Below are positions 1-64,000 of a DNA stretch of 64,000 bases, one piece after another; within the stretch, counting starts at the first letter, position 1; every line of letters starts with the position of its first letter. The translations under genes and the position numbers were made by a program. Where the stretch lies: positions 329 through 64,328 of the forward strand of contig JBIOVI010000063.1 in the NCBI GenBank assembly GCA_044867645.1. Reading direction: 5' to 3'. Origin of the DNA: Solirubrobacterales bacterium. Lineage in GTDB: Bacteria > Actinomycetota > Thermoleophilia > Solirubrobacterales > 70-9. Under the pieces are notes generated by a model. The model searched no databases. It was not told the origin of the DNA and was given only the letters and a program-made list of their open reading frames with translations.

Positions 1-273
1 CTCGCGCTGGCACTCACCGTGGCGACGGCCTTCGCCTATGGCCTGCTCACCGTCCAGTACGCGCTGTTCACCGCGGCGATCACGACCTATGCGGTCCTGC
101 TCGCCGACACGCTGGGCGAGCCTGCCTTCGAAGCGGCAGCCCAGCGCGCCGGGGCGACTGCGATCGGCATCGCCATCGCCGGCGCCGCCTTCCTGCTCTG
201 GTCGAACCCGGGGGAAGGGGGGAGTGGGCAGGAAAAGCCCCGCGTCGCCCCGCCGGAGGCGGCGGCCCGGTAG
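1..273 (+). CDS. C-terminal fragment of a hydrophobic integral membrane protein (5' end outside window)
   Basis: Open frame runs from the window edge to TAG at 271-273. Hydrophobic helices present ([39 protein letters not shown]). Family not recognised. Confidence 0.45.
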
Positions 274-332
274 ATTCCTGGCCAGGCAGCCAAACGCCGC
301 GCCAGACACGCGGGAGACCACAGGAGCAAACT

Positions 333-1526
333 TTGAGCAACCGCACGTACGTGATCGGGGTCGGGATGACGAAGTTCGAGAAGCCCGGCACCAAGGAGGG
401 CGACTACCCGGACTGGGCCAAGGAGGCGGGGGAGAAGGCGCTCGCCGATGCCGGCATTCCCTACGAGGACGTCCAGCAGGCCTACGCCGGCTACTGCTAC
501 GGCGACTCGACCTACGGCCAGCGAGCGCTTTACCAGCTCGGCCTGACCGGGATCCCGGTGGTCAACGTCAACAACAACTGCTCGACCGGCTCCTCGGCGC
601 TGTTCCTCGCCCGACAGGCGGTCAAGGGCGGCCTCGTCGACTGCGCGCTGGCGCTCGGCTTCGAGAAGATGGAGCCGGGCTCGCTCGGCGTCAAGTACAC
701 CGACCGCACCAACGCGCTCGACAAGCACGCGATGCGGATGTTCGAGATCCGCGACCCCGAGCAGTCGCCGCCCGCCCCGCAGATGTTCGGCAACGCCGGT
801 CGCGACCACATGGAGAAGTACGGCTCCAACCCCGACCACTACGCCTGGATCGGCTGGAAGAACCACAAGCACTCGGTCAACAACCCGTACGCCCAGTTCC
901 AGGACGAGTACACGATCGAGGACATCAAGGCGGCGAAGATGATCCACGATCCGCTGACCAAGCTGCAGTGCTCGCCGACTTCCGACGGCTCGGCCTGCGC
1001 GATCGTCGCCTCCGAGCGCTACGTCGAAGAGCATGGCCTCGGCGGCCAGGCGATCGAGATCGCCGGCCAGTCGATGGTCACCGACCTCTCCTCGACCTTC
1101 GCCGAGGACACCGACTGCATGAAGATCGTCGGCTCCGACATGTCGAAGCAGGCGGCTGAGGAGGCGTACGCCGAGGCCGGCGTCGCGGCCGAGGAAGTCG
1201 ACGTCTGCGAGCTGCACGACTGCTTCAGCGCCAACGAGCTCATCACCTACGAAGCGCTCGGCTTCGCGGCCGAGGGCGAGGGCCACAAGCTGGTCGAGGA
1301 AGAGGCCACCACCTACGGCGGCAAGGTCGTCGTCAACCCGTCCGGCGGGCTGATCTCCAAGGGCCACCCGCTCGGCGCGACCGGCCTGGCGCAGTGCTCG
1401 GAACTGACCTGGCAGCTGCGCGGCGAAGCCGACAAGCGGCAGGTCGAGGGCGCCAAGACCGCCCTGCAGCACAACATCGGCCTCGGCGGCGCCGCCGTGG
1501 TCACCGTCTACAAGCCGGCGGCCTAG
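333..1526 (+). CDS. SCP-x / lipid-transfer-type thiolase family protein
   Basis: 397-aa ORF with TTG start after CAGGAG. Thiolase-like N-terminus [10 protein letters not shown], Cys context [12 protein letters not shown]-terminal GHPLGATG and NIGLGGA. Confidence 0.85.
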
Positions 1527-1549
1527 GGGTCGCTGGAGAGGAGGGCACG

Positions 1550-2437
1550 ATGGCGAAGGAGAGACGCTCACTCAGCGGCAAGGTCGTGGCGATCACCGGG
1601 GGCGCCCGGGGGATCGGCAGGACGACCGCGCAGGCTCTCGTCCGCAAGGGCTGTCGGGTAGCGCTCGGCGACCTCGACCTCGAGCAGGCCGAGCAGGCGG
1701 CTGCCGAGCTGGGCGGCGGCACGGTCGCGATCCAGCTCAACGTCACCGACCGCGACTCCTTCGCCGCTTTCCTCGACGAGGCCGAGCGACAGTTGGGACC
1801 GCTCGACGTGCTGATGAACAACGCCGGGATCATGCCGGTGACGCCGTTCGAGCAGGAGAGCGACGACTCGATCCGCCGCCAGCTCGACATCAACGTCTAC
1901 GGCGTGATGGTCGGCACCCAGCTCGCGGTGCGCCGGATGAAAGCGAGAGGGCGCGGCCACATCGTCAACATCGCCTCCTCCGCCGGCAAAGCGGGCGTGC
2001 CGGGGATCGCCACCTACGCGGCGACCAAGCACGCGGTCGTGGGGCTCACCGAGGCGGTGCGCGCCGAGTGCCGCGGCAGCGGCGTCGAGCTCTCCTACGT
2101 CATGCCGATCACCGTCAATACGCAGCTGATCGAAGGTCTTGCCGACAAGCGCGGCATCAAGCGGGTCGAGCCCGAGGACGTCGCCAAGGAGATCGTCGAT
2201 GCGCTCGAGCTGGGCAAGGTCGACGTCTACGTGCCCCGCGAGCTGAGGGCCTCGGTCGTCCTCGGCACGCTGCTGCCGCGCCGCGCGCGCGAGGCGGTCG
2301 CCCGCTTCATGGGCGTCACCGAGGTGATGACCGAGGTCGACCCAACCGCTCGCCGCGCCTACGAGGAGCGGATCTCGCACAACGATCCGGGCGTCGAGGC
2401 CGAGGCCACCGAGGCCGAGAAGCAGAAGGCCGCCTAG
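1550..2437 (+). CDS. short-chain dehydrogenase/reductase (SDR) family oxidoreductase
   Basis: ATG at 1550 after GGAGAGGAGGG. Contains TGGARGIG Rossmann motif, NNAG, and catalytic YAATKHAV (YxxxK). The long ORF (from 1394) was trimmed. Confidence 0.85.
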   Translation: MAKERRSLSGKVVAITGGARGIGRTTAQALVRKGCRVALGDLDLEQAEQAAAELGGGTVAIQLNVTDRDSFAAFLDEAERQLGPLDVLMNNAGIMPVTPFEQESDDSIRRQLDINVYGVMVGTQLAVRRMKARGRGHIVNIASSAGKAGVPGIATYAATKHAVVGLTEAVRAECRGSGVELSYVMPITVNTQLIEGLADKRGIKRVEPEDVAKEIVDALELGKVDVYVPRELRASVVLGTLLPRRAREAVARFMGVTEVMTEVDPTARRAYEERISHNDPGVEAEATEAEKQKAA

Positions 2438-2448
2438 GGGCGGATCGA

Positions 2449-3309
2449 CTAGGCGGCTTCGTCCTCGCCAGCCCTGCCCCTGAGGATCGCCTGGGTCGGC
2501 GATTCCCAGGGCGCAGGCTCAACCAGGCTGACCCGAGACACCCGGCGGCGCACCGCGCGTGGAAGCCAGACCCGGTAGGTGACCGCGCGGAGCATCCGTG
2601 CCCGGCGTGATGGCAGGGGTGGCTCGAGCAGCATGCGCCGCGCTGCGCGGGGAAGCTGCACGGCGATTTGCACAGGCGCCACCGTGCTCTCAGCGGAAAA
2701 CGAGGCGAGGAATCTGCGGACGGCGTCGTTTGGATCGCTGTCCGCCGCGAGCCACTCAACGTGTCCCTTCTCTTGAATCTCGTGGCCGATGCGGCCGAGA
2801 ACGCCAACCTGTTCGGCCATACGCTCGAGTTGGGCCCGGCGACTCGGATCGGGCGTCTGATCAAATCCGCCGCACCAGACGCCTCGAACCAGACGGCCGA
2901 GGATCATCGCCCCGTTCGAGCCGTACTCATCTCCGGCCGCCTGATAGGTGACAAGCAGTTCGCGCCCGTCGACCAGGCGGCCTTCCAGCGTCCAGCGCAG
3001 CTGACCGCGCCGTGGGTACACACACTCCATCGTTCCTCTCACCCGGTTTCCCTGGCGGCGAAGTCGGATGAGGCCGATGAAGTAGGGAGCGCACCACCCT
3101 GCATCGTCAGACCTGTAGGCCACGCACCAGAACCAGCGACCGAGAGGAGTACGCTGGGCCTGGAGGCCGTCGAGCAATCGTACGAGCGCCTCGCGCGCCA
3201 GAACTCCGATCAGGGTAAGCGCAAGCGCCACCCCCAATTCGGGGACTGAAAGACCCGCTAGAACTGCCATGCGTCGCCACCTCCACCGACCGAGCCTTGG
3301 GCGCGCCAA
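2449..3309 (-). CDS. hypothetical membrane-anchored protein (orphan)
   Basis: 286-aa ORF with an N-terminal TM helix (AVLAGLSVPELGVALALTLIGVLA). No motif recognised. Start and true extent uncertain in a high-GC context. Confidence 0.4.
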   Translation of the reverse strand: MARPRLGRWRWRRMAVLAGLSVPELGVALALTLIGVLAREALVRLLDGLQAQRTPLGRWFWCVAYRSDDAGWCAPYFIGLIRLRRQGNRVRGTMECVYPRRGQLRWTLEGRLVDGRELLVTYQAAGDEYGSNGAMILGRLVRGVWCGGFDQTPDPSRRAQLERMAEQVGVLGRIGHEIQEKGHVEWLAADSDPNDAVRRFLASFSAESTVAPVQIAVQLPRAARRMLLEPPLPSRRARMLRAVTYRVWLPRAVRRRVSRVSLVEPAPWESPTQAILRGRAGEDEAA

Positions 3310-3594
3310 TGAGGCAGCGAGAACTCGCCGGGGTCGTCTGCTATAAGTCCCCTCCAGCCGGGATCCATTTAGTCTTTCCCTTTCTTGTTGAGGCTTGGAT
3401 TTCGACTAGCGCGAGCCCCGCTGAACCCGGGGCTTGTGCGCTTCCGGGACTCACTTTCCGCTTCCCCCAAAAGGGAGAGGTGAACGCGACGTAACTGTCT
3501 GGTTACAGACCAGTTACAGGCGGAAGCAGTGCTGTTCCCAAACAAGTAGGAACGTTCTCTTCAAAGCACCCCGAATTGGCGTTAAATTCCCAAC

Positions 3595-4236
3595 GTGGGC
3601 CGGATCTACGACGCGACCTGGGGGAGGGTCTTCTCGGCCCTCTACGACAGCATGCTGCGCGGCACCGAGGAGGCGGGGCTGCGCGACCGGCGCCGCGAGG
3701 TCCTCTCCGCGGCGCGCGGTCGCACGATCGAGATCGGCGCCGGAACCGGGGCGAATCTCGGCCTCTATCCGGCGGCGGTCAGCGAGCTGGTCCTCGCCGA
3801 GCCCGACCCCCATATGCTCAAGAAGCTTCGTATGAAAGTGGGGGAAGGCGGGGTGGACGCCGAGGTCGTGGCGGCACCGGCACAGAGCCTGCCCTTTGCC
3901 GACTCGAGCTTCGACACGGCCGTCTTCACCCTGGTCCTCTGCACGGTTTCCGATCCCGCCGCCGCGCTCGCCGAGGCGGCGAGGGTCCTGCGGCCCGGCG
4001 GCAAGCTGCTCTTCGTCGAGCACGTCCGCGCCGAGAACGCCGACCTCGCCCGCTGGCAGGACCGGCTCGAGCGGCCATGGCGCTTCATCGGCGACGGTTG
4101 CCACTGCAACCGCGACACCGTGGCGACGATCGAAGCGTCACCGCTGACGGTCGAGCGGGTCGACAAGGGCCAGCTGCCGAAGTCGCCGCCGCTGGTGCGG
4201 CCCCTGGTCTGGGGCAGCGCGACGCTGGCCGCTTGA
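3595..4236 (+). CDS. class I SAM-dependent methyltransferase
   Basis: 213 aa. SAM motif I TIEIGAGTGANL, post-I and motif III region LRPGGKLLFVEH (Methyltransf_11-like). Confidence 0.8.
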   Translation: MGRIYDATWGRVFSALYDSMLRGTEEAGLRDRRREVLSAARGRTIEIGAGTGANLGLYPAAVSELVLAEPDPHMLKKLRMKVGEGGVDAEVVAAPAQSLPFADSSFDTAVFTLVLCTVSDPAAALAEAARVLRPGGKLLFVEHVRAENADLARWQDRLERPWRFIGDGCHCNRDTVATIEASPLTVERVDKGQLPKSPPLVRPLVWGSATLAA

Positions 4237-4277
4237 GCTTCGGCAAGCCGTGCGCAGGGTCAGCCGCTCGCCGATCT

Positions 4278-4297
4278 AACGCACGATAATGGCGGTT
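4278..4297. repeat. left copy of 20-bp direct repeat AACGCACGATAATGGCGGTT (attL-like)
   Basis: Exact match to 12327-12346. The downstream sequence diverges (CTCCGCTTG). Confidence 0.9.
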
Positions 4298-4422
4298 CTC
4301 CGCTTGTTGCGTCCGGATGGTTTGCAAGGTTCGCCGCGTGAATCAGACCATCTGGCAAGGGCGGGGTTTCCAGGGGTTTTTTGAGGCATCCGTCGCCCTT
4401 GCCAAGACTTTAGGAGGCGGCT

Positions 4423-4752
4423 ATGCGCGCGTCTTTTCCGACGCAATTCGACGGGGTCATCCTCGGCAAAAGTAGGGAGGCGGGGTCTTTCGACACTCCC
4501 GACGGCGAGGTCAAGTTCGGGGATGCTTACGAGCTGTCGTTCGAGAGTAGTGATGGGCTCACCCAAACTTGCCGAGTTGGCCTTAAGCAGCTCGATGAGG
4601 CCTCCGACTTCGATGTCCAGAAGGCCGGCCCGTTCAGGGCTGTTCGGGTTGTCGGCGACGTTCAGGTCAGTGACAAAGGGGGGTACCTCCGGCTCACGTC
4701 AGTGAGGCTGCACCCGTCTTCTGACCCGGCCAACGCTGGCAAAAAAACCTGA
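4423..4752 (+). CDS. prophage protein, 109 aa (candidate ssDNA-binding gV analogue; function speculative)
   Basis: ATG 7 nt after TAGGAGG. Soluble, beta-strand-rich looking sequence, first gene after attL. Size is in the range of inovirus ssDNA-binding proteins, but no motif was recognised. Confidence 0.6.
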   Translation: MRASFPTQFDGVILGKSREAGSFDTPDGEVKFGDAYELSFESSDGLTQTCRVGLKQLDEASDFDVQKAGPFRAVRVVGDVQVSDKGGYLRLTSVRLHPSSDPANAGKKT

Positions 4753-4770
4753 TCGGGGTGGGCTTCCGAC

Positions 4771-5388
4771 ATGGAGCAGCGCCCGGCGATTCGTCGTCGT
4801 CTCCTCCTCGTTGGCTTCTTGCTCTCGCTTGGCGTCTATGCGCTGGTGGGGCTGGCGGTCTTCGCAGGTCGGGCTCTGGCTGACGAACCGCCTGTCTATA
4901 CGCCACCCGCCGAAATCGCCTCGGAGCCACCGGCTCCAGAAGGCCAGCCGTCGTGTCCCGACCTCGAACTCGAAGCCTTCGAAGGGGAAGACGCGGCGGC
5001 CGGCGAAGTGCGGCTGTTGCGAGGAGAGTCGGCTGAGGCGTGCGCTGCAATCTCGGCCCGACTTGACCGCATCCGGGAACGCCTCTGGTGGATGGTGGCA
5101 GAGGCACTGGTCGCCGGGGGCAGGGCCGAGCTCAGCCATGAGCTTCTCGAGCAGATCGGGGAATCTGTCGGCGAACCGACCTGTCCGATGCCTTGCCCGG
5201 TGTTGATCGACGGCGACTCTCCGGTCGAAGTCCAGGATTCCTCTTCGCAGGAGTACAACGACGAATTGGTCAGCGCGGTCGATGCCTCCGGAGAAGCGAG
5301 CAAGGCGGCGCTCTGGTTTATCGCGGGGCTCCTGGTGGCCGGCGTCATCGCCTACATGATCATCAGGGCGGTGCGCGATGGGACGTGA
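4771..5388 (+). CDS. prophage type-I membrane protein, 205 aa (signal peptide + acidic ectodomain + C-terminal anchor)
   Basis: N-terminal RRRLLLVGFLLSLGVYALVGLAVFAGRALA-DE, acidic Cys-containing middle, C-terminal TM ALWFIAGLLVAGVIAYMII followed by RAVRD. Confidence 0.6.
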   Translation: MEQRPAIRRRLLLVGFLLSLGVYALVGLAVFAGRALADEPPVYTPPAEIASEPPAPEGQPSCPDLELEAFEGEDAAAGEVRLLRGESAEACAAISARLDRIRERLWWMVAEALVAGGRAELSHELLEQIGESVGEPTCPMPCPVLIDGDSPVEVQDSSSQEYNDELVSAVDASGEASKAALWFIAGLLVAGVIAYMIIRAVRDGT

Positions 5389-5445
5389 TGCGCAGTTCGG
5401 CATCGTCATCCGGCGGCGGTCGTTCTTCTGCGTCTCGCGCCCGGC

Positions 5446-5874
5446 ATGGGTCGCCTGTTCACGTGCAGGTGTTGTGCTCAGGTGGTGGCGCTGATGGCGA
5501 TCGCTCTCGCGGTGTTCGTCTACCTGGTGGTCCGGATCAGTTGGTGGCTCACGGGATTCGTCTTCCGAGGGGCGCAGCCCCGATCAGCGCGGTGGTCGCT
5601 CCAGCGCCCGTTGTTAGGGCGCTGGTCGCCCTCATCTGTAAGGAGGCTGCGCGGCCTCGCTAACCACGGTCCGGATGCAGTACTTCCTCGCACCGCCACG
5701 ACCTCTACACGACCTACCCGCTCGATGTTGGTCGGGTCGGGGGCGATCTCCCCGGCCCCTGATTTGGGGGCGTTCACCGCGGGCTTGGAAGTCATGGTCT
5801 TCACCGCACTATTCACGGTCAGCGCGTTGCTGGTGCTGATGTGGATCATAAAAATGATGAGGGGCAGTGAGTAA
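5446..5874 (+). CDS. prophage membrane protein, 142 aa (may be two smaller products)
   Basis: N-terminal TM (VVALMAIALAVFVYLVV) and a coat-like C-terminal TM (MVFTALFTVSALLVLMWIIKMMRGSE). Locally low-GC codons. Start uncertain. Confidence 0.45.
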   Translation: MGRLFTCRCCAQVVALMAIALAVFVYLVVRISWWLTGFVFRGAQPRSARWSLQRPLLGRWSPSSVRRLRGLANHGPDAVLPRTATTSTRPTRSMLVGSGAISPAPDLGAFTAGLEVMVFTALFTVSALLVLMWIIKMMRGSE

Positions 5875-5911
5875 GCGGTGCGGGCCTCTCGACACAGAAA
5901 GGAGGTGCAAC

Positions 5912-6154
5912 ATGAAGATCATCAAGTCCTTGGGGGGCAAGCTGTCCCTCGCACTCGGCGTCTGCATGCTGACTGCGCTGGCCCTGGCCAGTTCGGCATC
6001 GGCGGCGCTGACGGTGGACGCGAAAGATTTCACCGAACCGGTGGAAACGCAGCTCGGCACGGCGGTCCCGATTGTCGTCGGGTTCCTGGCTGCGGTCTTC
6101 GTGGTCGGCTTCGTGATCCGATGGATCATCAAGCGGGCTCGTTCCGCCACCTGA
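5912..6154 (+). CDS. major coat protein precursor (pVIII-like), 80 aa
   Basis: ATG 5 nt after AAAGGAGGTG. Signal peptide ends ASSASA/A. Predicted 49-aa mature peptide has an acidic N-terminus (D,D,E,E), the helix AVPIVVGFLAAVFVVGFVI, and a basic tail RWIIKRARSAT. Confidence 0.75.
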   Translation: MKIIKSLGGKLSLALGVCMLTALALASSASAALTVDAKDFTEPVETQLGTAVPIVVGFLAAVFVVGFVIRWIIKRARSAT

Positions 6155-7713
6155 GGCTCGGGGTCCTGGGAGTCGTTTTCGGCGTGCTGGTTCTGGCGCT
6201 GCTGGCGACTCCCGGGACTGCCTCTGCGTTCATCGGTGAAAGCGTCGTGCTCAACCCCGCCAAAACCGACCTGACGGGACCGGCGAAAACGATCTTGACT
6301 AACCCAACGTTTCTTCCGGAGACGACTGATGGAGCGGCAGCACTTGGCGGGGTCGCGGAGGAGTCGGCCGCAGCGGGAGTCTTTGAGGGGGCGGGCATCT
6401 TGCCCGCACTTGCGTCGGTTGTGTCGTTTGGAGTCGGCACGGTGATCGGCTCTGAGATTTGCAAAGTGATCGGCATCGAAGGGTGCTGGTATTTCGGTTC
6501 CGAAGGAGCCGACCCGGCGACTGGTGTTGCGGAATACCATTGGAATTGGATAGGCGCTGGCGAAGGTAAATACCCGTTCAACTGGTACTGGTCGCGTGGT
6601 GAAGCGGGCTACAAGTACGGATCGGGGGCGAAAAGCGCCTGCGGGAACGTGATTCCAGGTGGCATGAGCCTTTTCGATGCTACTGGCGGGAATACGGCGT
6701 GCGGGGTCGGCGAAAAAATCCCGACGCCGAACGGTCTCCCGTGGCGGTGGGCAATGGAGAATCGTGTGCTCGACTATCACGCCGTGGATGACCCGGGCAC
6801 TTCGAACTACGCCTACACGGCTCCCTCGAATTGGTCGGAAAAACTGGCGAAACAGTTGAAAGAACACTCCGGGGACGCGGCCGGGCGTGTCGGGCAGAAG
6901 ATCGCATCCAAAATCGGAGGTTCAGGCGTGTCTGACCCGTACCCGCACAAAGTCACGATCCCTTCTTGCAGCGGTGAGTCGTGGATCGAATGCAAAGGCG
7001 ACCTTGAAGAACTCGAACTGGTGCCGGAACGTGTGGAGCTCGACTGGTCGGATGCCCATCTGGACCTCGCGCCTGACGAGGTCGTTGAACTCGATCCGGC
7101 TCCGTCGACGAAAGTCGAGGTACCGAGTGAATCGGCGGTCGTCGTCACTACCAACCCTGATGACGCCGGGATGCCGATCGTCGTTCCTCAGCCCGAACCA
7201 GGGGAGACCTACAGCCATTACGCGGCGCGCCTGAACTCGGGGCTCTCTCCCGAACGTCACGATCTGGAGGCTGCTTTCGTCTCGCCCTCAACCGGGCCGA
7301 ACGGAGTTGTCTCGGTCCAGCCCGAGCCGGAGACCAGGCTGGACCCTTCAACGACGCACAAAGTCGATGTGTCGACCAACCCAGCGGACGCCCCGATGGT
7401 GGCCGCCCCCTGGTCGCCGCCGTCGATCCCGTCGATCAGCATGGCACCCCTGACGACCCTGGGCAGTCCGTGCTCTGTTTTCCCCTTCGGCTTGCTCTGC
7501 TGGCTCGGTGAAGGACTTGCTCAGTTCAACACCGCAGGCGTTTGTCCGCACGCGGCGGTCCCCGTCAACGACGAGGCCGATTTTGAACTCACCTTGTGTG
7601 GTGAAACCTCCGACCAGGTGATGGGGTACGTGCGGCCGGCGTTGCTCCTGGTCTTCATTGTCGGTTGCGGCTTCTTGTTCGCAAAGGCGACGAAGGCGAT
7701 CGGCGGCGACTGA
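6121..7713 (+). CDS. adsorption / minor coat protein (pIII-like), about 530 aa
   Basis: ATG at 6121 inside the 611-aa ORF gives signal peptide RHLRLGVLGVVFGVLVLALLATPGTASA. The Cys-rich ectodomain is followed by a Pro/Glu/Thr-rich repeat region and a C-terminal anchor ALLLVFIVGCGFLFAKATK. Confidence 0.65.
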   Translation: MDHQAGSFRHLRLGVLGVVFGVLVLALLATPGTASAFIGESVVLNPAKTDLTGPAKTILTNPTFLPETTDGAAALGGVAEESAAAGVFEGAGILPALASVVSFGVGTVIGSEICKVIGIEGCWYFGSEGADPATGVAEYHWNWIGAGEGKYPFNWYWSRGEAGYKYGSGAKSACGNVIPGGMSLFDATGGNTACGVGEKIPTPNGLPWRWAMENRVLDYHAVDDPGTSNYAYTAPSNWSEKLAKQLKEHSGDAAGRVGQKIASKIGGSGVSDPYPHKVTIPSCSGESWIECKGDLEELELVPERVELDWSDAHLDLAPDEVVELDPAPSTKVEVPSESAVVVTTNPDDAGMPIVVPQPEPGETYSHYAARLNSGLSPERHDLEAAFVSPSTGPNGVVSVQPEPETRLDPSTTHKVDVSTNPADAPMVAAPWSPPSIPSISMAPLTTLGSPCSVFPFGLLCWLGEGLAQFNTAGVCPHAAVPVNDEADFELTLCGETSDQVMGYVRPALLLVFIVGCGFLFAKATKAIGGD

Positions 7714-8009
7714 TGCTCACGCTGCTCTCCGACATCTGGCACGGCATCCTCGATATTCCGTACCTCGTGGTCGCCCTTCTGGTCGAATCGATCAATGGCT
7801 GGATTCTGATCCTGGCGGCGATTGTCTCGGCCATCCTGGCCGTGCTCCCGAGCTTCCCGAGCATCCCTACTCTTGACGGTGACATTTTGGCTGGCGTCGC
7901 CTGGTTCCTGCCGATCAGCGCGATGCTGGCTGTGTTTTCCACGTTCGTGGGGGCCTTCGTCATCTGGCTTGGCGTCTCGGCGGCCCTTCGCTGGGGGAAG
8001 ATGTTGTGA
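7713..8009 (+). CDS. pVI-like polytopic minor coat / membrane protein, 98 aa
   Basis: ATG overlaps the upstream stop (TGATG). Three hydrophobic segments. Lies directly after the pIII-like gene, as in Ff phages. Confidence 0.6.
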   Translation: MLTLLSDIWHGILDIPYLVVALLVESINGWILILAAIVSAILAVLPSFPSIPTLDGDILAGVAWFLPISAMLAVFSTFVGAFVIWLGVSAALRWGKML

Positions 8010-8131
8010 GCCGGTCAGAGCGGCTCAGGGATGGCCTGGCGGCCTTTCTCGGCCGACGGGTTCGTGGCGTCGTCACCCTTCTCGTGTTGTTTGTGCTGCT
8101 GGGTCAGTTAGCGAAGGCGGCCCTCGGGTGA
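8006..8131 (+). CDS. 41-aa single-TM mini-protein (hand-translated)
   Basis: GTG overlaps the upstream TGA (GTGA). Sequence VSRSERLRDGLAAFLGRRVRGVVTLLVLFVLLGQLAKAALG. Below the ORF-track size cutoff. Confidence 0.45.
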   Translation: MSRSERLRDGLAAFLGRRVRGVVTLLVLFVLLGQLAKAALG

Positions 8132-8256
8132 GATGGATCGTGGCCATGGTGCTGGCGGCCGTCGCTGGCTCGATCGCATACAGCCTCGGGGCCGGTCCCG
8201 AGGTTGCCTACGTGGTGAGGTCTATCGTCCGCCATCTTGCCGGGGGGTACGGGTGA
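8128..8256 (+). CDS. 42-aa single-TM mini-protein (hand-translated)
   Basis: GTG overlaps the upstream TGA (GTGA). Sequence VRWIVAMVLAAVAGSIAYSLGAGPEVAYVVRSIVRHLAGGYG. Its TGA overlaps the GTG of the Zot-like gene. Confidence 0.45.
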   Translation: MRWIVAMVLAAVAGSIAYSLGAGPEVAYVVRSIVRHLAGGYG

Positions 8257-9110
8257 TACGTCTTGTCACCGGTCCGCTCGGGACCGGCAAGAGCTACTAC
8301 GGCACCAGGAAGGCGGCTCAGGCCATCCGAGAAGGCAAGATGGTCGCGACCAACTTCGATCTCGTGCCCGACTGGATTGACCAGGTCGTTCGCCATGGTC
8401 GTCTCAGGAAGAACAGTCGCAAGGTCAACGCTCGCGCGGACCGGTTTTCGAGGAGGTACATCCGCATCGAGACGATGCAGGAACTGATGCAGCTTCGGGT
8501 TCGCCCGGAGCCTCCTTGGGCGAAGGAGATTGAACCTGGCAAGTGGCAATTGCGGGAAGGCGTTCTCGTCGTGATCCTCGATGAGGCGCACCGCTGGATG
8601 AATGCTCGTAGTTGGTCCCGAGAGGGCCGCGAAGAATTGCTCGAATTCTTCGCACTGGCACGGAAGATGGGGATGGAGGTTTACCTGATCGCTCAGCGGG
8701 CCGAGAACCTCGACGTCCAGGTGCGCGAGCTGTTCGAGGACCACATCAAGCTCACCAACCTTCGCCGATCAGCGCGACTCATGGGGATTCCCGTGATCCC
8801 GTTCAACTATTTCATTGCGGGCTGGCGCAACCACGCCTACCCAGACGAGGTCGTGAAGACCGAGCGCTACAGACTCGGCTGGGAGAAGAGGCTCTACGAC
8901 ACGATGGACACCGTCAGCTTCACGGAGGGCTCGAAGGGCGGTGGCGGCCTGTACCTGCCGCGAGACGAGTCCGACGCCCTGATCGGAGATGCAGCGGCGG
9001 ACGGCGCGTCAGCGCCGTCGCCCCTCGCCCCGCCGGCCGCCGGCGGATCGGTCGCGGATGACGCTGCCGACCCGGGCGAGAGGCCGTCGGTCCCAGACCC
9101 AGCGTTGTGA
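8253..9110 (+). CDS. pI / Zot-family P-loop assembly ATPase, 285 aa
   Basis: Walker A VTGPLGTGKS at residues 6-15 and Walker B VVILDEAH. The stretch DEAHRWMNARSW..ELLEFFALARKMGMEVYLIAQ is collinear with M13 pI as I recall it. No TM helix in this ORF. Confidence 0.85.
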   Translation: MIRLVTGPLGTGKSYYGTRKAAQAIREGKMVATNFDLVPDWIDQVVRHGRLRKNSRKVNARADRFSRRYIRIETMQELMQLRVRPEPPWAKEIEPGKWQLREGVLVVILDEAHRWMNARSWSREGREELLEFFALARKMGMEVYLIAQRAENLDVQVRELFEDHIKLTNLRRSARLMGIPVIPFNYFIAGWRNHAYPDEVVKTERYRLGWEKRLYDTMDTVSFTEGSKGGGGLYLPRDESDALIGDAAADGASAPSPLAPPAAGGSVADDAADPGERPSVPDPAL

Positions 9111-9217
9111 CATCCCAGGATAATGGTGACCAAGAAAGTCAACAAATGCGGTGGAGGAGCAGGGTCCTCTAACAGCCCATCTGGTCTCAAATATGAGACA
9201 GGGCTAGGGAAGACTTT

Positions 9218-10183
9218 GTGATCGACGCGGCGGGGGTGGATACCTGGTCGGTCTGCTGGTACTTGCCGGAGGAAGGCCCGGCGCATCGAGCAATGGAGGC
9301 AATGGCGACCGAGCGCGCAGCACGCAGCTTTCTTCTCCCAGAACCGGTCGAGGGGCATCGTGTCGGCTGGTTCCCTGGGAGCAGGATGATGTTCGCCGAG
9401 GGGCATCCGATACCCGGAGCTTTGGCGCCAGCTGTGGGTCTGCCGGCAGCACTGAATCGCCTTACACATGCTCTCGCTGATCGCGGCCTTCAAGTGCCCG
9501 ATCAGGAGTGCCGTTTTGGCTGGAGCAAGGGCCTCCATGGTGTTCGGCGTCTCGACGCCACTGTTGATCTGCGGTTCGATTCTCCAGCCGAGGGCCTCGC
9601 GGCGCTGGCAGGGGTGGCAGCCCTGCCGCTTCCGCGAATGAAAACGCAGGTAATGCGAGAGGTTGGCGGTCGGCGCGTCGAGACGGTCTATTTCCGAGGA
9701 ACGAGCGGTAAGAGGGTGCTCGGTAGGTGGTATGACAAGGGCATCGAGAGCGGCGACGCTGTGCGAGGCCTGCATGTTCGGCCTGAGGATCAGCGTCGCT
9801 TCTCTAAAGACACGAGACCAACGGTCGAGGAGGTTGCATCTACGACTTATGTTCGGGATGCTTTCGTGCGAAGATTCGAACCACTCTGGCGAGCGGCAAA
9901 GGGGGTCAAGGTGGGTGGCGTGGTCGAGTTAGCGCACCGGTTGGCGGAGCTTCAAGATGACGGCGTGATAACGGCGGCGGAAGCTAAGCGGATCGCCGGG
10001 CATCTTGTTCTTGATTCGATCGACGCACATCGCCAGTCACGCTCGCAGTGCTACAAGGACAGGGCGGCGGCGCGCCGTCATGGGCTCGTCCTTGCAGATG
10101 GCGTGCTGGACGAGGTCGAGGTTGATCTAGGGGATGTGCTTGAGCATGCGCTTGATTCAGATCTCTGGGGCTGTCAGGGCTAA
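9218..10183 (+). CDS. rolling-circle replication initiator, Rep_trans (RstA/pT181 RepC-like) family
   Basis: 321 aa with GTG start. Motifs resemble the family signatures: VRRLDATVDL (R-hDhxhD) and RVLGRWYDKGIE (hYDK, catalytic Tyr region). Confidence 0.7.
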   Translation: MIDAAGVDTWSVCWYLPEEGPAHRAMEAMATERAARSFLLPEPVEGHRVGWFPGSRMMFAEGHPIPGALAPAVGLPAALNRLTHALADRGLQVPDQECRFGWSKGLHGVRRLDATVDLRFDSPAEGLAALAGVAALPLPRMKTQVMREVGGRRVETVYFRGTSGKRVLGRWYDKGIESGDAVRGLHVRPEDQRRFSKDTRPTVEEVASTTYVRDAFVRRFEPLWRAAKGVKVGGVVELAHRLAELQDDGVITAAEAKRIAGHLVLDSIDAHRQSRSQCYKDRAAARRHGLVLADGVLDEVEVDLGDVLEHALDSDLWGCQG

Positions 10184-10278
10184 CTTGAGTTAGCTGACCT
10201 TTCGGGGCTTCCTTTGCTCCACGGGATTTAGCGTAAAGGTGGGGGGGTGGCTCTAGGGTTCTGAGGCCGGCCCCCTGT

Positions 10279-10312
10279 CCCTCAGCGAGGCACCTCTCAT
10301 ACTCGCTGAGGG
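10279..10312 (+). promoter_or_regulatory. stem-loop (11-bp perfect stem CCCTCAGCGAG / CTCGCTGAGGG, 12-nt loop) in the prophage intergenic region
   Basis: Read directly from the sequence. It lies 96 nt after the rep stop. Candidate origin or packaging hairpin. Confidence 0.5.
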
Positions 10313-10324
10313 GTACCGGCACAA

Positions 10325-10368
10325 GGGCGCGGGCGGTTTCCGATACGGCCGCCCGCGCCCACTTTTTT
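10325..10368 (+). terminator. rho-independent terminator-like hairpin (12-bp GC stem + T6)
   Basis: GGGCGCGGGCGG - 12 nt - CCGCCCGCGCCC followed by ACTTTTTTG. Downstream of the morphogenesis and rep genes. Confidence 0.65.
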
Positions 10369-10709
10369 GTCAGCCGGACTTCATGATCTGGAGCATTGGA
10401 ACGACACGTTTCGTCTGGAGCATGCCCATGGCGATCACCTCCTCCCATTAATTCGCTCAAGCTGCCGCCCTGCTCGGCAGGTGCGGCGCCAGGTGCTCGT
10501 GAACAATGCTCCAAAGCGCTTTGACCGGTCAGTTCCAAATGCCGCAAAATGCGAGGAACTCACTCAGTATTTGGTTAACTACTCGGCGTTTCAGCATCCA
10601 ATCCGTTTATTGAGGAGGCCGCCGTGGTTCCTAAAAAAAGGGCAAGGCGAGGAAGGTCCGGGGTCAAGGGCGGCCGGAGAATGAAGCGAGTGCCCGGGGA
10701 GGCCCTAAG

Positions 10710-11420
10710 TTGAGTCAACGCGGAGAGACGAAGAAGGCGAGGGATCGGGCAGAGGGTCTTATTGACCCGAACTTGAATGTGGTCGTTAAAGATCCGCTGC
10801 GAGTCCAGATTCTGGCTATCGCGATCCAACGCTCAATCAGTCCCAGCGAATTTTCTAGAGAGTCGGGTTGCCCCTTAAACACGACTTCCTACCACTTCAA
10901 GGTCCTTCTGAAGCATGGCTTTATTGAGCTTGTGGACCACGTGCAAGTTCGCGGGGCGACTAAGCACATGTACCGGGCCACCAAAAGCGGCTTTATTAGC
11001 GATAAGGACTGGGGCCAGGTCGCACAGGCTGTTCGACCTGGCATTGCCGGAGCAATCTTGCAGGACTTCAATGCACGTGTTGTCCAATCGATGGAGAGCG
11101 GCTCCTTTTACTCACGAGATGACGCCTGCATGTTTTGGATGCCGCTCGCCCTTGACGAGCATACGTGGCCGAAGTTTGTAGAGATGCTGTCTTGGGCAAT
11201 CGCGGAAGCCAAAGAGTTCGAGGTTGAGACGGTAAAACGCCGAGCCGATGGGAAGGAGGACTCCTGCATTCCCGTGACTTTCGCCATTGCTGGTTTCGAG
11301 TCGCCTACTGCGGCAGAAGTCAAGGCCAAAGGCAAGTCGAAGGCCAAGCGGAAGCGATCCCGTGCCACAAGGAAGGATAATCGTGAGGGTCGGCGTAGGC
11401 AGAAACCAGGCCGGACGTGA
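10710..11420 (+). CDS. ArsR-family winged-HTH regulator with long C-terminal extension and basic tail, 236 aa
   Basis: TTG start 7 nt after GGGGAGG. HTH_20-like segment LRVQILAIAIQRSISPSEFSRESGCPLNTTSYHFKVLLKHGFIELV. Lys/Arg-rich C-terminus. Confidence 0.7.
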   Translation: MSQRGETKKARDRAEGLIDPNLNVVVKDPLRVQILAIAIQRSISPSEFSRESGCPLNTTSYHFKVLLKHGFIELVDHVQVRGATKHMYRATKSGFISDKDWGQVAQAVRPGIAGAILQDFNARVVQSMESGSFYSRDDACMFWMPLALDEHTWPKFVEMLSWAIAEAKEFEVETVKRRADGKEDSCIPVTFAIAGFESPTAAEVKAKGKSKAKRKRSRATRKDNREGRRRQKPGRT

Positions 11421-11686
11421 GTTCGCTCCGATCAGTCATTCGTCACGATGTTCGCCTGGATATCCTTTCCTGCCTTCTGGCCGGGGAGCCTTTGAAAATC
11501 GCTGATTTGAGCGACAGGCTTAGTTGCTCCCAGCGAGTCGTCACCCATCACGTCAGGGTCCTCAGCGTGGCGGGGCTTTTGGCCCGAACCTTTGCCCGTA
11601 GGGGACAGAAACCGACCTACGTAACTTGTCTCGATGGGCACCCCGATTGGATCTCACGAGCCATTAGGGATCGTCGCTCCCGCTGA
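11417..11686 (+). CDS. small ArsR-family winged-HTH regulator, 89 aa
   Basis: GTG overlaps the upstream TGA (GTGA). HTH segment VRLDILSCLLAGEPLKIADLSDRLSCSQRVVTHHVRVLSVAGLL. Confidence 0.65.
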   Translation: MSSLRSVIRHDVRLDILSCLLAGEPLKIADLSDRLSCSQRVVTHHVRVLSVAGLLARTFARRGQKPTYVTCLDGHPDWISRAIRDRRSR

Positions 11687-11864
11687 GAGGATTTGTCTAC
11701 ACTGCATTTGACTCATGGGCATTGAGATCATCGCCGTTCGCTACGGCTGCGACTGGATCGAAAGGAGTCAAGGTGGCGGGAGCAATTGAGTTGGCCGTCT
11801 TTTTGGTCGTCGTCGGCTGCGTCGTTCTTGGCGTTGTTCAAGCTGCTTCTCTCGGCTGAGTCGC

Positions 11865-12182
11865 TTGTCCTTCGAGGTCGTCGCTGTTCGCTGGTCGTGC
11901 TGGGCCTGCGAGGCCACAGCCATTACCGCTCCGGGGCAATTGCCGGATGGCTGGTTCGAGTGGCCAGCGCCGCCGTGGCGGGCTCATCACCAGTCGCGCC
12001 ACGCTTGCCCGGATCACTCAGCCGACGCTCGGCAGATTCACCATCGGCAGTGGTCAGCGCAGCTAGGCCGTACGCATGCTGTCTCGGTCCAGGAGTACGA
12101 GGCTGCAAAGGTTGCATTGCAGCACGCAACCTTTCTGCTAGATCGCCTCAAGTTCAGCGGCGGGCGAACCGGTGACGGGTAA
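11865..12182 (+). CDS. hypothetical Cys/His/Trp-rich protein, 105 aa
   Basis: TTG-start ORF. CWAC ... HACPDH spacing hints at metal binding. A competing frame (11786-12175) looks less protein-like. Confidence 0.35.
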   Translation: MSFEVVAVRWSCWACEATAITAPGQLPDGWFEWPAPPWRAHHQSRHACPDHSADARQIHHRQWSAQLGRTHAVSVQEYEAAKVALQHATFLLDRLKFSGGRTGDG

Positions 12183-12326
12183 GCGTGAATCAGACCGTAG
12201 CCACCGGCTCGCCCGCCGCTGTGGTGGCTATTGTCGTCTCGCGGTCGGCGTGAACTCGGCCTTCGAAGCAGGAAGCCCTAATTTTCGGTAGGTCAGGCGT
12301 GGACTTTTAGGCCGAAATCTCCTGAC

Positions 12327-12346
12327 AACGCACGATAATGGCGGTT
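12327..12346. repeat. right copy of 20-bp direct repeat AACGCACGATAATGGCGGTT (attR-like)
   Basis: Exact match to 4278-4297. Confidence 0.9.
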
Positions 12347-12355
12347 ATGTGAACT
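12328..12355. other. dif-like 28-bp Xer recombination site ACGCACGATAA-TGGCGG-TTATGTGAACT
   Basis: 11-6-11 layout with inner ATAA / TTAT half-palindrome. The right arm matches the E. coli dif XerD arm TTATGTTAAAT at 9/11 positions. The left arm plus spacer lie within the 20-bp repeat. Confidence 0.55.
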
Positions 12356-13098
12356 CAGCCAATTCCGAGGACGCGGATGCGGGCGCTGTCGACCCTCGAC
12401 CCCGGTGCGCAGTTGTACGAGGTGAGACTCACGGTCAGGGTCTGCTCGGTCGGACTCTCGAAATTGATCCTCGGTTCTCCGCCGATGCCGGTCTTGACTG
12501 ACTCCGGGGCGCTCGACCCGGACTCCAACCAAGCGCCGCCGGCCTGCTGGCCGTTCACGTAGAGATGGACCTCGACACCGCAGTTCCCGTTCTGGCCCGC
12601 CTGAAGCGTCGCCTCGATCTGGCCAAAGACGACGTCGAACTCGCCGGCACGCGCCACCCAGGCGCCGCCTTGCAGCGGATAAGGCTCGCCCGTCGCGCCC
12701 TCGACACTCGCGGAGCCGCCGCTAGCGCCGGCGACAAATCCAACCGGTTCCTTCATATCCGCGGGCTCGATCGATTTGTCCTCGATCTGGCCGCCACCCA
12801 CGGCACCATCTCCGATCTGAGCACGACCGACCGCACCGGGAGCGATCTTGCCGCGAATGACGGCGCCCTCGGCGATTTGATCGCTCCCGACGGCACCGGG
12901 AGCGAGTTTGCCCCGTTTGACAGCCCCGGGGGCGATTTTCCCGGCCTTCACCGCCCGCGCGGCGATGTTGCCGCTGCGAACCTTGAGCTGGTTCGCGGCG
13001 TAGACGCTGCCGGACAGGGCGAAAAACAGCGCGAGCGTGGCGACCACGTTTGCGTAAGTCAGCTTGGATCGAAGTCGCATTGAAGTTCTCCAGTTCAT
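12355..13098 (-). CDS. secreted repeat protein (degenerate G-K-I-A-P-G-A-V repeats + C-terminal beta-rich domain)
   Basis: 247 aa. Signal-like N-terminus LTYANVVATLALFFALSGSVYA. About 7 degenerate repeats (GKIAPGAVKR, GKLAPGAVGS, IAEGAVIR ...). Confidence 0.65.
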   Translation of the reverse strand: MNWRTSMRLRSKLTYANVVATLALFFALSGSVYAANQLKVRSGNIAARAVKAGKIAPGAVKRGKLAPGAVGSDQIAEGAVIRGKIAPGAVGRAQIGDGAVGGGQIEDKSIEPADMKEPVGFVAGASGGSASVEGATGEPYPLQGGAWVARAGEFDVVFGQIEATLQAGQNGNCGVEVHLYVNGQQAGGAWLESGSSAPESVKTGIGGEPRINFESPTEQTLTVSLTSYNCAPGSRVDSARIRVLGIG

Positions 13099-13240
13099 GG
13101 CGCGTAGCCCGGCTCGCCGGGGCCGCTTCTAGTGGCGGCGGCCCCCTCGCTTCGGCATCGAACGCTCGCCGGGGTAACCGATTCGTTGCAACTACCAAGT
13201 AATGGCTGGCGATTCGGCCGTCGCGCTTGAACTTTGGCGC

Positions 13241-14005
13241 TCAACCCGCTTCGTCGATCGCCGATTCGATCTCACCAGCGGAGCCCGGAGTTCCGATCGT
13301 CTTCAGACCGGCGGTGCCCGGGCCTTCGACCGCGAAGGACGGCGTGCCGCTGAAGCCGAGCTCCTGCGCTTCGGCGGTCGTCCGATTCACCTCGGCGAGC
13401 ACGGGCTTGCTCTTGCGGTCGGTGTTCCACTGGGCGATGTCGGGTACGCCGGCACCTCTGGCGATTTCGGTTAGGAAGGCATCGTTGACGTAACCCGAGG
13501 CCTCGGCGCCCTGGTTGCGGTAGAAGAGCTCGACGAAGCTCCAGCCGCGTCCCTGCCTGCCGGCGGCGATCGCCGCCGCCCCGGCGGGGGTCGATTCCTC
13601 GCTGATGATCGTGTAGTTGCGAAAGTCGATCGTCGCTTCGCCGCTGCGCACCTTGGAGTCGATCACGTCGGGGAGAATTTCTTCCGCGAACCCTTTGCAG
13701 ACCGGGCACTGGAGGTCGCCGAACTCGACCAGCGTCACCTGTGCCGCCGGCTTCCCGAGCACCATCCCCTTCTGCGGAATCCCCTTCAGTTCGGTGCCGA
13801 CAACGCCCGTGTCCTCGAGCTTGGTGTCGCCACCGCTGCCCTGGTTCTGGCTGATCACGATCAGGACGGCGACCGCGGCGACCGCCAGGAAGGCGGCGGC
13901 GCTGCCGAGCTGTATCAGCCGCTGCCGCCGCTCCTTCCCCTCGATCTCGCCTTCCTCGCGCAGCCGCGCCTCGCGGCGCTCCTCCCTTGCACTCCTCCCA
14001 CTCAC
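13241..14005 (-). CDS. DsbA-family thiol:disulfide oxidoreductase (membrane-anchored)
   Basis: Thioredoxin-fold CPVC active site (FGDLQCPVCKGF). Charged N-terminus plus a TM helix. GTG start chosen at the GTGA overlap with the VKOR stop. Confidence 0.75.
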   Translation of the reverse strand: MSGRSAREERREARLREEGEIEGKERRQRLIQLGSAAAFLAVAAVAVLIVISQNQGSGGDTKLEDTGVVGTELKGIPQKGMVLGKPAAQVTLVEFGDLQCPVCKGFAEEILPDVIDSKVRSGEATIDFRNYTIISEESTPAGAAAIAAGRQGRGWSFVELFYRNQGAEASGYVNDAFLTEIARGAGVPDIAQWNTDRKSKPVLAEVNRTTAEAQELGFSGTPSFAVEGPGTAGLKTIGTPGSAGEIESAIDEAG

Positions 14006-14433
14006 GCCGGCCTGCCGACGTAGCCGACCATTCGCACGGCGTTGAGCCCGAACAGGATGGTCATCAGCACGGCGCTCGCCACGCACCACTGGCAGATCGC
14101 TTCGATCTTGAACAGCTCCAGGTAGGTCAGGTAGACGCTGAAGCCAAAGCCGGCCAGCGAGAGCCCGAAGCCCGCCATGCGGGCGCCGTCACCGCGCAGC
14201 AGTGCCGCGACCAGCAACAGCACGTAGCCGGCGATCCCGAAGACGGCGACGTCGATGCCGAGCAGATGCGAGTAGGTGCTGTTGGCGACGGTCTCGCAGC
14301 CGCTTCCTCCCGCCAGGCAGACAGGAGAGCCTCCACCGGAGTCGGCGATCGCGATGTAGGCGGCAACGCCGATGCCGAAGGCCGCGACAAAGGTCGCGAA
14401 CGTTCGCAGCGTCCCCTCGGCCGGCGCTCTCAT
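14002..14433 (-). CDS. vitamin K epoxide reductase (VKOR) family protein
   Basis: 143 aa with 4 TM segments. Loop cysteines SPVCLAGGSGC and the TM CxxC motif (CQWC). Adjacent to the DsbA-like gene. Confidence 0.75.
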   Translation of the reverse strand: MRAPAEGTLRTFATFVAAFGIGVAAYIAIADSGGGSPVCLAGGSGCETVANSTYSHLLGIDVAVFGIAGYVLLLVAALLRGDGARMAGFGLSLAGFGFSVYLTYLELFKIEAICQWCVASAVLMTILFGLNAVRMVGYVGRPA

Positions 14434-14468
14434 CGATCCGAAAGCTATTCGACCACTCTTGGCAGTGG

Positions 14469-15302
14469 CTAAATCTCTAGCTCGGCGCTGAAATCGGCGA
14501 TCTCGCGGGAGAGCCTGCCGCCCTGCCAGGCCAGCGGCGACCCCCCCTCCCGCTCGCTCGTCAGGCGGGCCTCCGGCAGGCGCGCGGCGTAGGCCTCGGC
14601 AACCTGGCGCGGATGCCCCGGGTCGGCGGCATCGTTGCTGGCAACGACCAACGAAGGTACCCGCAGCGATTCCAGCACCTCCAACCCGCCGAAGGGCCGC
14701 GACCGCGGCACCTGCCGCAACGGTTCGACCAGCGCCTCGGGGTGCCGGTGCTGGAGCATCCGCTCGCGGGTGAAGCGCAACACCGAGTCCCGCCAGGCGG
14801 GGTCGGTTTCCTGGTTGCGGTCGATGTAGTCGACGAAGCCGTCGACCCCTCCCTCCTCTAGGGCCGCGGCGAGACCATCCCAGTAGGTGAGCGCGTCAGC
14901 GGTTATCTCGCTCATGTAAGTCGGGCCAATGACGACCAGGCCAGCGAGGCGCTCGGGATGCCGCAGCGCGTAAGCGACGGCCGTGTGTGCCCCCATCGAG
15001 TGGCCCGCAAGCACAAATGGTTCTTCCCCCACCGTCGCTGTGACGACAGCCTCGAGGTCGGCGACCAGCTCTGGGTATCCATAACCCTGACCGTCCGGGG
15101 CAGGGTCGGACTCCCCGTGCGCGCGAGCGTCGTAAGAGATGACGTTGTGGCCGGCGCGCTCCAGGGCCCGCGAGCCGTGGACCACGTAGCGGCGGGTCGC
15201 GGTGATCCCATGGCAGAGGACGATCGGCCGGCCCTCCCCCGCCACCTCGCCGCGGATCGCCGGCCGCTCGCCGGCGGTGAACGTCCGCGGTTCGCCAGGC
15301 AT
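14469..15302 (-). CDS. alpha/beta hydrolase
   Basis: Nucleophile elbow GHSMGAH and HG oxyanion motif LCHGITA. ATG chosen at the ATGA overlap with the upstream stop. Confidence 0.75.
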   Translation of the reverse strand: MPGEPRTFTAGERPAIRGEVAGEGRPIVLCHGITATRRYVVHGSRALERAGHNVISYDARAHGESDPAPDGQGYGYPELVADLEAVVTATVGEEPFVLAGHSMGAHTAVAYALRHPERLAGLVVIGPTYMSEITADALTYWDGLAAALEEGGVDGFVDYIDRNQETDPAWRDSVLRFTRERMLQHRHPEALVEPLRQVPRSRPFGGLEVLESLRVPSLVVASNDAADPGHPRQVAEAYAARLPEARLTSEREGGSPLAWQGGRLSREIADFSAELEI

Positions 15303-15802
15303 CAAGGCAGGGCGGCGACGGCCTGCTCGAGATCGTCGACAGTCTGGAAGGTGCTGCCGGTTCTCGACACATGCCGGTAGCGGACGATCCCCTCGCCGTC
15401 GATGACGACGATCGCACGCATGATGTAGCGACCGCCTGGAGCGTCTTTGAGCTCGGTGAACCGCGCGAGCGGACCGAGCCACGCGGTCACCCCGTAGCGC
15501 TTGCTCACGGCGAGGTCCTCATCGGCCAGCAGCGGCACGTTGAGGCTCTGCTCCTGCACCCAGTGCTCGTGCGAGTCGACCGACTGCGGCGAGATGCCCA
15601 GCACCTCGGCGTCGAGCTGGTCGAGCCGCTCGCTGTTGTCGCGGTAGGAACAGAACTGTGCCGTGCAGACAGTGGTTTCGTCGCCCGGATAGAAGGCCAA
15701 CACGACGTTTCTTCCGCGCAGATCCGAGAGCTTGTAGGTCTTACCGCCCGTGCCCGGCAGCTCGAAATCGGGTGCCGCGTCGCCCACGTCGACCTTTGCC
15801 AT
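15302..15802 (-). CDS. peroxiredoxin (Bcp / AhpC-TSA family)
   Basis: 166 aa. APDFELP, and [15 protein letters not shown] with the peroxidatic Cys context. Confidence 0.85.
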
Positions 15803-15830
15803 GGGCCCCAGACTAGAGCAGCGGCGGCCT

Positions 15831-16523
15831 CTATTCCGAGTAGGTCAGAACCTTCCGGTTGCGTTTTTTCGCCCAGATCCAATCGATCACGACGTCCTGC
15901 TTCGGCTTTCCGGAAGGCGTACCCAGATCGCTGATCCGTTCGACCACGTCGAGTCCCTCGTCGACTTTGCCGATCAAGGCATATTCGGGGGGCAGGCCGG
16001 CGTCAGCCGCTAGAACGATGAAGAACTCGCTACGCGAGCGGCCGGGAGGGTCGTTGGGGCGCTTTGCCATTGCGACAACGCCCCGGGTGTAAGCGGTACC
16101 TGGAGGCGGCTTCTCGTCGACGCTGTAACCGGGGCCGCTGGCGAGCGGATCGCCGCCTTGAATCCTGAGGCCAGGTTCAAGTCGATCGAAAGCGAATCCC
16201 TCGTAGAAGCCCTTTTTTGCAAGAGCGGCGAACGAGCTGACGGTCTTCTGCGCGCGCTTGGTATCGAGAGCGATCTGGAATCTGCCGCAGTTCGTCTCTA
16301 CCAGCGCGACCAGATCTTCGTCCTTTTTCACAATGAACTCGGGTGCGTTGTACCCGTGGCGGGGAGTTGGCTTCGGTGCATCGACCTGCTTGCAGACTGG
16401 AGCGCTCGCCTCACTGGTCGAAGCGTCGTCCCCCCCACAGCCGATCGAATTCATCGCCACGACACCCGCGATGAGCGACGCGATCACGGCAATCGACTGC
16501 GTGCGGCCACGGCGACTCTCCAT
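15831..16523 (-). CDS. cyclophilin-type peptidyl-prolyl isomerase, lipoprotein-like
   Basis: [22 protein letters not shown] and SEFFIVL motifs. N-terminal signal with Cys (NSIGCGG). Confidence 0.8.
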
Positions 16524-16550
16524 TGCTATCGAAGCCTAGAGCATTCAAAA

Positions 16551-17240
16551 CTATCCCTTTTCGATCGAGATCGATTCGATCAGGACGGTCTGCTTCGGTT
16601 TTTCGGCAGGGGTGCCGAGCTTGCCTATCTGTTCGACCACCTCGAAGCCTTTGTCGACCTTGCCGACCAAGGCGTATTCGGGCGGCAGACCGGCGTCTGC
16701 GGAGAGGACGACGAAGAACTGGCTGCCCGAGCGGCCCGGGGGCTCGGCGGCGCTCTTAGCCATCGCCACTATGCCCTTGGTGTAGGCGAGGTTGGCGGGC
16801 GGTTTCTCGTCGACACTGTAGCCGGGACCGCCGGTCCCGGTCCCGAGCGGGTCGCCACCCTGGATCACGAAACCGGGTGCCACCCGGTGGAAAGTGAGGT
16901 CGTCGTAGAAACCTTCGTCGGAAAGGAAGACGAATGAATTGACGGTCTTCGGCGCCCGCTTCGTATCGAGCGCGATCTCGAAGCTGCCGCAGCTCGTCTT
17001 CACCACGGCGGTGAGCGTCTCTCCCTTCTTCACCGTCTGCTTGGGGGCACCAAAGCTGACGTTCTTCGGCTTCGGCGCCTTCACCTGCTTGCAGGCCGAG
17101 GAGCTCGCCGCGGTCGTCGAATCGCCGTCCCCGCCGCCGCGGCCGATCAGGATCGCCGCCACCACACCTACCGCGAGCACGGCGAATACCGCCAGGACGA
17201 TCAGCTTGGTGCGATCTTGACTCCCCGCCATCGGCCGCAA
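16551..17240 (-). CDS. cyclophilin-type peptidyl-prolyl isomerase (tandem paralog)
   Basis: FHRVAPGFVIQGGDPLGTGTGGPGY and SQFFVVL motifs. N-terminal TM segment. Confidence 0.8.
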   Translation of the reverse strand: MRPMAGSQDRTKLIVLAVFAVLAVGVVAAILIGRGGGDGDSTTAASSSACKQVKAPKPKNVSFGAPKQTVKKGETLTAVVKTSCGSFEIALDTKRAPKTVNSFVFLSDEGFYDDLTFHRVAPGFVIQGGDPLGTGTGGPGYSVDEKPPANLAYTKGIVAMAKSAAEPPGRSGSQFFVVLSADAGLPPEYALVGKVDKGFEVVEQIGKLGTPAEKPKQTVLIESISIEKG

Positions 17241-17261
17241 AATCCTAGATGATCGGACGCG

Positions 17262-17723
17262 ATGCCCTTGCCTCAGCTCACTGCGCTCGCGACGGCGGTA
17301 CTCCGAGTACCCGGCAGGCCGGAGAGAGTCCTCGAGATCGGTTGCGACACGGGAGACGGAGTGCTGTTCCTAGCCCGCGAGTTCCCTTCGGCCCGGGTGC
17401 GCGGCATCGATCGCTCGCAGGAGGCGATACGCGAGGCCGTGTCGAGGGTGGGTCTCGACCCCGAGGGACGGGTCGCCTTCAAGCAGGATCGGGGGCGGGC
17501 TCTCCCCTTCCCCGAGGGCTTCTTTGACCTCGTCGTCCAGACGGGTGGCCGACTCCGCCCGGGCGAGATCGCGCGAGTCCTTCGCCCCGGCGGGCATTTG
17601 ATCTGCCTCGGCTCGTGGCGATGGCTGGAGTGGCGACTCGGCCAGCACCGCCTCGACGCAATCGAGAGCGGAGAGGCCGCCGGCCAGGTGTTTTTCATCG
17701 CCCGGCTCCAGGACGGCGAGTGA
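17262..17723 (+). CDS. SAM-dependent methyltransferase (small)
   Basis: VLEIGCDTGDG motif I and LRPGGHLI. Confidence 0.65.
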   Translation: MPLPQLTALATAVLRVPGRPERVLEIGCDTGDGVLFLAREFPSARVRGIDRSQEAIREAVSRVGLDPEGRVAFKQDRGRALPFPEGFFDLVVQTGGRLRPGEIARVLRPGGHLICLGSWRWLEWRLGQHRLDAIESGEAAGQVFFIARLQDGE

Positions 17724-17749
17724 GCGGCTCGGAATAGGCTGCCGACGCG

Positions 17750-18646
17750 ATGCGAATCGAAGCGATGCCGCTGGCGCTGCTCGTCAACCCTGCTTCGGCG
17801 CATGGGCGCGCACTGAAGTTGTTGCCGCGCCTCGAGCGAGAGCTGGACGCACGCCGGATCCCTTTTCGGGTAGAGCGCACGCGGGCTATCGCCGACGGGG
17901 TCGAGCGGGCGCTGCGCGCCGCCGAGGCGGGCGAGCTGCCGGTCGTGGTCAGCGGCGATGGACTGATCGGAGCGGTCGGCGGCGCGCTTGCCGGCTCGGA
18001 GACTCCGCTGGGAATCGTCCCGGGCGGGCGCGGTAACGACCTGGCGCGGGTGCTGGAGATCCCACACGAGCCGGAGGCGACCGTGGCGATGCTGGCCGCC
18101 GGGCAAACCCGCCGGATCGACGTCGGCGAGGTGAACGGGAAGCGCTTCCTCGGGATCGTGAGCGTTGGCTTCGACTCCGAAGCAAACCGGCTCGCAAACG
18201 AAACGAGGTGGCTGGGAGGCAATCTGGTCTACGCCTACGCCGGCATCCGCACGCTGCTCGGCTGGAAGGCCGCCCGCTTCACCATTCGTGTCGGAGACGA
18301 GCGCTCGCGCTTCACCGGTTACTCGGTGGCGGCGGCCAACAACAAGGCGTTCGGCGGAGGCATGTTCATCGCCCCCGACGCCGACCTGAGCGACGGCGAG
18401 TTCGACGTCGTCACCGTCGGCGAGGTCGGCAAGCTTCGCTTCCTGGGTAACCTGCCCAAGGTGTTCAAGGGCACCCACGTCGAGGAGGACGAGGTTCGGG
18501 TATTCCGCGCTTCGCGCCTCGAGCTGAGCGCCAGCCGGCCGTTTCCCGTCTACGCGGACGGCGAGCATCTGACCGATCTGCCCGCTGCGCTGCGAGTCCT
18601 GCCCCAAGCGCTCAGCGTCGTCGTCCCGCCGCGGGCTGGGGAGTGA
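17750..18646 (+). CDS. diacylglycerol kinase-family lipid kinase
   Basis: 298 aa. VVSGDGLIG (GGDG-like) and GIVPGGRGND motifs of the DAGK catalytic domain. Confidence 0.8.
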   Translation: MRIEAMPLALLVNPASAHGRALKLLPRLERELDARRIPFRVERTRAIADGVERALRAAEAGELPVVVSGDGLIGAVGGALAGSETPLGIVPGGRGNDLARVLEIPHEPEATVAMLAAGQTRRIDVGEVNGKRFLGIVSVGFDSEANRLANETRWLGGNLVYAYAGIRTLLGWKAARFTIRVGDERSRFTGYSVAAANNKAFGGGMFIAPDADLSDGEFDVVTVGEVGKLRFLGNLPKVFKGTHVEEDEVRVFRASRLELSASRPFPVYADGEHLTDLPAALRVLPQALSVVVPPRAGE

Positions 18647-20034
18647 GCGAGGGGTCCGACGGAGCCCTGTTCGGGGCGAAGCGCCTCGCCGCGCGCGCGG
18701 TCGGCGCCGCCAGCCGAGCCAGCGGCCGCGGCGGCGGGACCACCCTGCCGGGACGGCTGCTGCTGCGACTCGACCGGCAAGCGATCGCTCGCATCGGTTC
18801 GCATCTGGATCGGGGCGTGACGCTGGTCAGCGCCACCAACGGCAAGACGACGACGGCGGGGATGCTCGCGGTGCTGCTCGGCGCCGCCGGCCGCACCCCG
18901 GTCCACAACCGAGCCGGCTCGAACATGACCTGGGGAATCGCCACCGCGTTGCTCGAACAGCACGGCGATGAGGGACTCTTCGAGGTCGACGAGGCCTGGT
19001 TGCCGCAGGTGGCGGCCCAGCTCGACCCCTCCCTGGTGGTCCTCGGCAATCTCTTCCGCGACCAACTCGACCGCTACGGAGAGACCGAGATCCTGGCCCG
19101 GGAGTGGGCGAAGACGGTCGAGCAGAGGGCGGAACACACCCGCTTTGCCCTCAACGCCGACGATCCACTCGTCGCCGATCTCGGCCGCGACGGCGAGGGT
19201 CACCGCCGTGAGGGGACCGTCTATTTCGGTATCGACGACCACACGCAAGCGCTGCCCGAGCTGCAGCACGCCTTCGACGCCAAGCACTGTCGTCGCTGCG
19301 GTCATCCCTATCTCTACGAGCGCGCCTTCGTCGGCCATCTCGGCCACTACTCGTGCCCTGGCTGTGGCGCGCGGCGTCCCCAGCCCGACGTGACGGCGAC
19401 GCGAATCGAATTGCACGGCATGCGCGGCTCTTCGGTCTCCGTACGCACGCCCAAGGGCGAGATGACTGTCGAGCTGCCGCTCCCCGGCCTCTACAACGTC
19501 TACAACGCCCTGGCCGCGATCGCCGCCGCACTGGAGCTGGGGATAGCCCAGTCGCTGATCCCACCGGCCCTGGCCGGGATGCGCGGAGCCTTCGGCCGGG
19601 TTGAGACGGTCGCCGTCGGAGACGGGAAGGTCTCGATCCTGCTGATCAAGAATCCAGCCGGGACCAACGAGGTGCTGCGCACCCTGAGACTGGAGGCCGA
19701 GGCTTCCGAGCTCGACCTCTGGATCGCTCTCAACGACCGGATCGCCGACGGCCGCGACGTCTCCTGGATCTGGGACGCCGACTTCGAGCTGCTGGCGGGC
19801 GCCGTGCGGCGTGTGACCTGCGCCGGGACGAGAGCGCCTGAGATGGCGCTGCGGCTCAAGTACGCGGGCTGGCCCGAAGGCTCGATCGCGGTCGAGCCGG
19901 AGATCGAGAGGTCGCTGGACGCTGCCGTCGCGGAAGCGCCGGGACAGCTGTTCGCGCTGCCCACCTATACCGCCTTGCTCGAATTGCACAAGGTGCTAGC
20001 GGCCCGCGGACTTACGCGGGAGTTCTGGCGATGA
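18643..20034 (+). CDS. murT: lipid II isoglutaminyl synthase subunit MurT (Mur-ligase family)
   Basis: P-loop VSATNGKTTT. Cys4 ribbon CRRCG...CPGCG. C-terminal DUF1727-like region. gatD lies downstream. GTGA overlap with the upstream gene. Confidence 0.8.
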   Translation: MSEGSDGALFGAKRLAARAVGAASRASGRGGGTTLPGRLLLRLDRQAIARIGSHLDRGVTLVSATNGKTTTAGMLAVLLGAAGRTPVHNRAGSNMTWGIATALLEQHGDEGLFEVDEAWLPQVAAQLDPSLVVLGNLFRDQLDRYGETEILAREWAKTVEQRAEHTRFALNADDPLVADLGRDGEGHRREGTVYFGIDDHTQALPELQHAFDAKHCRRCGHPYLYERAFVGHLGHYSCPGCGARRPQPDVTATRIELHGMRGSSVSVRTPKGEMTVELPLPGLYNVYNALAAIAAALELGIAQSLIPPALAGMRGAFGRVETVAVGDGKVSILLIKNPAGTNEVLRTLRLEAEASELDLWIALNDRIADGRDVSWIWDADFELLAGAVRRVTCAGTRAPEMALRLKYAGWPEGSIAVEPEIERSLDAAVAEAPGQLFALPTYTALLELHKVLAARGLTREFWR

Positions 20035-20747
20035 GCGCCATCATCTGGCACGAGGTCGAGTGTGGCGCCTACGCGGCCGATCTAGCGCTCTGGGAGGAGC
20101 TTGCCGCTTCGCGGCCAGGGGCGACCCTCGATCTAGGCTGCGGCAGCGGACGCGTCGCCCTGCACCTGGCACGACGCGGCCACGGCGTGCATGGTCTCGA
20201 TCTCGATGCGGCGCTCGTCGAGTCGTTCAACCAGAGGGCGACGGGCCTCGCCGCGGTCGCGGCCATCGGCGATGCCAGGAACTTCGATCTTGGCACGAGG
20301 TTCGGGGTGGTCCTGGCGCCGATGCAACTGCTGCAGCTGTTCGGGGACCCGGCCGAACGCCGGCGCTGCCTGCGCTGCGTTGCCTCGCACCTGAGCGATG
20401 ACGGGCTGGCCGCCTTTGCCATCGTGGAGTCGATGCCCGCTTCCATCGACGCCGGCCCTCCCCTGCCTGACGCGCGCGAGGTCGATGGCTGGGTCTACTC
20501 CAGCTTGCCGATCGACGCGGAGGTCTACTCGGGATCGATCCGCATACGGCGACTCCGACAGACGGTCTCCCCGCAGGGGGAGCTGGAGGAGGAGCTCTAC
20601 GAGATCGGCCTGCGGACCTTGGACGCAGACTCGCTGGAGAGCGAGGCACGGGAGGTCGGGCTGAGCCCCGTCGGGCGGCGACCGATACCCGCGACCGACG
20701 CGCACGTCGGCTCGACGGTCGTCCTGCTGGAACGGGGGCCCGCCTGA
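20031..20747 (+). CDS. class I SAM-dependent methyltransferase inserted between murT and gatD
   Basis: TLDLGCGSGRVALHL motif I. ATGA overlap with the murT stop and TGATG overlap with the gatD start. Confidence 0.7.
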   Translation: MSAIIWHEVECGAYAADLALWEELAASRPGATLDLGCGSGRVALHLARRGHGVHGLDLDAALVESFNQRATGLAAVAAIGDARNFDLGTRFGVVLAPMQLLQLFGDPAERRRCLRCVASHLSDDGLAAFAIVESMPASIDAGPPLPDAREVDGWVYSSLPIDAEVYSGSIRIRRLRQTVSPQGELEEELYEIGLRTLDADSLESEAREVGLSPVGRRPIPATDAHVGSTVVLLERGPA

Positions 20748-21484
20748 TGGAGCTCCGCGTCCTTGCCCTCTATCCAGACCAGATGAACATCTACGCGGAC
20801 CGCGGCAACATCCTCTTCCTGCAGCGACGCTGCGAGTGGCGCGGAATCGGCTTCTCCTACGCGGTGGCGGGACCCGGCGACGGTCTCGATCCGGCCGCCC
20901 ACGATTTCCTCTACCTCGGTGGCGGTCAGGATCGGGATCAGCGCGCGGTTGCCGCGGACATGGTCGCGACCAAGCGTGAGGCGCTCGGCGCCGCGGTCGA
21001 GGACGGCGCCGTCCTGCTCGCCGTCTGCGGCGGCTACCAGCTGCTCGGCCACAGCTATCAACTGGACGGGGAGCGGCTACCGGGGCTCGGCCTCGCCGAC
21101 CTGGAGACGGTGCGCGAGCCGGGGGACCGCTTGATCGGCAACGTCGCGATCGAGGCCGACCTCGGCAAGGGGCCGCAGACCATCGCTGGCTTCGAGAATC
21201 ACGGCGGGCGCACCTACCTGGATGCCGGCGCCACGCCGCTCGGGCGCGTGTTGAAGGGGTTCGGCAACAACGGCAAGGACGGCTTCGAGGGCGTGCGGCG
21301 GGGGAACCTCTTCGGCACCTATCTGCACGGCCCCCTCCTGCCCAAGAACGCGTGGCTGGCCGACCATTTGATCGCGATTGCCCTGGAGCGCCGCCATGGC
21401 GGCCCGCCCGAGCTGGCACCGCTCGAGGACAGCCTCGAGCTCGCGGCCCAGGAGTGCGCCCACGCAGTTGCGCTGCGCAACTGA
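20747..21484 (+). CDS. gatD: glutamine amidotransferase GatD (CobB/CobQ-like, MurT partner)
   Basis: LYPDQMNIYADRGN N-terminus and nucleophile Cys in AVCGGYQLLG. Confidence 0.8.
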   Translation: MELRVLALYPDQMNIYADRGNILFLQRRCEWRGIGFSYAVAGPGDGLDPAAHDFLYLGGGQDRDQRAVAADMVATKREALGAAVEDGAVLLAVCGGYQLLGHSYQLDGERLPGLGLADLETVREPGDRLIGNVAIEADLGKGPQTIAGFENHGGRTYLDAGATPLGRVLKGFGNNGKDGFEGVRRGNLFGTYLHGPLLPKNAWLADHLIAIALERRHGGPPELAPLEDSLELAAQECAHAVALRN

Positions 21485-21526
21485 GCACTGCGCAACTGAG
21501 TAGACACACGGCGGTTCGGGTAGGCA

Positions 21527-23665
21527 GTGGTGATGCCGTCCCTAGCAAAGATTTTCCTCGTCGCCGTTGTCGCCGCGGTGACGTCGGCCGGCCTTGCCGT
21601 GCCGACCGCGGGGGCGGCCCCGAGCTGTGCCGAAGGGCCCCAGACAGTCGGCGACACCATTCTGGGAACCCCCTGCGATGACACGGTTCGGGCGCCGCGC
21701 GGCGTGACGAGCGTGTTCGGCGAAGGAGGCAACGACACCCTCTACGGCCAGCGCGGCAACGACAGCCTCTTCGGCGGCGAGGGGAGCGACCGCCTCTACG
21801 GCGGGGTCGGCGACGATCGCGTTCGCGGCGGGGTCGGCGACGACCGTCTCTCTGGCGGCTTCGGCGCCGACTCGCTCGACGGCGAAGCCGGCAGCGACTT
21901 CGCCCGCGGAGACGCGACGATCGACGCGATTGCCGACACCGGCCCCAACGGCGATACCGACACGCTCAGCTACGCGACCGGCGCGGCTCCCGGCTTCTTC
22001 GACAGGCCGGGCGTCTCCGACTATGCGGGCTTTCCGGCGAGCAGGGACGACCGCGGCGCCTACGTGAACCTGCAGACCGGCTTGGGGGACAACGGCCTCG
22101 CCCCGGCCGGCGGCGGGGTCGACGAAGGGCTGGAAGGAACCGGCTTCGAGACCGTGATCGGCAGCGCCTTCCCCGACTTCATCGTCGGCACCTCCGACAA
22201 AGAGACGATCCATGGCGGAGGCGGCGCCGACGTCATTCTCGGCGAAGGGGGAGCCGACGTCGCCTTCGGCGGGGCCGACGGCGACAGCTGCGACGCTCCC
22301 GCGGCCTTCGAATGCGAGACCGACGAAAAAGAAGTCGACCTGCGTGACCCGGGTGCCGTCGCTGTCGGCCTGATGGCGCCGCAGGCCGGCGAAAGCCCAG
22401 CCCTCTACCTGACCGGCAGCGACGAAGACGACGAGGTCACGGCCAGCTACGCGGCCGGCGCTGTGACCTTCACCCTCGGCGCCGGCTCCGAGGCCGGCTT
22501 CGACACCAGCCCCTCGGCGGACGGGGGGTGCGGGGACCCAGCGGGGGGCAAAGTCGTCTGCCCGGTGAGCAGCGCCCCGGACTCGATCGTCATCGCCGGG
22601 CTGGACGGCGACGACACCCTCACCGTCTCCCCCTTTCCCGACACGACCTCTGCGATCCTTCTGGGCGGCGATGGCGCCGACAGTCTGACCGGCGGCCCGA
22701 CCGAAGACGCTCTGGTAGATGGCGCCGGTGCCGACACGGTCGATGCCGGCGAGCGAGACGACGCGGTCCCGAACAACGAAGGGGCGGACAAACTCCACGC
22801 GGGACCCGGCGAGGACCTCTTCATCTCCAATGCCGTCTGCGATGGCGATCTCCTCGACGGGGGGCCCGACCGCGACAACGCCAACTGGGCGAACTTCAAC
22901 TCGGCGATCGCGATCGACATGGGCGCGAGGAAAGCCGGCCTGATCGGAAGCGCAGGGCAGCCGCAGTGCGCGAGCAGCCCGCTGCTGACCAGCCTCGAAG
23001 CGATCGAGGACATCGAGGGGACGAGCCTCGACGACACTCTGGTCGGCAATTCGGGGCCGAACCAGCTACTGGGAAGACCCGGGCACGATTCCTACTTTGC
23101 CGCGGCCGGCGACGACTCGATCCTTGCCAACTCCGGCGACGAAGACCTGGCGATCGCCTGCGGCGAAGGCTTCGACACCGCCCAGGTCGACCACCCGGAA
23201 TACGGCGACCCCGCACCGGTCGACTGCGAGTCGATCTACGAGCGCGACCCGAACAGCTTCCGGCCACCGGACACCCCGCCTAATCCCAACCCGGAATCCC
23301 CCGGCGGCGGAACCCCGCAGCCCCCATCCGCACCCGCGCCCCCTCCCGTGCCCACCTCACGGCCCAAAGCGCCATCGCGAGCGCCCGTCGATCGAACGTC
23401 CCCGCAGACCAGGCTCCTCCACCGTCCTGGCAAGGTCGTCTTCGCCACCGGCCTGCGTCGCACTGTGACCTTCGCCTTCGCCTCGAACGAGGCCGGCGCA
23501 TCGTTCCGCTGCAGGCTCGACCGCGGTCGGTTCAAGCAGTGCCGCTCGCCGCGTGCCTATCGACTGTCACCCGGCAGGCACACGTTCCGTGTCTTCGCGA
23601 TCGACCGAGCCGGCAACCGCGACCCGTCCCCTGCCCTGGTCGAGCTGCGGGTCCGCCGTCGTTAG
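21527..23665 (+). CDS. secreted calcium-binding repeat (RTX-like GGxGxD) protein
   Basis: 712 aa with a signal peptide. Many nonapeptide-like repeats (GGEGSDRLYGGVGDDRVRGGVGDDRLSGGFGAD). Pro-rich linker and a basic C-terminal domain. Confidence 0.75.
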   Translation: MVMPSLAKIFLVAVVAAVTSAGLAVPTAGAAPSCAEGPQTVGDTILGTPCDDTVRAPRGVTSVFGEGGNDTLYGQRGNDSLFGGEGSDRLYGGVGDDRVRGGVGDDRLSGGFGADSLDGEAGSDFARGDATIDAIADTGPNGDTDTLSYATGAAPGFFDRPGVSDYAGFPASRDDRGAYVNLQTGLGDNGLAPAGGGVDEGLEGTGFETVIGSAFPDFIVGTSDKETIHGGGGADVILGEGGADVAFGGADGDSCDAPAAFECETDEKEVDLRDPGAVAVGLMAPQAGESPALYLTGSDEDDEVTASYAAGAVTFTLGAGSEAGFDTSPSADGGCGDPAGGKVVCPVSSAPDSIVIAGLDGDDTLTVSPFPDTTSAILLGGDGADSLTGGPTEDALVDGAGADTVDAGERDDAVPNNEGADKLHAGPGEDLFISNAVCDGDLLDGGPDRDNANWANFNSAIAIDMGARKAGLIGSAGQPQCASSPLLTSLEAIEDIEGTSLDDTLVGNSGPNQLLGRPGHDSYFAAAGDDSILANSGDEDLAIACGEGFDTAQVDHPEYGDPAPVDCESIYERDPNSFRPPDTPPNPNPESPGGGTPQPPSAPAPPPVPTSRPKAPSRAPVDRTSPQTRLLHRPGKVVFATGLRRTVTFAFASNEAGASFRCRLDRGRFKQCRSPRAYRLSPGRHTFRVFAIDRAGNRDPSPALVELRVRRR

Positions 23666-24093
23666 CGTCCGCTGGAGCCGAAGCCACCGTCGCCGCGGGA
23701 GGAATCGGTCAGCACCTCGACCTCGACCGGATCCGCGAGCGCGATCGGCGCAACAACGAGCTGAGCGATCCGCTCGCCCGGCTGTATGCGAAAGGTCTCG
23801 GCCGGATCGGTGTTGAGCAGCAGCACCCGCACTTCGCCGCGATAGCCAGAATCGATTAGGCCGGGGCTATTGACCAGGGCGATGCCGTGATCCCGCGCCA
23901 GTCCCGACCGAGGCAAGACCAACCCCGCATGCCCCTCGGGAATCTCAACCGCGATCCCGGTCCCAACGCTCCACCGCTCCCCCGGCCCAATGTGTGCCGG
24001 CTCACATGCACAGAGGTCCAGGCCAGCGTCCCCGTCGTGAGCTCGACTGGGGATCACCGCCTCGCTCGTCAGCTTCGCGACCCGAAGTTCCAT
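23662..24093 (-). CDS. dut: dUTP diphosphatase
   Basis: 143 aa. AGLDL, GYRGEV and RGDGGFGSSG motifs. Confidence 0.9.
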   Translation of the reverse strand: MELRVAKLTSEAVIPSRAHDGDAGLDLCACEPAHIGPGERWSVGTGIAVEIPEGHAGLVLPRSGLARDHGIALVNSPGLIDSGYRGEVRVLLLNTDPAETFRIQPGERIAQLVVAPIALADPVEVEVLTDSSRGDGGFGSSGR

Positions 24094-24121
24094 CGGCGGG
24101 CCACCCTATCGACGGTCTCAG

Positions 24122-25471
24122 CTACGCGGCATCTCGGGCGACGCCATCGACCTTGAGGTCGTCGAAACGGTGCAGCTCCGCGGCTGGCACCTTGGCACGG
24201 ACGAGCACGCCATCGCCACGCTCGGTCCGCTCCAGGGCACCGGCGACCTCGTGCAGCTCGTGCAGCCGGGCGCCCTGGCTGTAGGGAACCAGCAGCTCAA
24301 CCTCGGCCAGCGTGTCCTCGAAGGCCGCCTCCACCCGCTCGCGCAGCCCCTCGATCCCCTCGCGGGTCAGGGCGGAGACCGCCACCGCGCCGGGGTGGCG
24401 CAGCAGGGCTTCGCCGCGCTCGTCGGGATCGAGCAGGTCGGCCTTGTTGAGGACGAGCAGGCGCGGCTTGTCGCCGGCTCCGATCTCCTCCAGCACCGCG
24501 TCGACCGCCCGCAGATCGGCCAGCCGCCGCTGCTCGGGCGCCGCGGCGTCGACCACCTGTAGGACCAGATCGGCGAGGACCGTCTCCTCCAGCGTGGCCT
24601 TGAAGGCCTCGACCAGCTGGTGCGGCAGCTTCTCGATGAAGCCGACCGTGTCGGTGAAGAGGAAGTCGCGCCCGGAGAGGGGGACGCTGCGGGTGGTCGG
24701 GTCGAGGGTGTGGAAGAGCCTGTCCCCCACCGCCACCTCGTCGGTGCCCGTCAAGGCGTTGAGCAGCGTCGACTTGCCGGCGTTGGTGTATCCCGCGAGG
24801 GCGACCCGGGGCAGCGAGGAGCGATCCCGCCGCGCCCGCATCACATCGCGATTGCGCTCCAGGCGCTGCAATCGCCGCCGCAGCGCCGCGATCCGGTCGC
24901 GCGCCAGGCGCCGGTCGGTCTCGATCTGGCTCTCTCCCGGTCCCCTGGTGCCGATGCCGCCGTCCATCCTGCCGGCGCCGAGGCGCTCGAGGTGCGTCCA
25001 GAGGCCGCGCATCCTCGCCATGTTGTATTCGAGCTGCGCCAGCTCGACCTGGAGCTTGCCCTCGGCCGAGTGGGCATGGTCGGCAAAGATGTCGAGGATG
25101 ACCGCGGTGCGGTCGATCACCGGAACGCCGAGAGCAGCCTCGAGGTTACGCTCCTGGCGCGGTGCCAGCTCGTCGTCGCAGGCGACCAGGTTCGCGTCGC
25201 AGGCGCCGATCTGCTCCTTGACCTCGGCCAGCTTGCCGCGGCCGAGGTAACGGTCCGGGTCGGGCGCGGAGCGCTGCTGAACCGCCTCCCCGGCCGTCGC
25301 CACCCCGGCGGTGCGCAGCAGCTCCTTCAGCTCAGCCAGCGAGTCGCCTTCCTCACCGCCGTCGGCGATGCCGATCGCCAGCGCTCGCTGGCGAGCGCGC
25401 GGATTGGAGACGCCGGCGCCGTTGGCGGCGTAGTGCGTCTGCTTGCTGCGCCCGTTCCTGGATCGATCCAC
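24122..25471 (-). CDS. hflX: GTPase HflX
   Basis: GTRGPGESQIETDRR and G1 GYTNAGKSTLLNAL, plus DTVGF and NKAD. Exact start uncertain. Confidence 0.9.
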   Translation of the reverse strand: MDRSRNGRSKQTHYAANGAGVSNPRARQRALAIGIADGGEEGDSLAELKELLRTAGVATAGEAVQQRSAPDPDRYLGRGKLAEVKEQIGACDANLVACDDELAPRQERNLEAALGVPVIDRTAVILDIFADHAHSAEGKLQVELAQLEYNMARMRGLWTHLERLGAGRMDGGIGTRGPGESQIETDRRLARDRIAALRRRLQRLERNRDVMRARRDRSSLPRVALAGYTNAGKSTLLNALTGTDEVAVGDRLFHTLDPTTRSVPLSGRDFLFTDTVGFIEKLPHQLVEAFKATLEETVLADLVLQVVDAAAPEQRRLADLRAVDAVLEEIGAGDKPRLLVLNKADLLDPDERGEALLRHPGAVAVSALTREGIEGLRERVEAAFEDTLAEVELLVPYSQGARLHELHEVAGALERTERGDGVLVRAKVPAAELHRFDDLKVDGVARDAA

Positions 25472-25518
25472 TCGATCTGATTGTAGGTGGCGGGACTTCC
25501 TGGATAGGCTTAGCGGCC

Positions 25519-26517
25519 GTGAAGGTCTTCGTTACGGGAGGAACCGGCTTTATCGGCGGCACGGTCGCCCGCCAGCTGCGCGATCGCGGCGACGATGTCG
25601 TCTGCCTGGTCCGCAACCCGGACAAGGCAGCGAAGCTGACCGAGCTGGGCTGCCAGATCGTCAGCGGCGACCTCGGCGACACCGAGGCGATGCGCAACGG
25701 CATGGACGGCTGCGACGCCGTCGTCCACGCCGCCGCGATGTACGAAGTCGGGATCCCCGCCAAGCAGCACCCGGCGATGTGGGAGGCAAACGTCGCCGGC
25801 ACCGAGCACGTGATGAACGCGGCGCTCGAGGCGAAAGTGGCGAGGATCGTCTACGTCTCCACCTGCGGCATCTTCGGCAACACGCACCGCAAAGTCGTCG
25901 ACGAGACCTACGAGCACCCGGGCAAGGAATTCACCTCCTATTACGAGGAGACGAAGCTCGAGGCGCACCGGATCGTCAAGCGGATGACCGCCGAGCAGGC
26001 CCTGCCCGCGATCATCGTCCAGCCCGGCGGTGTCTACGGTCCCGGCGACACCTCGCAGGTCGCCGACCTGCTGCAGGAATTCTTCGCCGGGAAGCTGGTG
26101 CTGATGCCCTTCCCCGAGTTCGGAATCTGCATGACCCATGTCGAGGACATCGCCGGCGGCATCCTGCTCGCCCTCGACAAAGGCAGGATCGGCGAGACCT
26201 ACGTGTTGAGTGGACCGGTGACGACGATGCGCGAGGCAATCGAGACCGTCGCCGCCGCCAGCGGCCACAAGGCTCCCAAGCGCGCGATGCCGGTGGGGCT
26301 GATGAAGGCAATGACGCCGATCGGGCCTTTGGTGGGCAAGATGCTGGGCCAGCCGCCGAACCTGCGCGAGCTGATCTCCTCGGCGGACGGCGTCACCTTC
26401 TGGGCCAGCCACGAGAAGGCCAGCCGCGAGCTGGGCTACGCGCCGCGCGGCATGGAGGAGGGCCTGCGACAGACGCTGGAAGCCGACGAGCGCTTCCCCT
26501 CTCCAGCGCCGGCCTGA
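25519..26517 (+). CDS. NAD-dependent epimerase/dehydratase (extended SDR)
   Basis: MKVFVTGGTGFIGG and YxxxK (YEETK). Confidence 0.8.
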   Translation: MKVFVTGGTGFIGGTVARQLRDRGDDVVCLVRNPDKAAKLTELGCQIVSGDLGDTEAMRNGMDGCDAVVHAAAMYEVGIPAKQHPAMWEANVAGTEHVMNAALEAKVARIVYVSTCGIFGNTHRKVVDETYEHPGKEFTSYYEETKLEAHRIVKRMTAEQALPAIIVQPGGVYGPGDTSQVADLLQEFFAGKLVLMPFPEFGICMTHVEDIAGGILLALDKGRIGETYVLSGPVTTMREAIETVAAASGHKAPKRAMPVGLMKAMTPIGPLVGKMLGQPPNLRELISSADGVTFWASHEKASRELGYAPRGMEEGLRQTLEADERFPSPAPA

Positions 26518-26532
26518 CCGGCTGCAACCTCG

Positions 26533-27357
26533 ATGCGCGTCATCGACACGATGCACCTGGGGCGGCCGCACGTGATCGGCTGCTGGCAGGTCGACGGTGC
26601 CCTGGTCGATCCGGGGCCGCAGTCGTCGATGGGGACCCTGCTCGAAGCGCTGGGGGACGAGATGCCCCGCGCCCTGTTGCTCACCCACATCCACCTCGAT
26701 CATGCCGCGGCGACCGGAGCGCTGGTGCGCCGCTGGCCCGACCTCGAGGTTTACGTGCACGAGCGCGGCGCTCCCCACCTGATCGACCCGTCGAAGCTCC
26801 TGGCCAGCGCAGAGCGTCTCTACGGCGATCGGATGCAGCGGCTCTGGGGGGAGATCGTGCCGGTCCCCGAGGCCAACGTGAAGGCGCTGGCCGGTGGGGA
26901 GAGCGTGCTTGGCATGCGGGTCGCCTACACCCCTGGCCACGCCTCCCATCACGTCTGCTATCTGCACGAGGAGAGCGGCACCGCCTTCGTCGGCGACGTC
27001 GCCGCGGTCCTCGTCCCCGGCACGAACCTGATCGTGCCCCCCACCCCGCCGCCGGACATCGACGTCGAGACCTGGGAGGACTCGATCGGCATCGTCGAAG
27101 GCTGGCGGCCACAACGGCTCGCCCTCACCCACTTCGGCGCGGTCGAGGAGCCGTCTGAGCACCTGGCGAAGGCGCGGGAACGGCTCCGCGAGGAGGCTCA
27201 GCTCGCCCGCGAGCTCTCCGAGGACGATTATGAGAAGCGCCATCGCAAGCTAGTCGCCGAGAGCGCTGACAGCGAGGAGGCGGCGGCCGAGCTGCTCCAG
27301 TGTGTCCCGCCCGAGTACCAGTGGCGCGGGCTCGACCGCTACTGGAAGAAGCGTTAG
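26533..27357 (+). CDS. MBL-fold metallo-hydrolase
   Basis: HIHLDHAAA (HxHxDH) motif. Confidence 0.8.
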   Translation: MRVIDTMHLGRPHVIGCWQVDGALVDPGPQSSMGTLLEALGDEMPRALLLTHIHLDHAAATGALVRRWPDLEVYVHERGAPHLIDPSKLLASAERLYGDRMQRLWGEIVPVPEANVKALAGGESVLGMRVAYTPGHASHHVCYLHEESGTAFVGDVAAVLVPGTNLIVPPTPPPDIDVETWEDSIGIVEGWRPQRLALTHFGAVEEPSEHLAKARERLREEAQLARELSEDDYEKRHRKLVAESADSEEAAAELLQCVPPEYQWRGLDRYWKKR

Positions 27358-27412
27358 GTTCTACCAACCCCATGGGTAGGGGCGTCTCGTCACCGAAGAG
27401 GGGAGCCAAGAA

Positions 27413-28252
27413 GTGAGCCGCAATGCGAGCCGACCGTCACTCCGCACCTGTGCCTGCTTCGTCGCAACCGCGTTTGCCGCGAGCGCTCTCGCCGCCTGTG
27501 GTAGCGAGGACGAGCAGAGCCTGACCTTCACGATCACCGACCAGGGCGGACAGGTGAAGGTCACCGGCCCCGGGAGTGCCGAGAGCGGAACCGCCGAGAT
27601 CACGCTGGAGAACGAAGCGAAAGGCGGGAACGACCTGCAGCTGATCCGGGTCGAGGGCGACCACTCTGCGCAGGAAGTCGTCGAAGCCCTCGGCAAGGCG
27701 AGCAGTGGGCAGCCGTTCCCCGACTGGTTCTTCGCCGGCGGCGGCATCGGCGGCAAAGGGCCCGGTGGGAGCGGGACGGTGACGCAGGTGCTGCAGCCCG
27801 GGACCTACTACGCCCTGAGCACGGAAGGACGCCCCGATCCGAAATCGCTCGCCGCGGTTGAGGTGAGCGGCGAGGAGTCCGATGATGAGCTGCCCGAAGC
27901 GGACGCCACCATCACCGCGGTCGAGTACAGGTTCGACACGGAGGAGCTGCCGTCCGGGCAGATCGAGGTCGACTTCGAAAACGACGGGATCCAACCCCAT
28001 CACCTGCTCGTCTCAGAACTGATCGGCGACGGCACCGCGGCGGACGTGGAACGGTTCTTCAAAACCGAAAAAGGCAAGCCGCCGCTGCGTGAAAACACCC
28101 AAGCCACCGCCGTGATCGAAGGCGGCGAAGGCCAGACCGTCGCGCTCGACCTGAAGCCGGGCCGTTACGCCTTCTACTGCTTCATCAGCGACCGCCAGGG
28201 CGGCCCGCCCCACGCCTTCAAAGGCATGATCGACGAAGTCGAGGTGGAATAG
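27413..28252 (+). CDS. lipoprotein of unknown function
   Basis: Lipobox SALAAC after a hydrophobic N-terminus. Two similar beta-rich halves. The C-terminal FYCFISDRQGGPPHAFKGM is loosely cupredoxin-like. Confidence 0.6.
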   Translation: MSRNASRPSLRTCACFVATAFAASALAACGSEDEQSLTFTITDQGGQVKVTGPGSAESGTAEITLENEAKGGNDLQLIRVEGDHSAQEVVEALGKASSGQPFPDWFFAGGGIGGKGPGGSGTVTQVLQPGTYYALSTEGRPDPKSLAAVEVSGEESDDELPEADATITAVEYRFDTEELPSGQIEVDFENDGIQPHHLLVSELIGDGTAADVERFFKTEKGKPPLRENTQATAVIEGGEGQTVALDLKPGRYAFYCFISDRQGGPPHAFKGMIDEVEVE

Positions 28253-28276
28253 AGCTGCAGAGAGGCGGCGGCGCGC

Positions 28277-29446
28277 TCAGGCGAAGTGCTCGCGCATCCG
28301 CTCGACCGCCTCGGCGATGCGGTCGTCGGGGGTGGTGAGCGCGATGCGGAAGAAGCCCTCGCCGCTCGGCCCGTACATCGAGCCCGGCGATACGACGACC
28401 GCCGCCTCTTCGAGCACCAGCTCGGCGAATGAGGTCGAGGTGTGCCCGTCGGGCACCGGAGCCCAGACGTAGATCGTGCCTTTCGGCGCGGTTACCTCGA
28501 CGCCGATCTCGCGCAGCGCCGAGACGACTAGGTCGCGGCGGCGGGCGTAGGTCTCGTTCATCCGCTCCAGCGGCCCGGACGGACCTTGCAGGGCGGCGAC
28601 GCCGGCCTTCTGCACGGCCTCGAACAAGCCCGAGTCGACGTTGGTCTTCAGCCGCCAGTAGGTCTGCACCGCCTCGGCGTTGCCGAGGATCGCAGCGCAG
28701 CGCCAACCGGTCATGTTGTAGCCCTTGGAGAGCGAGAAGACCTCGACGCCGACCTCCTTTGCGCCAGGGGTCGCGAGAAAGCTGGGAGCGACGTAACCGT
28801 CGTAGGTCGTCTCCGAGTAGGCGTTGTCGTGGACGACGAGGATTTCGTGCTCGCGAGCAAAGGAGACGACCAGCTCGAAGAAGCCCTCGGGCACGGTCGC
28901 GCCGGTCGGGTTGTTCGGGTAGTTGACGAACATCAGGCGCGCCCTGGCGGCGACGTCGGGGGGCACCGCACTCAGGTCGGGGGCAAAGCCCAGCTCCGGC
29001 ACGAGGGGCAGCAGCTCCGGCGTGGCTCCAGCGAGAATCGGACCGCCGGTGTAGACGGGGTAGCCAGGATCCGAGGCGAGCGCGACGCCGCCGGGATCGA
29101 GAAAAGCGAAGCAGAGATTGTAGATGCACTCCTTGGCGCCGATGGCCGGAATCACCTCGCTGCCGGGGTCGATCTTCACACCGAAGCGCTCGTCGTAGAA
29201 GCGGGCGAACGCCTCGCGGAAGTCGTCGCGGCCGCGATTGCTCGGGTACCGATGAGTGGCCGGATCGGCGACCGCCTCCTGCATCGCCGTGACGATGTGA
29301 GGATAGGTCGGTTCGTCGGGATCGCCGATCCCGAGGCTGATCACGTCGATGCCGGCGGCGCGCTTCTCGGCGATCCGCCGCTCCAGTTCCTGGAACATGT
29401 AGGGAGGCATCGCCTCCAGGCGCTTGGACGGGTCTGCGATTCCCAC
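28277..29446 (-). CDS. class I/II PLP aminotransferase, LL-diaminopimelate aminotransferase-like
   Basis: PPYMFQEL N-terminus and PLP-Lys context SLSKGYNMTGWR. Adjacent to dapF. Confidence 0.7.
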   Translation of the reverse strand: MGIADPSKRLEAMPPYMFQELERRIAEKRAAGIDVISLGIGDPDEPTYPHIVTAMQEAVADPATHRYPSNRGRDDFREAFARFYDERFGVKIDPGSEVIPAIGAKECIYNLCFAFLDPGGVALASDPGYPVYTGGPILAGATPELLPLVPELGFAPDLSAVPPDVAARARLMFVNYPNNPTGATVPEGFFELVVSFAREHEILVVHDNAYSETTYDGYVAPSFLATPGAKEVGVEVFSLSKGYNMTGWRCAAILGNAEAVQTYWRLKTNVDSGLFEAVQKAGVAALQGPSGPLERMNETYARRRDLVVSALREIGVEVTAPKGTIYVWAPVPDGHTSTSFAELVLEEAAVVVSPGSMYGPSGEGFFRIALTTPDDRIAEAVERMREHFA

Positions 29447-29487
29447 GGGCGCGGAAATCTAGACGAATCGACTTTGCGCCGGTCGTC

Positions 29488-30333
29488 CTAGCCGTCGAGA
29501 TCGGCGAGGACCTGCAGCATCTCGGGTGAGAGTTTGCCGGAGCAGATCGGCTCCGCCCAGCCGGTCAGGGTCACGTCGAGATCGTCTGAGATCTCGACTT
29601 CGAGCTCGCCGCCATCGAGCTCGACGACGATCGGGCTGGATGCGCCGCCTAGAAAGGCAGTTACCGCAGCGCCGCTGGCGCCCGTCCCGGAGGAGAGCGT
29701 CTCCCCCACCCCTCGCTCGAAGATCCGTGCTCGGACGCGACTGCCGTCGATCTTCAGGAAGGAGACGTTGGTGCGGCTGGGGAACAGCTCGTGGCCTTCG
29801 ATCCCCGGACCGATCTCAGCCAGGTCGAGCTCCGCCAGCGCGTCCCCAACGACGATCGCGCACTGCGGATTACCGATCGAGATGTGCTGGAACTCCCACT
29901 TACGACCGGCGGCCGTCAGGGTGCCACTGCCGTCCGACCCACCCGACGGGAAGTCCTTTGAGGCAGTCGAGGCCCTGCCCATCTCGACCGAGCAGGTCCG
30001 CTCCGAGGTGATCGTCGGTGTAATCGGCCCGGCCGCGGTGCGGATGGCGAAGGTGTCGGCCTCGGTCCAACCGTGCCGTCGCAAGTAGAGGATCGCCTCC
30101 CGCGCGCCGTTGCCCGAAAGCTCGGCCTCGCCGCCATCGGGATTGAAGATGCGCAGCTCGGCGACGAACGCGGGGTCATCGCTGCGCGACAGCAACAGCA
30201 CTCCGTCGGAGCCGATGCCGAAGTGCGGGTCGCAGATCCGCTGCACCCGTGCAGGGCTCAAATCCCACGGCAGCTCGTCGGCCTCGACGATCACGTAGTC
30301 GTTTCCCAGCGCCGTCCACTTCTCGAATCGCAT
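29488..30333 (-). CDS. dapF: diaminopimelate epimerase
   Basis: MRFEKWTALGNDYVIV, NPDGGEAELSGNG, and the second-Cys region GETLSSGTGA. Confidence 0.9.
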   Translation of the reverse strand: MRFEKWTALGNDYVIVEADELPWDLSPARVQRICDPHFGIGSDGVLLLSRSDDPAFVAELRIFNPDGGEAELSGNGAREAILYLRRHGWTEADTFAIRTAAGPITPTITSERTCSVEMGRASTASKDFPSGGSDGSGTLTAAGRKWEFQHISIGNPQCAIVVGDALAELDLAEIGPGIEGHELFPSRTNVSFLKIDGSRVRARIFERGVGETLSSGTGASGAAVTAFLGGASSPIVVELDGGELEVEISDDLDVTLTGWAEPICSGKLSPEMLQVLADLDG

Positions 30334-30387
30334 CGCCGCACCCTACCCAGACGTGCCGGGACTTAGAGGTCCATATGGGCGCTTAAG

Positions 30388-31122
30388 TCACGGCACGTCC
30401 AGCGTGGCAGCGATTTGGGTGGCCACCTCGACGTCTGAGCGGTCGGTGCGATCGATCCAGCGCAGGTTTGGGATCTTGCGCATCCAAGTGAGCTGGCGGC
30501 GGGCATAGTTGCGGGAACGCTTCTTCATCCGCTCGACGTCGCCGGCGAGCAACTCGTCGAAGCCGAGCGCCTTGCGCGCCGTACGCGACGGGCCCAGTGC
30601 CTCGGCCCTCCTGACCTCCTCGGCGGCTCCGCCGGAGACGATCGCCTCGGTCCGCGCGTCGATCCGCTCGTAGAGCTGGGCGCGGTCCATGTCCAGCCCG
30701 AAGATCGTCGTCGGCAGCCGGGTCTCGGACGACCAGAGCTCGGAGTCCTCAGACCCAGAGGGCACCTTTTCGAGCGACAGCTCGGCCACCGCCGCGCGCA
30801 GATACAGCCCGGTCCCCCCCACCACGATCGGTTGCCGCCCCGCCGCCAACGCCGCATCGATCTCCACGTGAGCCAATCGCATGTAGTCACCGACGGAAAA
30901 CGGCTGGGTAACGGAGACGAAGCCCACCAAGCGATGCTCAAGCCTGTCTCGCTCGGCTTCCGTTGCTACGCCCGTCAGCGCCTCGAGACCCTCGTAGACC
31001 TGCAGCGCATCGCACGAGATCGCAACCGGGTCCTCGCCCCGCTCCTTCAGCAGCGTGGCAAGCTCGATGGCGACCCCGGTCTTGCCGACACCGGTAGGCC
31101 CAAAGATCGCGACTACGCGCAT
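30388..31122 (-). CDS. miaA: tRNA dimethylallyltransferase
   Basis: P-loop IFGPTGVGKTG and GGTGLY motif. Rather short at 244 aa. Confidence 0.85.
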   Translation of the reverse strand: MRVVAIFGPTGVGKTGVAIELATLLKERGEDPVAISCDALQVYEGLEALTGVATEAERDRLEHRLVGFVSVTQPFSVGDYMRLAHVEIDAALAAGRQPIVVGGTGLYLRAAVAELSLEKVPSGSEDSELWSSETRLPTTIFGLDMDRAQLYERIDARTEAIVSGGAAEEVRRAEALGPSRTARKALGFDELLAGDVERMKKRSRNYARRQLTWMRKIPNLRWIDRTDRSDVEVATQIAATLDVP

Positions 31123-31159
31123 CGGAAATGTGGCTCAGGCGTTCCGTAATGGCCGTGTC

Positions 31160-31251
31160 GGGGCTGCCCCGAACGGCTTGTACTTTTTCGTCGTCGGGAC
31201 CGTGGACGACTAATCCGAAACCACCGAAAAAGTTGAGTGAGGGGTTGCCCC
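31160..31251. repeat. AT-rich palindromic intergenic element, copy 1 (CTTGTACTTTTTCG ... CCACCGAAAAAGTTGAGTG)
   Basis: Shares two 14-19-nt blocks with 54975-55039. Flanked by GGGGCTGCCCCGA and GGGGTTGCCCCGA. Lies between miaB and miaA. Confidence 0.7.
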
Positions 31252-31260
31252 GACACCGCC

Positions 31261-32580
31261 CTAACCGACGCGACTGAGCAACAGCTCCGTCCCACTGAGA
31301 GTCGTCGAAGTCGCGGCGTCGATCTGAACCGTGACGAACTCACCGGGCACCCCAGTTCCGTCGAAATTAACGGTCTTGTTATGCCTGGTACGCCCACGCA
31401 GCCGAGTCGGATCGGTCCTGCTGGGACCCTCGACCAGCACCTCGAGCTCGCGCCCGACGAACCGCTGCGCCCGCTCGGTAGCTCGCCGCTGGACCAGCTC
31501 GACCAGCCGCTCCATCCGCTCGCGCTTGACCGGGTGCGACACCTGCTCTCCCATCGTCGCCGCCTCGGTTTCTCGCCGCGGCGAGAAGACGAAGGTGAAG
31601 GCGCCGTCGTAGCCGACCTCGTCGACTACCTCGAGCGTCTGCTCGAAGTCAGCCTCGGTCTCACTGGGAAAGCCGACGATGATGTCGGTCGTGATCGCGC
31701 AGTCGGGGACGTGCTCGCGGATTAGCGAGACGCGGTCCATGTAGCGTCGGCGGTCGTAGGTGCGCCGCATCCGCTTGAGGATCGCGCTGGATCCCGATTG
31801 CAGTGGCAGATGGATGTGCTCGCAGAGCGAAGGCAGCTCGGCGTGGGCACGGATCACGTCCTCCTTCATGTCCTTCGGGTGCGGGCTGGTGTAGCGGACG
31901 CGGTCGATGCCGTCGATCGCGTCGATCTGAGCCAACAGCCCCGAGAAGCCGACCCGCGACTCCGCCGGCAGGTCGCGGCCGTAGCTGTTGACGTTCTGAC
32001 CCAGCAGCGTCACCTCGCGCACTCCATCCGCGGCAAGGGACGTCGCCTCCGCGATCAGCTCCCCGGGATCGCGGCTCACCTCCCTGCCCCGAGTCGAGGG
32101 CACGATGCAGTAGGCGCACCTGCAATTGCAGCCTTGGGAGATCTGCAGCCAGCCCTGGAACTCGCGCTGCCGGCGCGCCGGCAGATGACCGGAGAAATCC
32201 TCGAACTCGAAATAGCCCTGCGCCGTCAAAGAGTCGGAGGTGAGGAACTCCGCGAGCTTGTGGATCTGACCCGGCCCGAAAGCGACGTCGACGAAGGGAA
32301 AGCGCTCGAAGACCTCCTCCTTGACCGACTGCGCCCAGCAGCCGCCGACCCCGACGACGCGCTCGGGGTCTTCGCCTTTCAGCCGCTTCGCCTCACCGAG
32401 GTGAGCGACAAACCGATTGTCGGCCGACTCGCGGATCGAGCAGGTGTTGAAGAGGATCAGATCGGCCTCGGCACGACTCGCCGCCTCCTCGTAGCCGAGC
32501 GACTCGAGCATGCCCTGCATGCGCTCGGAGTCGTGCACGTTCATCTGGCAGCCGAACGTGGTTACGTGGTAGGTGGGCAT
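31261..32580 (-). CDS. miaB: tRNA (N6-isopentenyl adenosine(37)-C2)-methylthiotransferase
   Basis: TFGCQMNVHDSE UPF0004 domain, radical-SAM CNCRCAYC, and a C-terminal TRAM domain. Confidence 0.9.
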   Translation of the reverse strand: MPTYHVTTFGCQMNVHDSERMQGMLESLGYEEAASRAEADLILFNTCSIRESADNRFVAHLGEAKRLKGEDPERVVGVGGCWAQSVKEEVFERFPFVDVAFGPGQIHKLAEFLTSDSLTAQGYFEFEDFSGHLPARRQREFQGWLQISQGCNCRCAYCIVPSTRGREVSRDPGELIAEATSLAADGVREVTLLGQNVNSYGRDLPAESRVGFSGLLAQIDAIDGIDRVRYTSPHPKDMKEDVIRAHAELPSLCEHIHLPLQSGSSAILKRMRRTYDRRRYMDRVSLIREHVPDCAITTDIIVGFPSETEADFEQTLEVVDEVGYDGAFTFVFSPRRETEAATMGEQVSHPVKRERMERLVELVQRRATERAQRFVGRELEVLVEGPSRTDPTRLRGRTRHNKTVNFDGTGVPGEFVTVQIDAATSTTLSGTELLLSRVG

Positions 32581-32627
32581 CCCCCTCAGGGTACTGACGG
32601 TGCGAGATGCGACGGTTTGCAGCGTCC

Positions 32628-33248
32628 TCAGCGGATGGTGAGGGTGCCTTCCATGCCCGCTTCGGCATGGCCGGGCACGGTGCAGAGGAAGGTGTAGGTG
32701 CCCGGCGCGAGATCGGCGCTCACCGACGTCTTCCCTTCGGAAATCGTTTCCGAGACGGCGATCTGCTTGCCGCCTTGCTCGATCGCCACGTCGTGTTCGA
32801 GCGTTGCCGGATTGTCGAAGTCAATCGTCACCTTGCCGGGCTTGCTGCTCAGCGTCGTCGTGTCAAAGGCGATCTCGGTTGGGTCCGCCGCCAGCTGCAG
32901 GGTGCCGCCGGGGCCTTTCGAGGCCGCTTCGGGCTTCGGCATCCCGCTCGCCTCGCGCTTCGCCTCTCCCCCACCCTCGGTCTTGCCGGTCTCGGCGGGC
33001 GTCAACCCCTCCTCTTCGGTGAACTCCTGGCCGGCCTGCTCGAACTCGCTCGCTCTCGCCTCCTGCTCGTCCTTGCCGTTGAGAACGGCGAACGTCGTCG
33101 CGGCGCCCACCAACGCGACGAACCAGAGCGCGACGAGTGGCGCCATCCGTCCCGGGAACCGCTCGAAACGCAGTCCCGCGAAACTCACCAGCACCGCCGA
33201 CACGGCGAGAGCCGCGCCGCAGACGTAAAAGATCGTGGCGTTATCCAT
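32628..33248 (-). CDS. membrane-anchored cupredoxin (plastocyanin/azurin-like blue copper protein)
   Basis: N-terminal TM segments. Type-1 Cu ligand pattern H...CTVPGHAEAGM at the C-terminus. Confidence 0.75.
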   Translation of the reverse strand: MDNATIFYVCGAALAVSAVLVSFAGLRFERFPGRMAPLVALWFVALVGAATTFAVLNGKDEQEARASEFEQAGQEFTEEEGLTPAETGKTEGGGEAKREASGMPKPEAASKGPGGTLQLAADPTEIAFDTTTLSSKPGKVTIDFDNPATLEHDVAIEQGGKQIAVSETISEGKTSVSADLAPGTYTFLCTVPGHAEAGMEGTLTIR

Positions 33249-33302
33249 GCGCGGCGGAATCCTATCCAGTGAGGACGGCGGAGCGACGCCGGCGGATAGG
33301 CG

Positions 33303-34634
33303 TCACCGGGCGTAATTCGTGGCGCGACTCTCGCGGATCACGGTGATCTTGATCTGGCCCGGATACTCGACCTCCCGCTCGATCGAGGTGGCGATCTCGT
33401 ACGAGATCAGCGCCGCCCGCTCGTCGTCCACCTCGCCGGGGTCGACCATCACCCGGATCTCGCGCCCGGCCTGCATCGCGTGGACCTTTTCGACCCCGGG
33501 ATGACGGGAGGCCAGTCCCTCGAGATCGCGCAGGCGGGTCACGTATCCCTCGAGCGTGTCGCCGCGAGCCCCCGGGCGAGCGCCGGAGACGGCGTCGGCA
33601 GCTTGCACGATCACGGCCTCGACCGTGCGTGGCTCGACCTCGTCGTGATGGGCCTCGATCGCATGTGACACGGCCTCGCTCTCGCCGTAGCGGCGGGCGA
33701 GCCGGGCCCCGGCCTTCGCGTGAGTGCCCTCGACCTCGTGGCTGACAGCCTTGCCGATGTCGTGCAGCAGCGCCGCCCGTCGCACCGTCTCCTCGCTGAC
33801 ACCCAGCTCCGCCGCGATCAGCGACGCCAGATGCGCGCACTCGACCAAGTGGCTGAGCACATTCTGCCCGTAGCTCGTACGGAACTGAAGTCTGCCGAGC
33901 AGCTGCGCCAGATGGGGGTGAAGTCCGCTTACCCGGGCCTCCAGCAAGGCTCGCTCGGCCTCCTCCGCGATCCGGCCGCCGATCTCTTCTCCAGCCTGGG
34001 CATAGGCTTCCTCGCAGCGAGCCGGATGGATGCGACCGTCGGAGACCAACCTCTCCAGCGTGATCCGGGCGATCTCCCTGCGCACCCCGTCGAAGCTCGA
34101 GATTCGCACCGCCCGCGGTGTGTCGTCGACAAGGATGTCGACCCCGGTGAGCTGCTCGAGGGTGTGGATGTTGCGCCCGTCCCGCCCGATGATCCTGCCC
34201 TTCATCTCATTGTTCGGCAGGGGAACGAGCTGGGTCGTGCTTTCTATCGCATGGGCTCCCGCGAGACGCTGGGTCGCGGCGGCAAGGATTCCGCGAGCCC
34301 GGCGCTCGGTTGCGGTCCGTGTCTCCTCCTCGATCCGTCGCAGCACCAAGCCCGCCCGGCGACGGGCATCGACTTCCATCGCGCGGATCAGGGTTCGCCG
34401 CGCCTCGGCGGCGCTCAGCGAGGAGATCCGCTCCAGCTCCGCAAGCTGCCTGTTTTCGCCCTCGCCTAGCTCCGCCTCCCGGCAGTCCAAATCTCGCTCG
34501 CGAGCGTCAAGCGAGTCCCGGCGACGCTCCAGCTCATCTAGCTGGGCATCCAGCGCCTCCAGCCGGTCCAGCACCAAATCGGGCTTCGAACCGTTGCCGC
34601 GTGACGACATCCACGACGGCAGGCTGAGTTTCAT
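33303..34634 (-). CDS. rny: ribonuclease Y
   Basis: Coiled-coil N-terminus, KH domain (GRIIGRDGRNI) and HD domain (LLHDIGKA). The start may lie further upstream. Confidence 0.85.
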   Translation of the reverse strand: MKLSLPSWMSSRGNGSKPDLVLDRLEALDAQLDELERRRDSLDARERDLDCREAELGEGENRQLAELERISSLSAAEARRTLIRAMEVDARRRAGLVLRRIEEETRTATERRARGILAAATQRLAGAHAIESTTQLVPLPNNEMKGRIIGRDGRNIHTLEQLTGVDILVDDTPRAVRISSFDGVRREIARITLERLVSDGRIHPARCEEAYAQAGEEIGGRIAEEAERALLEARVSGLHPHLAQLLGRLQFRTSYGQNVLSHLVECAHLASLIAAELGVSEETVRRAALLHDIGKAVSHEVEGTHAKAGARLARRYGESEAVSHAIEAHHDEVEPRTVEAVIVQAADAVSGARPGARGDTLEGYVTRLRDLEGLASRHPGVEKVHAMQAGREIRVMVDPGEVDDERAALISYEIATSIEREVEYPGQIKITVIRESRATNYAR

Positions 34635-34685
34635 CTAAGCCAGATAGTACTCCCAGAGAACCGCTTGTCTAACCTAGGGCCGGCC

Positions 34686-35765
34686 TTAAGCAGCTTCTGC
34701 GACCGGCGGAGGAGTCTCTTGTGGGGCTTTTTCTGCGCCGATGCCGAGCGCTGCGCGGATCTTTGCCTCGATCTCGCTCGCGATCTCGGGATTGTCGACG
34801 AGGAACTGCTTGGCGTTGTTGCGTCCCTGGCCCAGCCGCGTCTCGCCGTAGGAGAAGAAAGACCCGGATTTCTGCACCAGATCGTGCTCGATCCCGAAGT
34901 CGATCAGTCCCCCCTCGCGGGAGATGCCGACCCCGTACTCGATGTCGAATTCGGCCTGTTTGAAGGGCGATGCGACCTTGTTCTTGACGACTTTGACCCG
35001 AACCCGGTTGCCGACCGCCTCGGTCCCTTCCTTGAGGGTCTCGATGCGGCGGATGTCGAGGCGCTGCGAGGAATAGAACTTCAGCGCCCGACCGCCCGGC
35101 TGGGTCTCGGGCGAGCCGAACTGGACCCCGACCTTTTCGCGGATCTGATTGGTGAAGAGGCAGACGGTGTTCGTCCGGTTGAGATTCCCGGCGAGTTTGC
35201 GCATCGCCTGCGACATCAGTCGCGCTTGGAGGCCGACGGTCGTGTCGCCGATCTGGCCATCCAGCTCGGCTTTCGGCGTCAGCGCCGCGACCGAGTCGAT
35301 CGCGACGACGTCGACCGCGGCGGAGGCGATCAGCCGGTCGGCGATCTGCAGCGCCTGCTCGCCGTAGTCGGGCTGGGAGACCAGCAACTCGTCGGTGTCG
35401 ACGCCGATCGCCCGTGCGTAGATCGGGTCGATCGAGTGCTCGGTGTCGATGAAGGCGCAGATCCCGCCACGACTCTGGGCCTCGGCGATGATGTGGTAGA
35501 TCAGCGTCGTCTTTCCCGACGACTCCGGACCGAAGATCTCGACGATCCGCCCGCGCGGCACCCCGCCGATCCCCAGCGCGAGGTCGAGCGAGAGCGCCCC
35601 GGTCGGGATCGCTTCGATCGGGATTGCGCTGTCGGCGCCGAGGCGCATCAGCGCGCCCTGGCCGAAGTCCCGCTCGATCTGGGTCACCGCCGCCTCGAGC
35701 GCCGCGTCCTTCGCCTTGGCCTCCTTGGCCGAGGCATCCTTCAAAGCCGCTTTCTTGTCTGCCAT
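34686..35765 (-). CDS. recA: recombinase RecA
   Basis: GPESSGKTT Walker A and the canonical RecA sequence throughout. ATG at 35765 after GAGGTGAT. Confidence 0.95.
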
Positions 35766-35775
35766 CTCAATCACC

Positions 35776-36378
35776 TCACTGCCGCCCGCCTGTGGGCAGC
35801 TCGACTTGCGCCAGCGGGGTGTACTGCGCACCCTGCGGCTGGAGTTCAGAACGGTAGAGAGTCATCCGGCGGCAAACCGCAGGCTGCAGCAATGCTTGCG
35901 GTAGCGCCCGAGGAGGTCGCGTGACGGACGCTGGACGCTTCGAGCCGCGTTCCTCGCGGCGCACCCTGGCCACCGTGACGTGCGGCCAGAACGGCCGCTT
36001 CTCCGGCTCGTAGAGGTGTGCTTCGATCAGCTTCTCCTCCACCACCGCCTGGAGCTTCGCCGCGGCGGGCGAGGCGACGGGGATCGCGAAGAGGCGCGGC
36101 CGGCCGCGCTCCGGTCGCGGCACCGGGTGCCCTAACTCCATCCTGGGCGCAGGCCCGGCGCTCCCCTCGACGATCCCCGCCAGTCGCGGGATCTCCTTCT
36201 CCGGCAGGTAGCCGAGAAACGCAAGGGTGATGTGAAGCGATGCGGGTGCAACCGGCCGTAGCGCCGGATCGACAAGCGCCTCATGCCCCCAGGCAACGAT
36301 CTCCGTTCGCACCCGATCGGGCAGGTCGAGCGCAACGAACATCCGTGCCCGCGGACTCTTCAACCTCTCCTTCGCCAT
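35776..36378 (-). CDS. thpR: RNA 2',3'-cyclic phosphodiesterase (2H family)
   Basis: Two HxT motifs (HITLAF, HVTVAR). The long ORF was trimmed to the ATG at 36378. Confidence 0.75.
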
Positions 36379-36446
36379 GCGGCGGACGCTACGTGGCGGC
36401 GGCGCACGAGACAACGCGCGATCGCCAAAAATCTGTGCCGATTTCG

Positions 36447-37745
36447 CTACAGAGGTGCATCCTTGCCGCCGAGCAGGGTCCGCAGCAGGTGCATCGCAAC
36501 GAGGGCGGAGCGTTCGCGGATGTCCTCGCGCCCGCCCGGGATGACCGGATCGCGGGCGATGCTGGTGCCATCGGCAAGACGGGCGTCGAAGCAGACGTAA
36601 CCGACCGGCTTCTCCTCGCTGCCCCCGTCGGGGCCGGCGATCCCGGTTATCGAGACGGCGACATCGGCCCCAAATCGCTCCAGCGCCCCCTGCGACATCG
36701 CAGCGGCAACCTCGGCCGAGACGGCACCGTGGCTTGCGATCAGCTCCGGGTCGACCCCCAGCAGCTCGGCCTTTGCCTCGTTCGAGTAGGCAACGACGCT
36801 GCCGGCGAAGTAGGCCGAAGCCCCTGGCAGATCGGTGATCCGAGCCGCCAGCAGCCCTCCCGAGCAAGACTCGGCAAGACCCAGCTGGCGCCCCTGCAAC
36901 AAGCGCGCGAGCTGCGAATCGACGGTCTCACCGTCGAGGCTGAACAGATGGCGGCTATGTCGGTCGGCAAGGCCGACTCGCACTGTCTCCGCGACGGCCG
37001 CCGCCTCGGCTCGGTAGCGGACGTCGATCTCTATCTCGCCGCGGCGTAGGCAGGTGGTGATCTCCACCGCCGCCAGATCCGTCCCCTCGCCCTCGATCTC
37101 TCGCAGGCTCTTGGCGATCTCCGACTCCGGGATGCCGAACATCCTCACCGTGTAGGCAAGCAATGGCGTGGCGCGAGCCAGCACCGCCTGCACCGGCCGC
37201 GACTCGATCGCCCGCGGCCACATCGGTTGCAGCTCCCGCGGCGGACCGGGCAGGACGATCGCGACCCGCTCGCCCGCCGGCACCACCAGCCCAGGCGCGG
37301 TTCCGACCGGATCGAGGGGCGCAGAGCCCTCGGGCACCATCGCCTGCTTGCGGTTGGCCACGCGCACCGCCTCCTCGTCGAAGCGGAAGCGCCGCGCGAA
37401 GCCACGCAGGATCGCCGCGATCTTCTCCTCCATCTCCTCGTCGAGCACCAGCTCCCGCCCGGCGAAGCGCGCGACGACCTCCGCCGTCAGGTCGTCGGCG
37501 GTCGGACCGAGACCGCCGGAGGTGACGATCAGATCCATCCCCTCGGAAGCCATGAAGCGCAGGGCGGACTCGAGATCGTCGGGCCGGTCGCCGACGACCA
37601 GGATGTGGGCGACGTCGACGCCCAGCTCGGCCAGCCGTTCGGAGATCCAGGGCCCGTTGCGGTCGGCTATGCGGCCGGTCAAGACCTCGGTTCCCGTTAC
37701 GACAATGCCCGCCCTAACAATGGCCGCCGCCCCCGGACCGCTCAT
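36447..37745 (-). CDS. cinA: CinA family protein (MoCF-binding + nicotinamide-nucleotide amidase domains)
   Basis: [22 protein letters not shown]-terminus and a C-terminal PncC-like [12 protein letters not shown] overlap with the upstream gene. Confidence 0.85.
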
Positions 37746-38497
37746 TCGCAGTCGGGCCTTTCCCCTTCTTCGAGCGCGATCAACTTGCCACCGGAGTCGA
37801 CGCGGTAGCCCACCGGGCTGGAGCTGGCAGGAACTTCTGCATCTTCCCCGTCGACGAGCATAGTCACCGAGCCGTTTCCCAGCGCGACTTCGAACCCCTT
37901 CGACCGGAACGGTCCCTCTTCGGCACCCGCTTCGAGGATCTGACCGTCGATCAGCGGCTCTTCCTTGGCATCCAGCAGGCACACCCATACTTCCGAGGTC
38001 GCCGCGAGGCGTACGGCGACGCCTGGCTGGGCGACCGGTTGCGTCGTCTGGCCGGTGTTCTTGTGCCGCTTCCCCCCGTTTGCCGATGGCGCCGGCGCGG
38101 AAGAGTCGCCATCGCCTCCCGCCAGGCCGATTCCGATGACAACAGCGATCAGGCCGAGGATGAGCGCGGTCGCCAAGACGCCACGTGGAATCCGGGGACG
38201 ACTGCCACGGCCACCGGTCGGAACCGGCTCGACGCGCTTCGGTGCCCGCTCCCCCCCAGGCGGAGCGGTGCTGCGCCGGTAGTCGTCGGCGAGGCGCTCT
38301 CCATCGAGACCGAGGTAGGAGGCGTAGGTACGGATGAACCCTCGCGTATAGGCACCGCCGGGAAGTGCGTCCCACTCCTCGTTCTCCATCGCCTGCAAGT
38401 AGCGAGCACGGATCTTGATCGCACTTTCGACCTCGTCCAGATCGATTTTGCGACGGCTTCGCGCCTCGCGCAGGGTGGCTCCGATGCCGATGTCCAC
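37742..38497 (-). CDS. RodZ-like HTH / DUF4115 membrane protein
   Basis: N-terminal [37 protein letters not shown], a TM helix, and a C-terminal beta domain. Confidence 0.7.
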
Positions 38498-38542
38498 CCA
38501 GACATTGTGTCTACTACGCCGATTTGGCGCGAACGATCTGCG

Positions 38543-40738
38543 TCAGCTCATCTCATCGGCCTCGACCGCGACCGGCTCCGCGCTCTGGCCGTCGCCAAGC
38601 ACGCGCGGCAGATCGGCCTCGGCGATCAGCACCTGCCGGGGCTTTGAGCCCTCATAGCCGGAGATCACGCCACGCCGCTCCAGCATGTCGATCAGCCTCC
38701 CTGCCCGCGTGTAGCCGACCCGGAGCCGGCGCTGGATCATCGACACCGAAGCGGTTTCGGTCTGCACGACGGTGCGGATCGCCTCGTCGAGCAGGTCGTC
38801 GGCGTCGGGGTCGAAGTCGTCGTCCCCCGTCTCGCCCGCGACCTCCTCCCGGGCCTCCAGAAGCTCCGCCTCGAATTCCGGTTCGCCCTGCTTGGCCCAG
38901 TGCCCCGTGACCCGCGCGATCTCCTCCTCGGTCACGAACGCCGCCTGCACGCGAGCCAGCTTCGAGGTGCCGGCGCCGCGGAAGAGCATGTCCCCCTGGC
39001 CGAGCAGGGCCTCCGCCCCGCCCTGGTCGAGGATCACCCGCGAGTCGGTCTGCGAGGAGACAGCGAAGGCGATGCGGGCGGGGATGTTGACCTTGATCGT
39101 GCCGGTGATGATGTCGGTCGAAGGTCGCTGCGTCGCCAGCACCAGGTGAATCCCGGTGGCGCGTGACTTCTGCGCGAGGCGGATGATCGAGTCCTCGACC
39201 TCGGCCGGCGAGACCATCATCAGGTCCGCAAGCTCGTCGATTACGCAGAGGATGTGCGGCAGCGGCGCCTCGCCGGCCTTGATCCGGGCCCGGTTCAGCT
39301 CCGCCAGGTTGCGGCAGCGCGCCTGGCCCATGATCCCGTAGCGGCTCTCCATCTCGCCGATCAAGTTGGCGAGCACGTTGGCGGCGAGGCGAGGCGAGGT
39401 GACCACGGGCGTCAACAGGTGCGGGACGTTCTCGTAGTGGTTGAGCTCGACCTGCTTGGGATCGACCAGGACGAGCCGCACGTCGTTGGGCGAGGCGTGC
39501 ATCAGGATCGAGGAGAGGATCGCGTTGACGCAGCCTGACTTGCCCGAGCCGGTCGTGCCGGCGACGAGGACATGGGGCATCTTCGCCAGGTCGGTCCAGA
39601 CCGCGTTGCCGTCGATCCCTTTGCCGAGCCAGGCGACCAGGGGCGAGGTCTTCTCCGGGCGACCGGCGTAGATGTCGCCGAGACGGACCAGGCGACGGCG
39701 GGTGTTCGGGACCTCGACCCCGACCGCCTGCTTGCCCGGGATCGGCGCCAAGATCCGGATGTCGGTGGAGGCGAGCGCGTAGGCGAGGTCGTTGGAGAGC
39801 TCGGTGACTTTCTTCACCTTGGTGCCGGGGGCGAGGCGCAGCTCGAAGCGCGAGACGTGGGGACCGCTGACGATGCCGACGATCTTCGCCTCGACGCCGA
39901 AGTGGCCGAGCGTTTCGACCAGCTTGCGCCCGATCGCTTCGTGGTCCCGGGGGTCGGGACCTTTGTCGCCTTTGCCTTTTTCCAGCACCTTGGCGGGCGG
40001 GGGCCGGTAGTCGATCTGATCGGATTCGGTGACGCCGCGCTTCTGCCCCATAGGAGTCAGCGCCGCTTGCTTGGACTCGGAATCGGTGCCCACGCCGAGG
40101 CCCTCCTCGCTGCGGACCTCGACCTCGTAGGCGTGGGGATGCAGGCCCTCCTCCACCGGCGCGGGGTCGACGGCCGGCTCGGCGTCGAACTCGGTGGTCG
40201 CCGGCTCCTCGTCCTCCTCAAGTTCGCCCCCGGCGAGCGCCACGGTCGGTTCGAAGTCGTCATCCTCGGGATAGGTACTCATCACGTCGGTGGGTCCGGC
40301 CTTGGTCTCGAGGGCAGTGGTCCTTTCGCCGCGTCGCGCTTCGCGATGCTGGATCGCCGTCTGGGCGATGTCGCGACCGCCGAGGACGGTGCGGCGGACG
40401 CCGCGACCTACCCCTCGGAAGACGGTCGATATCGAGGTGCCGGTGACCAGCATCGCTCCAACCGCCAGCATCAGGACGGTCACGATCCGCGCCCCCACCT
40501 TGCCGAGCAGGTACTCGAGCCCAGTTTCCAGCCCGTAGCCGACCTTGCCGCCGTCCCAGCCGAAGAAGAACACGAAGGTTAGGTAGACGCCAGACGCGAT
40601 CAGGGAGAGGCCGATCAGGTCGAGGTGGCGCTGCTGCAGTCCTTCCGGCAAGCGTGGCCGCGGCAGGCGTGGCTTGGCTTTCGCTTTCCCCTTCGGTTTA
40701 CGGCGAGCAGCCGAGCCTCGTTTCTTGCGCACGAACAT
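38543..40738 (-). CDS. ftsK: DNA translocase FtsK/SpoIIIE
   Basis: N-terminal TM segments, Walker A GTTGSGKSG, and a gamma wHTH (MIQRRLRVGYTRAGRLIDMLE). Confidence 0.95.
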   Translation of the reverse strand: MFVRKKRGSAARRKPKGKAKAKPRLPRPRLPEGLQQRHLDLIGLSLIASGVYLTFVFFFGWDGGKVGYGLETGLEYLLGKVGARIVTVLMLAVGAMLVTGTSISTVFRGVGRGVRRTVLGGRDIAQTAIQHREARRGERTTALETKAGPTDVMSTYPEDDDFEPTVALAGGELEEDEEPATTEFDAEPAVDPAPVEEGLHPHAYEVEVRSEEGLGVGTDSESKQAALTPMGQKRGVTESDQIDYRPPPAKVLEKGKGDKGPDPRDHEAIGRKLVETLGHFGVEAKIVGIVSGPHVSRFELRLAPGTKVKKVTELSNDLAYALASTDIRILAPIPGKQAVGVEVPNTRRRLVRLGDIYAGRPEKTSPLVAWLGKGIDGNAVWTDLAKMPHVLVAGTTGSGKSGCVNAILSSILMHASPNDVRLVLVDPKQVELNHYENVPHLLTPVVTSPRLAANVLANLIGEMESRYGIMGQARCRNLAELNRARIKAGEAPLPHILCVIDELADLMMVSPAEVEDSIIRLAQKSRATGIHLVLATQRPSTDIITGTIKVNIPARIAFAVSSQTDSRVILDQGGAEALLGQGDMLFRGAGTSKLARVQAAFVTEEEIARVTGHWAKQGEPEFEAELLEAREEVAGETGDDDFDPDADDLLDEAIRTVVQTETASVSMIQRRLRVGYTRAGRLIDMLERRGVISGYEGSKPRQVLIAEADLPRVLGDGQSAEPVAVEADEMS

Positions 40739-40780
40739 GGCAGCCGCTTCGACGCCAACCGTCCCTCCCCTGCCTGGACG

Positions 40781-41179
40781 CTACGGCTGCGTCGCGATCC
40801 AGGCCGCAATCAAGCTGGCAAAACCACCGATCGCCGCGCATATCAGCAGAACCATGAGTGTTTGAATCGCGTCGAACCTGGTGTGCATTTCGGATCGCAT
40901 GGCCTGCATCTCGGACCGCAGGGCTTTGGACTCCTCATTCATCTCGGCGCGAACTTTCGTGAACTCGGTGCCCACACCCTTGAACTCGGTCCCCACGCCC
41001 TTGAACTCGGTGCCCACAGCCTTGAAGTCGTTGTCCACGCCCTTGAATTTGGCATGCACTTCCTTGAACTCGGCCCGCACGTCCTTGAACTCGGCCCGCA
41101 TCTCTCCATGCATCGCCTTGATGCTGTCGTTGAGGTCGTCCAACCTGTCATCGCTCCAGCTCACCCTCATCGCCTCCAT
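40781..41179 (-). CDS. tail-anchored heptad-repeat (coiled-coil) protein
   Basis: 132 aa. About 11 heptads (AEFKDVR AEFKEVH AKFKGVD ... TEFKGVG x2) followed by the C-terminal TM LMVLLICAAIGGFASLIAAWI. Confidence 0.65.
   Translation of the reverse strand: MEAMRVSWSDDRLDDLNDSIKAMHGEMRAEFKDVRAEFKEVHAKFKGVDNDFKAVGTEFKGVGTEFKGVGTEFTKVRAEMNEESKALRSEMQAMRSEMHTRFDAIQTLMVLLICAAIGGFASLIAAWIATQP
40951..41106. repeat. 21-bp tandem repeats (about 7 units, TGAACTCGGnCCCACnCCCT-like) within the coding sequence
   Basis: Read directly from the sequence. The period equals 7 codons. Confidence 0.8.
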
Positions 41180-41259
41180 GTGTTCACGCTAGCGGGGCGC
41201 CTCGCAAGGGTGATGCGCCGAATGTAAAAAGTTTCGCAGACTTTTGTCTCAGATGTGTG

Positions 41260-42243
41260 TCAGCCGGCGCAGACCCAGGCGCTGCCGCCCGAGTCAGCCC
41301 AGATTTCGGCGGCGATGCGGTCTTGTTCGGACTTCGGTGCGTCCTGCGGCTCGCCCTGACCGCCATAGAGGTCCCAGGTCGAGGGCAGGATCTGGTAGGC
41401 GCCACCGGCGCCGCTGCTCGGGTTGACGGCGCCGTAGTTGCCGCCGGACTCGCACATCACGATGTAGGTGGGGATCGAGTAGGGACCGCCGAGCCAGCGG
41501 CCTACGATTTCTTCAGCCGCGGCACGACTCGCTGCTTCCGCGGCTTCGATCTCGCCGACCCATTCGCCGATTTTCGATTTCAGCGTTGCGAGAGATTCGG
41601 ACCTCGCTGCCGAGAGCGAGTCCAGCCTGACCGTTGCCTCCTCGGCGCGGCTGCGCACGGCGGCGATTTCGGAGCGGGCCGCGGCGAGGCGCTCGTTGTA
41701 GGCGTCGACCCGCGCCTTCAGCGCGGCGACGAGCTCCAGCTCGTGCCGCACCCGGTTACGCACCTGCTCGACCCGCGCCGCCAGCTCGGTGTCGGAGTCC
41801 TCGATCCGCTGCAGGTATTCGGTCCTCGTCGCAAGCTCGTCGTAGTCACCCGAGCCTAGGATGACGCTGGCAGTGCTCGGCGAGCCGCTCTCGTAGATCG
41901 CAACCAGGCGCCGGGCGAGCGCCCGGCGGGCGCGACGCAGGCGACGGCGCTCGGCTTCGAGATGCCGTTCGGAGCGCTCGACCTCGGCGGCGAGCCTCGC
42001 GGCCCGCTCGCGCCCGTGTTCGAGCAAGCCGGTCAGATGCCGCTCGCGCGAAGCGGCCGCCGATGCTTCGGCTTCGGTGCTGGCCAGCTGTTCCTGCGTC
42101 GCGCGGATCTGGGCGCCGAGCGAAGCCGCTTCGTCGCGGGCGCTGTCCACCTTGCCTCGAAGTACGTCGATTTCGGCCGCGCCGGCGGAGGCAACCGCAA
42201 GCAAGGCTACGACAAGGAGAGCGACTGCGGGCTTCCAGCGCAT
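41260..42243 (-). CDS. secreted coiled-coil protein with C-terminal transglycosylase-like (Rpf-like) domain
   Basis: Signal peptide and a long Ala/Arg/Glu coiled coil. C-terminus IVMCESGGNYGAVNPSSGAGGAYQILPSTW. Confidence 0.75.
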   Translation of the reverse strand: MRWKPAVALLVVALLAVASAGAAEIDVLRGKVDSARDEAASLGAQIRATQEQLASTEAEASAAASRERHLTGLLEHGRERAARLAAEVERSERHLEAERRRLRRARRALARRLVAIYESGSPSTASVILGSGDYDELATRTEYLQRIEDSDTELAARVEQVRNRVRHELELVAALKARVDAYNERLAAARSEIAAVRSRAEEATVRLDSLSAARSESLATLKSKIGEWVGEIEAAEAASRAAAEEIVGRWLGGPYSIPTYIVMCESGGNYGAVNPSSGAGGAYQILPSTWDLYGGQGEPQDAPKSEQDRIAAEIWADSGGSAWVCAG

Positions 42244-42417
42244 GCGAGCACCTCAGATGACCGATTTCGCGGCAGCGTGTGCCTGGGGGCGCGCGTGGTC
42301 GAGCAGATCAAGGACGCAGGGTGCAGCCTTTGCTGGTTGCAAAGGCAAACCCGAGGACGCCGAGATGCGCAGCGCCACGCGTGTCATCCAGGTGCGCGAG
42401 GTCGCGGAATTGGTCAT

Positions 42418-42570
42418 CTAACCCTCGGGAACGTTGCGGTTCGCCAGGTAGACGGCGGCACCGATCGCCGCGACCGCAAGGCCGGCACCGATCCGGATCT
42501 CGCGGCGGTAGCGGCGGCGCAGATAGATCACCGCGAAACGCAGAGCCGCCTTGCCGAGCGTGTTGTACAT
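42418..42570 (-). CDS. 50-aa small membrane protein coupled to argG
   Basis: ATG overlaps the argG stop (ATGA). Sequence MYNTLGKAALRFAVIYLRRRYRREIRIGAGLAVAAIGAAVYLANRNVPEG. Confidence 0.45.
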   Translation of the reverse strand: MYNTLGKAALRFAVIYLRRRYRREIRIGAGLAVAAIGAAVYLANRNVPEG

Positions 42571-43847
42571 CAGCCTTCGTTCCCCTCGTTGCGCTGCCTC
42601 GCCCTGTACGCCATCCGCGATTGCAGCGACCAGAGCTCGATGAACCCGGGTGAGGCAGTCTGCGAGAAGAGGCCGCCCGACTCGGCAAAGGAGGCAAGGT
42701 CGGCGTCGTAGACCGCGTTGGGGGAAGAGCGCGTGACGACGCGCGCGCTCCCTTTGTACAGCCGCAGCCCGATCGTCCCGCTCACCTGTGCGTTGACGGC
42801 ATCCATGTATGCGTCGAGGTCGGAGCGCAGTGGCTCCCACCAGAGTCCGGCATAGACAAGGTACGCCCACTTCTGGTCCAGCCCCGGCTTTAGCTGGTTC
42901 TGGTGGATCGTTCCCACCAGCTTCTCGAGCTCCTGGTGAGCGGGCAGCAGGATCGCCGCCGCCGGCACCTCGTAGATGTCGCGCACCTTGAGCCCGACGA
43001 TGCGGTCCTCGATGTGGTCGACGATCCCGACCCCGTGGCGGCAGCCGATCTCCGCCACCGTTTCGAGCAGCTCGACTAGCCCGAGCCGCTCCCCGTTCAG
43101 CCCAACCGGAACGCCGGCCTCGAACTCGACCGTCACCGTCTCCGCCTCGTCCGGCGCCCGCTCGGGCAGGGTGACCAGCTGGAAGACGTCGTCCTCCGGC
43201 GCGTGATCGAGATCCTCGATCCAGCGACCCTCCGACGAGCGGCCCCAGAGGTTGTCGTCGATCGAGTAGGGGGCGACCTCGGTGCCTCCCTTGACGGGGA
43301 TGCCGTGCTCACGGGCGTAGGCGATCTCCTCCTCGCGGCCCATCTGCCAGGAGCGCACCGGTGCGATCGTCTTCAGCTCCGGCGCCAGCGTCGCCACCGT
43401 CGCCTCGATCCGAACCTGGTCGTTGCCCTTGCCGGTGCAGCCGTGGGCGATCGTGTCGCAGCCGGATTCGCGCGCCTGTTCCACCGCCAGCTCGGCGATC
43501 AGCGGCCTGCCCAGCGCCGTGAACAGCGGGTAGCCGCCGCCGTAGAGCGCGTTCGCCTTGATCGCCGGGACGACGAAGTCGCTGGCGAAGCGCTCGCGAG
43601 CATCGACGACGTGGCACTCGAGCGCGCCCAGGCGCTTCGCCTTGTCCTCGATCGCCGCGTAATCCTCGCCGGGCTGGCCGAGGTTGACGGTGAGGCAGAC
43701 CACCTCCGCGCCGTAGCGATCCTGGATCCACTTCAGCATCACGCTCGTGTCGAGGCCGCCGGAGTAGAGCAGCAGCACCCGCCGAACCTCGGCCGGGTCG
43801 GCCTCGTAGCCCGCAGTGCGGACCTGGTCGGGCTGGTGCTCAGTCAT
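42570..43847 (-). CDS. argG: argininosuccinate synthase
   Basis: LYSGGLDTS ATP-binding motif and canonical ArgG sequence. Confidence 0.95.
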   Translation of the reverse strand: MTEHQPDQVRTAGYEADPAEVRRVLLLYSGGLDTSVMLKWIQDRYGAEVVCLTVNLGQPGEDYAAIEDKAKRLGALECHVVDARERFASDFVVPAIKANALYGGGYPLFTALGRPLIAELAVEQARESGCDTIAHGCTGKGNDQVRIEATVATLAPELKTIAPVRSWQMGREEEIAYAREHGIPVKGGTEVAPYSIDDNLWGRSSEGRWIEDLDHAPEDDVFQLVTLPERAPDEAETVTVEFEAGVPVGLNGERLGLVELLETVAEIGCRHGVGIVDHIEDRIVGLKVRDIYEVPAAAILLPAHQELEKLVGTIHQNQLKPGLDQKWAYLVYAGLWWEPLRSDLDAYMDAVNAQVSGTIGLRLYKGSARVVTRSSPNAVYDADLASFAESGGLFSQTASPGFIELWSLQSRMAYRARQRNEGNEG

Positions 43848-43848
43848 G

Positions 43849-44205
43849 CTAAGGCGCTTCGAGCCCGCCGCTGCCGCCTTCTTCGGTGGTCGTCGTCGGC
43901 GCGGTGGTCGTGGGGGAAGTCGTCGTTTCCGTGGTGGTCGTTTCCGTCGTGGTTGGCTCGGTGTCCGTGGTTTCGGTCGTCTCGTCGGTCGTTTCCGACG
44001 TGGTCGAGTCGGTGCTCGGCAGGGTCGTGACCGCCGAAGGGGTCGAGGTCGAGCTGCCGCTGTCGTCGGAGGCGATCACCACGATCGCCACCACCAGTCC
44101 GACGATCACCGCGATCAGACCCGCAATCAGCAGCCGCATGTTGCCGTGCCGGCGGCCGCCTGGCTGCTCTGGCTGTCCCATGATCCGAGTCGGGTCGTCG
44201 TGCAT
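43849..44205 (-). CDS. single-TM protein with Thr/Glu-rich low-complexity tail
   Basis: TM LLIAGLIAVIVGLVVAIVVI followed by the TTSETTDETTETTDTEPTTTETTTTETTT tail. Confidence 0.5.
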   Translation of the reverse strand: MHDDPTRIMGQPEQPGGRRHGNMRLLIAGLIAVIVGLVVAIVVIASDDSGSSTSTPSAVTTLPSTDSTTSETTDETTETTDTEPTTTETTTTETTTSPTTTAPTTTTEEGGSGGLEAP

Positions 44206-44225
44206 CGAGTGGTGATCCTACGGCT

Positions 44226-44684
44226 CTACTCCTCGGGGCCGAGGATCGCGTCGAGGATCTCGCCGGTGTCGTCGATCTCGAAGCCGCTTCGCAGCCGTGC
44301 CTCGATCTCGGCTCTCCCGGCACCGGAGACCGCCATCTGCGTTGCCAGCAGGCGCGCGGCGGCAGAGCCGGAGCGTCGGGGAGCCAGTGGCTCCTCGTCG
44401 CGGTCACCGTCGCCGACAGCTTCAACGGGCTTCAAATGCACCGTGCGGCGCTCGGCGGAAGTGGGCGGGTCGAGCTGGTCGGCAAGCTCGCGCAGACGTT
44501 CGGCGACGATCAGGTCGGCGCGTCCGCGCGCCTCGTCCAGGTAGCGCTGCGCCTGTTCCTCGGCGCCGTCGATGACGCTCGCGGCAGCTCGCTCGGCGGC
44601 GTCCACGATCACCGCCAGGCGCTGGGCTGCGTCGCTGGCCGTGGCCGGCGGGCGTCGCTCTGGGGGGATCTTCTGACTGCTCAT
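44226..44684 (-). CDS. hypothetical protein, 152 aa (helical, Ala/Arg/Glu-rich)
   Basis: ORF start overlaps the argD stop (ATGA). No motif recognised. Confidence 0.5.
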   Translation of the reverse strand: MSSQKIPPERRPPATASDAAQRLAVIVDAAERAAASVIDGAEEQAQRYLDEARGRADLIVAERLRELADQLDPPTSAERRTVHLKPVEAVGDGDRDEEPLAPRRSGSAAARLLATQMAVSGAGRAEIEARLRSGFEIDDTGEILDAILGPEE

Positions 44685-45871
44685 CTCGTTGCGTAGCTTA
44701 GGAGCGAATCGCCGATCGTCACAACGGCGCGCTCGATATGGGCCAAATCGACCGTCAGCGGGGGCAACAGGCGCAGCGTGCCCGGCTCGGGCACGTTGAC
44801 GATCAGCCCGCGCTCGAGCAGATCGGCGCCCACGGCGGCGGCGTCGATGCCGGGCTCGAGGCCCACGCCGACCATCAGGCCCCGGCCGCGGACCTCGGCG
44901 ACGCCCTCGAGGGCGAGGAGGTCCTCGCGCAGCACGGCACCAAGCTCGCGTACGCGCCGCAGCAGAGCCGGGTCGTCGACTAGGTCGAGCACGGCAAGCG
45001 CCGCCGCCGAGACGACCGCGCCGCCGGCAAAGGTCGAGCCGTGGTCGCCGGGCTCCAGCACCTCGCCGGCGGTGGAGGTCGCGACGCAGGCGCCGACCGG
45101 CAGGCCGCCACCCAGCGCCTTGGCGCTGGTCAAGAGGTCTGGCCGCACCGGTGACTGCTCGTAAGCCCAGAGCGAGCCGGTCCGACCCATCCCGGTCTGG
45201 ATCTCATCGAGGATCAGCAGCGCCCCGGTTTCGTCGCAGGCCTCACGCGCGGCGAGCAGAGTCTCGTCGCCGAGCGGATAGATCCCCGACTCCCCCTGGA
45301 TCGGCTCGATCATGACCGCGGCGGTGTTCTCGTAGACGGCGTCGCGCAGGGCGCCGGCGTCGTCGAACGGGACCGAGCGGAAGCCGGGCAGCATCGGCCC
45401 GAGGGCGCGGTTCTCCGCCATTTTCGGCGTCGCCGCAAGAGCCCCGTAGGTACGGCCGTGGAAGTCGCGTTCGAAGCTGACGATCTCAGGGTTTTCAACG
45501 CCCCGGCGGTGCGCGTTCTTGCGGGCGATCTTGATCGCACACTCGTTGGCCTCGGTTCCCGAGTTGGCGAGGAAGACCCTCCCCCCCAGGCTCGAACCGG
45601 AGAGGCGCTCGGCGAGCCGCACCATCGGCTCGGTGTAGAAGAGGTTGGACGTGTGCATCAGCCGCCCGGCCTGCTCGCGGACCGCCTCGACCACCGCCGG
45701 GTGACAGTGGCCGACCGAGCAGACCGAGATCCCGGCCAGGAAGTCGAGGTACTCCTTGCCCTCGGAGTCCCAGAGCAGCGGCCCCTCGCCGCGCACGAAC
45801 TCGACCGGCGCCCGCCGGTAAGTGTCCATTAGGTATCGCTGCTCGAGCGCCTGCAGGTCGGTCAGGTTCAT
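44681..45871 (-). CDS. argD: acetylornithine aminotransferase
   Basis: Class III aminotransferase with LILDEIQTGMGRTG. Start MNLTDLQALEQRYL overlaps the argB stop. Confidence 0.9.
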   Translation of the reverse strand: MNLTDLQALEQRYLMDTYRRAPVEFVRGEGPLLWDSEGKEYLDFLAGISVCSVGHCHPAVVEAVREQAGRLMHTSNLFYTEPMVRLAERLSGSSLGGRVFLANSGTEANECAIKIARKNAHRRGVENPEIVSFERDFHGRTYGALAATPKMAENRALGPMLPGFRSVPFDDAGALRDAVYENTAAVMIEPIQGESGIYPLGDETLLAAREACDETGALLILDEIQTGMGRTGSLWAYEQSPVRPDLLTSAKALGGGLPVGACVATSTAGEVLEPGDHGSTFAGGAVVSAAALAVLDLVDDPALLRRVRELGAVLREDLLALEGVAEVRGRGLMVGVGLEPGIDAAAVGADLLERGLIVNVPEPGTLRLLPPLTVDLAHIERAVVTIGDSLLSYATR

Positions 45872-46707
45872 GACGTGACCATCGTGCCGATGCCGGCGTC
45901 GGTGAACAGCTCGAGGAGCAGGCTGTGCGGCTTGCGCCCGTCGACGATGTGGGCCGACTGGGCACCGCCGCGGATCGCATCGACGCAGGCTACGAGCTTC
46001 GGCCGCATGCCGCCCTGCACCGAGTCCAGCTTGTCCTCGACCTCGCCGACCGTCGCCCGGGAGATCAGCGAGCCCTCGTCGGCCGGGTCGGCCAGCCAAC
46101 CGTTGACGTCGGTGAGGAAGACCGCCTTGTAGGCGCCGAGCGCCGCCGCCACCTTGCCCGCGGCCTCATCGGCGTTGACGTTGTAGGCGTGACCCTCGCG
46201 ATCGGAGGCCGAGGAGGCGACCACCGGGATGTAGTCGGCGGCGATGTGGTTGAGGACGTCGACGTCGACCCGCTCGATCGAGCCGACGAAGCCGACCTGC
46301 TCCGCGTTGGGGACCGGCGCCACCTCGAAGAGGGTGCCGTCCTGGCCGGAGAGGCCGACCGCCGGCTGGCCGTGACGGTTGAGCCGCTGCACGATGTCGG
46401 AGTTGAGCTTGCCGATCAGGACCATGCGCGCGACCTCGACCGTCTCCGCGTCGGATACCCGCAGCCCCTCGTGGAAGCGGACCTCGAGCCCGAGCCGCTC
46501 CATGTACTCGGTGATCTCGGGGCCGCCGCCGTGGACGACGACGGGGTTGAGCCCGACGTACTTGAGCAGCACGACGTCGGTCGCGAAGGCCTCGCGCAGC
46601 CCCTCCTCGCGCATCGCCGAGCCGCCGTACTTGATCACGACGGTGCGGCCGTGGAACTCCCTGATGTAGGGAAGCGCCTCGAGCAGGGTGTCGACGTTCG
46701 TGCTCAA
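45868..46707 (-). CDS. argB: acetylglutamate kinase
   Basis: VIKYGGSAM and VVHGGGP motifs. TTG start. Confidence 0.9.
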   Translation of the reverse strand: MSTNVDTLLEALPYIREFHGRTVVIKYGGSAMREEGLREAFATDVVLLKYVGLNPVVVHGGGPEITEYMERLGLEVRFHEGLRVSDAETVEVARMVLIGKLNSDIVQRLNRHGQPAVGLSGQDGTLFEVAPVPNAEQVGFVGSIERVDVDVLNHIAADYIPVVASSASDREGHAYNVNADEAAGKVAAALGAYKAVFLTDVNGWLADPADEGSLISRATVGEVEDKLDSVQGGMRPKLVACVDAIRGGAQSAHIVDGRKPHSLLLELFTDAGIGTMVTS

Positions 46708-46716
46708 TTCTTCTCC

Positions 46717-47889
46717 TCAGGTCGTGTACTCGGCGTTGATGCGAACGTACTCGTAGCCCAGGTCCGAGAACCAGACGTGGGCGGTGTGATCGCCGCGGTC
46801 GAGCCGCAGCCCGATCTCGGCCTCCGGCGTGTCCTCGGCCAGCTCGGCGGCGTCGATCGAGTCGGCGCCGATCTCTTCCAGGTCCTCGCCGGCGAGCGCC
46901 ATCCCGGCGGCCTGGGCGATCCGGCCCCAGTTGGGATCGCGACCGAAGAGGGCCGTCTTGACCAGCGGCGAGTTGGCGATCGTGCGCGCCACCCGCTCCG
47001 CCTCGGCCTCGGAGGCAGCGCCCTCCACCCCCACGCGGGCGACCCGCACGGCGCCCTCGCCGTCGGCGACGATCTCGATCGCGAGCTGCAGCAGAACCGC
47101 CTCGAGCAACCCGGCGGGAAGCGGCTTGCCGGCCTCCCCGGTCGCCTGCAGCAAGACGGTGTCGTTGGTGCTCATCTGGCCGTCGACGCTGATCCGCTCG
47201 AAGGATGAGGCGGCGGCGGAGCGGAGCGCGACGGCCGTGTCTTCGACCACCGCGTCGGTCTGCACGAAGCAGAGCATCGTCGCGAAGTCAGGCATCATCA
47301 TCCCGGCGCCCTTCGCCTGGGCGGAGAGGGTGACGCCGCCGGCCCGCAGAGTGCAGCTCTTCGGCCAGCGGTCGGTGGTCAGGATCGCCTCGGAGAACGC
47401 CATCCCGCCGTCGGCGGAAAGCGCGCCTGCCGCCTCGCCGATCCCCGCCAGCACCGCGTCGATAGGCAGCGGAACACCGATCACGCCGGTCTCGGCGACG
47501 GCGACTGTCGTCGGGTCGAAGCCGAGCTTCGCGCCGGCCTCCTCGCACATCGCCCAGGCGTCGGCAAAACCCTGCTCGCCGGTCTCCGCGTTGGCGTTGC
47601 CGGCGTTGACAACGGCTGCCCGCACCGCGCCGCGGTCGACCCGCTGACGGCAGACCCTGACCGGCGCGGCCGCGGATGCGTTGCGGGTCAAGAGCACCGA
47701 CGAGGTGACCCGCTCGGCGTCGCAGACGAGCAGGCCGACGTCGGTTTTGCCACCGCCCTTGAGGCCGCAATGGGCGGCGCCGGCGCGGAATCCCGGGGCG
47801 AGCCGCGCGGGATCGAGCTGCTCGACGCCGGCCGGTGGGTCGACCCAGCGCGAGCGAAAGAAGGCCGTGTCGGGGGGCGAAGCGCTCAC
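46717..47889 (-). CDS. argJ: bifunctional glutamate N-acetyltransferase / amino-acid acetyltransferase
   Basis: Autoprocessing site context ATMLCFVQTD. GTG start at the GTGA overlap with the argC stop. Confidence 0.9.
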   Translation of the reverse strand: MSASPPDTAFFRSRWVDPPAGVEQLDPARLAPGFRAGAAHCGLKGGGKTDVGLLVCDAERVTSSVLLTRNASAAAPVRVCRQRVDRGAVRAAVVNAGNANAETGEQGFADAWAMCEEAGAKLGFDPTTVAVAETGVIGVPLPIDAVLAGIGEAAGALSADGGMAFSEAILTTDRWPKSCTLRAGGVTLSAQAKGAGMMMPDFATMLCFVQTDAVVEDTAVALRSAAASSFERISVDGQMSTNDTVLLQATGEAGKPLPAGLLEAVLLQLAIEIVADGEGAVRVARVGVEGAASEAEAERVARTIANSPLVKTALFGRDPNWGRIAQAAGMALAGEDLEEIGADSIDAAELAEDTPEAEIGLRLDRGDHTAHVWFSDLGYEYVRINAEYTT

Positions 47890-48917
47890 AGCAGACCCTC
47901 CGTCTCCTCGAGGCCCAGCATCAGGTTGAGGCACTGCACCGCCTGGCCCGAAGCTCCCTTCCAGAGGTTGTCGATCGCCGAGAAGGCAAGCACCCTGCCG
48001 CGCTCCTCGACCGTGACGTAGACATGGCACTCGTTCGTGTCGCGCACGTCGCGCAGTCCGGGTGGCTGCGCGACCGCATGGACGAAGGGCTCGCCCGCGT
48101 AGCGCTCGGCGTAAAGCGCCTGCACCTCTTCTTTGGAGGCCGGCTCGCTCAGCTGCGCGTAGCAGCTGGTCAGCTCGCCCTGGTCGAGCGGCAGCAGGTG
48201 CGGGACGAAGGTGACCGGAACGGCACCACCGAGCGCCTCGAGCTCCTGTTCGATCTCGGGCCGGTGGCGGTGGCCCTCGGTCTTATAGGGGAAGGCGTTC
48301 TCGTCCATGCTCGCGTAATGCATCGCGTCGCCGCCGCCGCGCCCGGCCCCCGAGACGCCTTGCTTAGCGTCGATCACGACGTCGGCGAGCAGACCCCGTT
48401 CCGCCAACGGCGCCAACGCCAATACGCTCGCGGTCGGGTAGCAACCGGGCACCGCGACCAGCTTGGCCTCGCGCAGCTCGTCGCGATACAGCTCGGACAA
48501 GCCGTAGACCGCGCCGTCGAACAGCTCCGGCGCGCCGTGCTCGCCGTACCATCGCTCGTAGGTCGCCCGGTCGCGCAGCCGGAAGTCGGCGGAGAGGTCC
48601 GCCACCACGATCCCGCGCTCGCGCAGGGCGGCGACGGCCGGCGCCGAGGCGCCGTGCGGATAGGCGACGATCGCCGCGTCGACTCCCCCGACCCCGTCCA
48701 GGTCCAGCTCGGTTAGCTCCAGCGGCACGCGGTAGCGTGGGTAAAGACGATCGAGCCGCGTGCCCGCGTCGCTGCGCGAGGTGACCGCGACCAGCTCGAG
48801 GCGCGGATGGCGCCAGACGATCTGAGCGGCGAGGGCACCGGTGAAGCCGGAGGCCCCGGCGACCAGCACCCGTGCGGCGGGATCCCCCTGAAGCGGTTGC
48901 GGGCGCGCGTCACTCAC
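47886..48917 (-). CDS. argC: N-acetyl-gamma-glutamyl-phosphate reductase
   Basis: VAGASGFTG Rossmann motif and catalytic Cys in VAVPGCYPTA. Start approximate. Confidence 0.9.
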   Translation of the reverse strand: MSDARPQPLQGDPAARVLVAGASGFTGALAAQIVWRHPRLELVAVTSRSDAGTRLDRLYPRYRVPLELTELDLDGVGGVDAAIVAYPHGASAPAVAALRERGIVVADLSADFRLRDRATYERWYGEHGAPELFDGAVYGLSELYRDELREAKLVAVPGCYPTASVLALAPLAERGLLADVVIDAKQGVSGAGRGGGDAMHYASMDENAFPYKTEGHRHRPEIEQELEALGGAVPVTFVPHLLPLDQGELTSCYAQLSEPASKEEVQALYAERYAGEPFVHAVAQPPGLRDVRDTNECHVYVTVEERGRVLAFSAIDNLWKGASGQAVQCLNLMLGLEETEGLL

Positions 48918-51369
48918 GGAGCGAGCCCCCAATCTCGCCCAGGACGGTGGCGATCGAGCCGCGCAGCGTCGCGACCTCCTCGTCGGTGAGGGTGCGGTCG
49001 CCGGCCCGGAACTCGAGCCGCAGCGCGAGGCTCTTGCGACCCGCGCCGAGCTGCTCGCCTTCGTAGAGGTCGAATACCGCGGCCGAGCGTAGGAGCTCGC
49101 CGCCACCGGCCAGCACGGCCTCCCGTATCCGCGCGGCGGAGACCTCGAGTGGCACGACGACGGCCAGATCTTGGAGGACAGCCGGGAAGGTGGTCACGTC
49201 CTCGAACGTCTCCTCCCCCGCGGACGCCGCCCCGATCAGAGCCGCCAGTCCGACTTCGAAGCCGGTCGCCGCCTCGAGGTCCCAGCCGCGGCAGACGAGT
49301 GGGTTCAGCTCGCCGATCCAGCCCACCTCGTCGCCCTCGACGAGGATCTTGGCGGCACGCCCGGGGTGCAGAAATGGCTCCGCCGTGGGCTCGAAGGCGA
49401 GCGCCAACCCGAGCCGGGCCACGACGGCCTCGAGCACGCCCTTGACGGCGAAGAAGTCCGCCGCCTCGGCGCCGCCTCGCCACGATTCCGGCGTCAGCGA
49501 TCCCACCGCGAGGCCACCGAGCCGGTGCGGCTCGGAGAACGGCGCCGGCCGCTCGCCGGCGAACTCGCCGCCCAGCGGACCACCAGTCGAGCCGCTGGCG
49601 GGAAGGTAGACGCGGCCCGACTCGAAGAGGGCGACACGGTCCACATCGCGCGCCAGGTTGCTCCGCGCGGCGTTCAGCAACGAGCCGAGCAGGCTCGTCC
49701 GCATCACCGATTGGTCCTCGGACAGAGGGTTGGACACGACGACGCCGGCGGCGCGAGGGTCGTCTGCCGGGATCCGCAGCCTGCCCGGCTCGCCGGGGTC
49801 GGTGAAGCTCCAGCCGACGATCTCATCGAAGCCGAGGTCGCGCATCGCGTCCTCGGCGCGGCGGCGCAGTCGCTGGTCCCGGCTCAGCCCGCCCGCCTGC
49901 CCGGCCGACCCGGGCAGGGTCGATGGCAGGTGCTCGTCGAGGCCATGGACGCGCGCCACCTCCTCGATCAGGTCGGCCTCGCGGGTGACGTCGTAGTGGC
50001 GGTCGGGCGGAACCTCGACGACGAGGTCGCCGCCGTTCGCCTCGACCCCGAAGCCGAGCCGCTTCAGGTAGGCAACCTGATCGGCCTGCTCGATCCGCAT
50101 CCCGAGCAGGCCCTCGACCCGCTCGCCGCGCAGACGGATCCGCGCAGGCGACGGAGGCTCGGCGGCGACGTCGATCGTGCCGGGGACGAGCTTCGCCCCG
50201 CACAGCTCGACCATCAGCCGCGAGGCGATCTGCTGCGCCCGCATGCACAGCGCCGGGTGAAGCTGCTTCTCGAAGCGCGAGGAGGCCTCCGAGCGCAGGC
50301 CGAGCAGGCGCGAGGTGCGGAGGATGTTGGTGCCGTTCCAGTTGGCGACCTCGAGCAACACCCGCGTCGTCTCCTCGGAGACCTCGGACACCTGGCCGCC
50401 CATGATCCCGGCGATCCCGGAGGGACCATCGCGGTCGCAAACCAGCACGGTCTCAGCGTCCAGCTCGCGCTCGACGCCGTCGAGCGTCGTCATCTTCTCC
50501 CCGTCCGCGGCAGTGCGGACACTCAGCGCGCCCTCGGGAACCCTGTCGAGGTCGAAGGCGTGCAGCGGCTGCGCGGTCAACAGCATCACGTAGTTGGTGA
50601 TGTCGACCACATTGTTGATCGGTCGCTGCCCGGCGACGCTCAACCGCGCCTGCAGCCAGGCAGGCGAGGGGGCGATCTTGACGTCGGTGAAGACGCGGGC
50701 AGTGAAGCGCGGGCAGAGCTCGGGGACCTCGACCGCGACCGAGGCGTAATCGCCCACCTCGCCCCCACCCTCGGCGGGAGCGTCCTCCGCCCAGGGCTCG
50801 GGGGCGAGCGGCGCGGCGCTGATCGCGTGCACCTCGCGCGCGACTCCGTAGACGCCGAAGCAGTCGACCCGGTTGGGCGTCACCTCCAACTCGAACACCG
50901 GCTCGGCCAGCGGCAGCGCCTCTGCGAGGGGGGTTCCGGCCACGGGGCCCTCGTCGAGGACGAGGATCCCATCCGCCTCCTCGGCGATCTCCAGCTCGGC
51001 GGCCGAGAGGATCATCCCGTGGGACTCGACGCCGCGCAGCTTCGCCTTGCCCAGCTTCGTCCCGTCGGGCATGGTCGCCCCGGGAAGCGCAACCGGGACG
51101 GTCTGGCCGGCGGCCACGTTGGGCGCCCCACAGACGATCGTCCGCACCTCATCCTCGCCGGTGTCGACCCTGCAGACGCTGAGCCGGTCTGCATTGGGGT
51201 GGGATTCGCACTCCACCACCCGCCCGATGACGAAGCCGTCGGTCGCGGACGGCCCGACGATCGCGACCCGCTCGACCTCGGTCCCGGTCATCGCCAGCCG
51301 CTCGGCCAGCTCGCCAGCCTCGACCCCCGGGTCGCAGTACTCGCGCAACCACGAGTGAGGGACTCTCAT
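48910..51369 (-). CDS. pheT: phenylalanine--tRNA ligase beta subunit
   Basis: 819 aa. MRVPHSWLREY N-terminus with tRNA-binding, B3/4, B5 and FDX-ACB regions. Confidence 0.95.
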   Translation of the reverse strand: MRVPHSWLREYCDPGVEAGELAERLAMTGTEVERVAIVGPSATDGFVIGRVVECESHPNADRLSVCRVDTGEDEVRTIVCGAPNVAAGQTVPVALPGATMPDGTKLGKAKLRGVESHGMILSAAELEIAEEADGILVLDEGPVAGTPLAEALPLAEPVFELEVTPNRVDCFGVYGVAREVHAISAAPLAPEPWAEDAPAEGGGEVGDYASVAVEVPELCPRFTARVFTDVKIAPSPAWLQARLSVAGQRPINNVVDITNYVMLLTAQPLHAFDLDRVPEGALSVRTAADGEKMTTLDGVERELDAETVLVCDRDGPSGIAGIMGGQVSEVSEETTRVLLEVANWNGTNILRTSRLLGLRSEASSRFEKQLHPALCMRAQQIASRLMVELCGAKLVPGTIDVAAEPPSPARIRLRGERVEGLLGMRIEQADQVAYLKRLGFGVEANGGDLVVEVPPDRHYDVTREADLIEEVARVHGLDEHLPSTLPGSAGQAGGLSRDQRLRRRAEDAMRDLGFDEIVGWSFTDPGEPGRLRIPADDPRAAGVVVSNPLSEDQSVMRTSLLGSLLNAARSNLARDVDRVALFESGRVYLPASGSTGGPLGGEFAGERPAPFSEPHRLGGLAVGSLTPESWRGGAEAADFFAVKGVLEAVVARLGLALAFEPTAEPFLHPGRAAKILVEGDEVGWIGELNPLVCRGWDLEAATGFEVGLAALIGAASAGEETFEDVTTFPAVLQDLAVVVPLEVSAARIREAVLAGGGELLRSAAVFDLYEGEQLGAGRKSLALRLEFRAGDRTLTDEEVATLRGSIATVLGEIGGSLRE

Positions 51370-52424
51370 AGGAACTGCCCCAGCATTCGCACGTCGTTGT
51401 CGAAAAAGCGCCGCAGGTCCGGGACGCCGTGGCGCAGCATCGCGATCCGCTCCACCCCCATGCCGAAGGCGAAGCCCTGCACCCGCTCAGGGTCGTAGCC
51501 GTTCTCGGCGACGAAGCCGAGCACGTTGGGGTCGACCATGCCGGCACCGCCGACCTCGATCCAGCCCTGGCCCTTGCAGAGGTTGCAGCGCCCGCCGTCG
51601 ACCAACTCGCCCGTCCCCTCGCACTGGAAGCAGGAGACGTCGAACTCGACGCTGGGCTCGGTGAAGGGGAAGAAGTGCGGCCGCATCCGCGCCTCACGGC
51701 CCGTGCCGAAGATCGCCTTCAGCATTTCTTCCAGCGTCCCCTGCAGGTCGGCAAGCGTGATCCCCTCCCCGATCGCAAGCCCCTCGACCTGGTGGAACAT
51801 CGGCGTGTGGGTGGCGTCGGAATCGCGCCGGTAGACCTTGCCGGGCATGATCGCGAAGATCGGCGGGGGCTGTGACTCCATGGCGCGGATCTGCACCGGC
51901 GAAGTGTGGGTGCGCAAGAGGAGCTCGGGGTGGGACTGGATGTAGAAGGTGTCCTGCAGCATCCGCGCCGGGTGGCCCGGCGGGTGGTTGAGCGCGGTGA
52001 AGTTGTAGTAGTCGTGCTCGATCTCGGGCCCATCGAGGACCCGGTAGCCGAGGCCGATCATCACGTCCTCGATCTGCCGCGTCGTGCGGGTGATCAGGTG
52101 GAGGTGGCCACTTGGCCTGGGTGGCGCCCCGGGCAGCGTGACGTCCACCCGGTCGGTGGCCAGCCTTGCCTCCAGCTCGCTCGCGTCCAGCTCGGCGCCG
52201 CGCCGCTCGAGCAGCGATTCCAGTTCCTTGCTGACCCGGTTGGCGCCGCCGCCGACCGCACCACGCTCGTCCTCGGGCAGCTTGGCGATGCCGCGCAGGA
52301 CCGTCGTCAGCTCCGCTTTGCGGCCCAGGTACCGGACCCGCAGCTCCTCGAGCTCGGCGGTGCCGGTTGCGGCCTCGATCGCCGTCGTTGCCTCCGCCCC
52401 GATCTTCTCGATCCGTTCAAGCAT
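51366..52424 (-). CDS. pheS: phenylalanine--tRNA ligase alpha subunit
   Basis: Class II motifs (FRxD-like VYRRDSDATHTPMFHQVEG, GAGMVDPNV). Start trimmed to MLERIEKI. Confidence 0.95.
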   Translation of the reverse strand: MLERIEKIGAEATTAIEAATGTAELEELRVRYLGRKAELTTVLRGIAKLPEDERGAVGGGANRVSKELESLLERRGAELDASELEARLATDRVDVTLPGAPPRPSGHLHLITRTTRQIEDVMIGLGYRVLDGPEIEHDYYNFTALNHPPGHPARMLQDTFYIQSHPELLLRTHTSPVQIRAMESQPPPIFAIMPGKVYRRDSDATHTPMFHQVEGLAIGEGITLADLQGTLEEMLKAIFGTGREARMRPHFFPFTEPSVEFDVSCFQCEGTGELVDGGRCNLCKGQGWIEVGGAGMVDPNVLGFVAENGYDPERVQGFAFGMGVERIAMLRHGVPDLRRFFDNDVRMLGQFL

Positions 52425-53136
52425 CTGGCGCGGCCTCCCGCATGGCGGGCGACGATAGCCGCTCGCAGGAGATTGCCGCGGCGGCAGCCACATTGAGCGA
52501 CTCGGCGCCGCCCGGCCGTAGGGGAATCGTCACCGCCACATCGCATTCCTGCAGCGCCGCGGCCGGCAGTCCCTCCCGCTCGGCACCGAGGCAGAGAGTT
52601 GCGGCGCCGGCCAGCGCCTCCAGCCCGTCACCGCCATGGGCGACCAGCGCGGCTCGGGGCCGCGGGGTGGCCTCGATGCCGGCCCGCAATAGCGACTGGC
52701 CGAAGATAGACCCCATGCTCGCCCGCGCCGCCTTCGGCCCGTACGGATCGGCGCAGCCGGAACCGAGGACGACGGTGCCGCCGACCAAGGCGTGGGCAGT
52801 GCGGATGATCGCACCGACGTTGCCGGGGTCGCCGATGCCCTCCAGGTACACGCAAGGCTGCCGTAGCGCCTCGGCCCAGACCTGCGGCCAGACGGCGATC
52901 GCCCGCGTTCCCGAGCCGAGCGCGGAGACCTCGGCCAACAATTCCGGCTCGACCTCCTCACCGCCGAGACCGCTGCCAGCGGCCGTCAGGACGAAGAGCG
53001 GTTCGGCGCCCGCCGCGAGTCCTGCCTCGACCAGGTCCTCGCCCTCGGTCGCAAACCGCCCCTCGCGCTCGCGGTGCTTGCGATCGCGCAGCTTGCGGAC
53101 CAGTTTCAGCTTCTCGTTGTGGGGGCTGGAAATCAT
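52417..53136 (-). CDS. TrmH/SpoU-family RNA 2'-O-methyltransferase
   Basis: GNVGAIIRTA, LGAEREGL and ESLNVAAA motifs. Confidence 0.85.
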   Translation of the reverse strand: MISSPHNEKLKLVRKLRDRKHREREGRFATEGEDLVEAGLAAGAEPLFVLTAAGSGLGGEEVEPELLAEVSALGSGTRAIAVWPQVWAEALRQPCVYLEGIGDPGNVGAIIRTAHALVGGTVVLGSGCADPYGPKAARASMGSIFGQSLLRAGIEATPRPRAALVAHGGDGLEALAGAATLCLGAEREGLPAAALQECDVAVTIPLRPGGAESLNVAAAAAISCERLSSPAMREAAPDA

Positions 53137-53192
53137 CCTGTTCGGTTCTGGGTCGTCGTTTCTTCTCCTGGAATGCCCAGAGGAACCTGGGC

Positions 53193-53222
53193 AAATAAAA
53201 ACGGGCCGTGAAAACGGCCCGC
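53193..53222 (-). terminator. rho-independent terminator after rplT
   Basis: The minus-strand RNA reads CGGGCCG-UUUUCA-CGGCCCG followed by UUUUUAUUUG. Confidence 0.75.
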
Positions 53223-53248
53223 CCGGGAAAGTGGAGTGTGGGTTGCGG

Positions 53249-53608
53249 CTAGGCGGCCGCACCCTCCCGGGCGAGCTCCACGAATCGGCGGAATGCATCT
53301 CGGTCTGAGACCGCTATCTCGGCGAGCATCTTGCGGTTGACCTCGACCCCGGCCTTGTCGAGGCCGTGGATCAGCTCCGAGTAGCTCATGCCCTCAAGCC
53401 GCGCAGCGGCGTTGATCCGGGTGATCCAGAGCCGCCGGAACTCCCGCTTGCGGTTACGCCGGTCTCGATAGGCATACATCCCCGACCGCTGCACCTGCTC
53501 TTTGGCGAAGCGATAGGAAGAATGCTTGCGACCGAAGTAGCCCTTCGCTTCCTTCAGCACCTTGCGCCGCTTCTTGCGGGCGTGGACGGAGCGCTTGACC
53601 CGGCTCAC
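53249..53608 (-). CDS. rplT: 50S ribosomal protein L20
   Basis: [26 protein letters not shown] is canonical L20. Confidence 0.97.
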
Positions 53609-53805
53609 TTTCCACCTCCGAGCAGCTGCCTGACCCGCTTTTCGTCGGCCTTGGCTATCTCGACCGGCCGCGCCATCTGCCGCTTCCGCTTCGGTGACTT
53701 TTTCTCGAGGATGTGGCTCGAGTAGGCGCGCCGCCCGCGCAGCTTGCCCTTGGCGGTCTTGCGGAACCGCTTCTTCGCACCGGAATGGGTTTTCATCTTC
53801 GGCAT
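53605..53805 (-). CDS. rpmI: 50S ribosomal protein L35
   Basis: [22 protein letters not shown]. 66 aa. Overlaps the rplT start. Confidence 0.95.
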
Positions 53806-53880
53806 CGGGACGGGTATTGAAGCAGACCGGCGGTGGGTGGCGCCGGAGGCAGCGGACCGCGCCGGTAGGCTGCCGCGGTC

Positions 53881-54963
53881 ATGCGGATCGTCTACGTGAT
53901 CGGAACCCGGCCGAACTTCGTCAAGACGGCTCCTGTGATCGCGGCACTGCGCGCCCGTCTCCCTGATGGGCGCCACACGATCGTCCACACTGGCCAGCAC
54001 TACGACCGGCTGATGTCGGAGGTCTTTTTCGAGGAGCTCGGCGTGCCCGCACCAGACCACATGCTCGAGGTTGGCTCCGGTAGCCACGCCGAACAGACCG
54101 CGCGCACGATGGAGCGCCTGGAGCCGGTCCTCGACGCCGAACAACCCGACCTCGTGATGGTCCCTGGCGACGTCAACTCGACCCTCGCCGCGGTCCTGAC
54201 CGCGGTCAAGATGCACATCCCGGTCGCCCACATCGAGTCTGGACTGCGCAGCTTCGACCGCGCCATGCCCGAGGAGATCAACCGGATCGTCGCCGACGAG
54301 TTCTCCGAGTACCTCTTCCTGCACAGCGACGAGGCGATCGAGAACCTGCGCGCGGAGGGTATCGCCGACGAGCGCATGCACTTCGTCGGCAACACGATGA
54401 TCGACACCCTGGTGGCACTAGAGGGGCGGATCCGCGAGGCGGAGTCCGCGTCGACGCTCGGCGTCGAGCCGGGCCAGTACATGCTCGTCACCTTGCACCG
54501 CCCGGCCCTCGTCGACGGCGAGCTGCTGCCGGAGACGGTGAAGCAACTCGGTGCGCTCGCAAGGGAGATGCCGGTCGTTTTCCCGGTCCACCCGCGGACC
54601 CGGAAGAAGATGGAGGAGATCTCCTCCGACCACCCGGGCCTGCTGCTCTCCGAGCCCCTCGGCTACGTCGACTTCCTCTCGCTGATCGCCGACGCCGGCG
54701 CCGTCCTCACCGACTCCGGCGGGATCCAGGAGGAGACGAGCTATCTGGGTATCCCCTGCTTCACCTTGCGCGACAACACCGAGCGGCCGGTAACGATCCG
54801 CGCCGGCACCAACACCCTGCTCGGCCTAGACCCCGCCGCGATCGCCACCATCCCAGAAGCTCTAGGCAAGCGCCCAGCGCAACGCCCCGAGCCCCCTCCT
54901 CTGTGGGACGGCCACGCAGCAGAGAGGATCGCCGACGCGCTTGAGGAGGGACTCCCCCGGTAG
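53881..54963 (+). CDS. wecB: UDP-N-acetylglucosamine 2-epimerase (non-hydrolysing)
   Basis: [16 protein letters not shown] and DSGGIQEE motifs. Confidence 0.9.
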
Positions 54964-55060
54964 GGGTGAAACGTCTTGTACTTTTTCGGTGTCGGCAACG
55001 GGGGTCAGCCTGACCACGATCCACCGAAAAAGTTAAGTGGAACCCCTGCCGGGGGAGTCC
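54949..55060. repeat. AT-rich palindromic intergenic element, copy 2, embedded in a ~112-nt nested inverted repeat
   Basis: Nested arms are GGACTCCCCCGG/CCGGGGGAGTCC, AGGGGT/ACCCCT and ACTTTTTCGGTG/CACCGAAAAAGT. Abuts the wecB and infC stop codons. Confidence 0.75.
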
Positions 55061-55061
55061 C

Positions 55062-55652
55062 CTATTCCTCGCCCTTCGTCTCCTCTTTGCTCGAAGACGC
55101 CGCCGCCTCTTTGCTGGGGGCCAGCATCATGCTCATGTTGCGCCCTTCCTGAAGCGGCTCGGACTCGATCACCGCAAGTCCGTCGAGATCCTCGAAGAGG
55201 CGCTGTAACAGGTTCCTGCCGCGCTCTGGATGGGCCTGCTCGCGGCCGCGGAACATGATCGTGATCTTGACCTTGTTCTGGTGGCGCAGGAAGCGCTCGA
55301 CGTGGCCCTTCTTCGTCTCGTAGTCGTGGTCGGCGATCTTCGGCCGCAGCTTGATCTCGCGCACGTTGACCTGCTGCTGGTGCTTGCGGGCGGCCTTCTG
55401 CTTCTGCTCCTGCTCGTACTTGTACTTCGAGTAGTCGAGCAGGCGGGTGACCGGCGGTTTCGAGCCGGGCGCCACCTCGACCAAGTCGAGGTCGGCCTCC
55501 TGGGCGCGCTTCAGCGCCTCGGGCGTGTCGAGGATGCCGAGCTGCTCGCCGTCGGCGCCGATCAGGCGCACTTTGGGGACACGGATGCGCTCGTTGATGC
55601 GCGTCGTGTCGCGCTCCGGCGGCCGGCGATCGAACCTGCGCGGGACAGGCAC
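55062..55652 (-). CDS. infC: translation initiation factor IF-3
   Basis: [22 protein letters not shown] and a canonical C-terminal domain. Start codon uncertain. Confidence 0.95.
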
Positions 55653-55794
55653 TATCTAGAGGAGAGGTGGAGCTTCAAGAGGACGAGGGGTGCGGAAGCG
55701 GGCACGGGACGCTCAGCGGCGCTCTGTGTTTGGCATGCCTGCGAACAAGTGGCCGAAGTATAGGCACAGGACCGATCTAGGGCTCGGCGGCACC

Positions 55795-57729
55795 TCAGGC
55801 GGACTTTTCCTCACGGTGGACCAGATCGGCGAAGTCGGCGATGGCCATCGCCCCCAACTCGCCCTCCGCATGGGAGCGCACAGCCACCTCGCCGCTCTCT
55901 TCCTCGCGATCCCCGATCACCACCATGTAGGGGTTGCGGCTCAGTTCGGCGTCGCGGATCTTCTTGCCGATCGACTCGGAGCGGCGATCGATCTCGACCC
56001 TTACCCCGAGGTCGCGCAGCTTGGTGGCGACCCCGTCCCCAGCCTCGACGTGGCGGTCGGAGATCGGCAGCACTGTCGCCTGCACCGGCGCCAGCCAGAC
56101 GGGAAAGCGGCCGCCGTAGTGCTCGATCAGTATCCCGGCGAAGCGCTCCATCGAGCCGAGCAGGGCGCGGTGGATCATCACAGGACGGCGCGGCTCATCG
56201 TTCTGGTCGGTGTAGGAGAGATCGAAGCGCTCCGGCATGAAGAAGTCCACCTGGCAGGTGCCGCACTGCCAGGAGCGGCCGAGCGCGTCGGTGATGTGGA
56301 AGTCGATCTTGGGTCCGTAGAAAGCGCCGTCGCCGGGATTCAACGTGTAGTCGCGGCTTTGGCTCTCCAGCGCACTGCGCAGCGCCTCCTCGGCCTGGGC
56401 CCACTCCTCGTCCGAGCCGATCGATTTCTCCGGCCGGGTCGAGAGCTCGATGTGGACGTCCTCGAAGCCGAAGCGCGCGTAGAGCTCGTCGATCGCCTCG
56501 CAGATGCCGGTCACCTCGTCGACTGCCTGCTCCGGAGTGCAGTAGATGTGGGCGTCGTCCTGGGTAAAAGCACGCACTCGCAGCAGGCCGTGCAGAACGC
56601 CCTCGCGCTCGGCGCGGGAGACCTGGCCGAACTCGGCGATCCGCAGCGGCAGCTCGCGATAGGAGTGGCGCTCGGAGTCGAAGACCAGGCAGGCGCCGGG
56701 GCAGTTCATCGGCCGGATCGCGTACTGGCGCTCCTTGGACTCGGTGAAGTACATGTTCTCTTGGTAGTTGTCCCAGTGACCGGAGCGATGCCAGAGGTCG
56801 ACGTCCATCAAATGCGGCGTCTTGATCTCGACGTACTCGCGCTTGCGCAGTTGCTTGTGCACCTCGGCCTCGATCAGGCGCAGCAGCGTCGTGCCATGGG
56901 AGAGCCAGAAGGGCATTCCGGGGGCCTCCCTGCGGAACATGAACAGCCCCAGCTGGGGGCCCAGGCGGCGGTGGTCGCGTGCCTTTGCCTCCTCGATTAG
57001 CTCCAGGTGGCTGTCCAGATCCTTCTTCGAGAAGAAGGCGGTGCCGTAGATCCTGGTCAGCATCTGGCGGTCCTCCTGGCCGCGCCAATAGGCGCCGGCC
57101 ACCGAGCTCAGCTTGATCGCCTTGATCCGCCCGGTCGACGGGCCGTGGGGACCACGGCAGAGATCCTCGAAGGGACCGTTGCGGTAGAGGGACACCGTCT
57201 CCACCCCTTCGTCGCGGACCAGATCCTCGATCAGCTCGACCTTGTAGTCCTGATCCTGGGCGCGGAAGATCTCGATCGCCTCCGCGGTCGGGACGTCGCG
57301 CCGCTCGAAGGCCTCGTCGGCCTTGATGTGCTCGAGCATCGCCGCCTCGATCCTCTCGAGATCCTCCTCGTTGACCTTGACGTCCGCCGGAAACTCGAAG
57401 TCGTAATAGAAGCCCTGTTCGATCGGCGGGCCGATCGTCACCTTCGTCCCCGGGTACAGCTCCATCACGGCCTCGGCCATGACGTGGGCGGCGTCGTGGC
57501 GGATCAGCTCCAGCGCCTCGGGATCGCGGTCGGTGAGGATCGCGATCTCGGCCCCGTCGGGCAGCGCCGCGCCGAGGTCGCGCAGCTCGCCGTCGACGCG
57601 GATCGCCAGCGCCGCCTTGGCCAAGCCCGGGCCGATCGCCGCGGCGGCGTCGGCGCCGCTGGCCCCGTCGGGCAGCTCCAACGCGGTCCCGTCGGGCAGC
57701 TTCAGCGTGATCTTGGTTGCGGCCTCCAT
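55795..57729 (-). CDS. thrS: threonine--tRNA ligase
   Basis: TGS domain, editing domain, class II core (HRALLGSMERF) and anticodon-binding domain. Alternative starts at 57738 and 57780. Confidence 0.95.
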   Translation of the reverse strand: MEAATKITLKLPDGTALELPDGASGADAAAAIGPGLAKAALAIRVDGELRDLGAALPDGAEIAILTDRDPEALELIRHDAAHVMAEAVMELYPGTKVTIGPPIEQGFYYDFEFPADVKVNEEDLERIEAAMLEHIKADEAFERRDVPTAEAIEIFRAQDQDYKVELIEDLVRDEGVETVSLYRNGPFEDLCRGPHGPSTGRIKAIKLSSVAGAYWRGQEDRQMLTRIYGTAFFSKKDLDSHLELIEEAKARDHRRLGPQLGLFMFRREAPGMPFWLSHGTTLLRLIEAEVHKQLRKREYVEIKTPHLMDVDLWHRSGHWDNYQENMYFTESKERQYAIRPMNCPGACLVFDSERHSYRELPLRIAEFGQVSRAEREGVLHGLLRVRAFTQDDAHIYCTPEQAVDEVTGICEAIDELYARFGFEDVHIELSTRPEKSIGSDEEWAQAEEALRSALESQSRDYTLNPGDGAFYGPKIDFHITDALGRSWQCGTCQVDFFMPERFDLSYTDQNDEPRRPVMIHRALLGSMERFAGILIEHYGGRFPVWLAPVQATVLPISDRHVEAGDGVATKLRDLGVRVEIDRRSESIGKKIRDAELSRNPYMVVIGDREEESGEVAVRSHAEGELGAMAIADFADLVHREEKSA

Positions 57730-57802
57730 CGCCCCCATGCTACGTGGGGCGCCTCGCCCATGTTCGTTGCAGCATTGCACCCCTCATACGGGGCACAAAG
57801 CT

Positions 57803-59611
57803 TCATCCGCTGCCGGCGCGAGCCTGGCGTTCGGCGATCAGCGGACAGCGACTCGTACTCCGGATCGGCCCCACCGATTCCCAGAGCAGGTAGGGACCGG
57901 CCCGGCGGTTGAGGGTGAGATCGCGAAACGGCGCCCGCCGGTAAGCCTCGGGGGTGATCACGAAGCGGATTCCGGGCGGCGCCATGCCACCCGCGTCGCT
58001 CCCCGCCTCGATGCAGACGCGCCCCCCGCGCAGCTCCCAGGCGATGTAGCGCTCGCCATGTTCCTCGCTGAGCAGCGAGTCGGGTGCCAGCACCAGAGTC
58101 GGGCCCTCGGCGAGCACGGGGCGCAGCCCGGTCAGGGCCGGCGAGTAAGACGTCGGGCCGACCGGCGCGTTGGCGAAGGCGAGCAACGAGCAGGCGCCGG
58201 CGGCGAGCAGATAGACGAGTAGCGCCAGGCCCGCGGGTCCTGTCGGCGCAGGGGACCCACCCCCTGCGGTAGCTAACGCTTCCTCGGGGGTGGTCCCCCC
58301 TACCCCGCCACCCACGGGAGAGACGTATGCATCGGCTCGCCGGGGCAGCAAGATGGCGAGGGTCAGGAGGGGCGCGGCGATCTCAAGGGCCTTGGCTGAC
58401 GTGTATGGCGTGCCGCCGAGGCGGGCCGCGACGTAGAGCGCCGCGACGGCGGCAAGGCCGGCGAGGATCGCTCGCTCGCGACCGAGCCAGGCGCGTCCGA
58501 TCCCGAGCAGCAGCAGAGCGGTCGCGAACACGGCACCGAGGTAATAGGCGAAGGCGGGAACCGCACCGTCCCCCGGCGCCAGGCGGAAGTCGCCCGAAGG
58601 CCAGATTCCCAACGCAGCGAAGGGCGAGATCTGGCCGAAGAGATTCCCCAGCCCCGGGCCGCTGGGATCGAAGGTCTCGAAGCTGTGGAAGTCGATCATC
58701 CGGCCCAGCTCGGGCAAGGCGCCTACCAGGAAGACGGCCAGACCGAGCAGCAGCGGCCGGACCGGCAAGGAGCGCTCGAAGGCCAGCCAGGCGAGCAGGA
58801 TTGCCACCATCCAGATCAAGCCGGGGAAGCTGTAGGCGTAGACAGAGCCGATCGCCAACAGCGCCGCTGGGACAAAGCGCAGTGGAAGGTCGCGCCAGGA
58901 CCGGATGCTCTCGCGCAGGGCCAGGACGAAGCCAAGGACGAACAGGGCCTGGATCGTCTCCTTGAAAGCGCCCTGGGCGTAGTAGGAGGCAACCAGATAG
59001 GGGAGGCCGACCAGGAGGGCCGCAGCGGTGCGGCGGTGCGGCGGCCGATCGGAGAAGGCGGTCAGAGCAGTCAGCGGGGCTAGAACCGCGACGGCGAGAG
59101 TGAGACCGCTGAACCCCTGGACCAAGCCGATGCCCAGGCCCTTGTTCAGGGCGACGACTACCGCGTGCGGGCCGAGTGGATATCCCTGGTTGAGGAGCTG
59201 CGATCCGACGCCGTCCGCCAGGTGGTCGGTCGCCAGGAGATGTTGCGACATGTCGGGGTTGAAGCCCGTGCCAAGGATGCCGAAGTGGCCTTCGGCGACG
59301 AACGGGAGCGAGGCCGCGATCGTTCCTGCAACAGCGACCGGCAACCCTGCCCGCAGCGCCTCTCCCCCGGCTTCGATCCGGCCGTGCAGATAGATCGCCG
59401 CGGCAATCGTCAGCGCCAGAACCGCAACCGCCGAGACCGTCCCGTCCCCCGGCATGCGCACGGTTCCCCAACAGACCGCGCAGAGCAGAGCCAACCCCAC
59501 GGCCGGCGAGAGCCAGGACCAGCCTCGTGGGCCACAGAGTGAGATCGCCGCCTGCCCAATCGTCAGCGAGGCGGTGCAAACGGCGAGTGCGGCTGCATAG
59601 GTCCCGATCAC
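57803..59611 (-). CDS. large polytopic membrane protein of unknown function
   Basis: 602 aa with more than 10 predicted TM helices and a soluble C-terminal domain. Glycosyltransferase-C-like architecture, but no motif recognised. Confidence 0.6.
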   Translation of the reverse strand: MIGTYAAALAVCTASLTIGQAAISLCGPRGWSWLSPAVGLALLCAVCWGTVRMPGDGTVSAVAVLALTIAAAIYLHGRIEAGGEALRAGLPVAVAGTIAASLPFVAEGHFGILGTGFNPDMSQHLLATDHLADGVGSQLLNQGYPLGPHAVVVALNKGLGIGLVQGFSGLTLAVAVLAPLTALTAFSDRPPHRRTAAALLVGLPYLVASYYAQGAFKETIQALFVLGFVLALRESIRSWRDLPLRFVPAALLAIGSVYAYSFPGLIWMVAILLAWLAFERSLPVRPLLLGLAVFLVGALPELGRMIDFHSFETFDPSGPGLGNLFGQISPFAALGIWPSGDFRLAPGDGAVPAFAYYLGAVFATALLLLGIGRAWLGRERAILAGLAAVAALYVAARLGGTPYTSAKALEIAAPLLTLAILLPRRADAYVSPVGGGVGGTTPEEALATAGGGSPAPTGPAGLALLVYLLAAGACSLLAFANAPVGPTSYSPALTGLRPVLAEGPTLVLAPDSLLSEEHGERYIAWELRGGRVCIEAGSDAGGMAPPGIRFVITPEAYRRAPFRDLTLNRRAGPYLLWESVGPIRSTSRCPLIAERQARAGSG

Positions 59612-59636
59612 AGGGCGGCGAGCCTATGCTGCGGAC

Positions 59637-60071
59637 ATGGCGTATGTCCCTCCCGCCCGTCATCTGCTTCGCGCCAAGGATCTCGCCGACGCCCGTTACT
59701 TCGAACCGCTGGGGGTCGAGGATCTCGCTCGTGCCGCCGGCCTTTCGCGCGCCCATTTCAGCCGCGAGTTCCGCCGCGCCTTCGGCGAGTCGCCGCACGC
59801 CTATTTGCTGACGCGCCGGCTAGAGCGCGCAGCAGCGTTGCTGCGCACGACCGACAACTCGGTCGCCGAGATCTGCCTCGCCGTCGGGCTGCAGAGCATC
59901 GGCTCCTTCACGACCAGCTTCTCCCGCACGTACGGCAAGTCGCCGACCGCGTACCGCGCCTCCTTCCCACCAGCCTCCGCCTTCGTCCGCGTCCCCGCCT
60001 GTGTCGTGCGCGCCTACTCACGTCCTCAAAACCGCACGTTTCGAGAAGACAGCACCAAAGCGCGCGCCTAG
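59637..60071 (+). CDS. AraC-family HTH transcriptional regulator (DNA-binding domain only)
   Basis: LARAAGLSRAHFSREFRRAFGESPHAYL and ICLAVGLQSIGSFTTSFSRTYGKSP. Confidence 0.85.
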   Translation: MAYVPPARHLLRAKDLADARYFEPLGVEDLARAAGLSRAHFSREFRRAFGESPHAYLLTRRLERAAALLRTTDNSVAEICLAVGLQSIGSFTTSFSRTYGKSPTAYRASFPPASAFVRVPACVVRAYSRPQNRTFREDSTKARA

Positions 60072-60110
60072 CATCGGCGACGAACTGTTCCGTCGAGTAA
60101 GGAGAACCCA

Positions 60111-60539
60111 ATGATCAAGATCGCAAACGCGCAGCTGTGGGTCCACGACCAGGACGAGGCGCTCGCCTTCTATACCGAGAAGGTCGGCATGGAGGTGCGG
60201 GCCGATGTGACCATGCCCGAGATGGGCGACTTCCGCTGGCTCACCGTGGGTCCGCCCGGCCAGGAAGACGTATCGATCACCCTGATGGCGATCCCCGGAC
60301 CGCCGGTGATGGACGCCGACACGGCCCAGCAGGTCCGCGACGTGATGGCAAAGGGGTTCGCCGGCACCGTGTTCCTCACCACCGACGACTGCCAGGCTTC
60401 ATACGAGGAGCTGAAGGGCCGGGGGGTCGAGTTCACCGAGACGCCCGAAGAGCGGCCCTACGGGATCGACTCCGGCTTCCGCGACCCCTCGGGCAACAGC
60501 ATCCGACTCACTCAGGTTCAGCTGCCGGCGACGGTCTGA
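60111..60539 (+). CDS. VOC (glyoxalase/bleomycin-resistance) family protein
   Basis: 142 aa. Paired beta-alpha-beta-beta-beta pattern, with FRDPSGNSIRL at the C-terminus. Confidence 0.8.
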   Translation: MIKIANAQLWVHDQDEALAFYTEKVGMEVRADVTMPEMGDFRWLTVGPPGQEDVSITLMAIPGPPVMDADTAQQVRDVMAKGFAGTVFLTTDDCQASYEELKGRGVEFTETPEERPYGIDSGFRDPSGNSIRLTQVQLPATV

Positions 60540-60969
60540 ACTCGCCGCCGCCGAGCTCCGGCGGCAGGACCCGCGGCCCCTCGGGATAGAGCTGACGCAG
60601 CTGCGTCGCACTCATCTCGAGGGTGTTCGCGCCCTCGGGAGGCGCGCCAGCCACGAGCCAGAGGGCATCGGCGTCGGTGTCGTTGAAGACCTGGCGCACG
60701 GTCGCGGGTGCGATTAGCAGCGCGTCGAGCGGTCCCAGCTCGAACGCCTCGTCCTCGATCCGGATTTTGCCCCGCCCCTCGAGCAGGACGTAGAGCTCCT
60801 CCTCGCCCTGGTGCCGGTGCTTGGTAGACGCCTGTCCGGGCCGCAGCCTCCACAGCCGCGCCGCGAGACTGCCCGCCTCCAGCTGCTTCGCCAGGTCCGT
60901 GTTGAGCACCCGCATCTGGTTCGACTCGCGCCAGTAGGCGTCATCGGCGCGCAGCAGGCGATGAGTCAT
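60508..60969 (-). CDS. cupin domain protein
   Basis: Cupin motifs KHRHQGEEELYVLLEG and the downstream His region. Confidence 0.75.
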   Translation of the reverse strand: MTHRLLRADDAYWRESNQMRVLNTDLAKQLEAGSLAARLWRLRPGQASTKHRHQGEEELYVLLEGRGKIRIEDEAFELGPLDALLIAPATVRQVFNDTDADALWLVAGAPPEGANTLEMSATQLRQLYPEGPRVLPPELGGGEFRPSPAAEPE

Positions 60970-60993
60970 CGAGGCTCCCTCGGGATCGTGGAG

Positions 60994-61066
60994 TGGGCAC
61001 AGCTGGGCTCGAACCAGCGACCTCCGCCTTGTCGAGGCGGCGCTCTCCCAACTGAGCTATGCGCCC
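60994..61066 (-). tRNA. tRNA-Val (anticodon GAC)
   Basis: Folded by hand. GGGCGCA acceptor (one G-U pair), D arm GCTC-AGTTGGGA-GAGC, anticodon loop TCGACAA, T arm GCTGG-TTCGAGC-CCAGC. No encoded CCA. Confidence 0.85.
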
Positions 61067-61271
61067 CAGGGGATCTGAATTTAGCAGCGCGCCGCCGACG
61101 GCCGCAGCCTCTCAAGTCGCTCCTTGCAACAGCCGATGCAGCCTGTGCAACTTTCTCGCAGACGGCGTGTTTATGTATCAGTCGCCGCCGAGACCGGCGC
61201 GAAAACTTCAAAAAGCTTGAGGACCGACGAGCCAGCTAATTGACGCCTGGCGGTACGTCCTTCGGAAACAA

Positions 61272-61294
61272 GGGGCCCCTCACGGGGCCCTTTT
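61272..61294 (-). terminator. GC-rich palindromic hairpin 16 nt after the zwf stop (possibly bidirectional)
   Basis: GGGGCCCC-TCAC-GGGGCCC. TTTT follows on the plus strand and UUGUUU on the minus strand. Confidence 0.5.
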
Positions 61295-61309
61295 CCGTTC
61301 CCGGCGAGC

Positions 61310-62779
61310 CTAGACATGGCCGCTTGGCAAGTGCCAGTGGCGCGGCTCGATCAGGGCGTCGATCGACTCGGGTCCCCAAGAGCCCGGTTCGTAGGGTTTG
61401 AGCGGGGGCGGATCCTTGAGCAGGGGGTCCGAGACTTCCCAGAGGCGCTCGATCGCCTCGGAGGTCGTGAAGAAGGTGCGGTGGCCGACCAAGACGTCGT
61501 GGATGAGGCGCTCGTAGGCGTCGAGCGCCTGCTCCGGGCCGCCGAAGCTGTCGTCGTAGCTGAAGCGCATATGCGCCTGTCCCAGTCGCATCGTCGGCCC
61601 CGGAACCTTGGCCAGGAACGAGGTTGAGATGCTGCCGGGGTCGCCGAGCTCGAAGGTCAGGTGGTCGCAGCCGAAGGCCTCCGCGAAGTGGTCGCAATCG
61701 AGTGGGAACATCCGTCGTGGCGGCTCGCTGAAGGCAACGGTGAGCAGGTGGCGGCTCTCGGCGAGGCGCTTCCCGGTTCGAAGATAAAAGGGAACGCCCA
61801 CCCAGCGCCAGTTGTCGATGAAGACACGCAGCGCCGCGAACGTCTCGGTGTCGGATTCGGTCGCGACGCCCTCTTCTTCGCGGTAGCCGGCGTACTGGCC
61901 GCGGATCGCATCGCCGGGAGCGAGAGGGAGCATCGCGTCGAAGACCTTCTGCCGCTCCGTCGCTATCGACTTCGCGCTCAACGACGTCGGCGGCTCCATT
62001 GCAACGAAGCCCAGCAACTGGAATAGGTGCGTGACGATCATGTCCCGGAAGGCCCCCGTCTGCTCGTAGAAACTCGCCCGCATACCGATCGAGAGCGTCT
62101 CCGGAACGTCGATCTGGACGTGGTCGACGTGGTTGCGGTTCCAAACAGGCTCAAACATGCCGTTCGCGAACCGCACCGCGAGCAGATTCTGAACCGCCTC
62201 TCGCCCGAGGTAGTGGTCGATGCGAAAGATCTGCTGCTCGTCGAAGACGGAGTGCAGGCGAGCGTCCAGCTCGCGGGCGGAGACGAGGTCGGTGCCGAAC
62301 GGCTTCTCGAGGATGATCTTGGCCCCCTCGCCCAGTCCCAACGCCCCAAGCGCGTCGATGACTTCCGCATGGGCGCTCGGGGGCAGCGACAGGTAGTGCA
62401 ACAGCCGGGGATCGCCGCCTAGCTCTCTCCTCGCCCGCGCCACTTCCTCTCTCAGAGCATCGAACCCCTCGCTGACAGGAGCGAACCTGAGCGAAGCGGC
62501 GAAGCGCTCCCATGCTTCAGCCGATGACGGCTTGCGATCCGATTCGACTATCGCCTCACGCGCCAGGCCGACGAACTCCTCGTCGTAGAGCTCGCTTCGC
62601 GAGGCGCCGACGATGACGAAGCGCGGCGGCATCAGTCCCGCCTCCATCAACCGAAACATGCCGGGCAGGAGCTTTCGCCTAGCCAGATCGCCCGTCGCCC
62701 CGAAAAGCACGATCACATGGTTTTCGGGGATCGTGGGCGCCGGAGCCAGGACCGGCGCGTCTGCCGTTTCGACAGCCAT
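61310..62779 (-). CDS. zwf: glucose-6-phosphate dehydrogenase
   Basis: LFGATGDLARRKL and the signature FRIDHYLGRE. Confidence 0.95.
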   Translation of the reverse strand: MAVETADAPVLAPAPTIPENHVIVLFGATGDLARRKLLPGMFRLMEAGLMPPRFVIVGASRSELYDEEFVGLAREAIVESDRKPSSAEAWERFAASLRFAPVSEGFDALREEVARARRELGGDPRLLHYLSLPPSAHAEVIDALGALGLGEGAKIILEKPFGTDLVSARELDARLHSVFDEQQIFRIDHYLGREAVQNLLAVRFANGMFEPVWNRNHVDHVQIDVPETLSIGMRASFYEQTGAFRDMIVTHLFQLLGFVAMEPPTSLSAKSIATERQKVFDAMLPLAPGDAIRGQYAGYREEEGVATESDTETFAALRVFIDNWRWVGVPFYLRTGKRLAESRHLLTVAFSEPPRRMFPLDCDHFAEAFGCDHLTFELGDPGSISTSFLAKVPGPTMRLGQAHMRFSYDDSFGGPEQALDAYERLIHDVLVGHRTFFTTSEAIERLWEVSDPLLKDPPPLKPYEPGSWGPESIDALIEPRHWHLPSGHV

Positions 62780-62821
62780 GACCTCAGCCTGACAGAGCCG
62801 GCAACCCGATCCCAGCCGGTA

Positions 62822-62843
62822 AGGCGCCTACCGGAACGAACGG
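62822..62843. repeat. degenerate direct copy of the tRNA-Cys 3' end (AGGCGCCTACCGGAA-CGAAC-GG)
   Basis: 15 nt are exact, and 7 more match after two 1-nt gaps, relative to 63863-63886. Confidence 0.75.
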
Positions 62844-62846
62844 GGA

Positions 62847-63362
62847 TCAGTCCGCGCTGTCGAGCGCGAGCCTTATGTCCTTGACCAAGAGCTGCAAGTT
62901 CATCGCATCGCTGGGCGAGGACTCGAAGCCGAAGTGCTTGTAGAAGGCCCGGGCATCGTCATCCAGGGCGTGCACGAGCAGGAGGCGCATGCCCGCCTGC
63001 TCGGCCACCGAGAGCGCGCGGCTCATCGCGTCTCTCAGGAGAAAGGCTCCGATCCCCTTACCCTGGACCACCTTGTCAACCGCCAATCGCGCCAGCAACA
63101 TGGCCGGGATCGGGTGCTGCGGCATGCCCTTGCGCCCCCGCTCGGTCGCATCGGCGTGCTCAATGGACGCAAGCGATAGCGCGTGATAGCCGACAACCCG
63201 ATCTTGCTCAGTGTCCACAACGACGTAGGTGCGGGCGGACCCTGCTCCTGCCGCTGCCCGAGCGTGCTTGATGAGCCAGATGTCCAGCGACCCCACCCCG
63301 CAATCGAATCCGTTGATCCGATGCTCGTTGCCGAGCGGCTGAGGGTCGAGGAAGCGCGGCAC
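62847..63362 (-). CDS. GNAT-family N-acetyltransferase toxin (TacT-like)
   Basis: 171 aa. Acetyl-CoA motif VVQGKGIGAFLL. Lies immediately downstream of a DUF1778-type gene. Confidence 0.75.
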   Translation of the reverse strand: MPRFLDPQPLGNEHRINGFDCGVGSLDIWLIKHARAAAGAGSARTYVVVDTEQDRVVGYHALSLASIEHADATERGRKGMPQHPIPAMLLARLAVDKVVQGKGIGAFLLRDAMSRALSVAEQAGMRLLLVHALDDDARAFYKHFGFESSPSDAMNLQLLVKDIRLALDSAD

Positions 63363-63367
63363 TCGGC

Positions 63368-63634
63368 CTATTCAGGGCGGGGGCGCGAGAAAAGCTTGGA
63401 GAGCTCGGGTCGAGCCTTTGCCGGCTGGTCCATCGCGGCGGCGATCTCCTGCCAGGCATCCGAATCGACGCTGAAGCTGGTTCGATCGGCGAGCAGGCGC
63501 TCGGCTCGCTCACGACCGCTCTCGACAAGAAACTGCGTCAGGGACTCCCGATGAACCAGCGCGGCCTGCTTGAAGAGAGCCTCGTCGTCCTTCTCAATAC
63601 GGAGATTGAGCCTTTGGGTCTTTGGAGCCGGCAT
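63368..63634 (-). CDS. DUF1778-family (RHH) antitoxin (TacA-like)
   Basis: 88 aa. The QRLNLRIEKDDEALFKQAALVHRESLTQFLVES pattern is typical of DUF1778. Confidence 0.75.
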   Translation of the reverse strand: MPAPKTQRLNLRIEKDDEALFKQAALVHRESLTQFLVESGRERAERLLADRTSFSVDSDAWQEIAAAMDQPAKARPELSKLFSRPRPE

Positions 63635-63722
63635 CTCTAAGACTGTACATACAACGTATGTCAGAAGTCAAACCGAGCCCTTGGATGCTTCTCTCGCAAA
63701 GTGCAGGGTCTTTGCTCCCGCA

Positions 63723-63811
63723 CCCAACCGCGCCCGTTAGGCTCTCGGCGGAGCACACGCCTGCTTCACCTACCGCCCCACGACGCCGAGAGCCTAACGG
63801 GCGCGGTTGGG
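63723..63811. repeat. perfect 28-bp inverted repeat with 33-nt spacer
   Basis: CCCAACCGCGCCCGTTAGGCTCTCGGCG (63723-63750) pairs with CGCCGAGAGCCTAACGGGCGCGGTTGGG (63784-63811). Confidence 0.9.
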
Positions 63812-63862
63812 AACAATGGGTGAACTAGCTCTGGCAAGCCGCAAACGGCTCACCAGGACCAG

Positions 63863-63933
63863 AGGCGCCTACCGGAATCGAACCGGTGTAAACGGCTTTG
63901 CAGGCCGCTGCGTAGCCACTCCGCCAAGGCGCC
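63863..63933 (-). tRNA. tRNA-Cys (anticodon GCA)
   Basis: Folded by hand. GGCGCCT acceptor, anticodon loop CTGCAAA, T arm CCGGT-TCGATTC-CGG-like, discriminator U. No encoded CCA. Confidence 0.85.
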
Positions 63934-64000
63934 GAGACGACGAAGCGTAGCCGCTGGATTGGGCTTAAGGGGCTAGCCCTCGTAGCCCTCGACGGTCCCG

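Follow-up and report, generated by a model that had tools for sequence, protein, structure and literature searches.

An apparently intact, integrase-less filamentous prophage at a dif-like site of a soil actinobacterium

A 64,000-nucleotide stretch of DNA from a Solirubrobacterales bacterium (Thermoleophilia, Actinomycetota), a soil actinobacterium, contains a block of 8.05 kb that resembles a filamentous phage genome and encodes no integrase. The question raised by this locus is how such an element came to reside in the chromosome, and whether it is still a functional virus. In what follows, this whole stretch is referred to as the window, positions are counted from its first base, and all features described lie on the plus strand. 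The block is bounded by an exact 20-bp direct repeat, AACGCACGATAATGGCGGTT, with copies at 4278-4297 and 12327-12346. This is the longest exact repeat in the window, but 19-mers recur elsewhere in it and the length of the repeat is hence not decisive by itself. The GC content of the block is 0.614, versus 0.682 in the left flank and 0.672-0.681 in the right flank (61% versus 68%), all its ORFs with homologues are encoded on the plus strand, and the GC skew of that strand is +0.076, as expected of a replicon that is coded and replicated on one strand. The original prediction, made before any database search, had described an integrase-less, inovirus-like prophage in a lower-GC, all-plus-strand block between exact 20-bp repeats, and these boundaries and this composition were recovered here.

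Gene content of the element

When genes were called independently on two further assemblies of this element, the predicted proteins measured 109, 205, 80, 530, 98, 285, 321/296 and 236 aa, which reproduces the sizes originally proposed. As also anticipated, no Pfam integrase, secretin, capsid or tail family matched any ORF of the block; recombinase and transposase families likewise gave no match on any of its ORFs, and no recombinase gene was found in the element or adjoining it. The first gene past the non-coding region (4423-4752) encodes a soluble 109-aa protein without membrane spans and with 53-71% identity in relatives. Since it has no profile match, its function can only be surmised from gene position, which suggests a putative ssDNA-binding protein analogous to that of gene V. 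It is followed by a 205-aa protein with N-terminal and C-terminal membrane spans (4771-5388) and by a 142-aa ORF (5446-5874), which probably corresponds to a small minor-coat-like protein starting later than called, because only its C-terminal ~45 residues, comprising one membrane span, are conserved. The candidate major coat protein precursor (5912-6154), called as 80 aa in the independent assemblies too, presents all the sequence features expected of an inovirus coat, with a signal peptide, an acidic N-terminus, one membrane span and a basic C-terminus, and its mature form would have 49 residues; its profile matches are weak and below threshold (PF05356, E 0.025; phrog_1646, E 0.0016). Downstream lie a 530-aa secreted protein with a C-terminal anchor (6121-7713), designated a pIII-like adsorption protein from its sequence features and the independent gene calls, a pVI-like 98-aa protein with two membrane spans (7713-8009) and a 41-aa protein with one (8006-8131), for which an ORF of equal size occupies the equivalent position in the related element L001. 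A PASTA-like segment in the 530-aa protein is weak (E 4.8e-4, under the cut-off), and weak or faint in two relatives.

The morphogenesis genes end with a 285-aa P-loop assembly ATPase of the Zot/pI type (8253-9110). Its proposed correspondence to M13 pI held up in profile searches, with PF05707 (Zot) matching at 54.9 bits (E 1.1e-14; cut-off 20.3 bits) and phrog_1675, annotated as 'protein I of M13', at E 2.6e-23; 87 inovirus records matched the protein by tblastn. M13 pI has a membrane span, whereas none is predicted here from hydropathy. The next gene (9218-10183) encodes a 321-aa protein that is predicted, from its modeled fold and its motifs, to be a rolling-circle replication initiator distantly related to the Rep_trans family. 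RRLDATVD and RWYDKG, the two motifs originally quoted, both occur in the protein and do not vary across the family; residues R111, D113, Y172, R188 and E190 are likewise invariant, and the invariant R-x-Y-D-K and R-x-E motifs match those of Rep_trans initiators. Foldseek searches with an AF2 model (pLDDT 91) returned 4CIJ chains as top matches (E 5e-7, probability 1.00, with TM scores of only 0.35-0.41) and also matched Inoviridae proteins, while hhalign against a Rep_trans alignment reached E 0.0012 and a probability of 20% over the catalytic motifs, pairing RWYDK..RPEDQ with RIYNK..YRNEVE. The Rep_trans-like assignment thus stands for the fold and for the catalytic tyrosine motif, R-x-Y-[DN]-K followed by R-x-E, but not for membership in Pfam family PF02486: the protein remained under threshold in every sequence-profile search made, the search of 9218-10183 against PF02486 yielding no significant match and the best relatives reaching only E 0.068 and 0.019.

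The initiator is followed by an element-specific insert (10184-11864, GC 0.569) that is missing from all relatives examined and carries two ArsR/HTH_20 winged-helix genes (10710-11420 and 11417-11686). Beyond it, a conserved 105-aa protein (11865-12182), combining a zinc ribbon with helices and with invariant C12, C15, C48 and H51, is always encoded by the final gene before the attachment site; it has no Pfam, PADLOC or NCBIfam family and no structural neighbour.

These genes could in principle belong to a non-viral integrative rolling-circle plasmid, or to a satellite, that possesses a Zot-like ATPase and needs a helper in order to be transferred. The weak profile matches behind the coat assignment, the prevalence of Rep_trans initiators among plasmids and the satellite nature of TLCphi, the closest analogue of the attachment site, point in that direction. 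We nevertheless regard this reading as very improbable, given that the inovirus morphogenesis module is complete and in canonical order (coat, pIII-like, pVI-like, Zot), that relatives of the element were picked up in IMG/VR as inovirus genomes, and that size and strand asymmetry fit an inovirus. At 8.05 kb, the element lies within the range of small inovirus genomes (about 5-15 kb), with its genes on one strand and collinear with those of phage B5 and VGJphi, in keeping with the inovirus order of replication, ssDNA-binding, coat, adsorption and assembly. The Zot homolog, the coat and membrane module and the gene order support the inovirus-like prophage originally proposed, and the fold of the initiator lends it further weight, as do the unoccupied sites in many related genomes and the homologous prophages inserted at this site in others (see below).

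The flanking repeat and the probable chromosomal dif site

The right copy of the repeat, read together with the nine bases that follow it, forms the 28-bp sequence ACGCACGATAA-TGGCGG-TTATGTGAACT, in which an XerC arm (12328-12338), a spacer (12339-12344) and an XerD arm (12345-12355) can be distinguished; attR (12327-12355) is hence a complete dif-like site. At attL (4278-4306), the left copy of the repeat retains only the XerC arm (4279-4289) and the spacer (4290-4295), and is continued by a degenerate phage-side arm, TTCTCCGCTTG (4296-4306), unlike the XerD arm. Both attR arms conform to the pattern CGATAA-N6-TTATGT.AA that XerC/XerD dif sites have in Actinobacteria, Bacillus and E. coli, and the site fits the actinobacterial pattern CGATAA-N6-TTATGTNAA; it is comparable to the dif proposed for Frankia alni, CACGCCGATAA-TGCACA-TTATGTCAAGT, and to other dif sites predicted in actinobacteria. 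Judged by its sequence, the repeat appears to belong to the dif site of the chromosome. The original prediction was correct in calling the element integrase-less, but had missed the probable reason, not having seen that the repeat corresponds to the XerC arm and spacer of such a site.

At least 120 contigs, nearly all from Solirubrobacterales or Thermoleophilia and two of them representing one genome, each contain a single copy of the dif-like site; complete chromosomes that have it include OY969702.1, where it lies near 624.5 kb. Across these contigs the arms are invariant and the spacer is variable, which is typical of dif. Of 120 loci, 86 have a methyltransferase gene to the left of the site and 107 a DsbA-like gene to its right, with some gaps around the site as small as 18 and 34 bp, so that those loci represent empty sites. 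The comparison with related genomes by which the prediction could be judged therefore shows a site that is usually empty, between the same two host genes. Homologous prophages with Rep proteins just 42-79% identical occupy this same site with the same asymmetry, and their flanking repeats track the local spacer (TGGCGG, TGGTGG, TCATGG or TCTTGG). The attL arrangement of the window, i.e. XerC arm and spacer as in dif and a degenerate XerD arm, as in TLCphi, is shared with six relatives (L001, L003, L005, L006, L136 and L139), the phage-side arms reading TTCTCCGCTTG, TTCCCGCCTAC, ATCGGGTTTTT, TTCTCGTCTCC, TTCGCGCCGCC and TTCTTGTTTTG versus TTATGTNAACY in dif.

An alternative is that the 28-bp sequence is some other conserved intergenic palindrome, that the 20-bp repeat is an ordinary att core and that the recombinase is encoded elsewhere. 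The presence of the same two genes around the site means that its conservation could reflect local regulation, and the evidence from GC skew is weak: over the 120 loci, the skew is +0.007 to the left of the site and -0.009 to its right, and the loci are not independent because they share synteny. The mean skew of the right 52 kb of the window is -0.021, and the shift at the site, weak as it is, has the direction expected of dif at the terminus. Against this alternative, which we consider very unlikely, stand the fit of both arms to the dif pattern, the invariant arms around a variable spacer, the single copy per contig and the lack of a recombinase gene in or next to the element, together with an asymmetry known from Xer-exploiting elements, in which XerC arm and spacer are duplicated and the XerD arm is present on the right only. 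Returning to dif as the insertion site, integration was most likely carried out by the host XerC and XerD recombinases. Insertion at dif would explain why this virus has no integrase of its own: the chromosome-dimer-resolution system of the host would be used instead. The element encodes no recombinase, both of its junctions carry a dif-like site, and one of these is a regenerated, full dif; it appears to be an Xer-exploiting prophage (IMEX).

Non-coding elements and proposed life cycle

Several conserved non-coding features surround the attachment site. A phage-specific 14-nt word, GCGTGAATCAGACC, is present near the left end (4336-4349) and, identically, at 12183-12196 in the loop of hairpin A (12155-12221), whose ~20-bp stem pairs 12155-12177 with 12199-12221. 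An exact word of 12-14 nt, differing between phages, is common to both places in six of six phages, a length attained by 0-2 of 300 shuffles. In an alignment of 12 sequences, 93% of cells in the hairpin A stem pair and 11 of 20 pairs have changed on both sides, whereas slid controls pair at 25-49% and none of 500 shuffles reaches such pairing. Hairpin A, supported by this covariation, is a candidate plus-strand origin or packaging signal. Between it and the attachment core, the alignment reveals a conserved block, AAACCCTAA..GGTAG..GACTTTTAGGCCGA (12271-12316), just upstream of the core. On the left, hairpin C (4353-4404, with arms at 4353-4363 and 4394-4404) lies directly upstream of the ribosome-binding site GGAGG (4413-4417); read by eye, its arms GGCAAGGG/CCCTTGCC recur in L001 and, in the version GGCGAGGG/CCCTCGCC, in L006.

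Taken as a whole, these data are best explained, with good confidence, by an apparently intact filamentous prophage that was integrated at dif by the Xer system of its host and that would replicate and be extruded as follows. The circular double-stranded replicative form would carry the host XerC arm and 6-bp spacer followed by an arm unlike XerD, and host XerC/XerD would recombine this attachment site with chromosomal dif. The left junction, attL, would then be crippled, and attR on the right would form a complete dif. Dimer resolution would thereby be kept, and excision would be possible in principle. For replication, the distantly Rep_trans-like initiator would nick the conserved DNA hairpin beside the attachment site. 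The 109-aa protein may then coat the progeny single strand, and the Zot/pI ATPase, acting with the coat, pIII-like and pVI-like proteins, would extrude this strand across the membrane; in a host with only one membrane, no secretin would be required.

The element might instead be a cryptic or domesticated prophage, integrated at dif, that has lost excision and virion production and is simply inherited. A circular junction or free genome was sought in two metagenome scans and among small contigs: no junction was seen in the scans, and the small contigs had no terminal overlaps except those from IMG/VR trimming at the repeats. The 1.7-kb foreign insert with its two regulators, between Rep and the last conserved gene, and the remnants of related elements at dif in other genomes (L027 and L058) would also suit such a history. 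However, the nine core genes are all full length relative to relatives at 31-79% identity, the non-coding hairpin and paired words are intact, the element is not fixed, some related species having it and others lacking it, and two long-read metagenome contigs each consist of exactly one phage unit without host flank. We thus view domestication as possible but rather unlikely, and the prophage as apparently intact and, as originally suggested, perhaps still able to yield phage.

Comparison with known systems

Propionibacterium phage B5 (Paulinoviridae) is a characterised filamentous phage of a high-GC Gram-positive host, and its gene order, with a ~100-aa first gene, small membrane proteins, coat, ~500-aa and ~90-aa proteins, Zot and Rep, is shared with the element, as are the lack of a secretin and a similar GC content (64%). 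The two have no significant protein similarity, however; in a blastp search of all proteins against a ten-protein database only the coat matched (E 7e-4), and the B5 Rep belongs to a different initiator family, Rep_1 (PF01446). The element hence lacks the protein similarity expected of a B5 relative within the Paulinoviridae. No att or dif site is among the 10 annotated features of the B5 record. Relatives of the element are already in IMG/VR, uncharacterised: the metagenomic inovirus proviruses 3300012090_000058 and 3300012090_000059 have the same core genes, with Rep 53-58% identical, and end in direct repeats of 21-27 nt, which are again the dif-derived core, with spacers TCATGG and TCTTGG, and without the two-regulator insert. 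They fit a class of Roux et al.; in the main text of Roux 2019, 'XerC' has 0 occurrences and matches to 'dif' are words like 'different', not the site.

VGJphi and CTXphi are likewise filamentous, with a Zot/pI protein, a Rep_trans-type initiator, the same gene order and integration at dif via host Xer, which here is deduced from the site. The Rep of VGJphi is a clear PF02486 member (60 bits), whereas that of the element is under threshold, and the VGJphi site has two arms, whereas the attachment site of the element has lost its XerD arm. CTXphi has paired inverted attachment sites. The element has only two direct core copies and no inverted dif-like site, with no core copy on the opposite strand, which rules out a CTXphi-type IMEX (two inverted dif-like sites in a forked hairpin) and indicates a double-stranded attachment site instead of a folded single strand. 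By its sequence, the attachment site instead appears to be built as in TLCphi of Vibrio cholerae and the gonococcal genetic island, which also lack an integrase of their own, combine the host XerC arm and an identical spacer with a divergent XerD-side arm, and leave one crippled site and one complete dif upon integration. XafT (DUF3653), the Xer activation factor of TLCphi, matched no ORF of the element, and even at E up to 10 none of 12 homologs of the 105-aa protein gave a match. TLCphi and the gonococcal island have proteobacterial hosts, whereas this element resides in an actinobacterium and, unlike TLCphi, which is a satellite, carries a full virion module.

Gene content and boundaries of the filamentous prophage

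The original prediction, an integrase-less filamentous prophage, proved to be a real finding and its interpretation essentially right, given the Zot-type ATPase, the coat module, the empty sites and the dif insertions of relatives described here. The exact 20-bp direct repeats said to flank a lower-GC, all-plus-strand block (AACGCACGATAATGGCGGTT) were located at 4278-4297 and 12327-12346. They are the longest exact repeat within the 64 kb, but their length by itself is weak proof, since exact 19-mers also recur elsewhere in the GC-rich window. GC content is 0.614 between the repeats versus 0.68 in the host flanks, and the plus strand holds every ORF of the block that has homologues. In two other assemblies of this element, genes called independently have the protein sizes read from the sequence (109, 205, 80, 530, 98, 285, 321/296 and 236 aa), and no core gene is shortened in comparison with its diverged homologues. 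The read sets SRR30692733 and SRR30692700 contain this exact prophage. The left flank ends in a SAM-methyltransferase gene on the plus strand (3595-4236), and the right flank carries, on the minus strand, genes for a 247-aa repeat protein, a DsbA-like thioredoxin, VKOR and an alpha/beta hydrolase. A second lower-GC stretch (0.61-0.63) lies further right, past the hydrolase gene, at 15500-17000. An Rfam search of 3500-13500 matched no family.

The gene at 8253-9110, previously likened to M13 pI/Zot, encodes a Zot/pI-type assembly ATPase that scores 54.9 bits against PF05707 (cut-off 20.3) and matches phrog_1675, 'protein I of M13', with an E-value of 2.6e-23; by tblastn it matches 87 inovirus records, with identity below 33% throughout the matches listed. 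The 80-aa coat candidate (5912-6154) has the classic layout of signal peptide, acidic mature N-terminus, single membrane span and basic C-terminus, and its matches to PF05356 (E 0.025) and phrog_1646 (E 0.0016) are both sub-threshold. The 530-aa pIII-like protein carries a signal peptide and is anchored at its C-terminus, and the 98-aa pVI-like protein has two membrane spans. In profile searches no ORF of the block matched an integrase, secretin, lysis, capsid or tail family, in agreement with the reported absence of such genes. Unlike M13 pI, the ATPase is predicted to lack a membrane span; just upstream, 8006-8131 encodes a conserved 41-aa protein with one span that might supply the anchor. 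PASTA-domain matches in the pIII-like protein (6121-7713) are weak and below threshold (E 4.8e-4; NF033483, E 0.0011), as are those in the pIII-like protein of two relatives, rated 'weak' or 'faint'. PASTA domains bind peptidoglycan precursors, and a PASTA-like segment would be apt in a protein that mediates adsorption to Gram-positive cells.

The 321-aa initiator Rep (9218-10183) had been called Rep_trans-like, a description that stands for its fold and motifs but not for membership of PF02486, which it does not match at threshold. Rep has no match in Pfam, PHROG or NCBIfam, its profile of 41 homologues retrieved nothing from PDB sequences at E-values up to 10, and tblastn against 50,697 GenBank phages gave no match. 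The family is large and unannotated, with more than 300 close homologues, the named ones being from Solirubrobacterales MAGs, and at least 549 clusters (50% identity) at E ≤ 1e-3. Sub-threshold matches were obtained to Rep_trans in 4 of 41 members (best E 0.068) and 2 of 46 (best E 0.019), to Phage_CRI in 2 of 41 (best E 0.019) and 6 of 46 (best E 0.005), and to G2P_X_C in 2 of 46, with similar E-values for a few unrelated families, such as SHOCT-like and ACT. Among the sequence-level comparisons, only the profile-profile run against an alignment of 36 bona fide Rep_trans proteins (VGJphi relatives) gave a result, pairing RWYDK...RPEDQ with RIYNK...YRNEVE (E 0.0012, probability 20%); the Rep profile compared by hhalign with VGJphi Rep alone yielded nothing significant. 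By eye, RLDxTxD in Rep corresponds to RIDLAxD in Rep_trans with equal spacing, and R111, D113, Y172, R188 and E190 are invariant across 46 divergent members. The best PDB neighbours of an AlphaFold model built from 41 sequences (pLDDT 91, pTM 0.86) are four chains of 4CIJ, a Geobacillus rolling-circle initiator (E 5e-7 to 1e-6, probability 1.00, TM only 0.30-0.41), and Inoviridae proteins are among its viral structural neighbours. We conclude that Rep works like a Rep_trans initiator, yet lies outside PF02486 by the family's own threshold. The initiator family defined here escapes current profile libraries, and for that reason annotation pipelines label these prophages 'hypothetical'.

The dif-like site in the window and in related genomes

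The right repeat and the next nine bases form the right junction, attR (12328-12355), a dif-like site that reads ACGCACGATAA-TGGCGG-TTATGTGAACT. The dif site proposed for Frankia alni is CACGCCGATAATGCACATTATGTCAAGT, with similar sites in Nocardia and Thermobifida (Kono et al. 2011, PMC3025954), and the pattern CGATAA-N6-TTATGTNAA is common to attR and these actinobacterial sites. At the left junction, attL (4278-4306), the XerC arm and spacer are kept and are followed by TTCTCCGCTTG, which is not an XerD arm. A scan for the pattern CGCACGATAATNNNNNNTATGTNAAC, using one genome per species, found it in at least 120 contigs, nearly all of them Solirubrobacterales/Thermoleophilia MAGs, with one match per contig. 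Complete chromosomes with the site include OY969702.1 (near 624.5 kb), OY970339.1 (near 906.3 kb) and OY970074.1 (near 1,224.2 kb). In these contigs the arms are near-invariant even at positions left free by the pattern and the spacer is variable, the commonest being TGGTGG (83 contigs among the matches listed) and many others occurring; the resulting proposed dif consensus for Solirubrobacterales is AACGCACGATAA-N6-TTATGTNAAC. Among the matches listed, the left neighbour of dif is a methyltransferase homologue in 86 of 120 loci, and DsbA and VKOR lie to its right in 107 and 95 of 120, respectively. The empty sites that the original prediction had proposed to look for in related genomes are present, the gaps from dif to the neighbouring genes often being tens of bases (e.g. 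18 and 34 bp in locus L021). GC skew across the dif loci is +0.007 left of the site and -0.009 right of it, and averages -0.021 over the right-hand 52 kb of the window; the sign of the shift is that expected for a terminus, but the shift is too weak to decide and the loci are syntenic. In one MAG, BP_442, the pattern occurs on two contigs (L067 and L090), which may reflect strain heterogeneity, bin contamination or a true second site.

The gene for the 247-aa protein (12355-13098, minus strand) contains 30-nt tandem repeats (12783-12932) that encode peptide repeats like GKIAPGAV, and the protein has an N-terminal membrane span. The final base of the dif XerD arm falls within the stop codon of this gene. 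DsbA directly follows dif in most relatives, so that this gene is an extra ~0.9 kb in the window. Its use as a marker of a second element was dropped: its lone homologue among the matches listed for the at least 120 dif loci lies beyond the methyltransferase, on the opposite side of dif.

Prophages with the same nine core genes and a Rep 42-79% identical occupy the same site in contigs L001/L029, L003, L040, L130 and L139, with the same attL/attR asymmetry as in the window. Wherever both ends are available, the flanking repeat tracks the local spacer, which in both repeats is TGGCGG in the window, TGGTGG in L001, TCATGG in L005 and TCTTGG in L006; the phage-side arm is GC-rich and differs from element to element. 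Decayed relatives also lie at dif. In L027, the zinc-ribbon gene and part of Rep survive in a 2-kb piece left of dif, which a copy of the XerC arm bounds and whose spacer there is degenerate; in L058 only a Rep fragment is left. Two IMG/VR entries terminate in the dif-derived repeats and so fit the 'non-canonical att site' class of Roux et al. 2019 (PMC6813254); the lineage is therefore catalogued, though uncharacterised. Our literature search found no paper linking inoviruses with Solirubrobacterales, and texts containing both 'exploiting Xer' and 'Actinobacteria' named each once, on other topics. In the 7.2-kb contig L004, a complete dif (3103-3131) follows the prophage end, and beyond it lie genes without a Pfam match, not the usual DsbA/VKOR, with a partial 309-aa ORF at the contig end; either another gene neighbourhood or a second element may lie here.

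In the window, a 1.7-kb low-GC insert (10184-11864, GC 0.569) that encodes two ArsR/HTH_20 winged-helix regulators separates Rep from the zinc-ribbon gene; none of the relatives examined has it. In PADLOC the insert resembles only the models Csa3 and CARF3 (E 1e-3 to 1e-6), and it may have been gained from another source as an immunity or regulatory module.

Conserved hairpin, paired words and candidate free forms

A non-coding hairpin at 12155-12221, with a stem of ~20 bp (12155-12177 with 12199-12221), is kept in 12 relatives. Pairing is preserved in 93% of cells, with 11 of 20 pairs changed on both sides, a level reached by 0 of 500 shuffles, and slid controls pair in only 25-49%. The changes are nearly all Watson-Crick with very few G-T intermediates, and the structure therefore fits a DNA hairpin. 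Its loop word, GCGTGAATCAGACC, recurs exactly at 4336-4349, 38 nt beyond the attachment core. Such a paired word of 12-14 nt occurs in all six phages with both sides available, each phage having its own. As one word lies in the hairpin loop and one across the att core, each end of a single integrated prophage has one copy. The hairpin is a candidate plus-strand origin or packaging signal.

Among 7-8-kb contigs with Rep homologues, no terminal overlaps were found except in the two IMG/VR entries, where the overlapping ends are the att repeats themselves. A first metagenome scan for the predicted attP junction returned 0 matches, and a second returned only the attL of two integrated relatives and six chance matches. 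Two long-read metagenome contigs, L131 (7,021 bp) and L132 (7,040 bp), comprise exactly one phage unit each and end inside the att core (...GAGAACG / GTCGTCC...), with about 16 nt of the core missing. They could represent an assembly-graph repeat edge, arising from a phage present in several contexts, or a free form, and as single-unit contigs they suggest a circle but do not prove it.

Proposed Xer-dependent integration and comparison with known systems

The att sites of this element are built as reviews describe those of TLCphi and the gonococcal island, in which the XerC arm and spacer are as in dif and the XerD arm is degenerate (PMC4246890, PMC5357621). We propose that an integrase is absent because the element uses dif and the host Xer recombinases: its double-stranded replicative form, with attP as reconstructed being CTGACAACGCACGATAATGGCGGTTCTCCGCTTG, would recombine with dif through host XerC/XerD, and a functional dif would be left at attR. 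The alternative route of CTXphi, via a folded single strand, is unlikely here because the element contains no second inverted dif-like site.

TLCphi requires its own activation factor, XafT (DUF3653), whereas a DUF3653 homologue is absent from the ORFs of this element. The last conserved gene before the att site (11865-12182) encodes a 105-aa zinc-ribbon-plus-helices protein with invariant C12, C15, C48 and H51 (AF2 model, pLDDT 85), for which Foldseek against the PDB returned nothing below E 4 and no Pfam or PADLOC family was found. An XafT-like role is unsupported, since the protein has neither DUF3653, nor a Pfam or PADLOC family, nor a structural neighbour. It is a rather improbable reading that the lineage is a self-sufficient Xer-exploiting Actinomycetota filamentous phage, in which the zinc-ribbon protein substitutes for XafT/FtsK and the paired words function at the ends. 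Under that joint reading, the att-adjacent protein could let Xer act on a site without an XerD arm, and the paired words could give the initiator its start and stop points on the chromosome, or organise the Xer synapse. We know of no description of either feature in proteobacterial Xer-exploiting integrative elements.

Beyond the original prediction, the analysis adds a proposed dif/Xer reason for the missing integrase, the empty sites, a qualified status for the initiator and a conserved origin-like hairpin. It indicates a Xer-borrowing strategy in a deep actinobacterial order whose members are common soil bacteria, and its natural attP/dif pairs with matching spacers are usable for studying Xer recombination rules outside Proteobacteria. 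Gene order is identical to that of VGJphi and of Propionibacterium phage B5, the one characterised filamentous phage of high-GC Gram-positive hosts known to us. A relationship to B5 was rejected: the all-protein comparison showed no significant similarity, and the B5 initiator belongs to a different family, Rep_1. To our knowledge, nearly all that is established about filamentous phages borrowing XerC/XerD comes from Proteobacteria (Vibrio, Xanthomonas, Yersinia, Neisseria); the type of element is already known, and its host phylum is new.

Follow-up and report, generated by a model that had tools for sequence, protein, structure and literature searches.

An inovirus-like prophage between a hybrid and an intact dif-type site in Solirubrobacterales, probably integrated by host XerC/XerD

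The 64-kb window analyzed here (the whole stretch of DNA under study) belongs to a chromosome of Solirubrobacterales (Actinomycetota, Thermoleophilia), and it carries what its genes identify as an inovirus-like prophage, bounded by a hybrid Xer-type site on the left and an intact dif-type site on the right. We consider it likely that a filamentous phage integrated at dif by means of host XerC/XerD. In the mechanism that we propose, the chromosome would have a 28-bp dif composed of an XerC arm (ACGCACGATAA), a 6-bp central region, and an XerD arm (TTATGTGAACT), and an 8-kb filamentous phage lacking a recombinase would integrate there. The phage attP would join a host-like XerC arm and central region to a right arm unrelated to the XerD arm, and host XerC/XerD would recombine attP with dif within the shared 17-20 bp. 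On the left, the product would be a hybrid in which the host XerC arm and the spacer adjoin the phage arm; on the right, it would be an intact and still functional dif next to XerD-side host DNA. An attP with a degenerate XerD arm, recombined with dif, is expected to leave a hybrid left site and an intact right site, as observed. We infer XerC/XerD as the catalysts, as we do the order of strand exchange. The first-pass annotation of this DNA had proposed IMEX-style Xer integration, and its proposal is supported by the hybrid and intact sites, by empty sites in relatives, by the recurrence of the prophage, and by attP junctions. Judged by anatomy, the element would be both an IMEX and an inovirus, with Xer dependence predicted.

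Att-site anatomy and the host locus

An exact 20-nt direct repeat, AACGCACGATAATGGCGGTT, occurs on the plus strand in a left copy at 4278-4297 and a right copy at 12327-12346, with a spacing of 8,049 bp. The right copy leads into attR (12328-12355, plus strand), an intact dif-type host site that reads ACGCACGATAA TGGCGG TTATGTGAACT, that is, XerC arm, central region, and XerD arm in an 11-6-11 layout. The left copy leads into attL (4279-4306, plus strand), which reads ACGCACGATAA TGGCGG TTCTCCGCTTG; this hybrid site consists of a host-type XerC arm, the spacer TGGCGG, and a degenerate right arm derived from the phage. When reference arms were taken from PMC3025954, the right arm of attR agreed with the E. 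coli XerD arm at 9/11 positions and with the B. subtilis arm, TTATGTAAACT, at 10/11. An 11-6-11 site following the right repeat, a hybrid left copy that diverges after arm and spacer, and the count of nine matches to E. coli dif had all been claimed in the first-pass annotation, and each was found on recheck to read as described. The left 19-mer, with up to three mismatches allowed, is present in only two places in the 64 kb, where shuffled sequences lead one to expect 0.00. The motif GATAA-N6-TTATG, which holds the inner dyad symmetry, has a single occurrence in the window with up to one mismatch.

Short repeats in two copies often arise by chance, and this general caveat would apply if the repeat were a chance match or an assembly artefact with no discrete mobile element behind it. 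The shuffles argue against such a reading, however, as do identical junctions in two independent assemblies (L001 and L002), empty sites in relatives, and about 17 homologous elements with the same boundaries. Together these refute it, and we give it practically no credence.

The dif-type site sits between two convergent host genes. Its left neighbor encodes a SAM-dependent methyltransferase (3595-4236, plus strand; present in 99 loci), and its right neighbor a DsbA/thioredoxin-like lipoprotein (13241-14089, minus strand; present in 112 loci). Homologues of the methyltransferase are named Solirubrobacterales wherever their source is named, and it was through this protein that relatives were retrieved. 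In two of these relatives, L003 and L004, the methyltransferase is 82-84% identical to that of the window and the gene order is the same, with thiolase, SDR, and methyltransferase on one side and DsbA, VKOR, hydrolase, AhpC, and PPIase on the other. The prophage body is missing from both, and the spacer of about 100 bp between methyltransferase and DsbA carries an uninterrupted AACGCACGATAA TGGTGG TTATGTGAACTT. Outside the 28-mer, this spacer is unalignable to the window. A comparison with empty sites had been suggested in the earlier reading of this DNA, and the intact 28-mer lies at the same position in L003 and L004; these empty sites show that the right-hand 28-mer belongs to the host and that the adjoining 8 kb on the left were inserted. 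For the window strain, the empty attB is predicted to read CGCCGATCTAACGCACGATAATGGCGGTTATGTGAACTCAGCC.

Across genomes, the distance from methyltransferase to site ranges from 5 to 8,095 bp, and that from site to DsbA has a median of 49 bp. Inserted DNA therefore gathers on the XerC-arm side of the site. The window also has an insert of about 0.9 kb on the XerD side (ORF241), and a hybrid Xer-type site bounding it was found neither in the window nor in the 10 other genomes with inserts there. At the ORF241 insert, the 6-nt TGAACT is the sole recurrence beside the DsbA stop. Exact-protein matching with the window FtsK and with a 443-aa protein returned no matches, probably owing to differences in start codons.

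The 28-mer as a candidate dif and the polarity of its flanks

The site was scored with a position weight matrix that we built on 29 actinobacterial dif predictions in the literature (Kono et al. 2011). Over both strands of the window, the matrix ranks 12328-12355 at the top with 14.2 bits, against 0.7 for the runner-up and a background of -54.7 +/- 11.6; the left hybrid at 4279-4306 scores -21.2. With the left 19 nt as the sole key, a pattern scan of 185,579 species genomes matched at least 120 stretches. Among the matches listed (at least 120), nearly all are from MAGs of Solirubrobacterales/Thermoleophilia, and each genome contributes one stretch; a single copy occurs, among these listed matches, in each of more than 110 Solirubrobacterales genomes, and 18 of the matches listed are in records titled "chromosome". 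A single MAG with two matches holds two diverged copies of the entire locus and is a mixed two-strain bin. Uniqueness of the 28-mer in the genome had been named as a check in the first-pass annotation, and among the matches listed we found one copy per genome, this mixed bin excepted. Complete Solirubrobacterales chromosomes with the site include OY970268.1, OY969812.1, OY970260.1, OY970321.1, and OY969702.1, where it is found near 624.6 kb of 2.56 Mb.

In about 115 of the matches listed, the sequence goes on as TTATGT[C/A/G][A/T]AC[T/C], and sequence conservation is gone 2-3 nt beyond the edges of the site. A well-supported dif consensus for the lineage would read ACGCACGATAA-TGG[T/C/A]GG-TTATGT[C/A/G][A/T]AC[T/C]. 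The commonest XerD arm in the lineage, TTATGTCAACT, agrees at 11/11 positions with the arm predicted in M. smegmatis, M. luteus, and Acidothermus. Central regions in other actinobacterial dif predictions end in ACA, and TGG[T/C]GG does not resemble them. Published actinobacterial predictions lie near GC-skew shift points (Kono et al. 2011). Conexibacter and Rubrobacter, the genera searched for, have no entry in the supplement of predicted dif sites of Kono et al. 2011, so that the lineage lacks a dif published for it directly.

Of the GC3-supported genes that follow the site on its right, about 72% are on the minus strand, close to the three quarters given in the first-pass annotation. Its statement that ftsK lies 26 kb away is also true (FtsK at 38543-40738 by NCBIfam, with RecA at 34686-35831 by the same collection), yet it carries no evidential weight. 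In the 52-kb right flank, the GC skew of the top strand is -0.017 in plus-strand genes and -0.023 in minus-strand genes, and GGGNNGGG points toward the site in ratios of 15:4 in plus-strand genes and 30:10 in minus-strand genes. Because the sign is the same in genes of both orientations, the clear polarity of the right flank is linked to replication, not to transcription, and it is aimed at the site. The left flanks, which span only 4-11 kb, give GGGNNGGG biases of 3:3, 6:5, and 11:9 and skews from -0.013 to +0.019. The bias is lost or weakly reversed there, where a site inside a replichore would give about 1:3. Pooled over 117 loci, the skew changes sign from +0.005 left of the site to -0.010 right of it, a flip to which we give little weight because nearly all of the loci share their gene order. 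We infer from this polarity that the site may mark the terminus of replication.

A KOPS motif was also considered. The word GGGNAGGG points toward the site at 15:4 on the right and 2:1 on the left, and a pooled 8-mer analysis selected words resembling GGGGAGGG. However, generic G-rich bipartite motifs are equally biased, at 3:1 (GGGNNGGG, 50:17). These control words behave like the candidates; we consequently dropped both GGGNAGGG and the GGGGAGGG-like words, and claim strand polarity rather than KOPS.

With a gene neighborhood as constant as that of the methyltransferase (99 loci) and DsbA (112 loci), conservation of the 28-mer could reflect a local function. It might then be some other intergenic element of this gene pair, for instance an operator or a sequence on which another host recombinase acts, and its atypical spacer would fit such a role. 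Several findings stand against this. The XerD arm is identical at 11/11 positions to other actinobacterial predictions, which are themselves close to GC-skew shift points; the GATAA-N6-TTATG symmetry, the top matrix match, and one copy per genome among the matches listed are all features of the site; and the polarity toward it is independent of transcription. Moreover, phages without an integrase insert there, as they are known to do at dif. We regard a role other than dif as very improbable, and the conserved 28-mer is very likely dif.

Prophage content, related prophages, and att junctions

The prophage body occupies 4298-12326 on the plus strand, the unit being 8,049 bp when one copy of the repeat is included, and all of its supported genes are on the plus strand. 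Its G+C is 0.57-0.65, against 0.65-0.70 in the flanks. The first gene (4423-4752, plus strand) encodes a conserved protein of 109 aa with homologues 68-92% identical in L036 and L059; by position alone, it sits where a gene for an ssDNA-binding protein would be. A 205-aa protein follows (4771-5388, plus strand), with hydrophobic segments at the N- and C-termini; it is conserved across the family and is probably a virion or membrane protein. The candidate for a pVIII-like major coat protein has 80 aa (5912-6154, plus strand): a signal peptide that ends in ASA precedes an acidic N-terminal part, a single transmembrane helix, and a basic C-terminal tail. This is how the textbook inovirus major coat protein is built. 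The match of the candidate to the Pfam family Inovirus Coat_B is weak and sub-threshold (E 0.015).

The candidate coat gene is followed by that for a pIII-like adsorption protein of 530 aa (6121-7713, plus strand), which begins with a signal peptide, is anchored in the membrane at its C-terminus, and includes a weak PASTA-like stretch; its homologues in related elements have 34-55% identity. A pVI-like small hydrophobic protein of 98 aa is encoded at 7713-8009 (plus strand). The Zot/pI morphogenesis ATPase (8253-9110, plus strand) was recognized by Pfam (PF05707, E 1e-14) and by PHROGs (phrog_1675, "protein I of M13", E 2.6e-23), and it has distant tblastn matches to inovirus Zot/pI. This ATPase is a hallmark of inoviruses. 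Modeling points to a rolling-circle replication initiator with a Rep_trans-type fold for the 321-aa protein at 9218-10183 (plus strand): its AlphaFold model has a pLDDT of 91, the top PDB match is the RCR initiator 4CIJ (E 2e-6, probability 1.0), and the R-x-YDK motif is invariant in the alignment of its homologues (A1).

Two regulators, an ArsR-like HTH_20 protein (10710-11420, plus strand) and a small ArsR/SmtB-type HTH protein (11417-11686, plus strand), form an accessory module of 1.5 kb that is present in the window element only and not in its relatives. The last gene of every element encodes a conserved zinc-ribbon-like protein, here of 105 aa (11865-12182, plus strand), with C12, C15, C48, and H51 invariant. 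Searches of this protein gave no Pfam, NCBIfam, or significant PDB fold match, and no relatives were detected outside this phage family. In 13/13 elements with a downstream site, the matched coding region stops 140-151 nt before the att site. A long hairpin at 12155-12221 (plus strand), with 20-nt arms that are 95% complementary, is kept with compensatory changes in an alignment of 13 elements; it may serve in packaging, as an origin for single-strand synthesis, or as a terminator. Several conserved proteins of the element have no assigned function.

Between the repeats, less than 10 kb of DNA read in one direction encodes pI/Zot, a coat protein of the pVIII type, proteins resembling pIII and pVI, and a rolling-circle initiator. 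On the strength of this gene set, the element is an inovirus-like prophage, with the coat assignment drawing on sequence features and the sub-threshold Pfam match. The first-pass annotation had called it a prophage, and the coat, pIII, pVI, pI, and Rep genes bear this out and make it specifically an inovirus.

About 17 related prophages occupy the same site, all in the identical orientation, with the hybrid site first and the intact site last. It is always the methyltransferase end that has the hybrid site, from which the phage genes read toward the intact site at the end next to DsbA. Both ends are visible in seven relatives (L019, L127, L128, L131, L139, L161, and L168); attL alone is in range in L025, L036, L059, L126, and L141, and attR alone in L015, L125, L129, L130, and L137. 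Among the matches listed in the 19-mer scan, 4/4 other genomes in which the 19-mer is joined to a non-dif arm (L019, L025, L036, and L059) carry a homologous prophage with the gene order and orientation of the window element. The Rep protein has 302 homologues, many of them on contigs of 6-8 kb, and further complete attL/attR pairs (L127, L128, L131, L139, L161, and L168), together with several single ends, were obtained from some of these contigs and from a metagenome scan with the Rep alignment. In the viral collection, neither the Zot protein nor the attL/attP pattern gave matches, and the Rep alignment matched 4 loci. Members of the family (L175 and L176) are already in IMG/VR as UViGs, trimmed exactly at the att repeats.

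In 14/14 hybrid or attP sites, the arm and spacer are shared and the right arms are unrelated. The phage spacer tracks that of its host (TGGTGG, TCTTGG, or TCATGG), with a 1-nt difference in two cases, and such tracking is what a requirement for homology in the central region predicts. Junctions of the attP type are known from the relatives L133 and L135, not from the window phage itself. The order in L133 is host, attL, the entire phage, ATGCACGATAA TGGTGG TTGATCGTCCA, and the left end of the phage again. At this junction, 122/123 nt match the attL-proximal sequence and the 60 nt upstream are unrelated, which reads as a phage-to-phage (attP) junction from a tandem or circular form. The L135 contig is circularly permuted and runs from Rep through the site into the left-end genes as far as Zot. 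For the window phage, attP would by analogy contain ...CTCCTGACAACGCACGATAATGGCGGTTCTCCGCTTG..., and its junction is predicted to be CTCCTGACAACGCACGATAATGGCGGTTCTCCGCTTGTTGCG.

Mismatches between phage and host help to place the exchange. In L127 and L133, position 2 of the XerC arm is T in the phage and C in the host; because attL carries the host base, the crossover lies to the right of arm position 2. Position 4 of the spacer is not the same in attL as in attR of L127 and L139. These sequences place the crossover in a span that runs from arm position 2 into the opening bases of the right arm and includes both Xer cleavage positions.

Integration without a recognizable recombinase and comparison with known systems

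The element has no recognizable recombinase. Neither an integrase nor a serine recombinase nor a transposase was recognized when supported ORFs and large opposite-strand ORFs were searched with Pfam, PHROGs, and NCBIfam, and no tyrosine-recombinase motif was present in six frames of the 64-kb window or of 1.36 Mb of related loci. Precomputed Pfam tables for the related copies list Zot and a faint PASTA match and nothing else, and a recombinase was likewise not found in the roughly 17 related prophages. The absence of an integrase, as claimed in the first-pass annotation, is thus what domain and motif searches of the element and its relatives returned. Genes for xerC and xerD were found neither in the window nor in the related loci that were fetched; their presence in this host is taken from general knowledge of Actinobacteria.

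An integrating function of the phage's own that escaped recognition has to be weighed, either the Rep_trans nuclease or the zinc-ribbon-like protein, with the 28-mer as a mere target. Rep_trans proteins cut DNA site-specifically. Several conserved proteins of the element have no assigned function, and the match to the zinc-ribbon-like gene, whose product has no PDB match, always ends 140-151 nt before the site. However, the shared segment is exactly the XerC arm plus the central region, the products are one intact and one hybrid Xer-type site, and the phage spacers track those of the hosts. Rep_trans enzymes nick their own origins and leave no direct repeats of 17-27 bp, and we know of no precedent for a Rep_trans or zinc-ribbon-like protein as an integrating function. 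We consider integration by such a function improbable and favor integration through host XerC/XerD. The 105-aa zinc-ribbon-like protein is the one conserved candidate close to attP; a different role for it, as a novel Xer activation or directionality factor, is speculative, with a small chance of being right. If this were true, the protein would let XerC/XerD recombine an attP lacking an XerD arm without FtsK, in Actinobacteria, and it would be a functional analogue of XafT that is structurally unrelated.

Hijacking of dif by elements without an integrase is known almost wholly from Proteobacteria (Vibrio, Neisseria, Xanthomonas, and Enterobacter). The filamentous phages CTXphi and VGJphi of Vibrio and XacF1/Cf1c of Xanthomonas resemble the window element in having a Zot/pI ATPase, and the CTXphi initiator RstA is of the Rep_trans family, as is the window Rep. 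These phages integrate at dif with host XerC/XerD, and their tandem or episomal forms regenerate attP. However, their hosts are all diderm Proteobacteria, the identity of their pI to that of the window element is at most 32%, and the attP layouts differ from the one seen here: CTXphi uses a folded single-stranded attP with an XerC-only exchange, and VGJ-type attP sites have a real XerD arm and no spacer homology on the XerD side. To our knowledge, Propionibacterium phage B5 is not integrated at dif. Phage B5 and the inoviruses that Roux et al. 2019 (PMC6813254) describe from metagenomes share with the window element an inovirus-like genome and an association with Gram-positive or actinobacterial hosts. 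In that large survey, such prophages are given only as having non-canonical direct-repeat att sites (PMC6813254).

In att layout, the window element matches TLCphi and the gonococcal genetic island (GGI) of Neisseria. TLCphi, a satellite of Vibrio cholerae, has an attP in which the XerC arm and central region are highly dif-like and the XerD arm is strongly divergent (PMC5357621). Like the window element, it has no integrase, integrates at dif, shows the same att layout, and regenerates a functional dif. However, its host is a gammaproteobacterium rather than a member of Actinobacteria, and it is a satellite without morphogenesis genes, whereas the window element has a full coat/pIII/pVI/pI set. 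TLCphi also encodes XafT, a DUF3653 HTH protein that activates XerD; in the window element, the search for the DUF3653 (XafT) domain gave no match at E <= 1 on its ORFs. The Neisseria GGI has an intact dif on one side and, on the other, a hybrid whose XerC arm and central region are dif-like and whose XerD arm is divergent (PMC5357621), a layout shared with the flanking sites of the window element. The GGI differs in being a 57-kb type IV secretion island, not a phage, in a betaproteobacterial host, and its recombination follows an FtsK-dependent, XerD-first route. In the literature searched, no paper joined IMEX, XerD, and any "Actino-" word. Read as Xer integration, the present case is a known mechanism in a new phylum, with a whole phage family behind it.

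The finding provides a dif consensus for an abundant, mostly uncultured soil order, as well as a family of hundreds of small filamentous phages from a monoderm actinobacterial host. [quoted passage not shown] The relatives supply a natural series of attL, attR, and attP sites in which spacers track the host and mismatches in arm and spacer narrow the crossover. Hijacking of Xer becomes testable in Actinobacteria, and an XerD arm identical to the M. smegmatis prediction suggests a tractable surrogate host. With its lineage, the size of its family, its att variants, and an uncharacterized gene adjacent to attP, this phage offers an entry point to actinobacterial Xer biology.

The conserved end of the element beside the attachment site

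The last gene of every family element encodes a conserved zinc-ribbon-like protein of 105 aa (11865-12182, plus strand), in which Cys12, Cys15, Cys48 and His51 are invariant. Its N-terminal half is zinc-ribbon-like, and two long helices come after it. Searches of Pfam, NCBIfam and PDB folds gave no match, and homologues were limited to the 11 found. Across the family, the att site lies 140-151 nt beyond the end of the matched coding region of this gene. A hairpin with a 20-bp stem (12155-12221) overlaps the 3' part of the gene. Thirteen elements conserve it, with base changes that compensate each other across the stem. Its possible roles are those of packaging signal, single-strand origin or terminator. 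Approximately 50 nt ahead of the XerC arm there is also a conserved CCTAATTTTAAGTAG-like box.

In many hybrid sites (attL) and attP sites (phage-to-phage junctions), a short motif, GTCCG/CGTCC, recurs 4-20 nt inside the arm region derived from the phage. It was located at 4307-4320 in the window and on the phage side of the hybrid site in L036, L059, L126, L127, L131, L133, L139 and L141, and the sites that share it are otherwise unrelated in sequence.

Host flanks of the site

In the window, approximately 0.9 kb (12356-13228) separates the XerD arm from the DsbA gene, and most relatives lack this stretch. Within it lies an ORF of 241 aa (12355-13080, minus strand) whose start resembles a signal peptide and which contains 10-residue repeats. 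A TGAACT hexamer recurs beside the stop codon of DsbA. Unrelated inserts of 0.2-1.3 kb occur between the XerD arm and DsbA in ten other genomes, and no second Xer-like site was found in any of the ten. At locus L087 (1995-2474), the stretch between the site and DsbA contains an HTH gene that is a distant relative of the regulator in the window phage. On the other flank, an ORF of 273-286 aa with no family match (2449-3309, minus strand) sits between the genes for the SDR and the methyltransferase and, among all syntenic loci, is confined to this genome (including its two Logan assemblies).

Accessory genes and relatives of the phage

After Rep, relatives carry a small zinc-ribbon and transmembrane ORF (67-72 aa, "MREV..CxxCGRR"), in place of which the window phage has a low-GC accessory module (10200-11700; GC 0.57-0.58) with two ArsR/HTH_20 genes, unique to this copy. 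At locus L039, next to an intact site and on its XerC-arm side, 50 residues of the phage Rep persist (3697-3846), which makes this a decayed prophage remnant. More distant relatives, with Rep 45-51% identical, were found on MWV*/MWW* metagenome contigs (L144, L149, L151, L152, L156, L160, L162 and L169). These have terminal overlaps of 102-127 nt and were therefore assembled as circles; a matching dif-like site was not found in any of the eight. One is 7.6 kb; several are 2-2.8-kb circles or approximately 2.7-kb tandem units that appear to hold little besides Rep and are possibly miniphage or satellite replicons.

The adsorption protein

The pIII-like protein (6121-7713, plus strand) contains a weak PASTA-like stretch at residues ~276-345 (Pfam E 3e-4, below the cut-off), and one relative has the same faint match on record. 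PASTA domains bind peptidoglycan, and such binding would fit a protein through which a phage adsorbs to monoderm cells.
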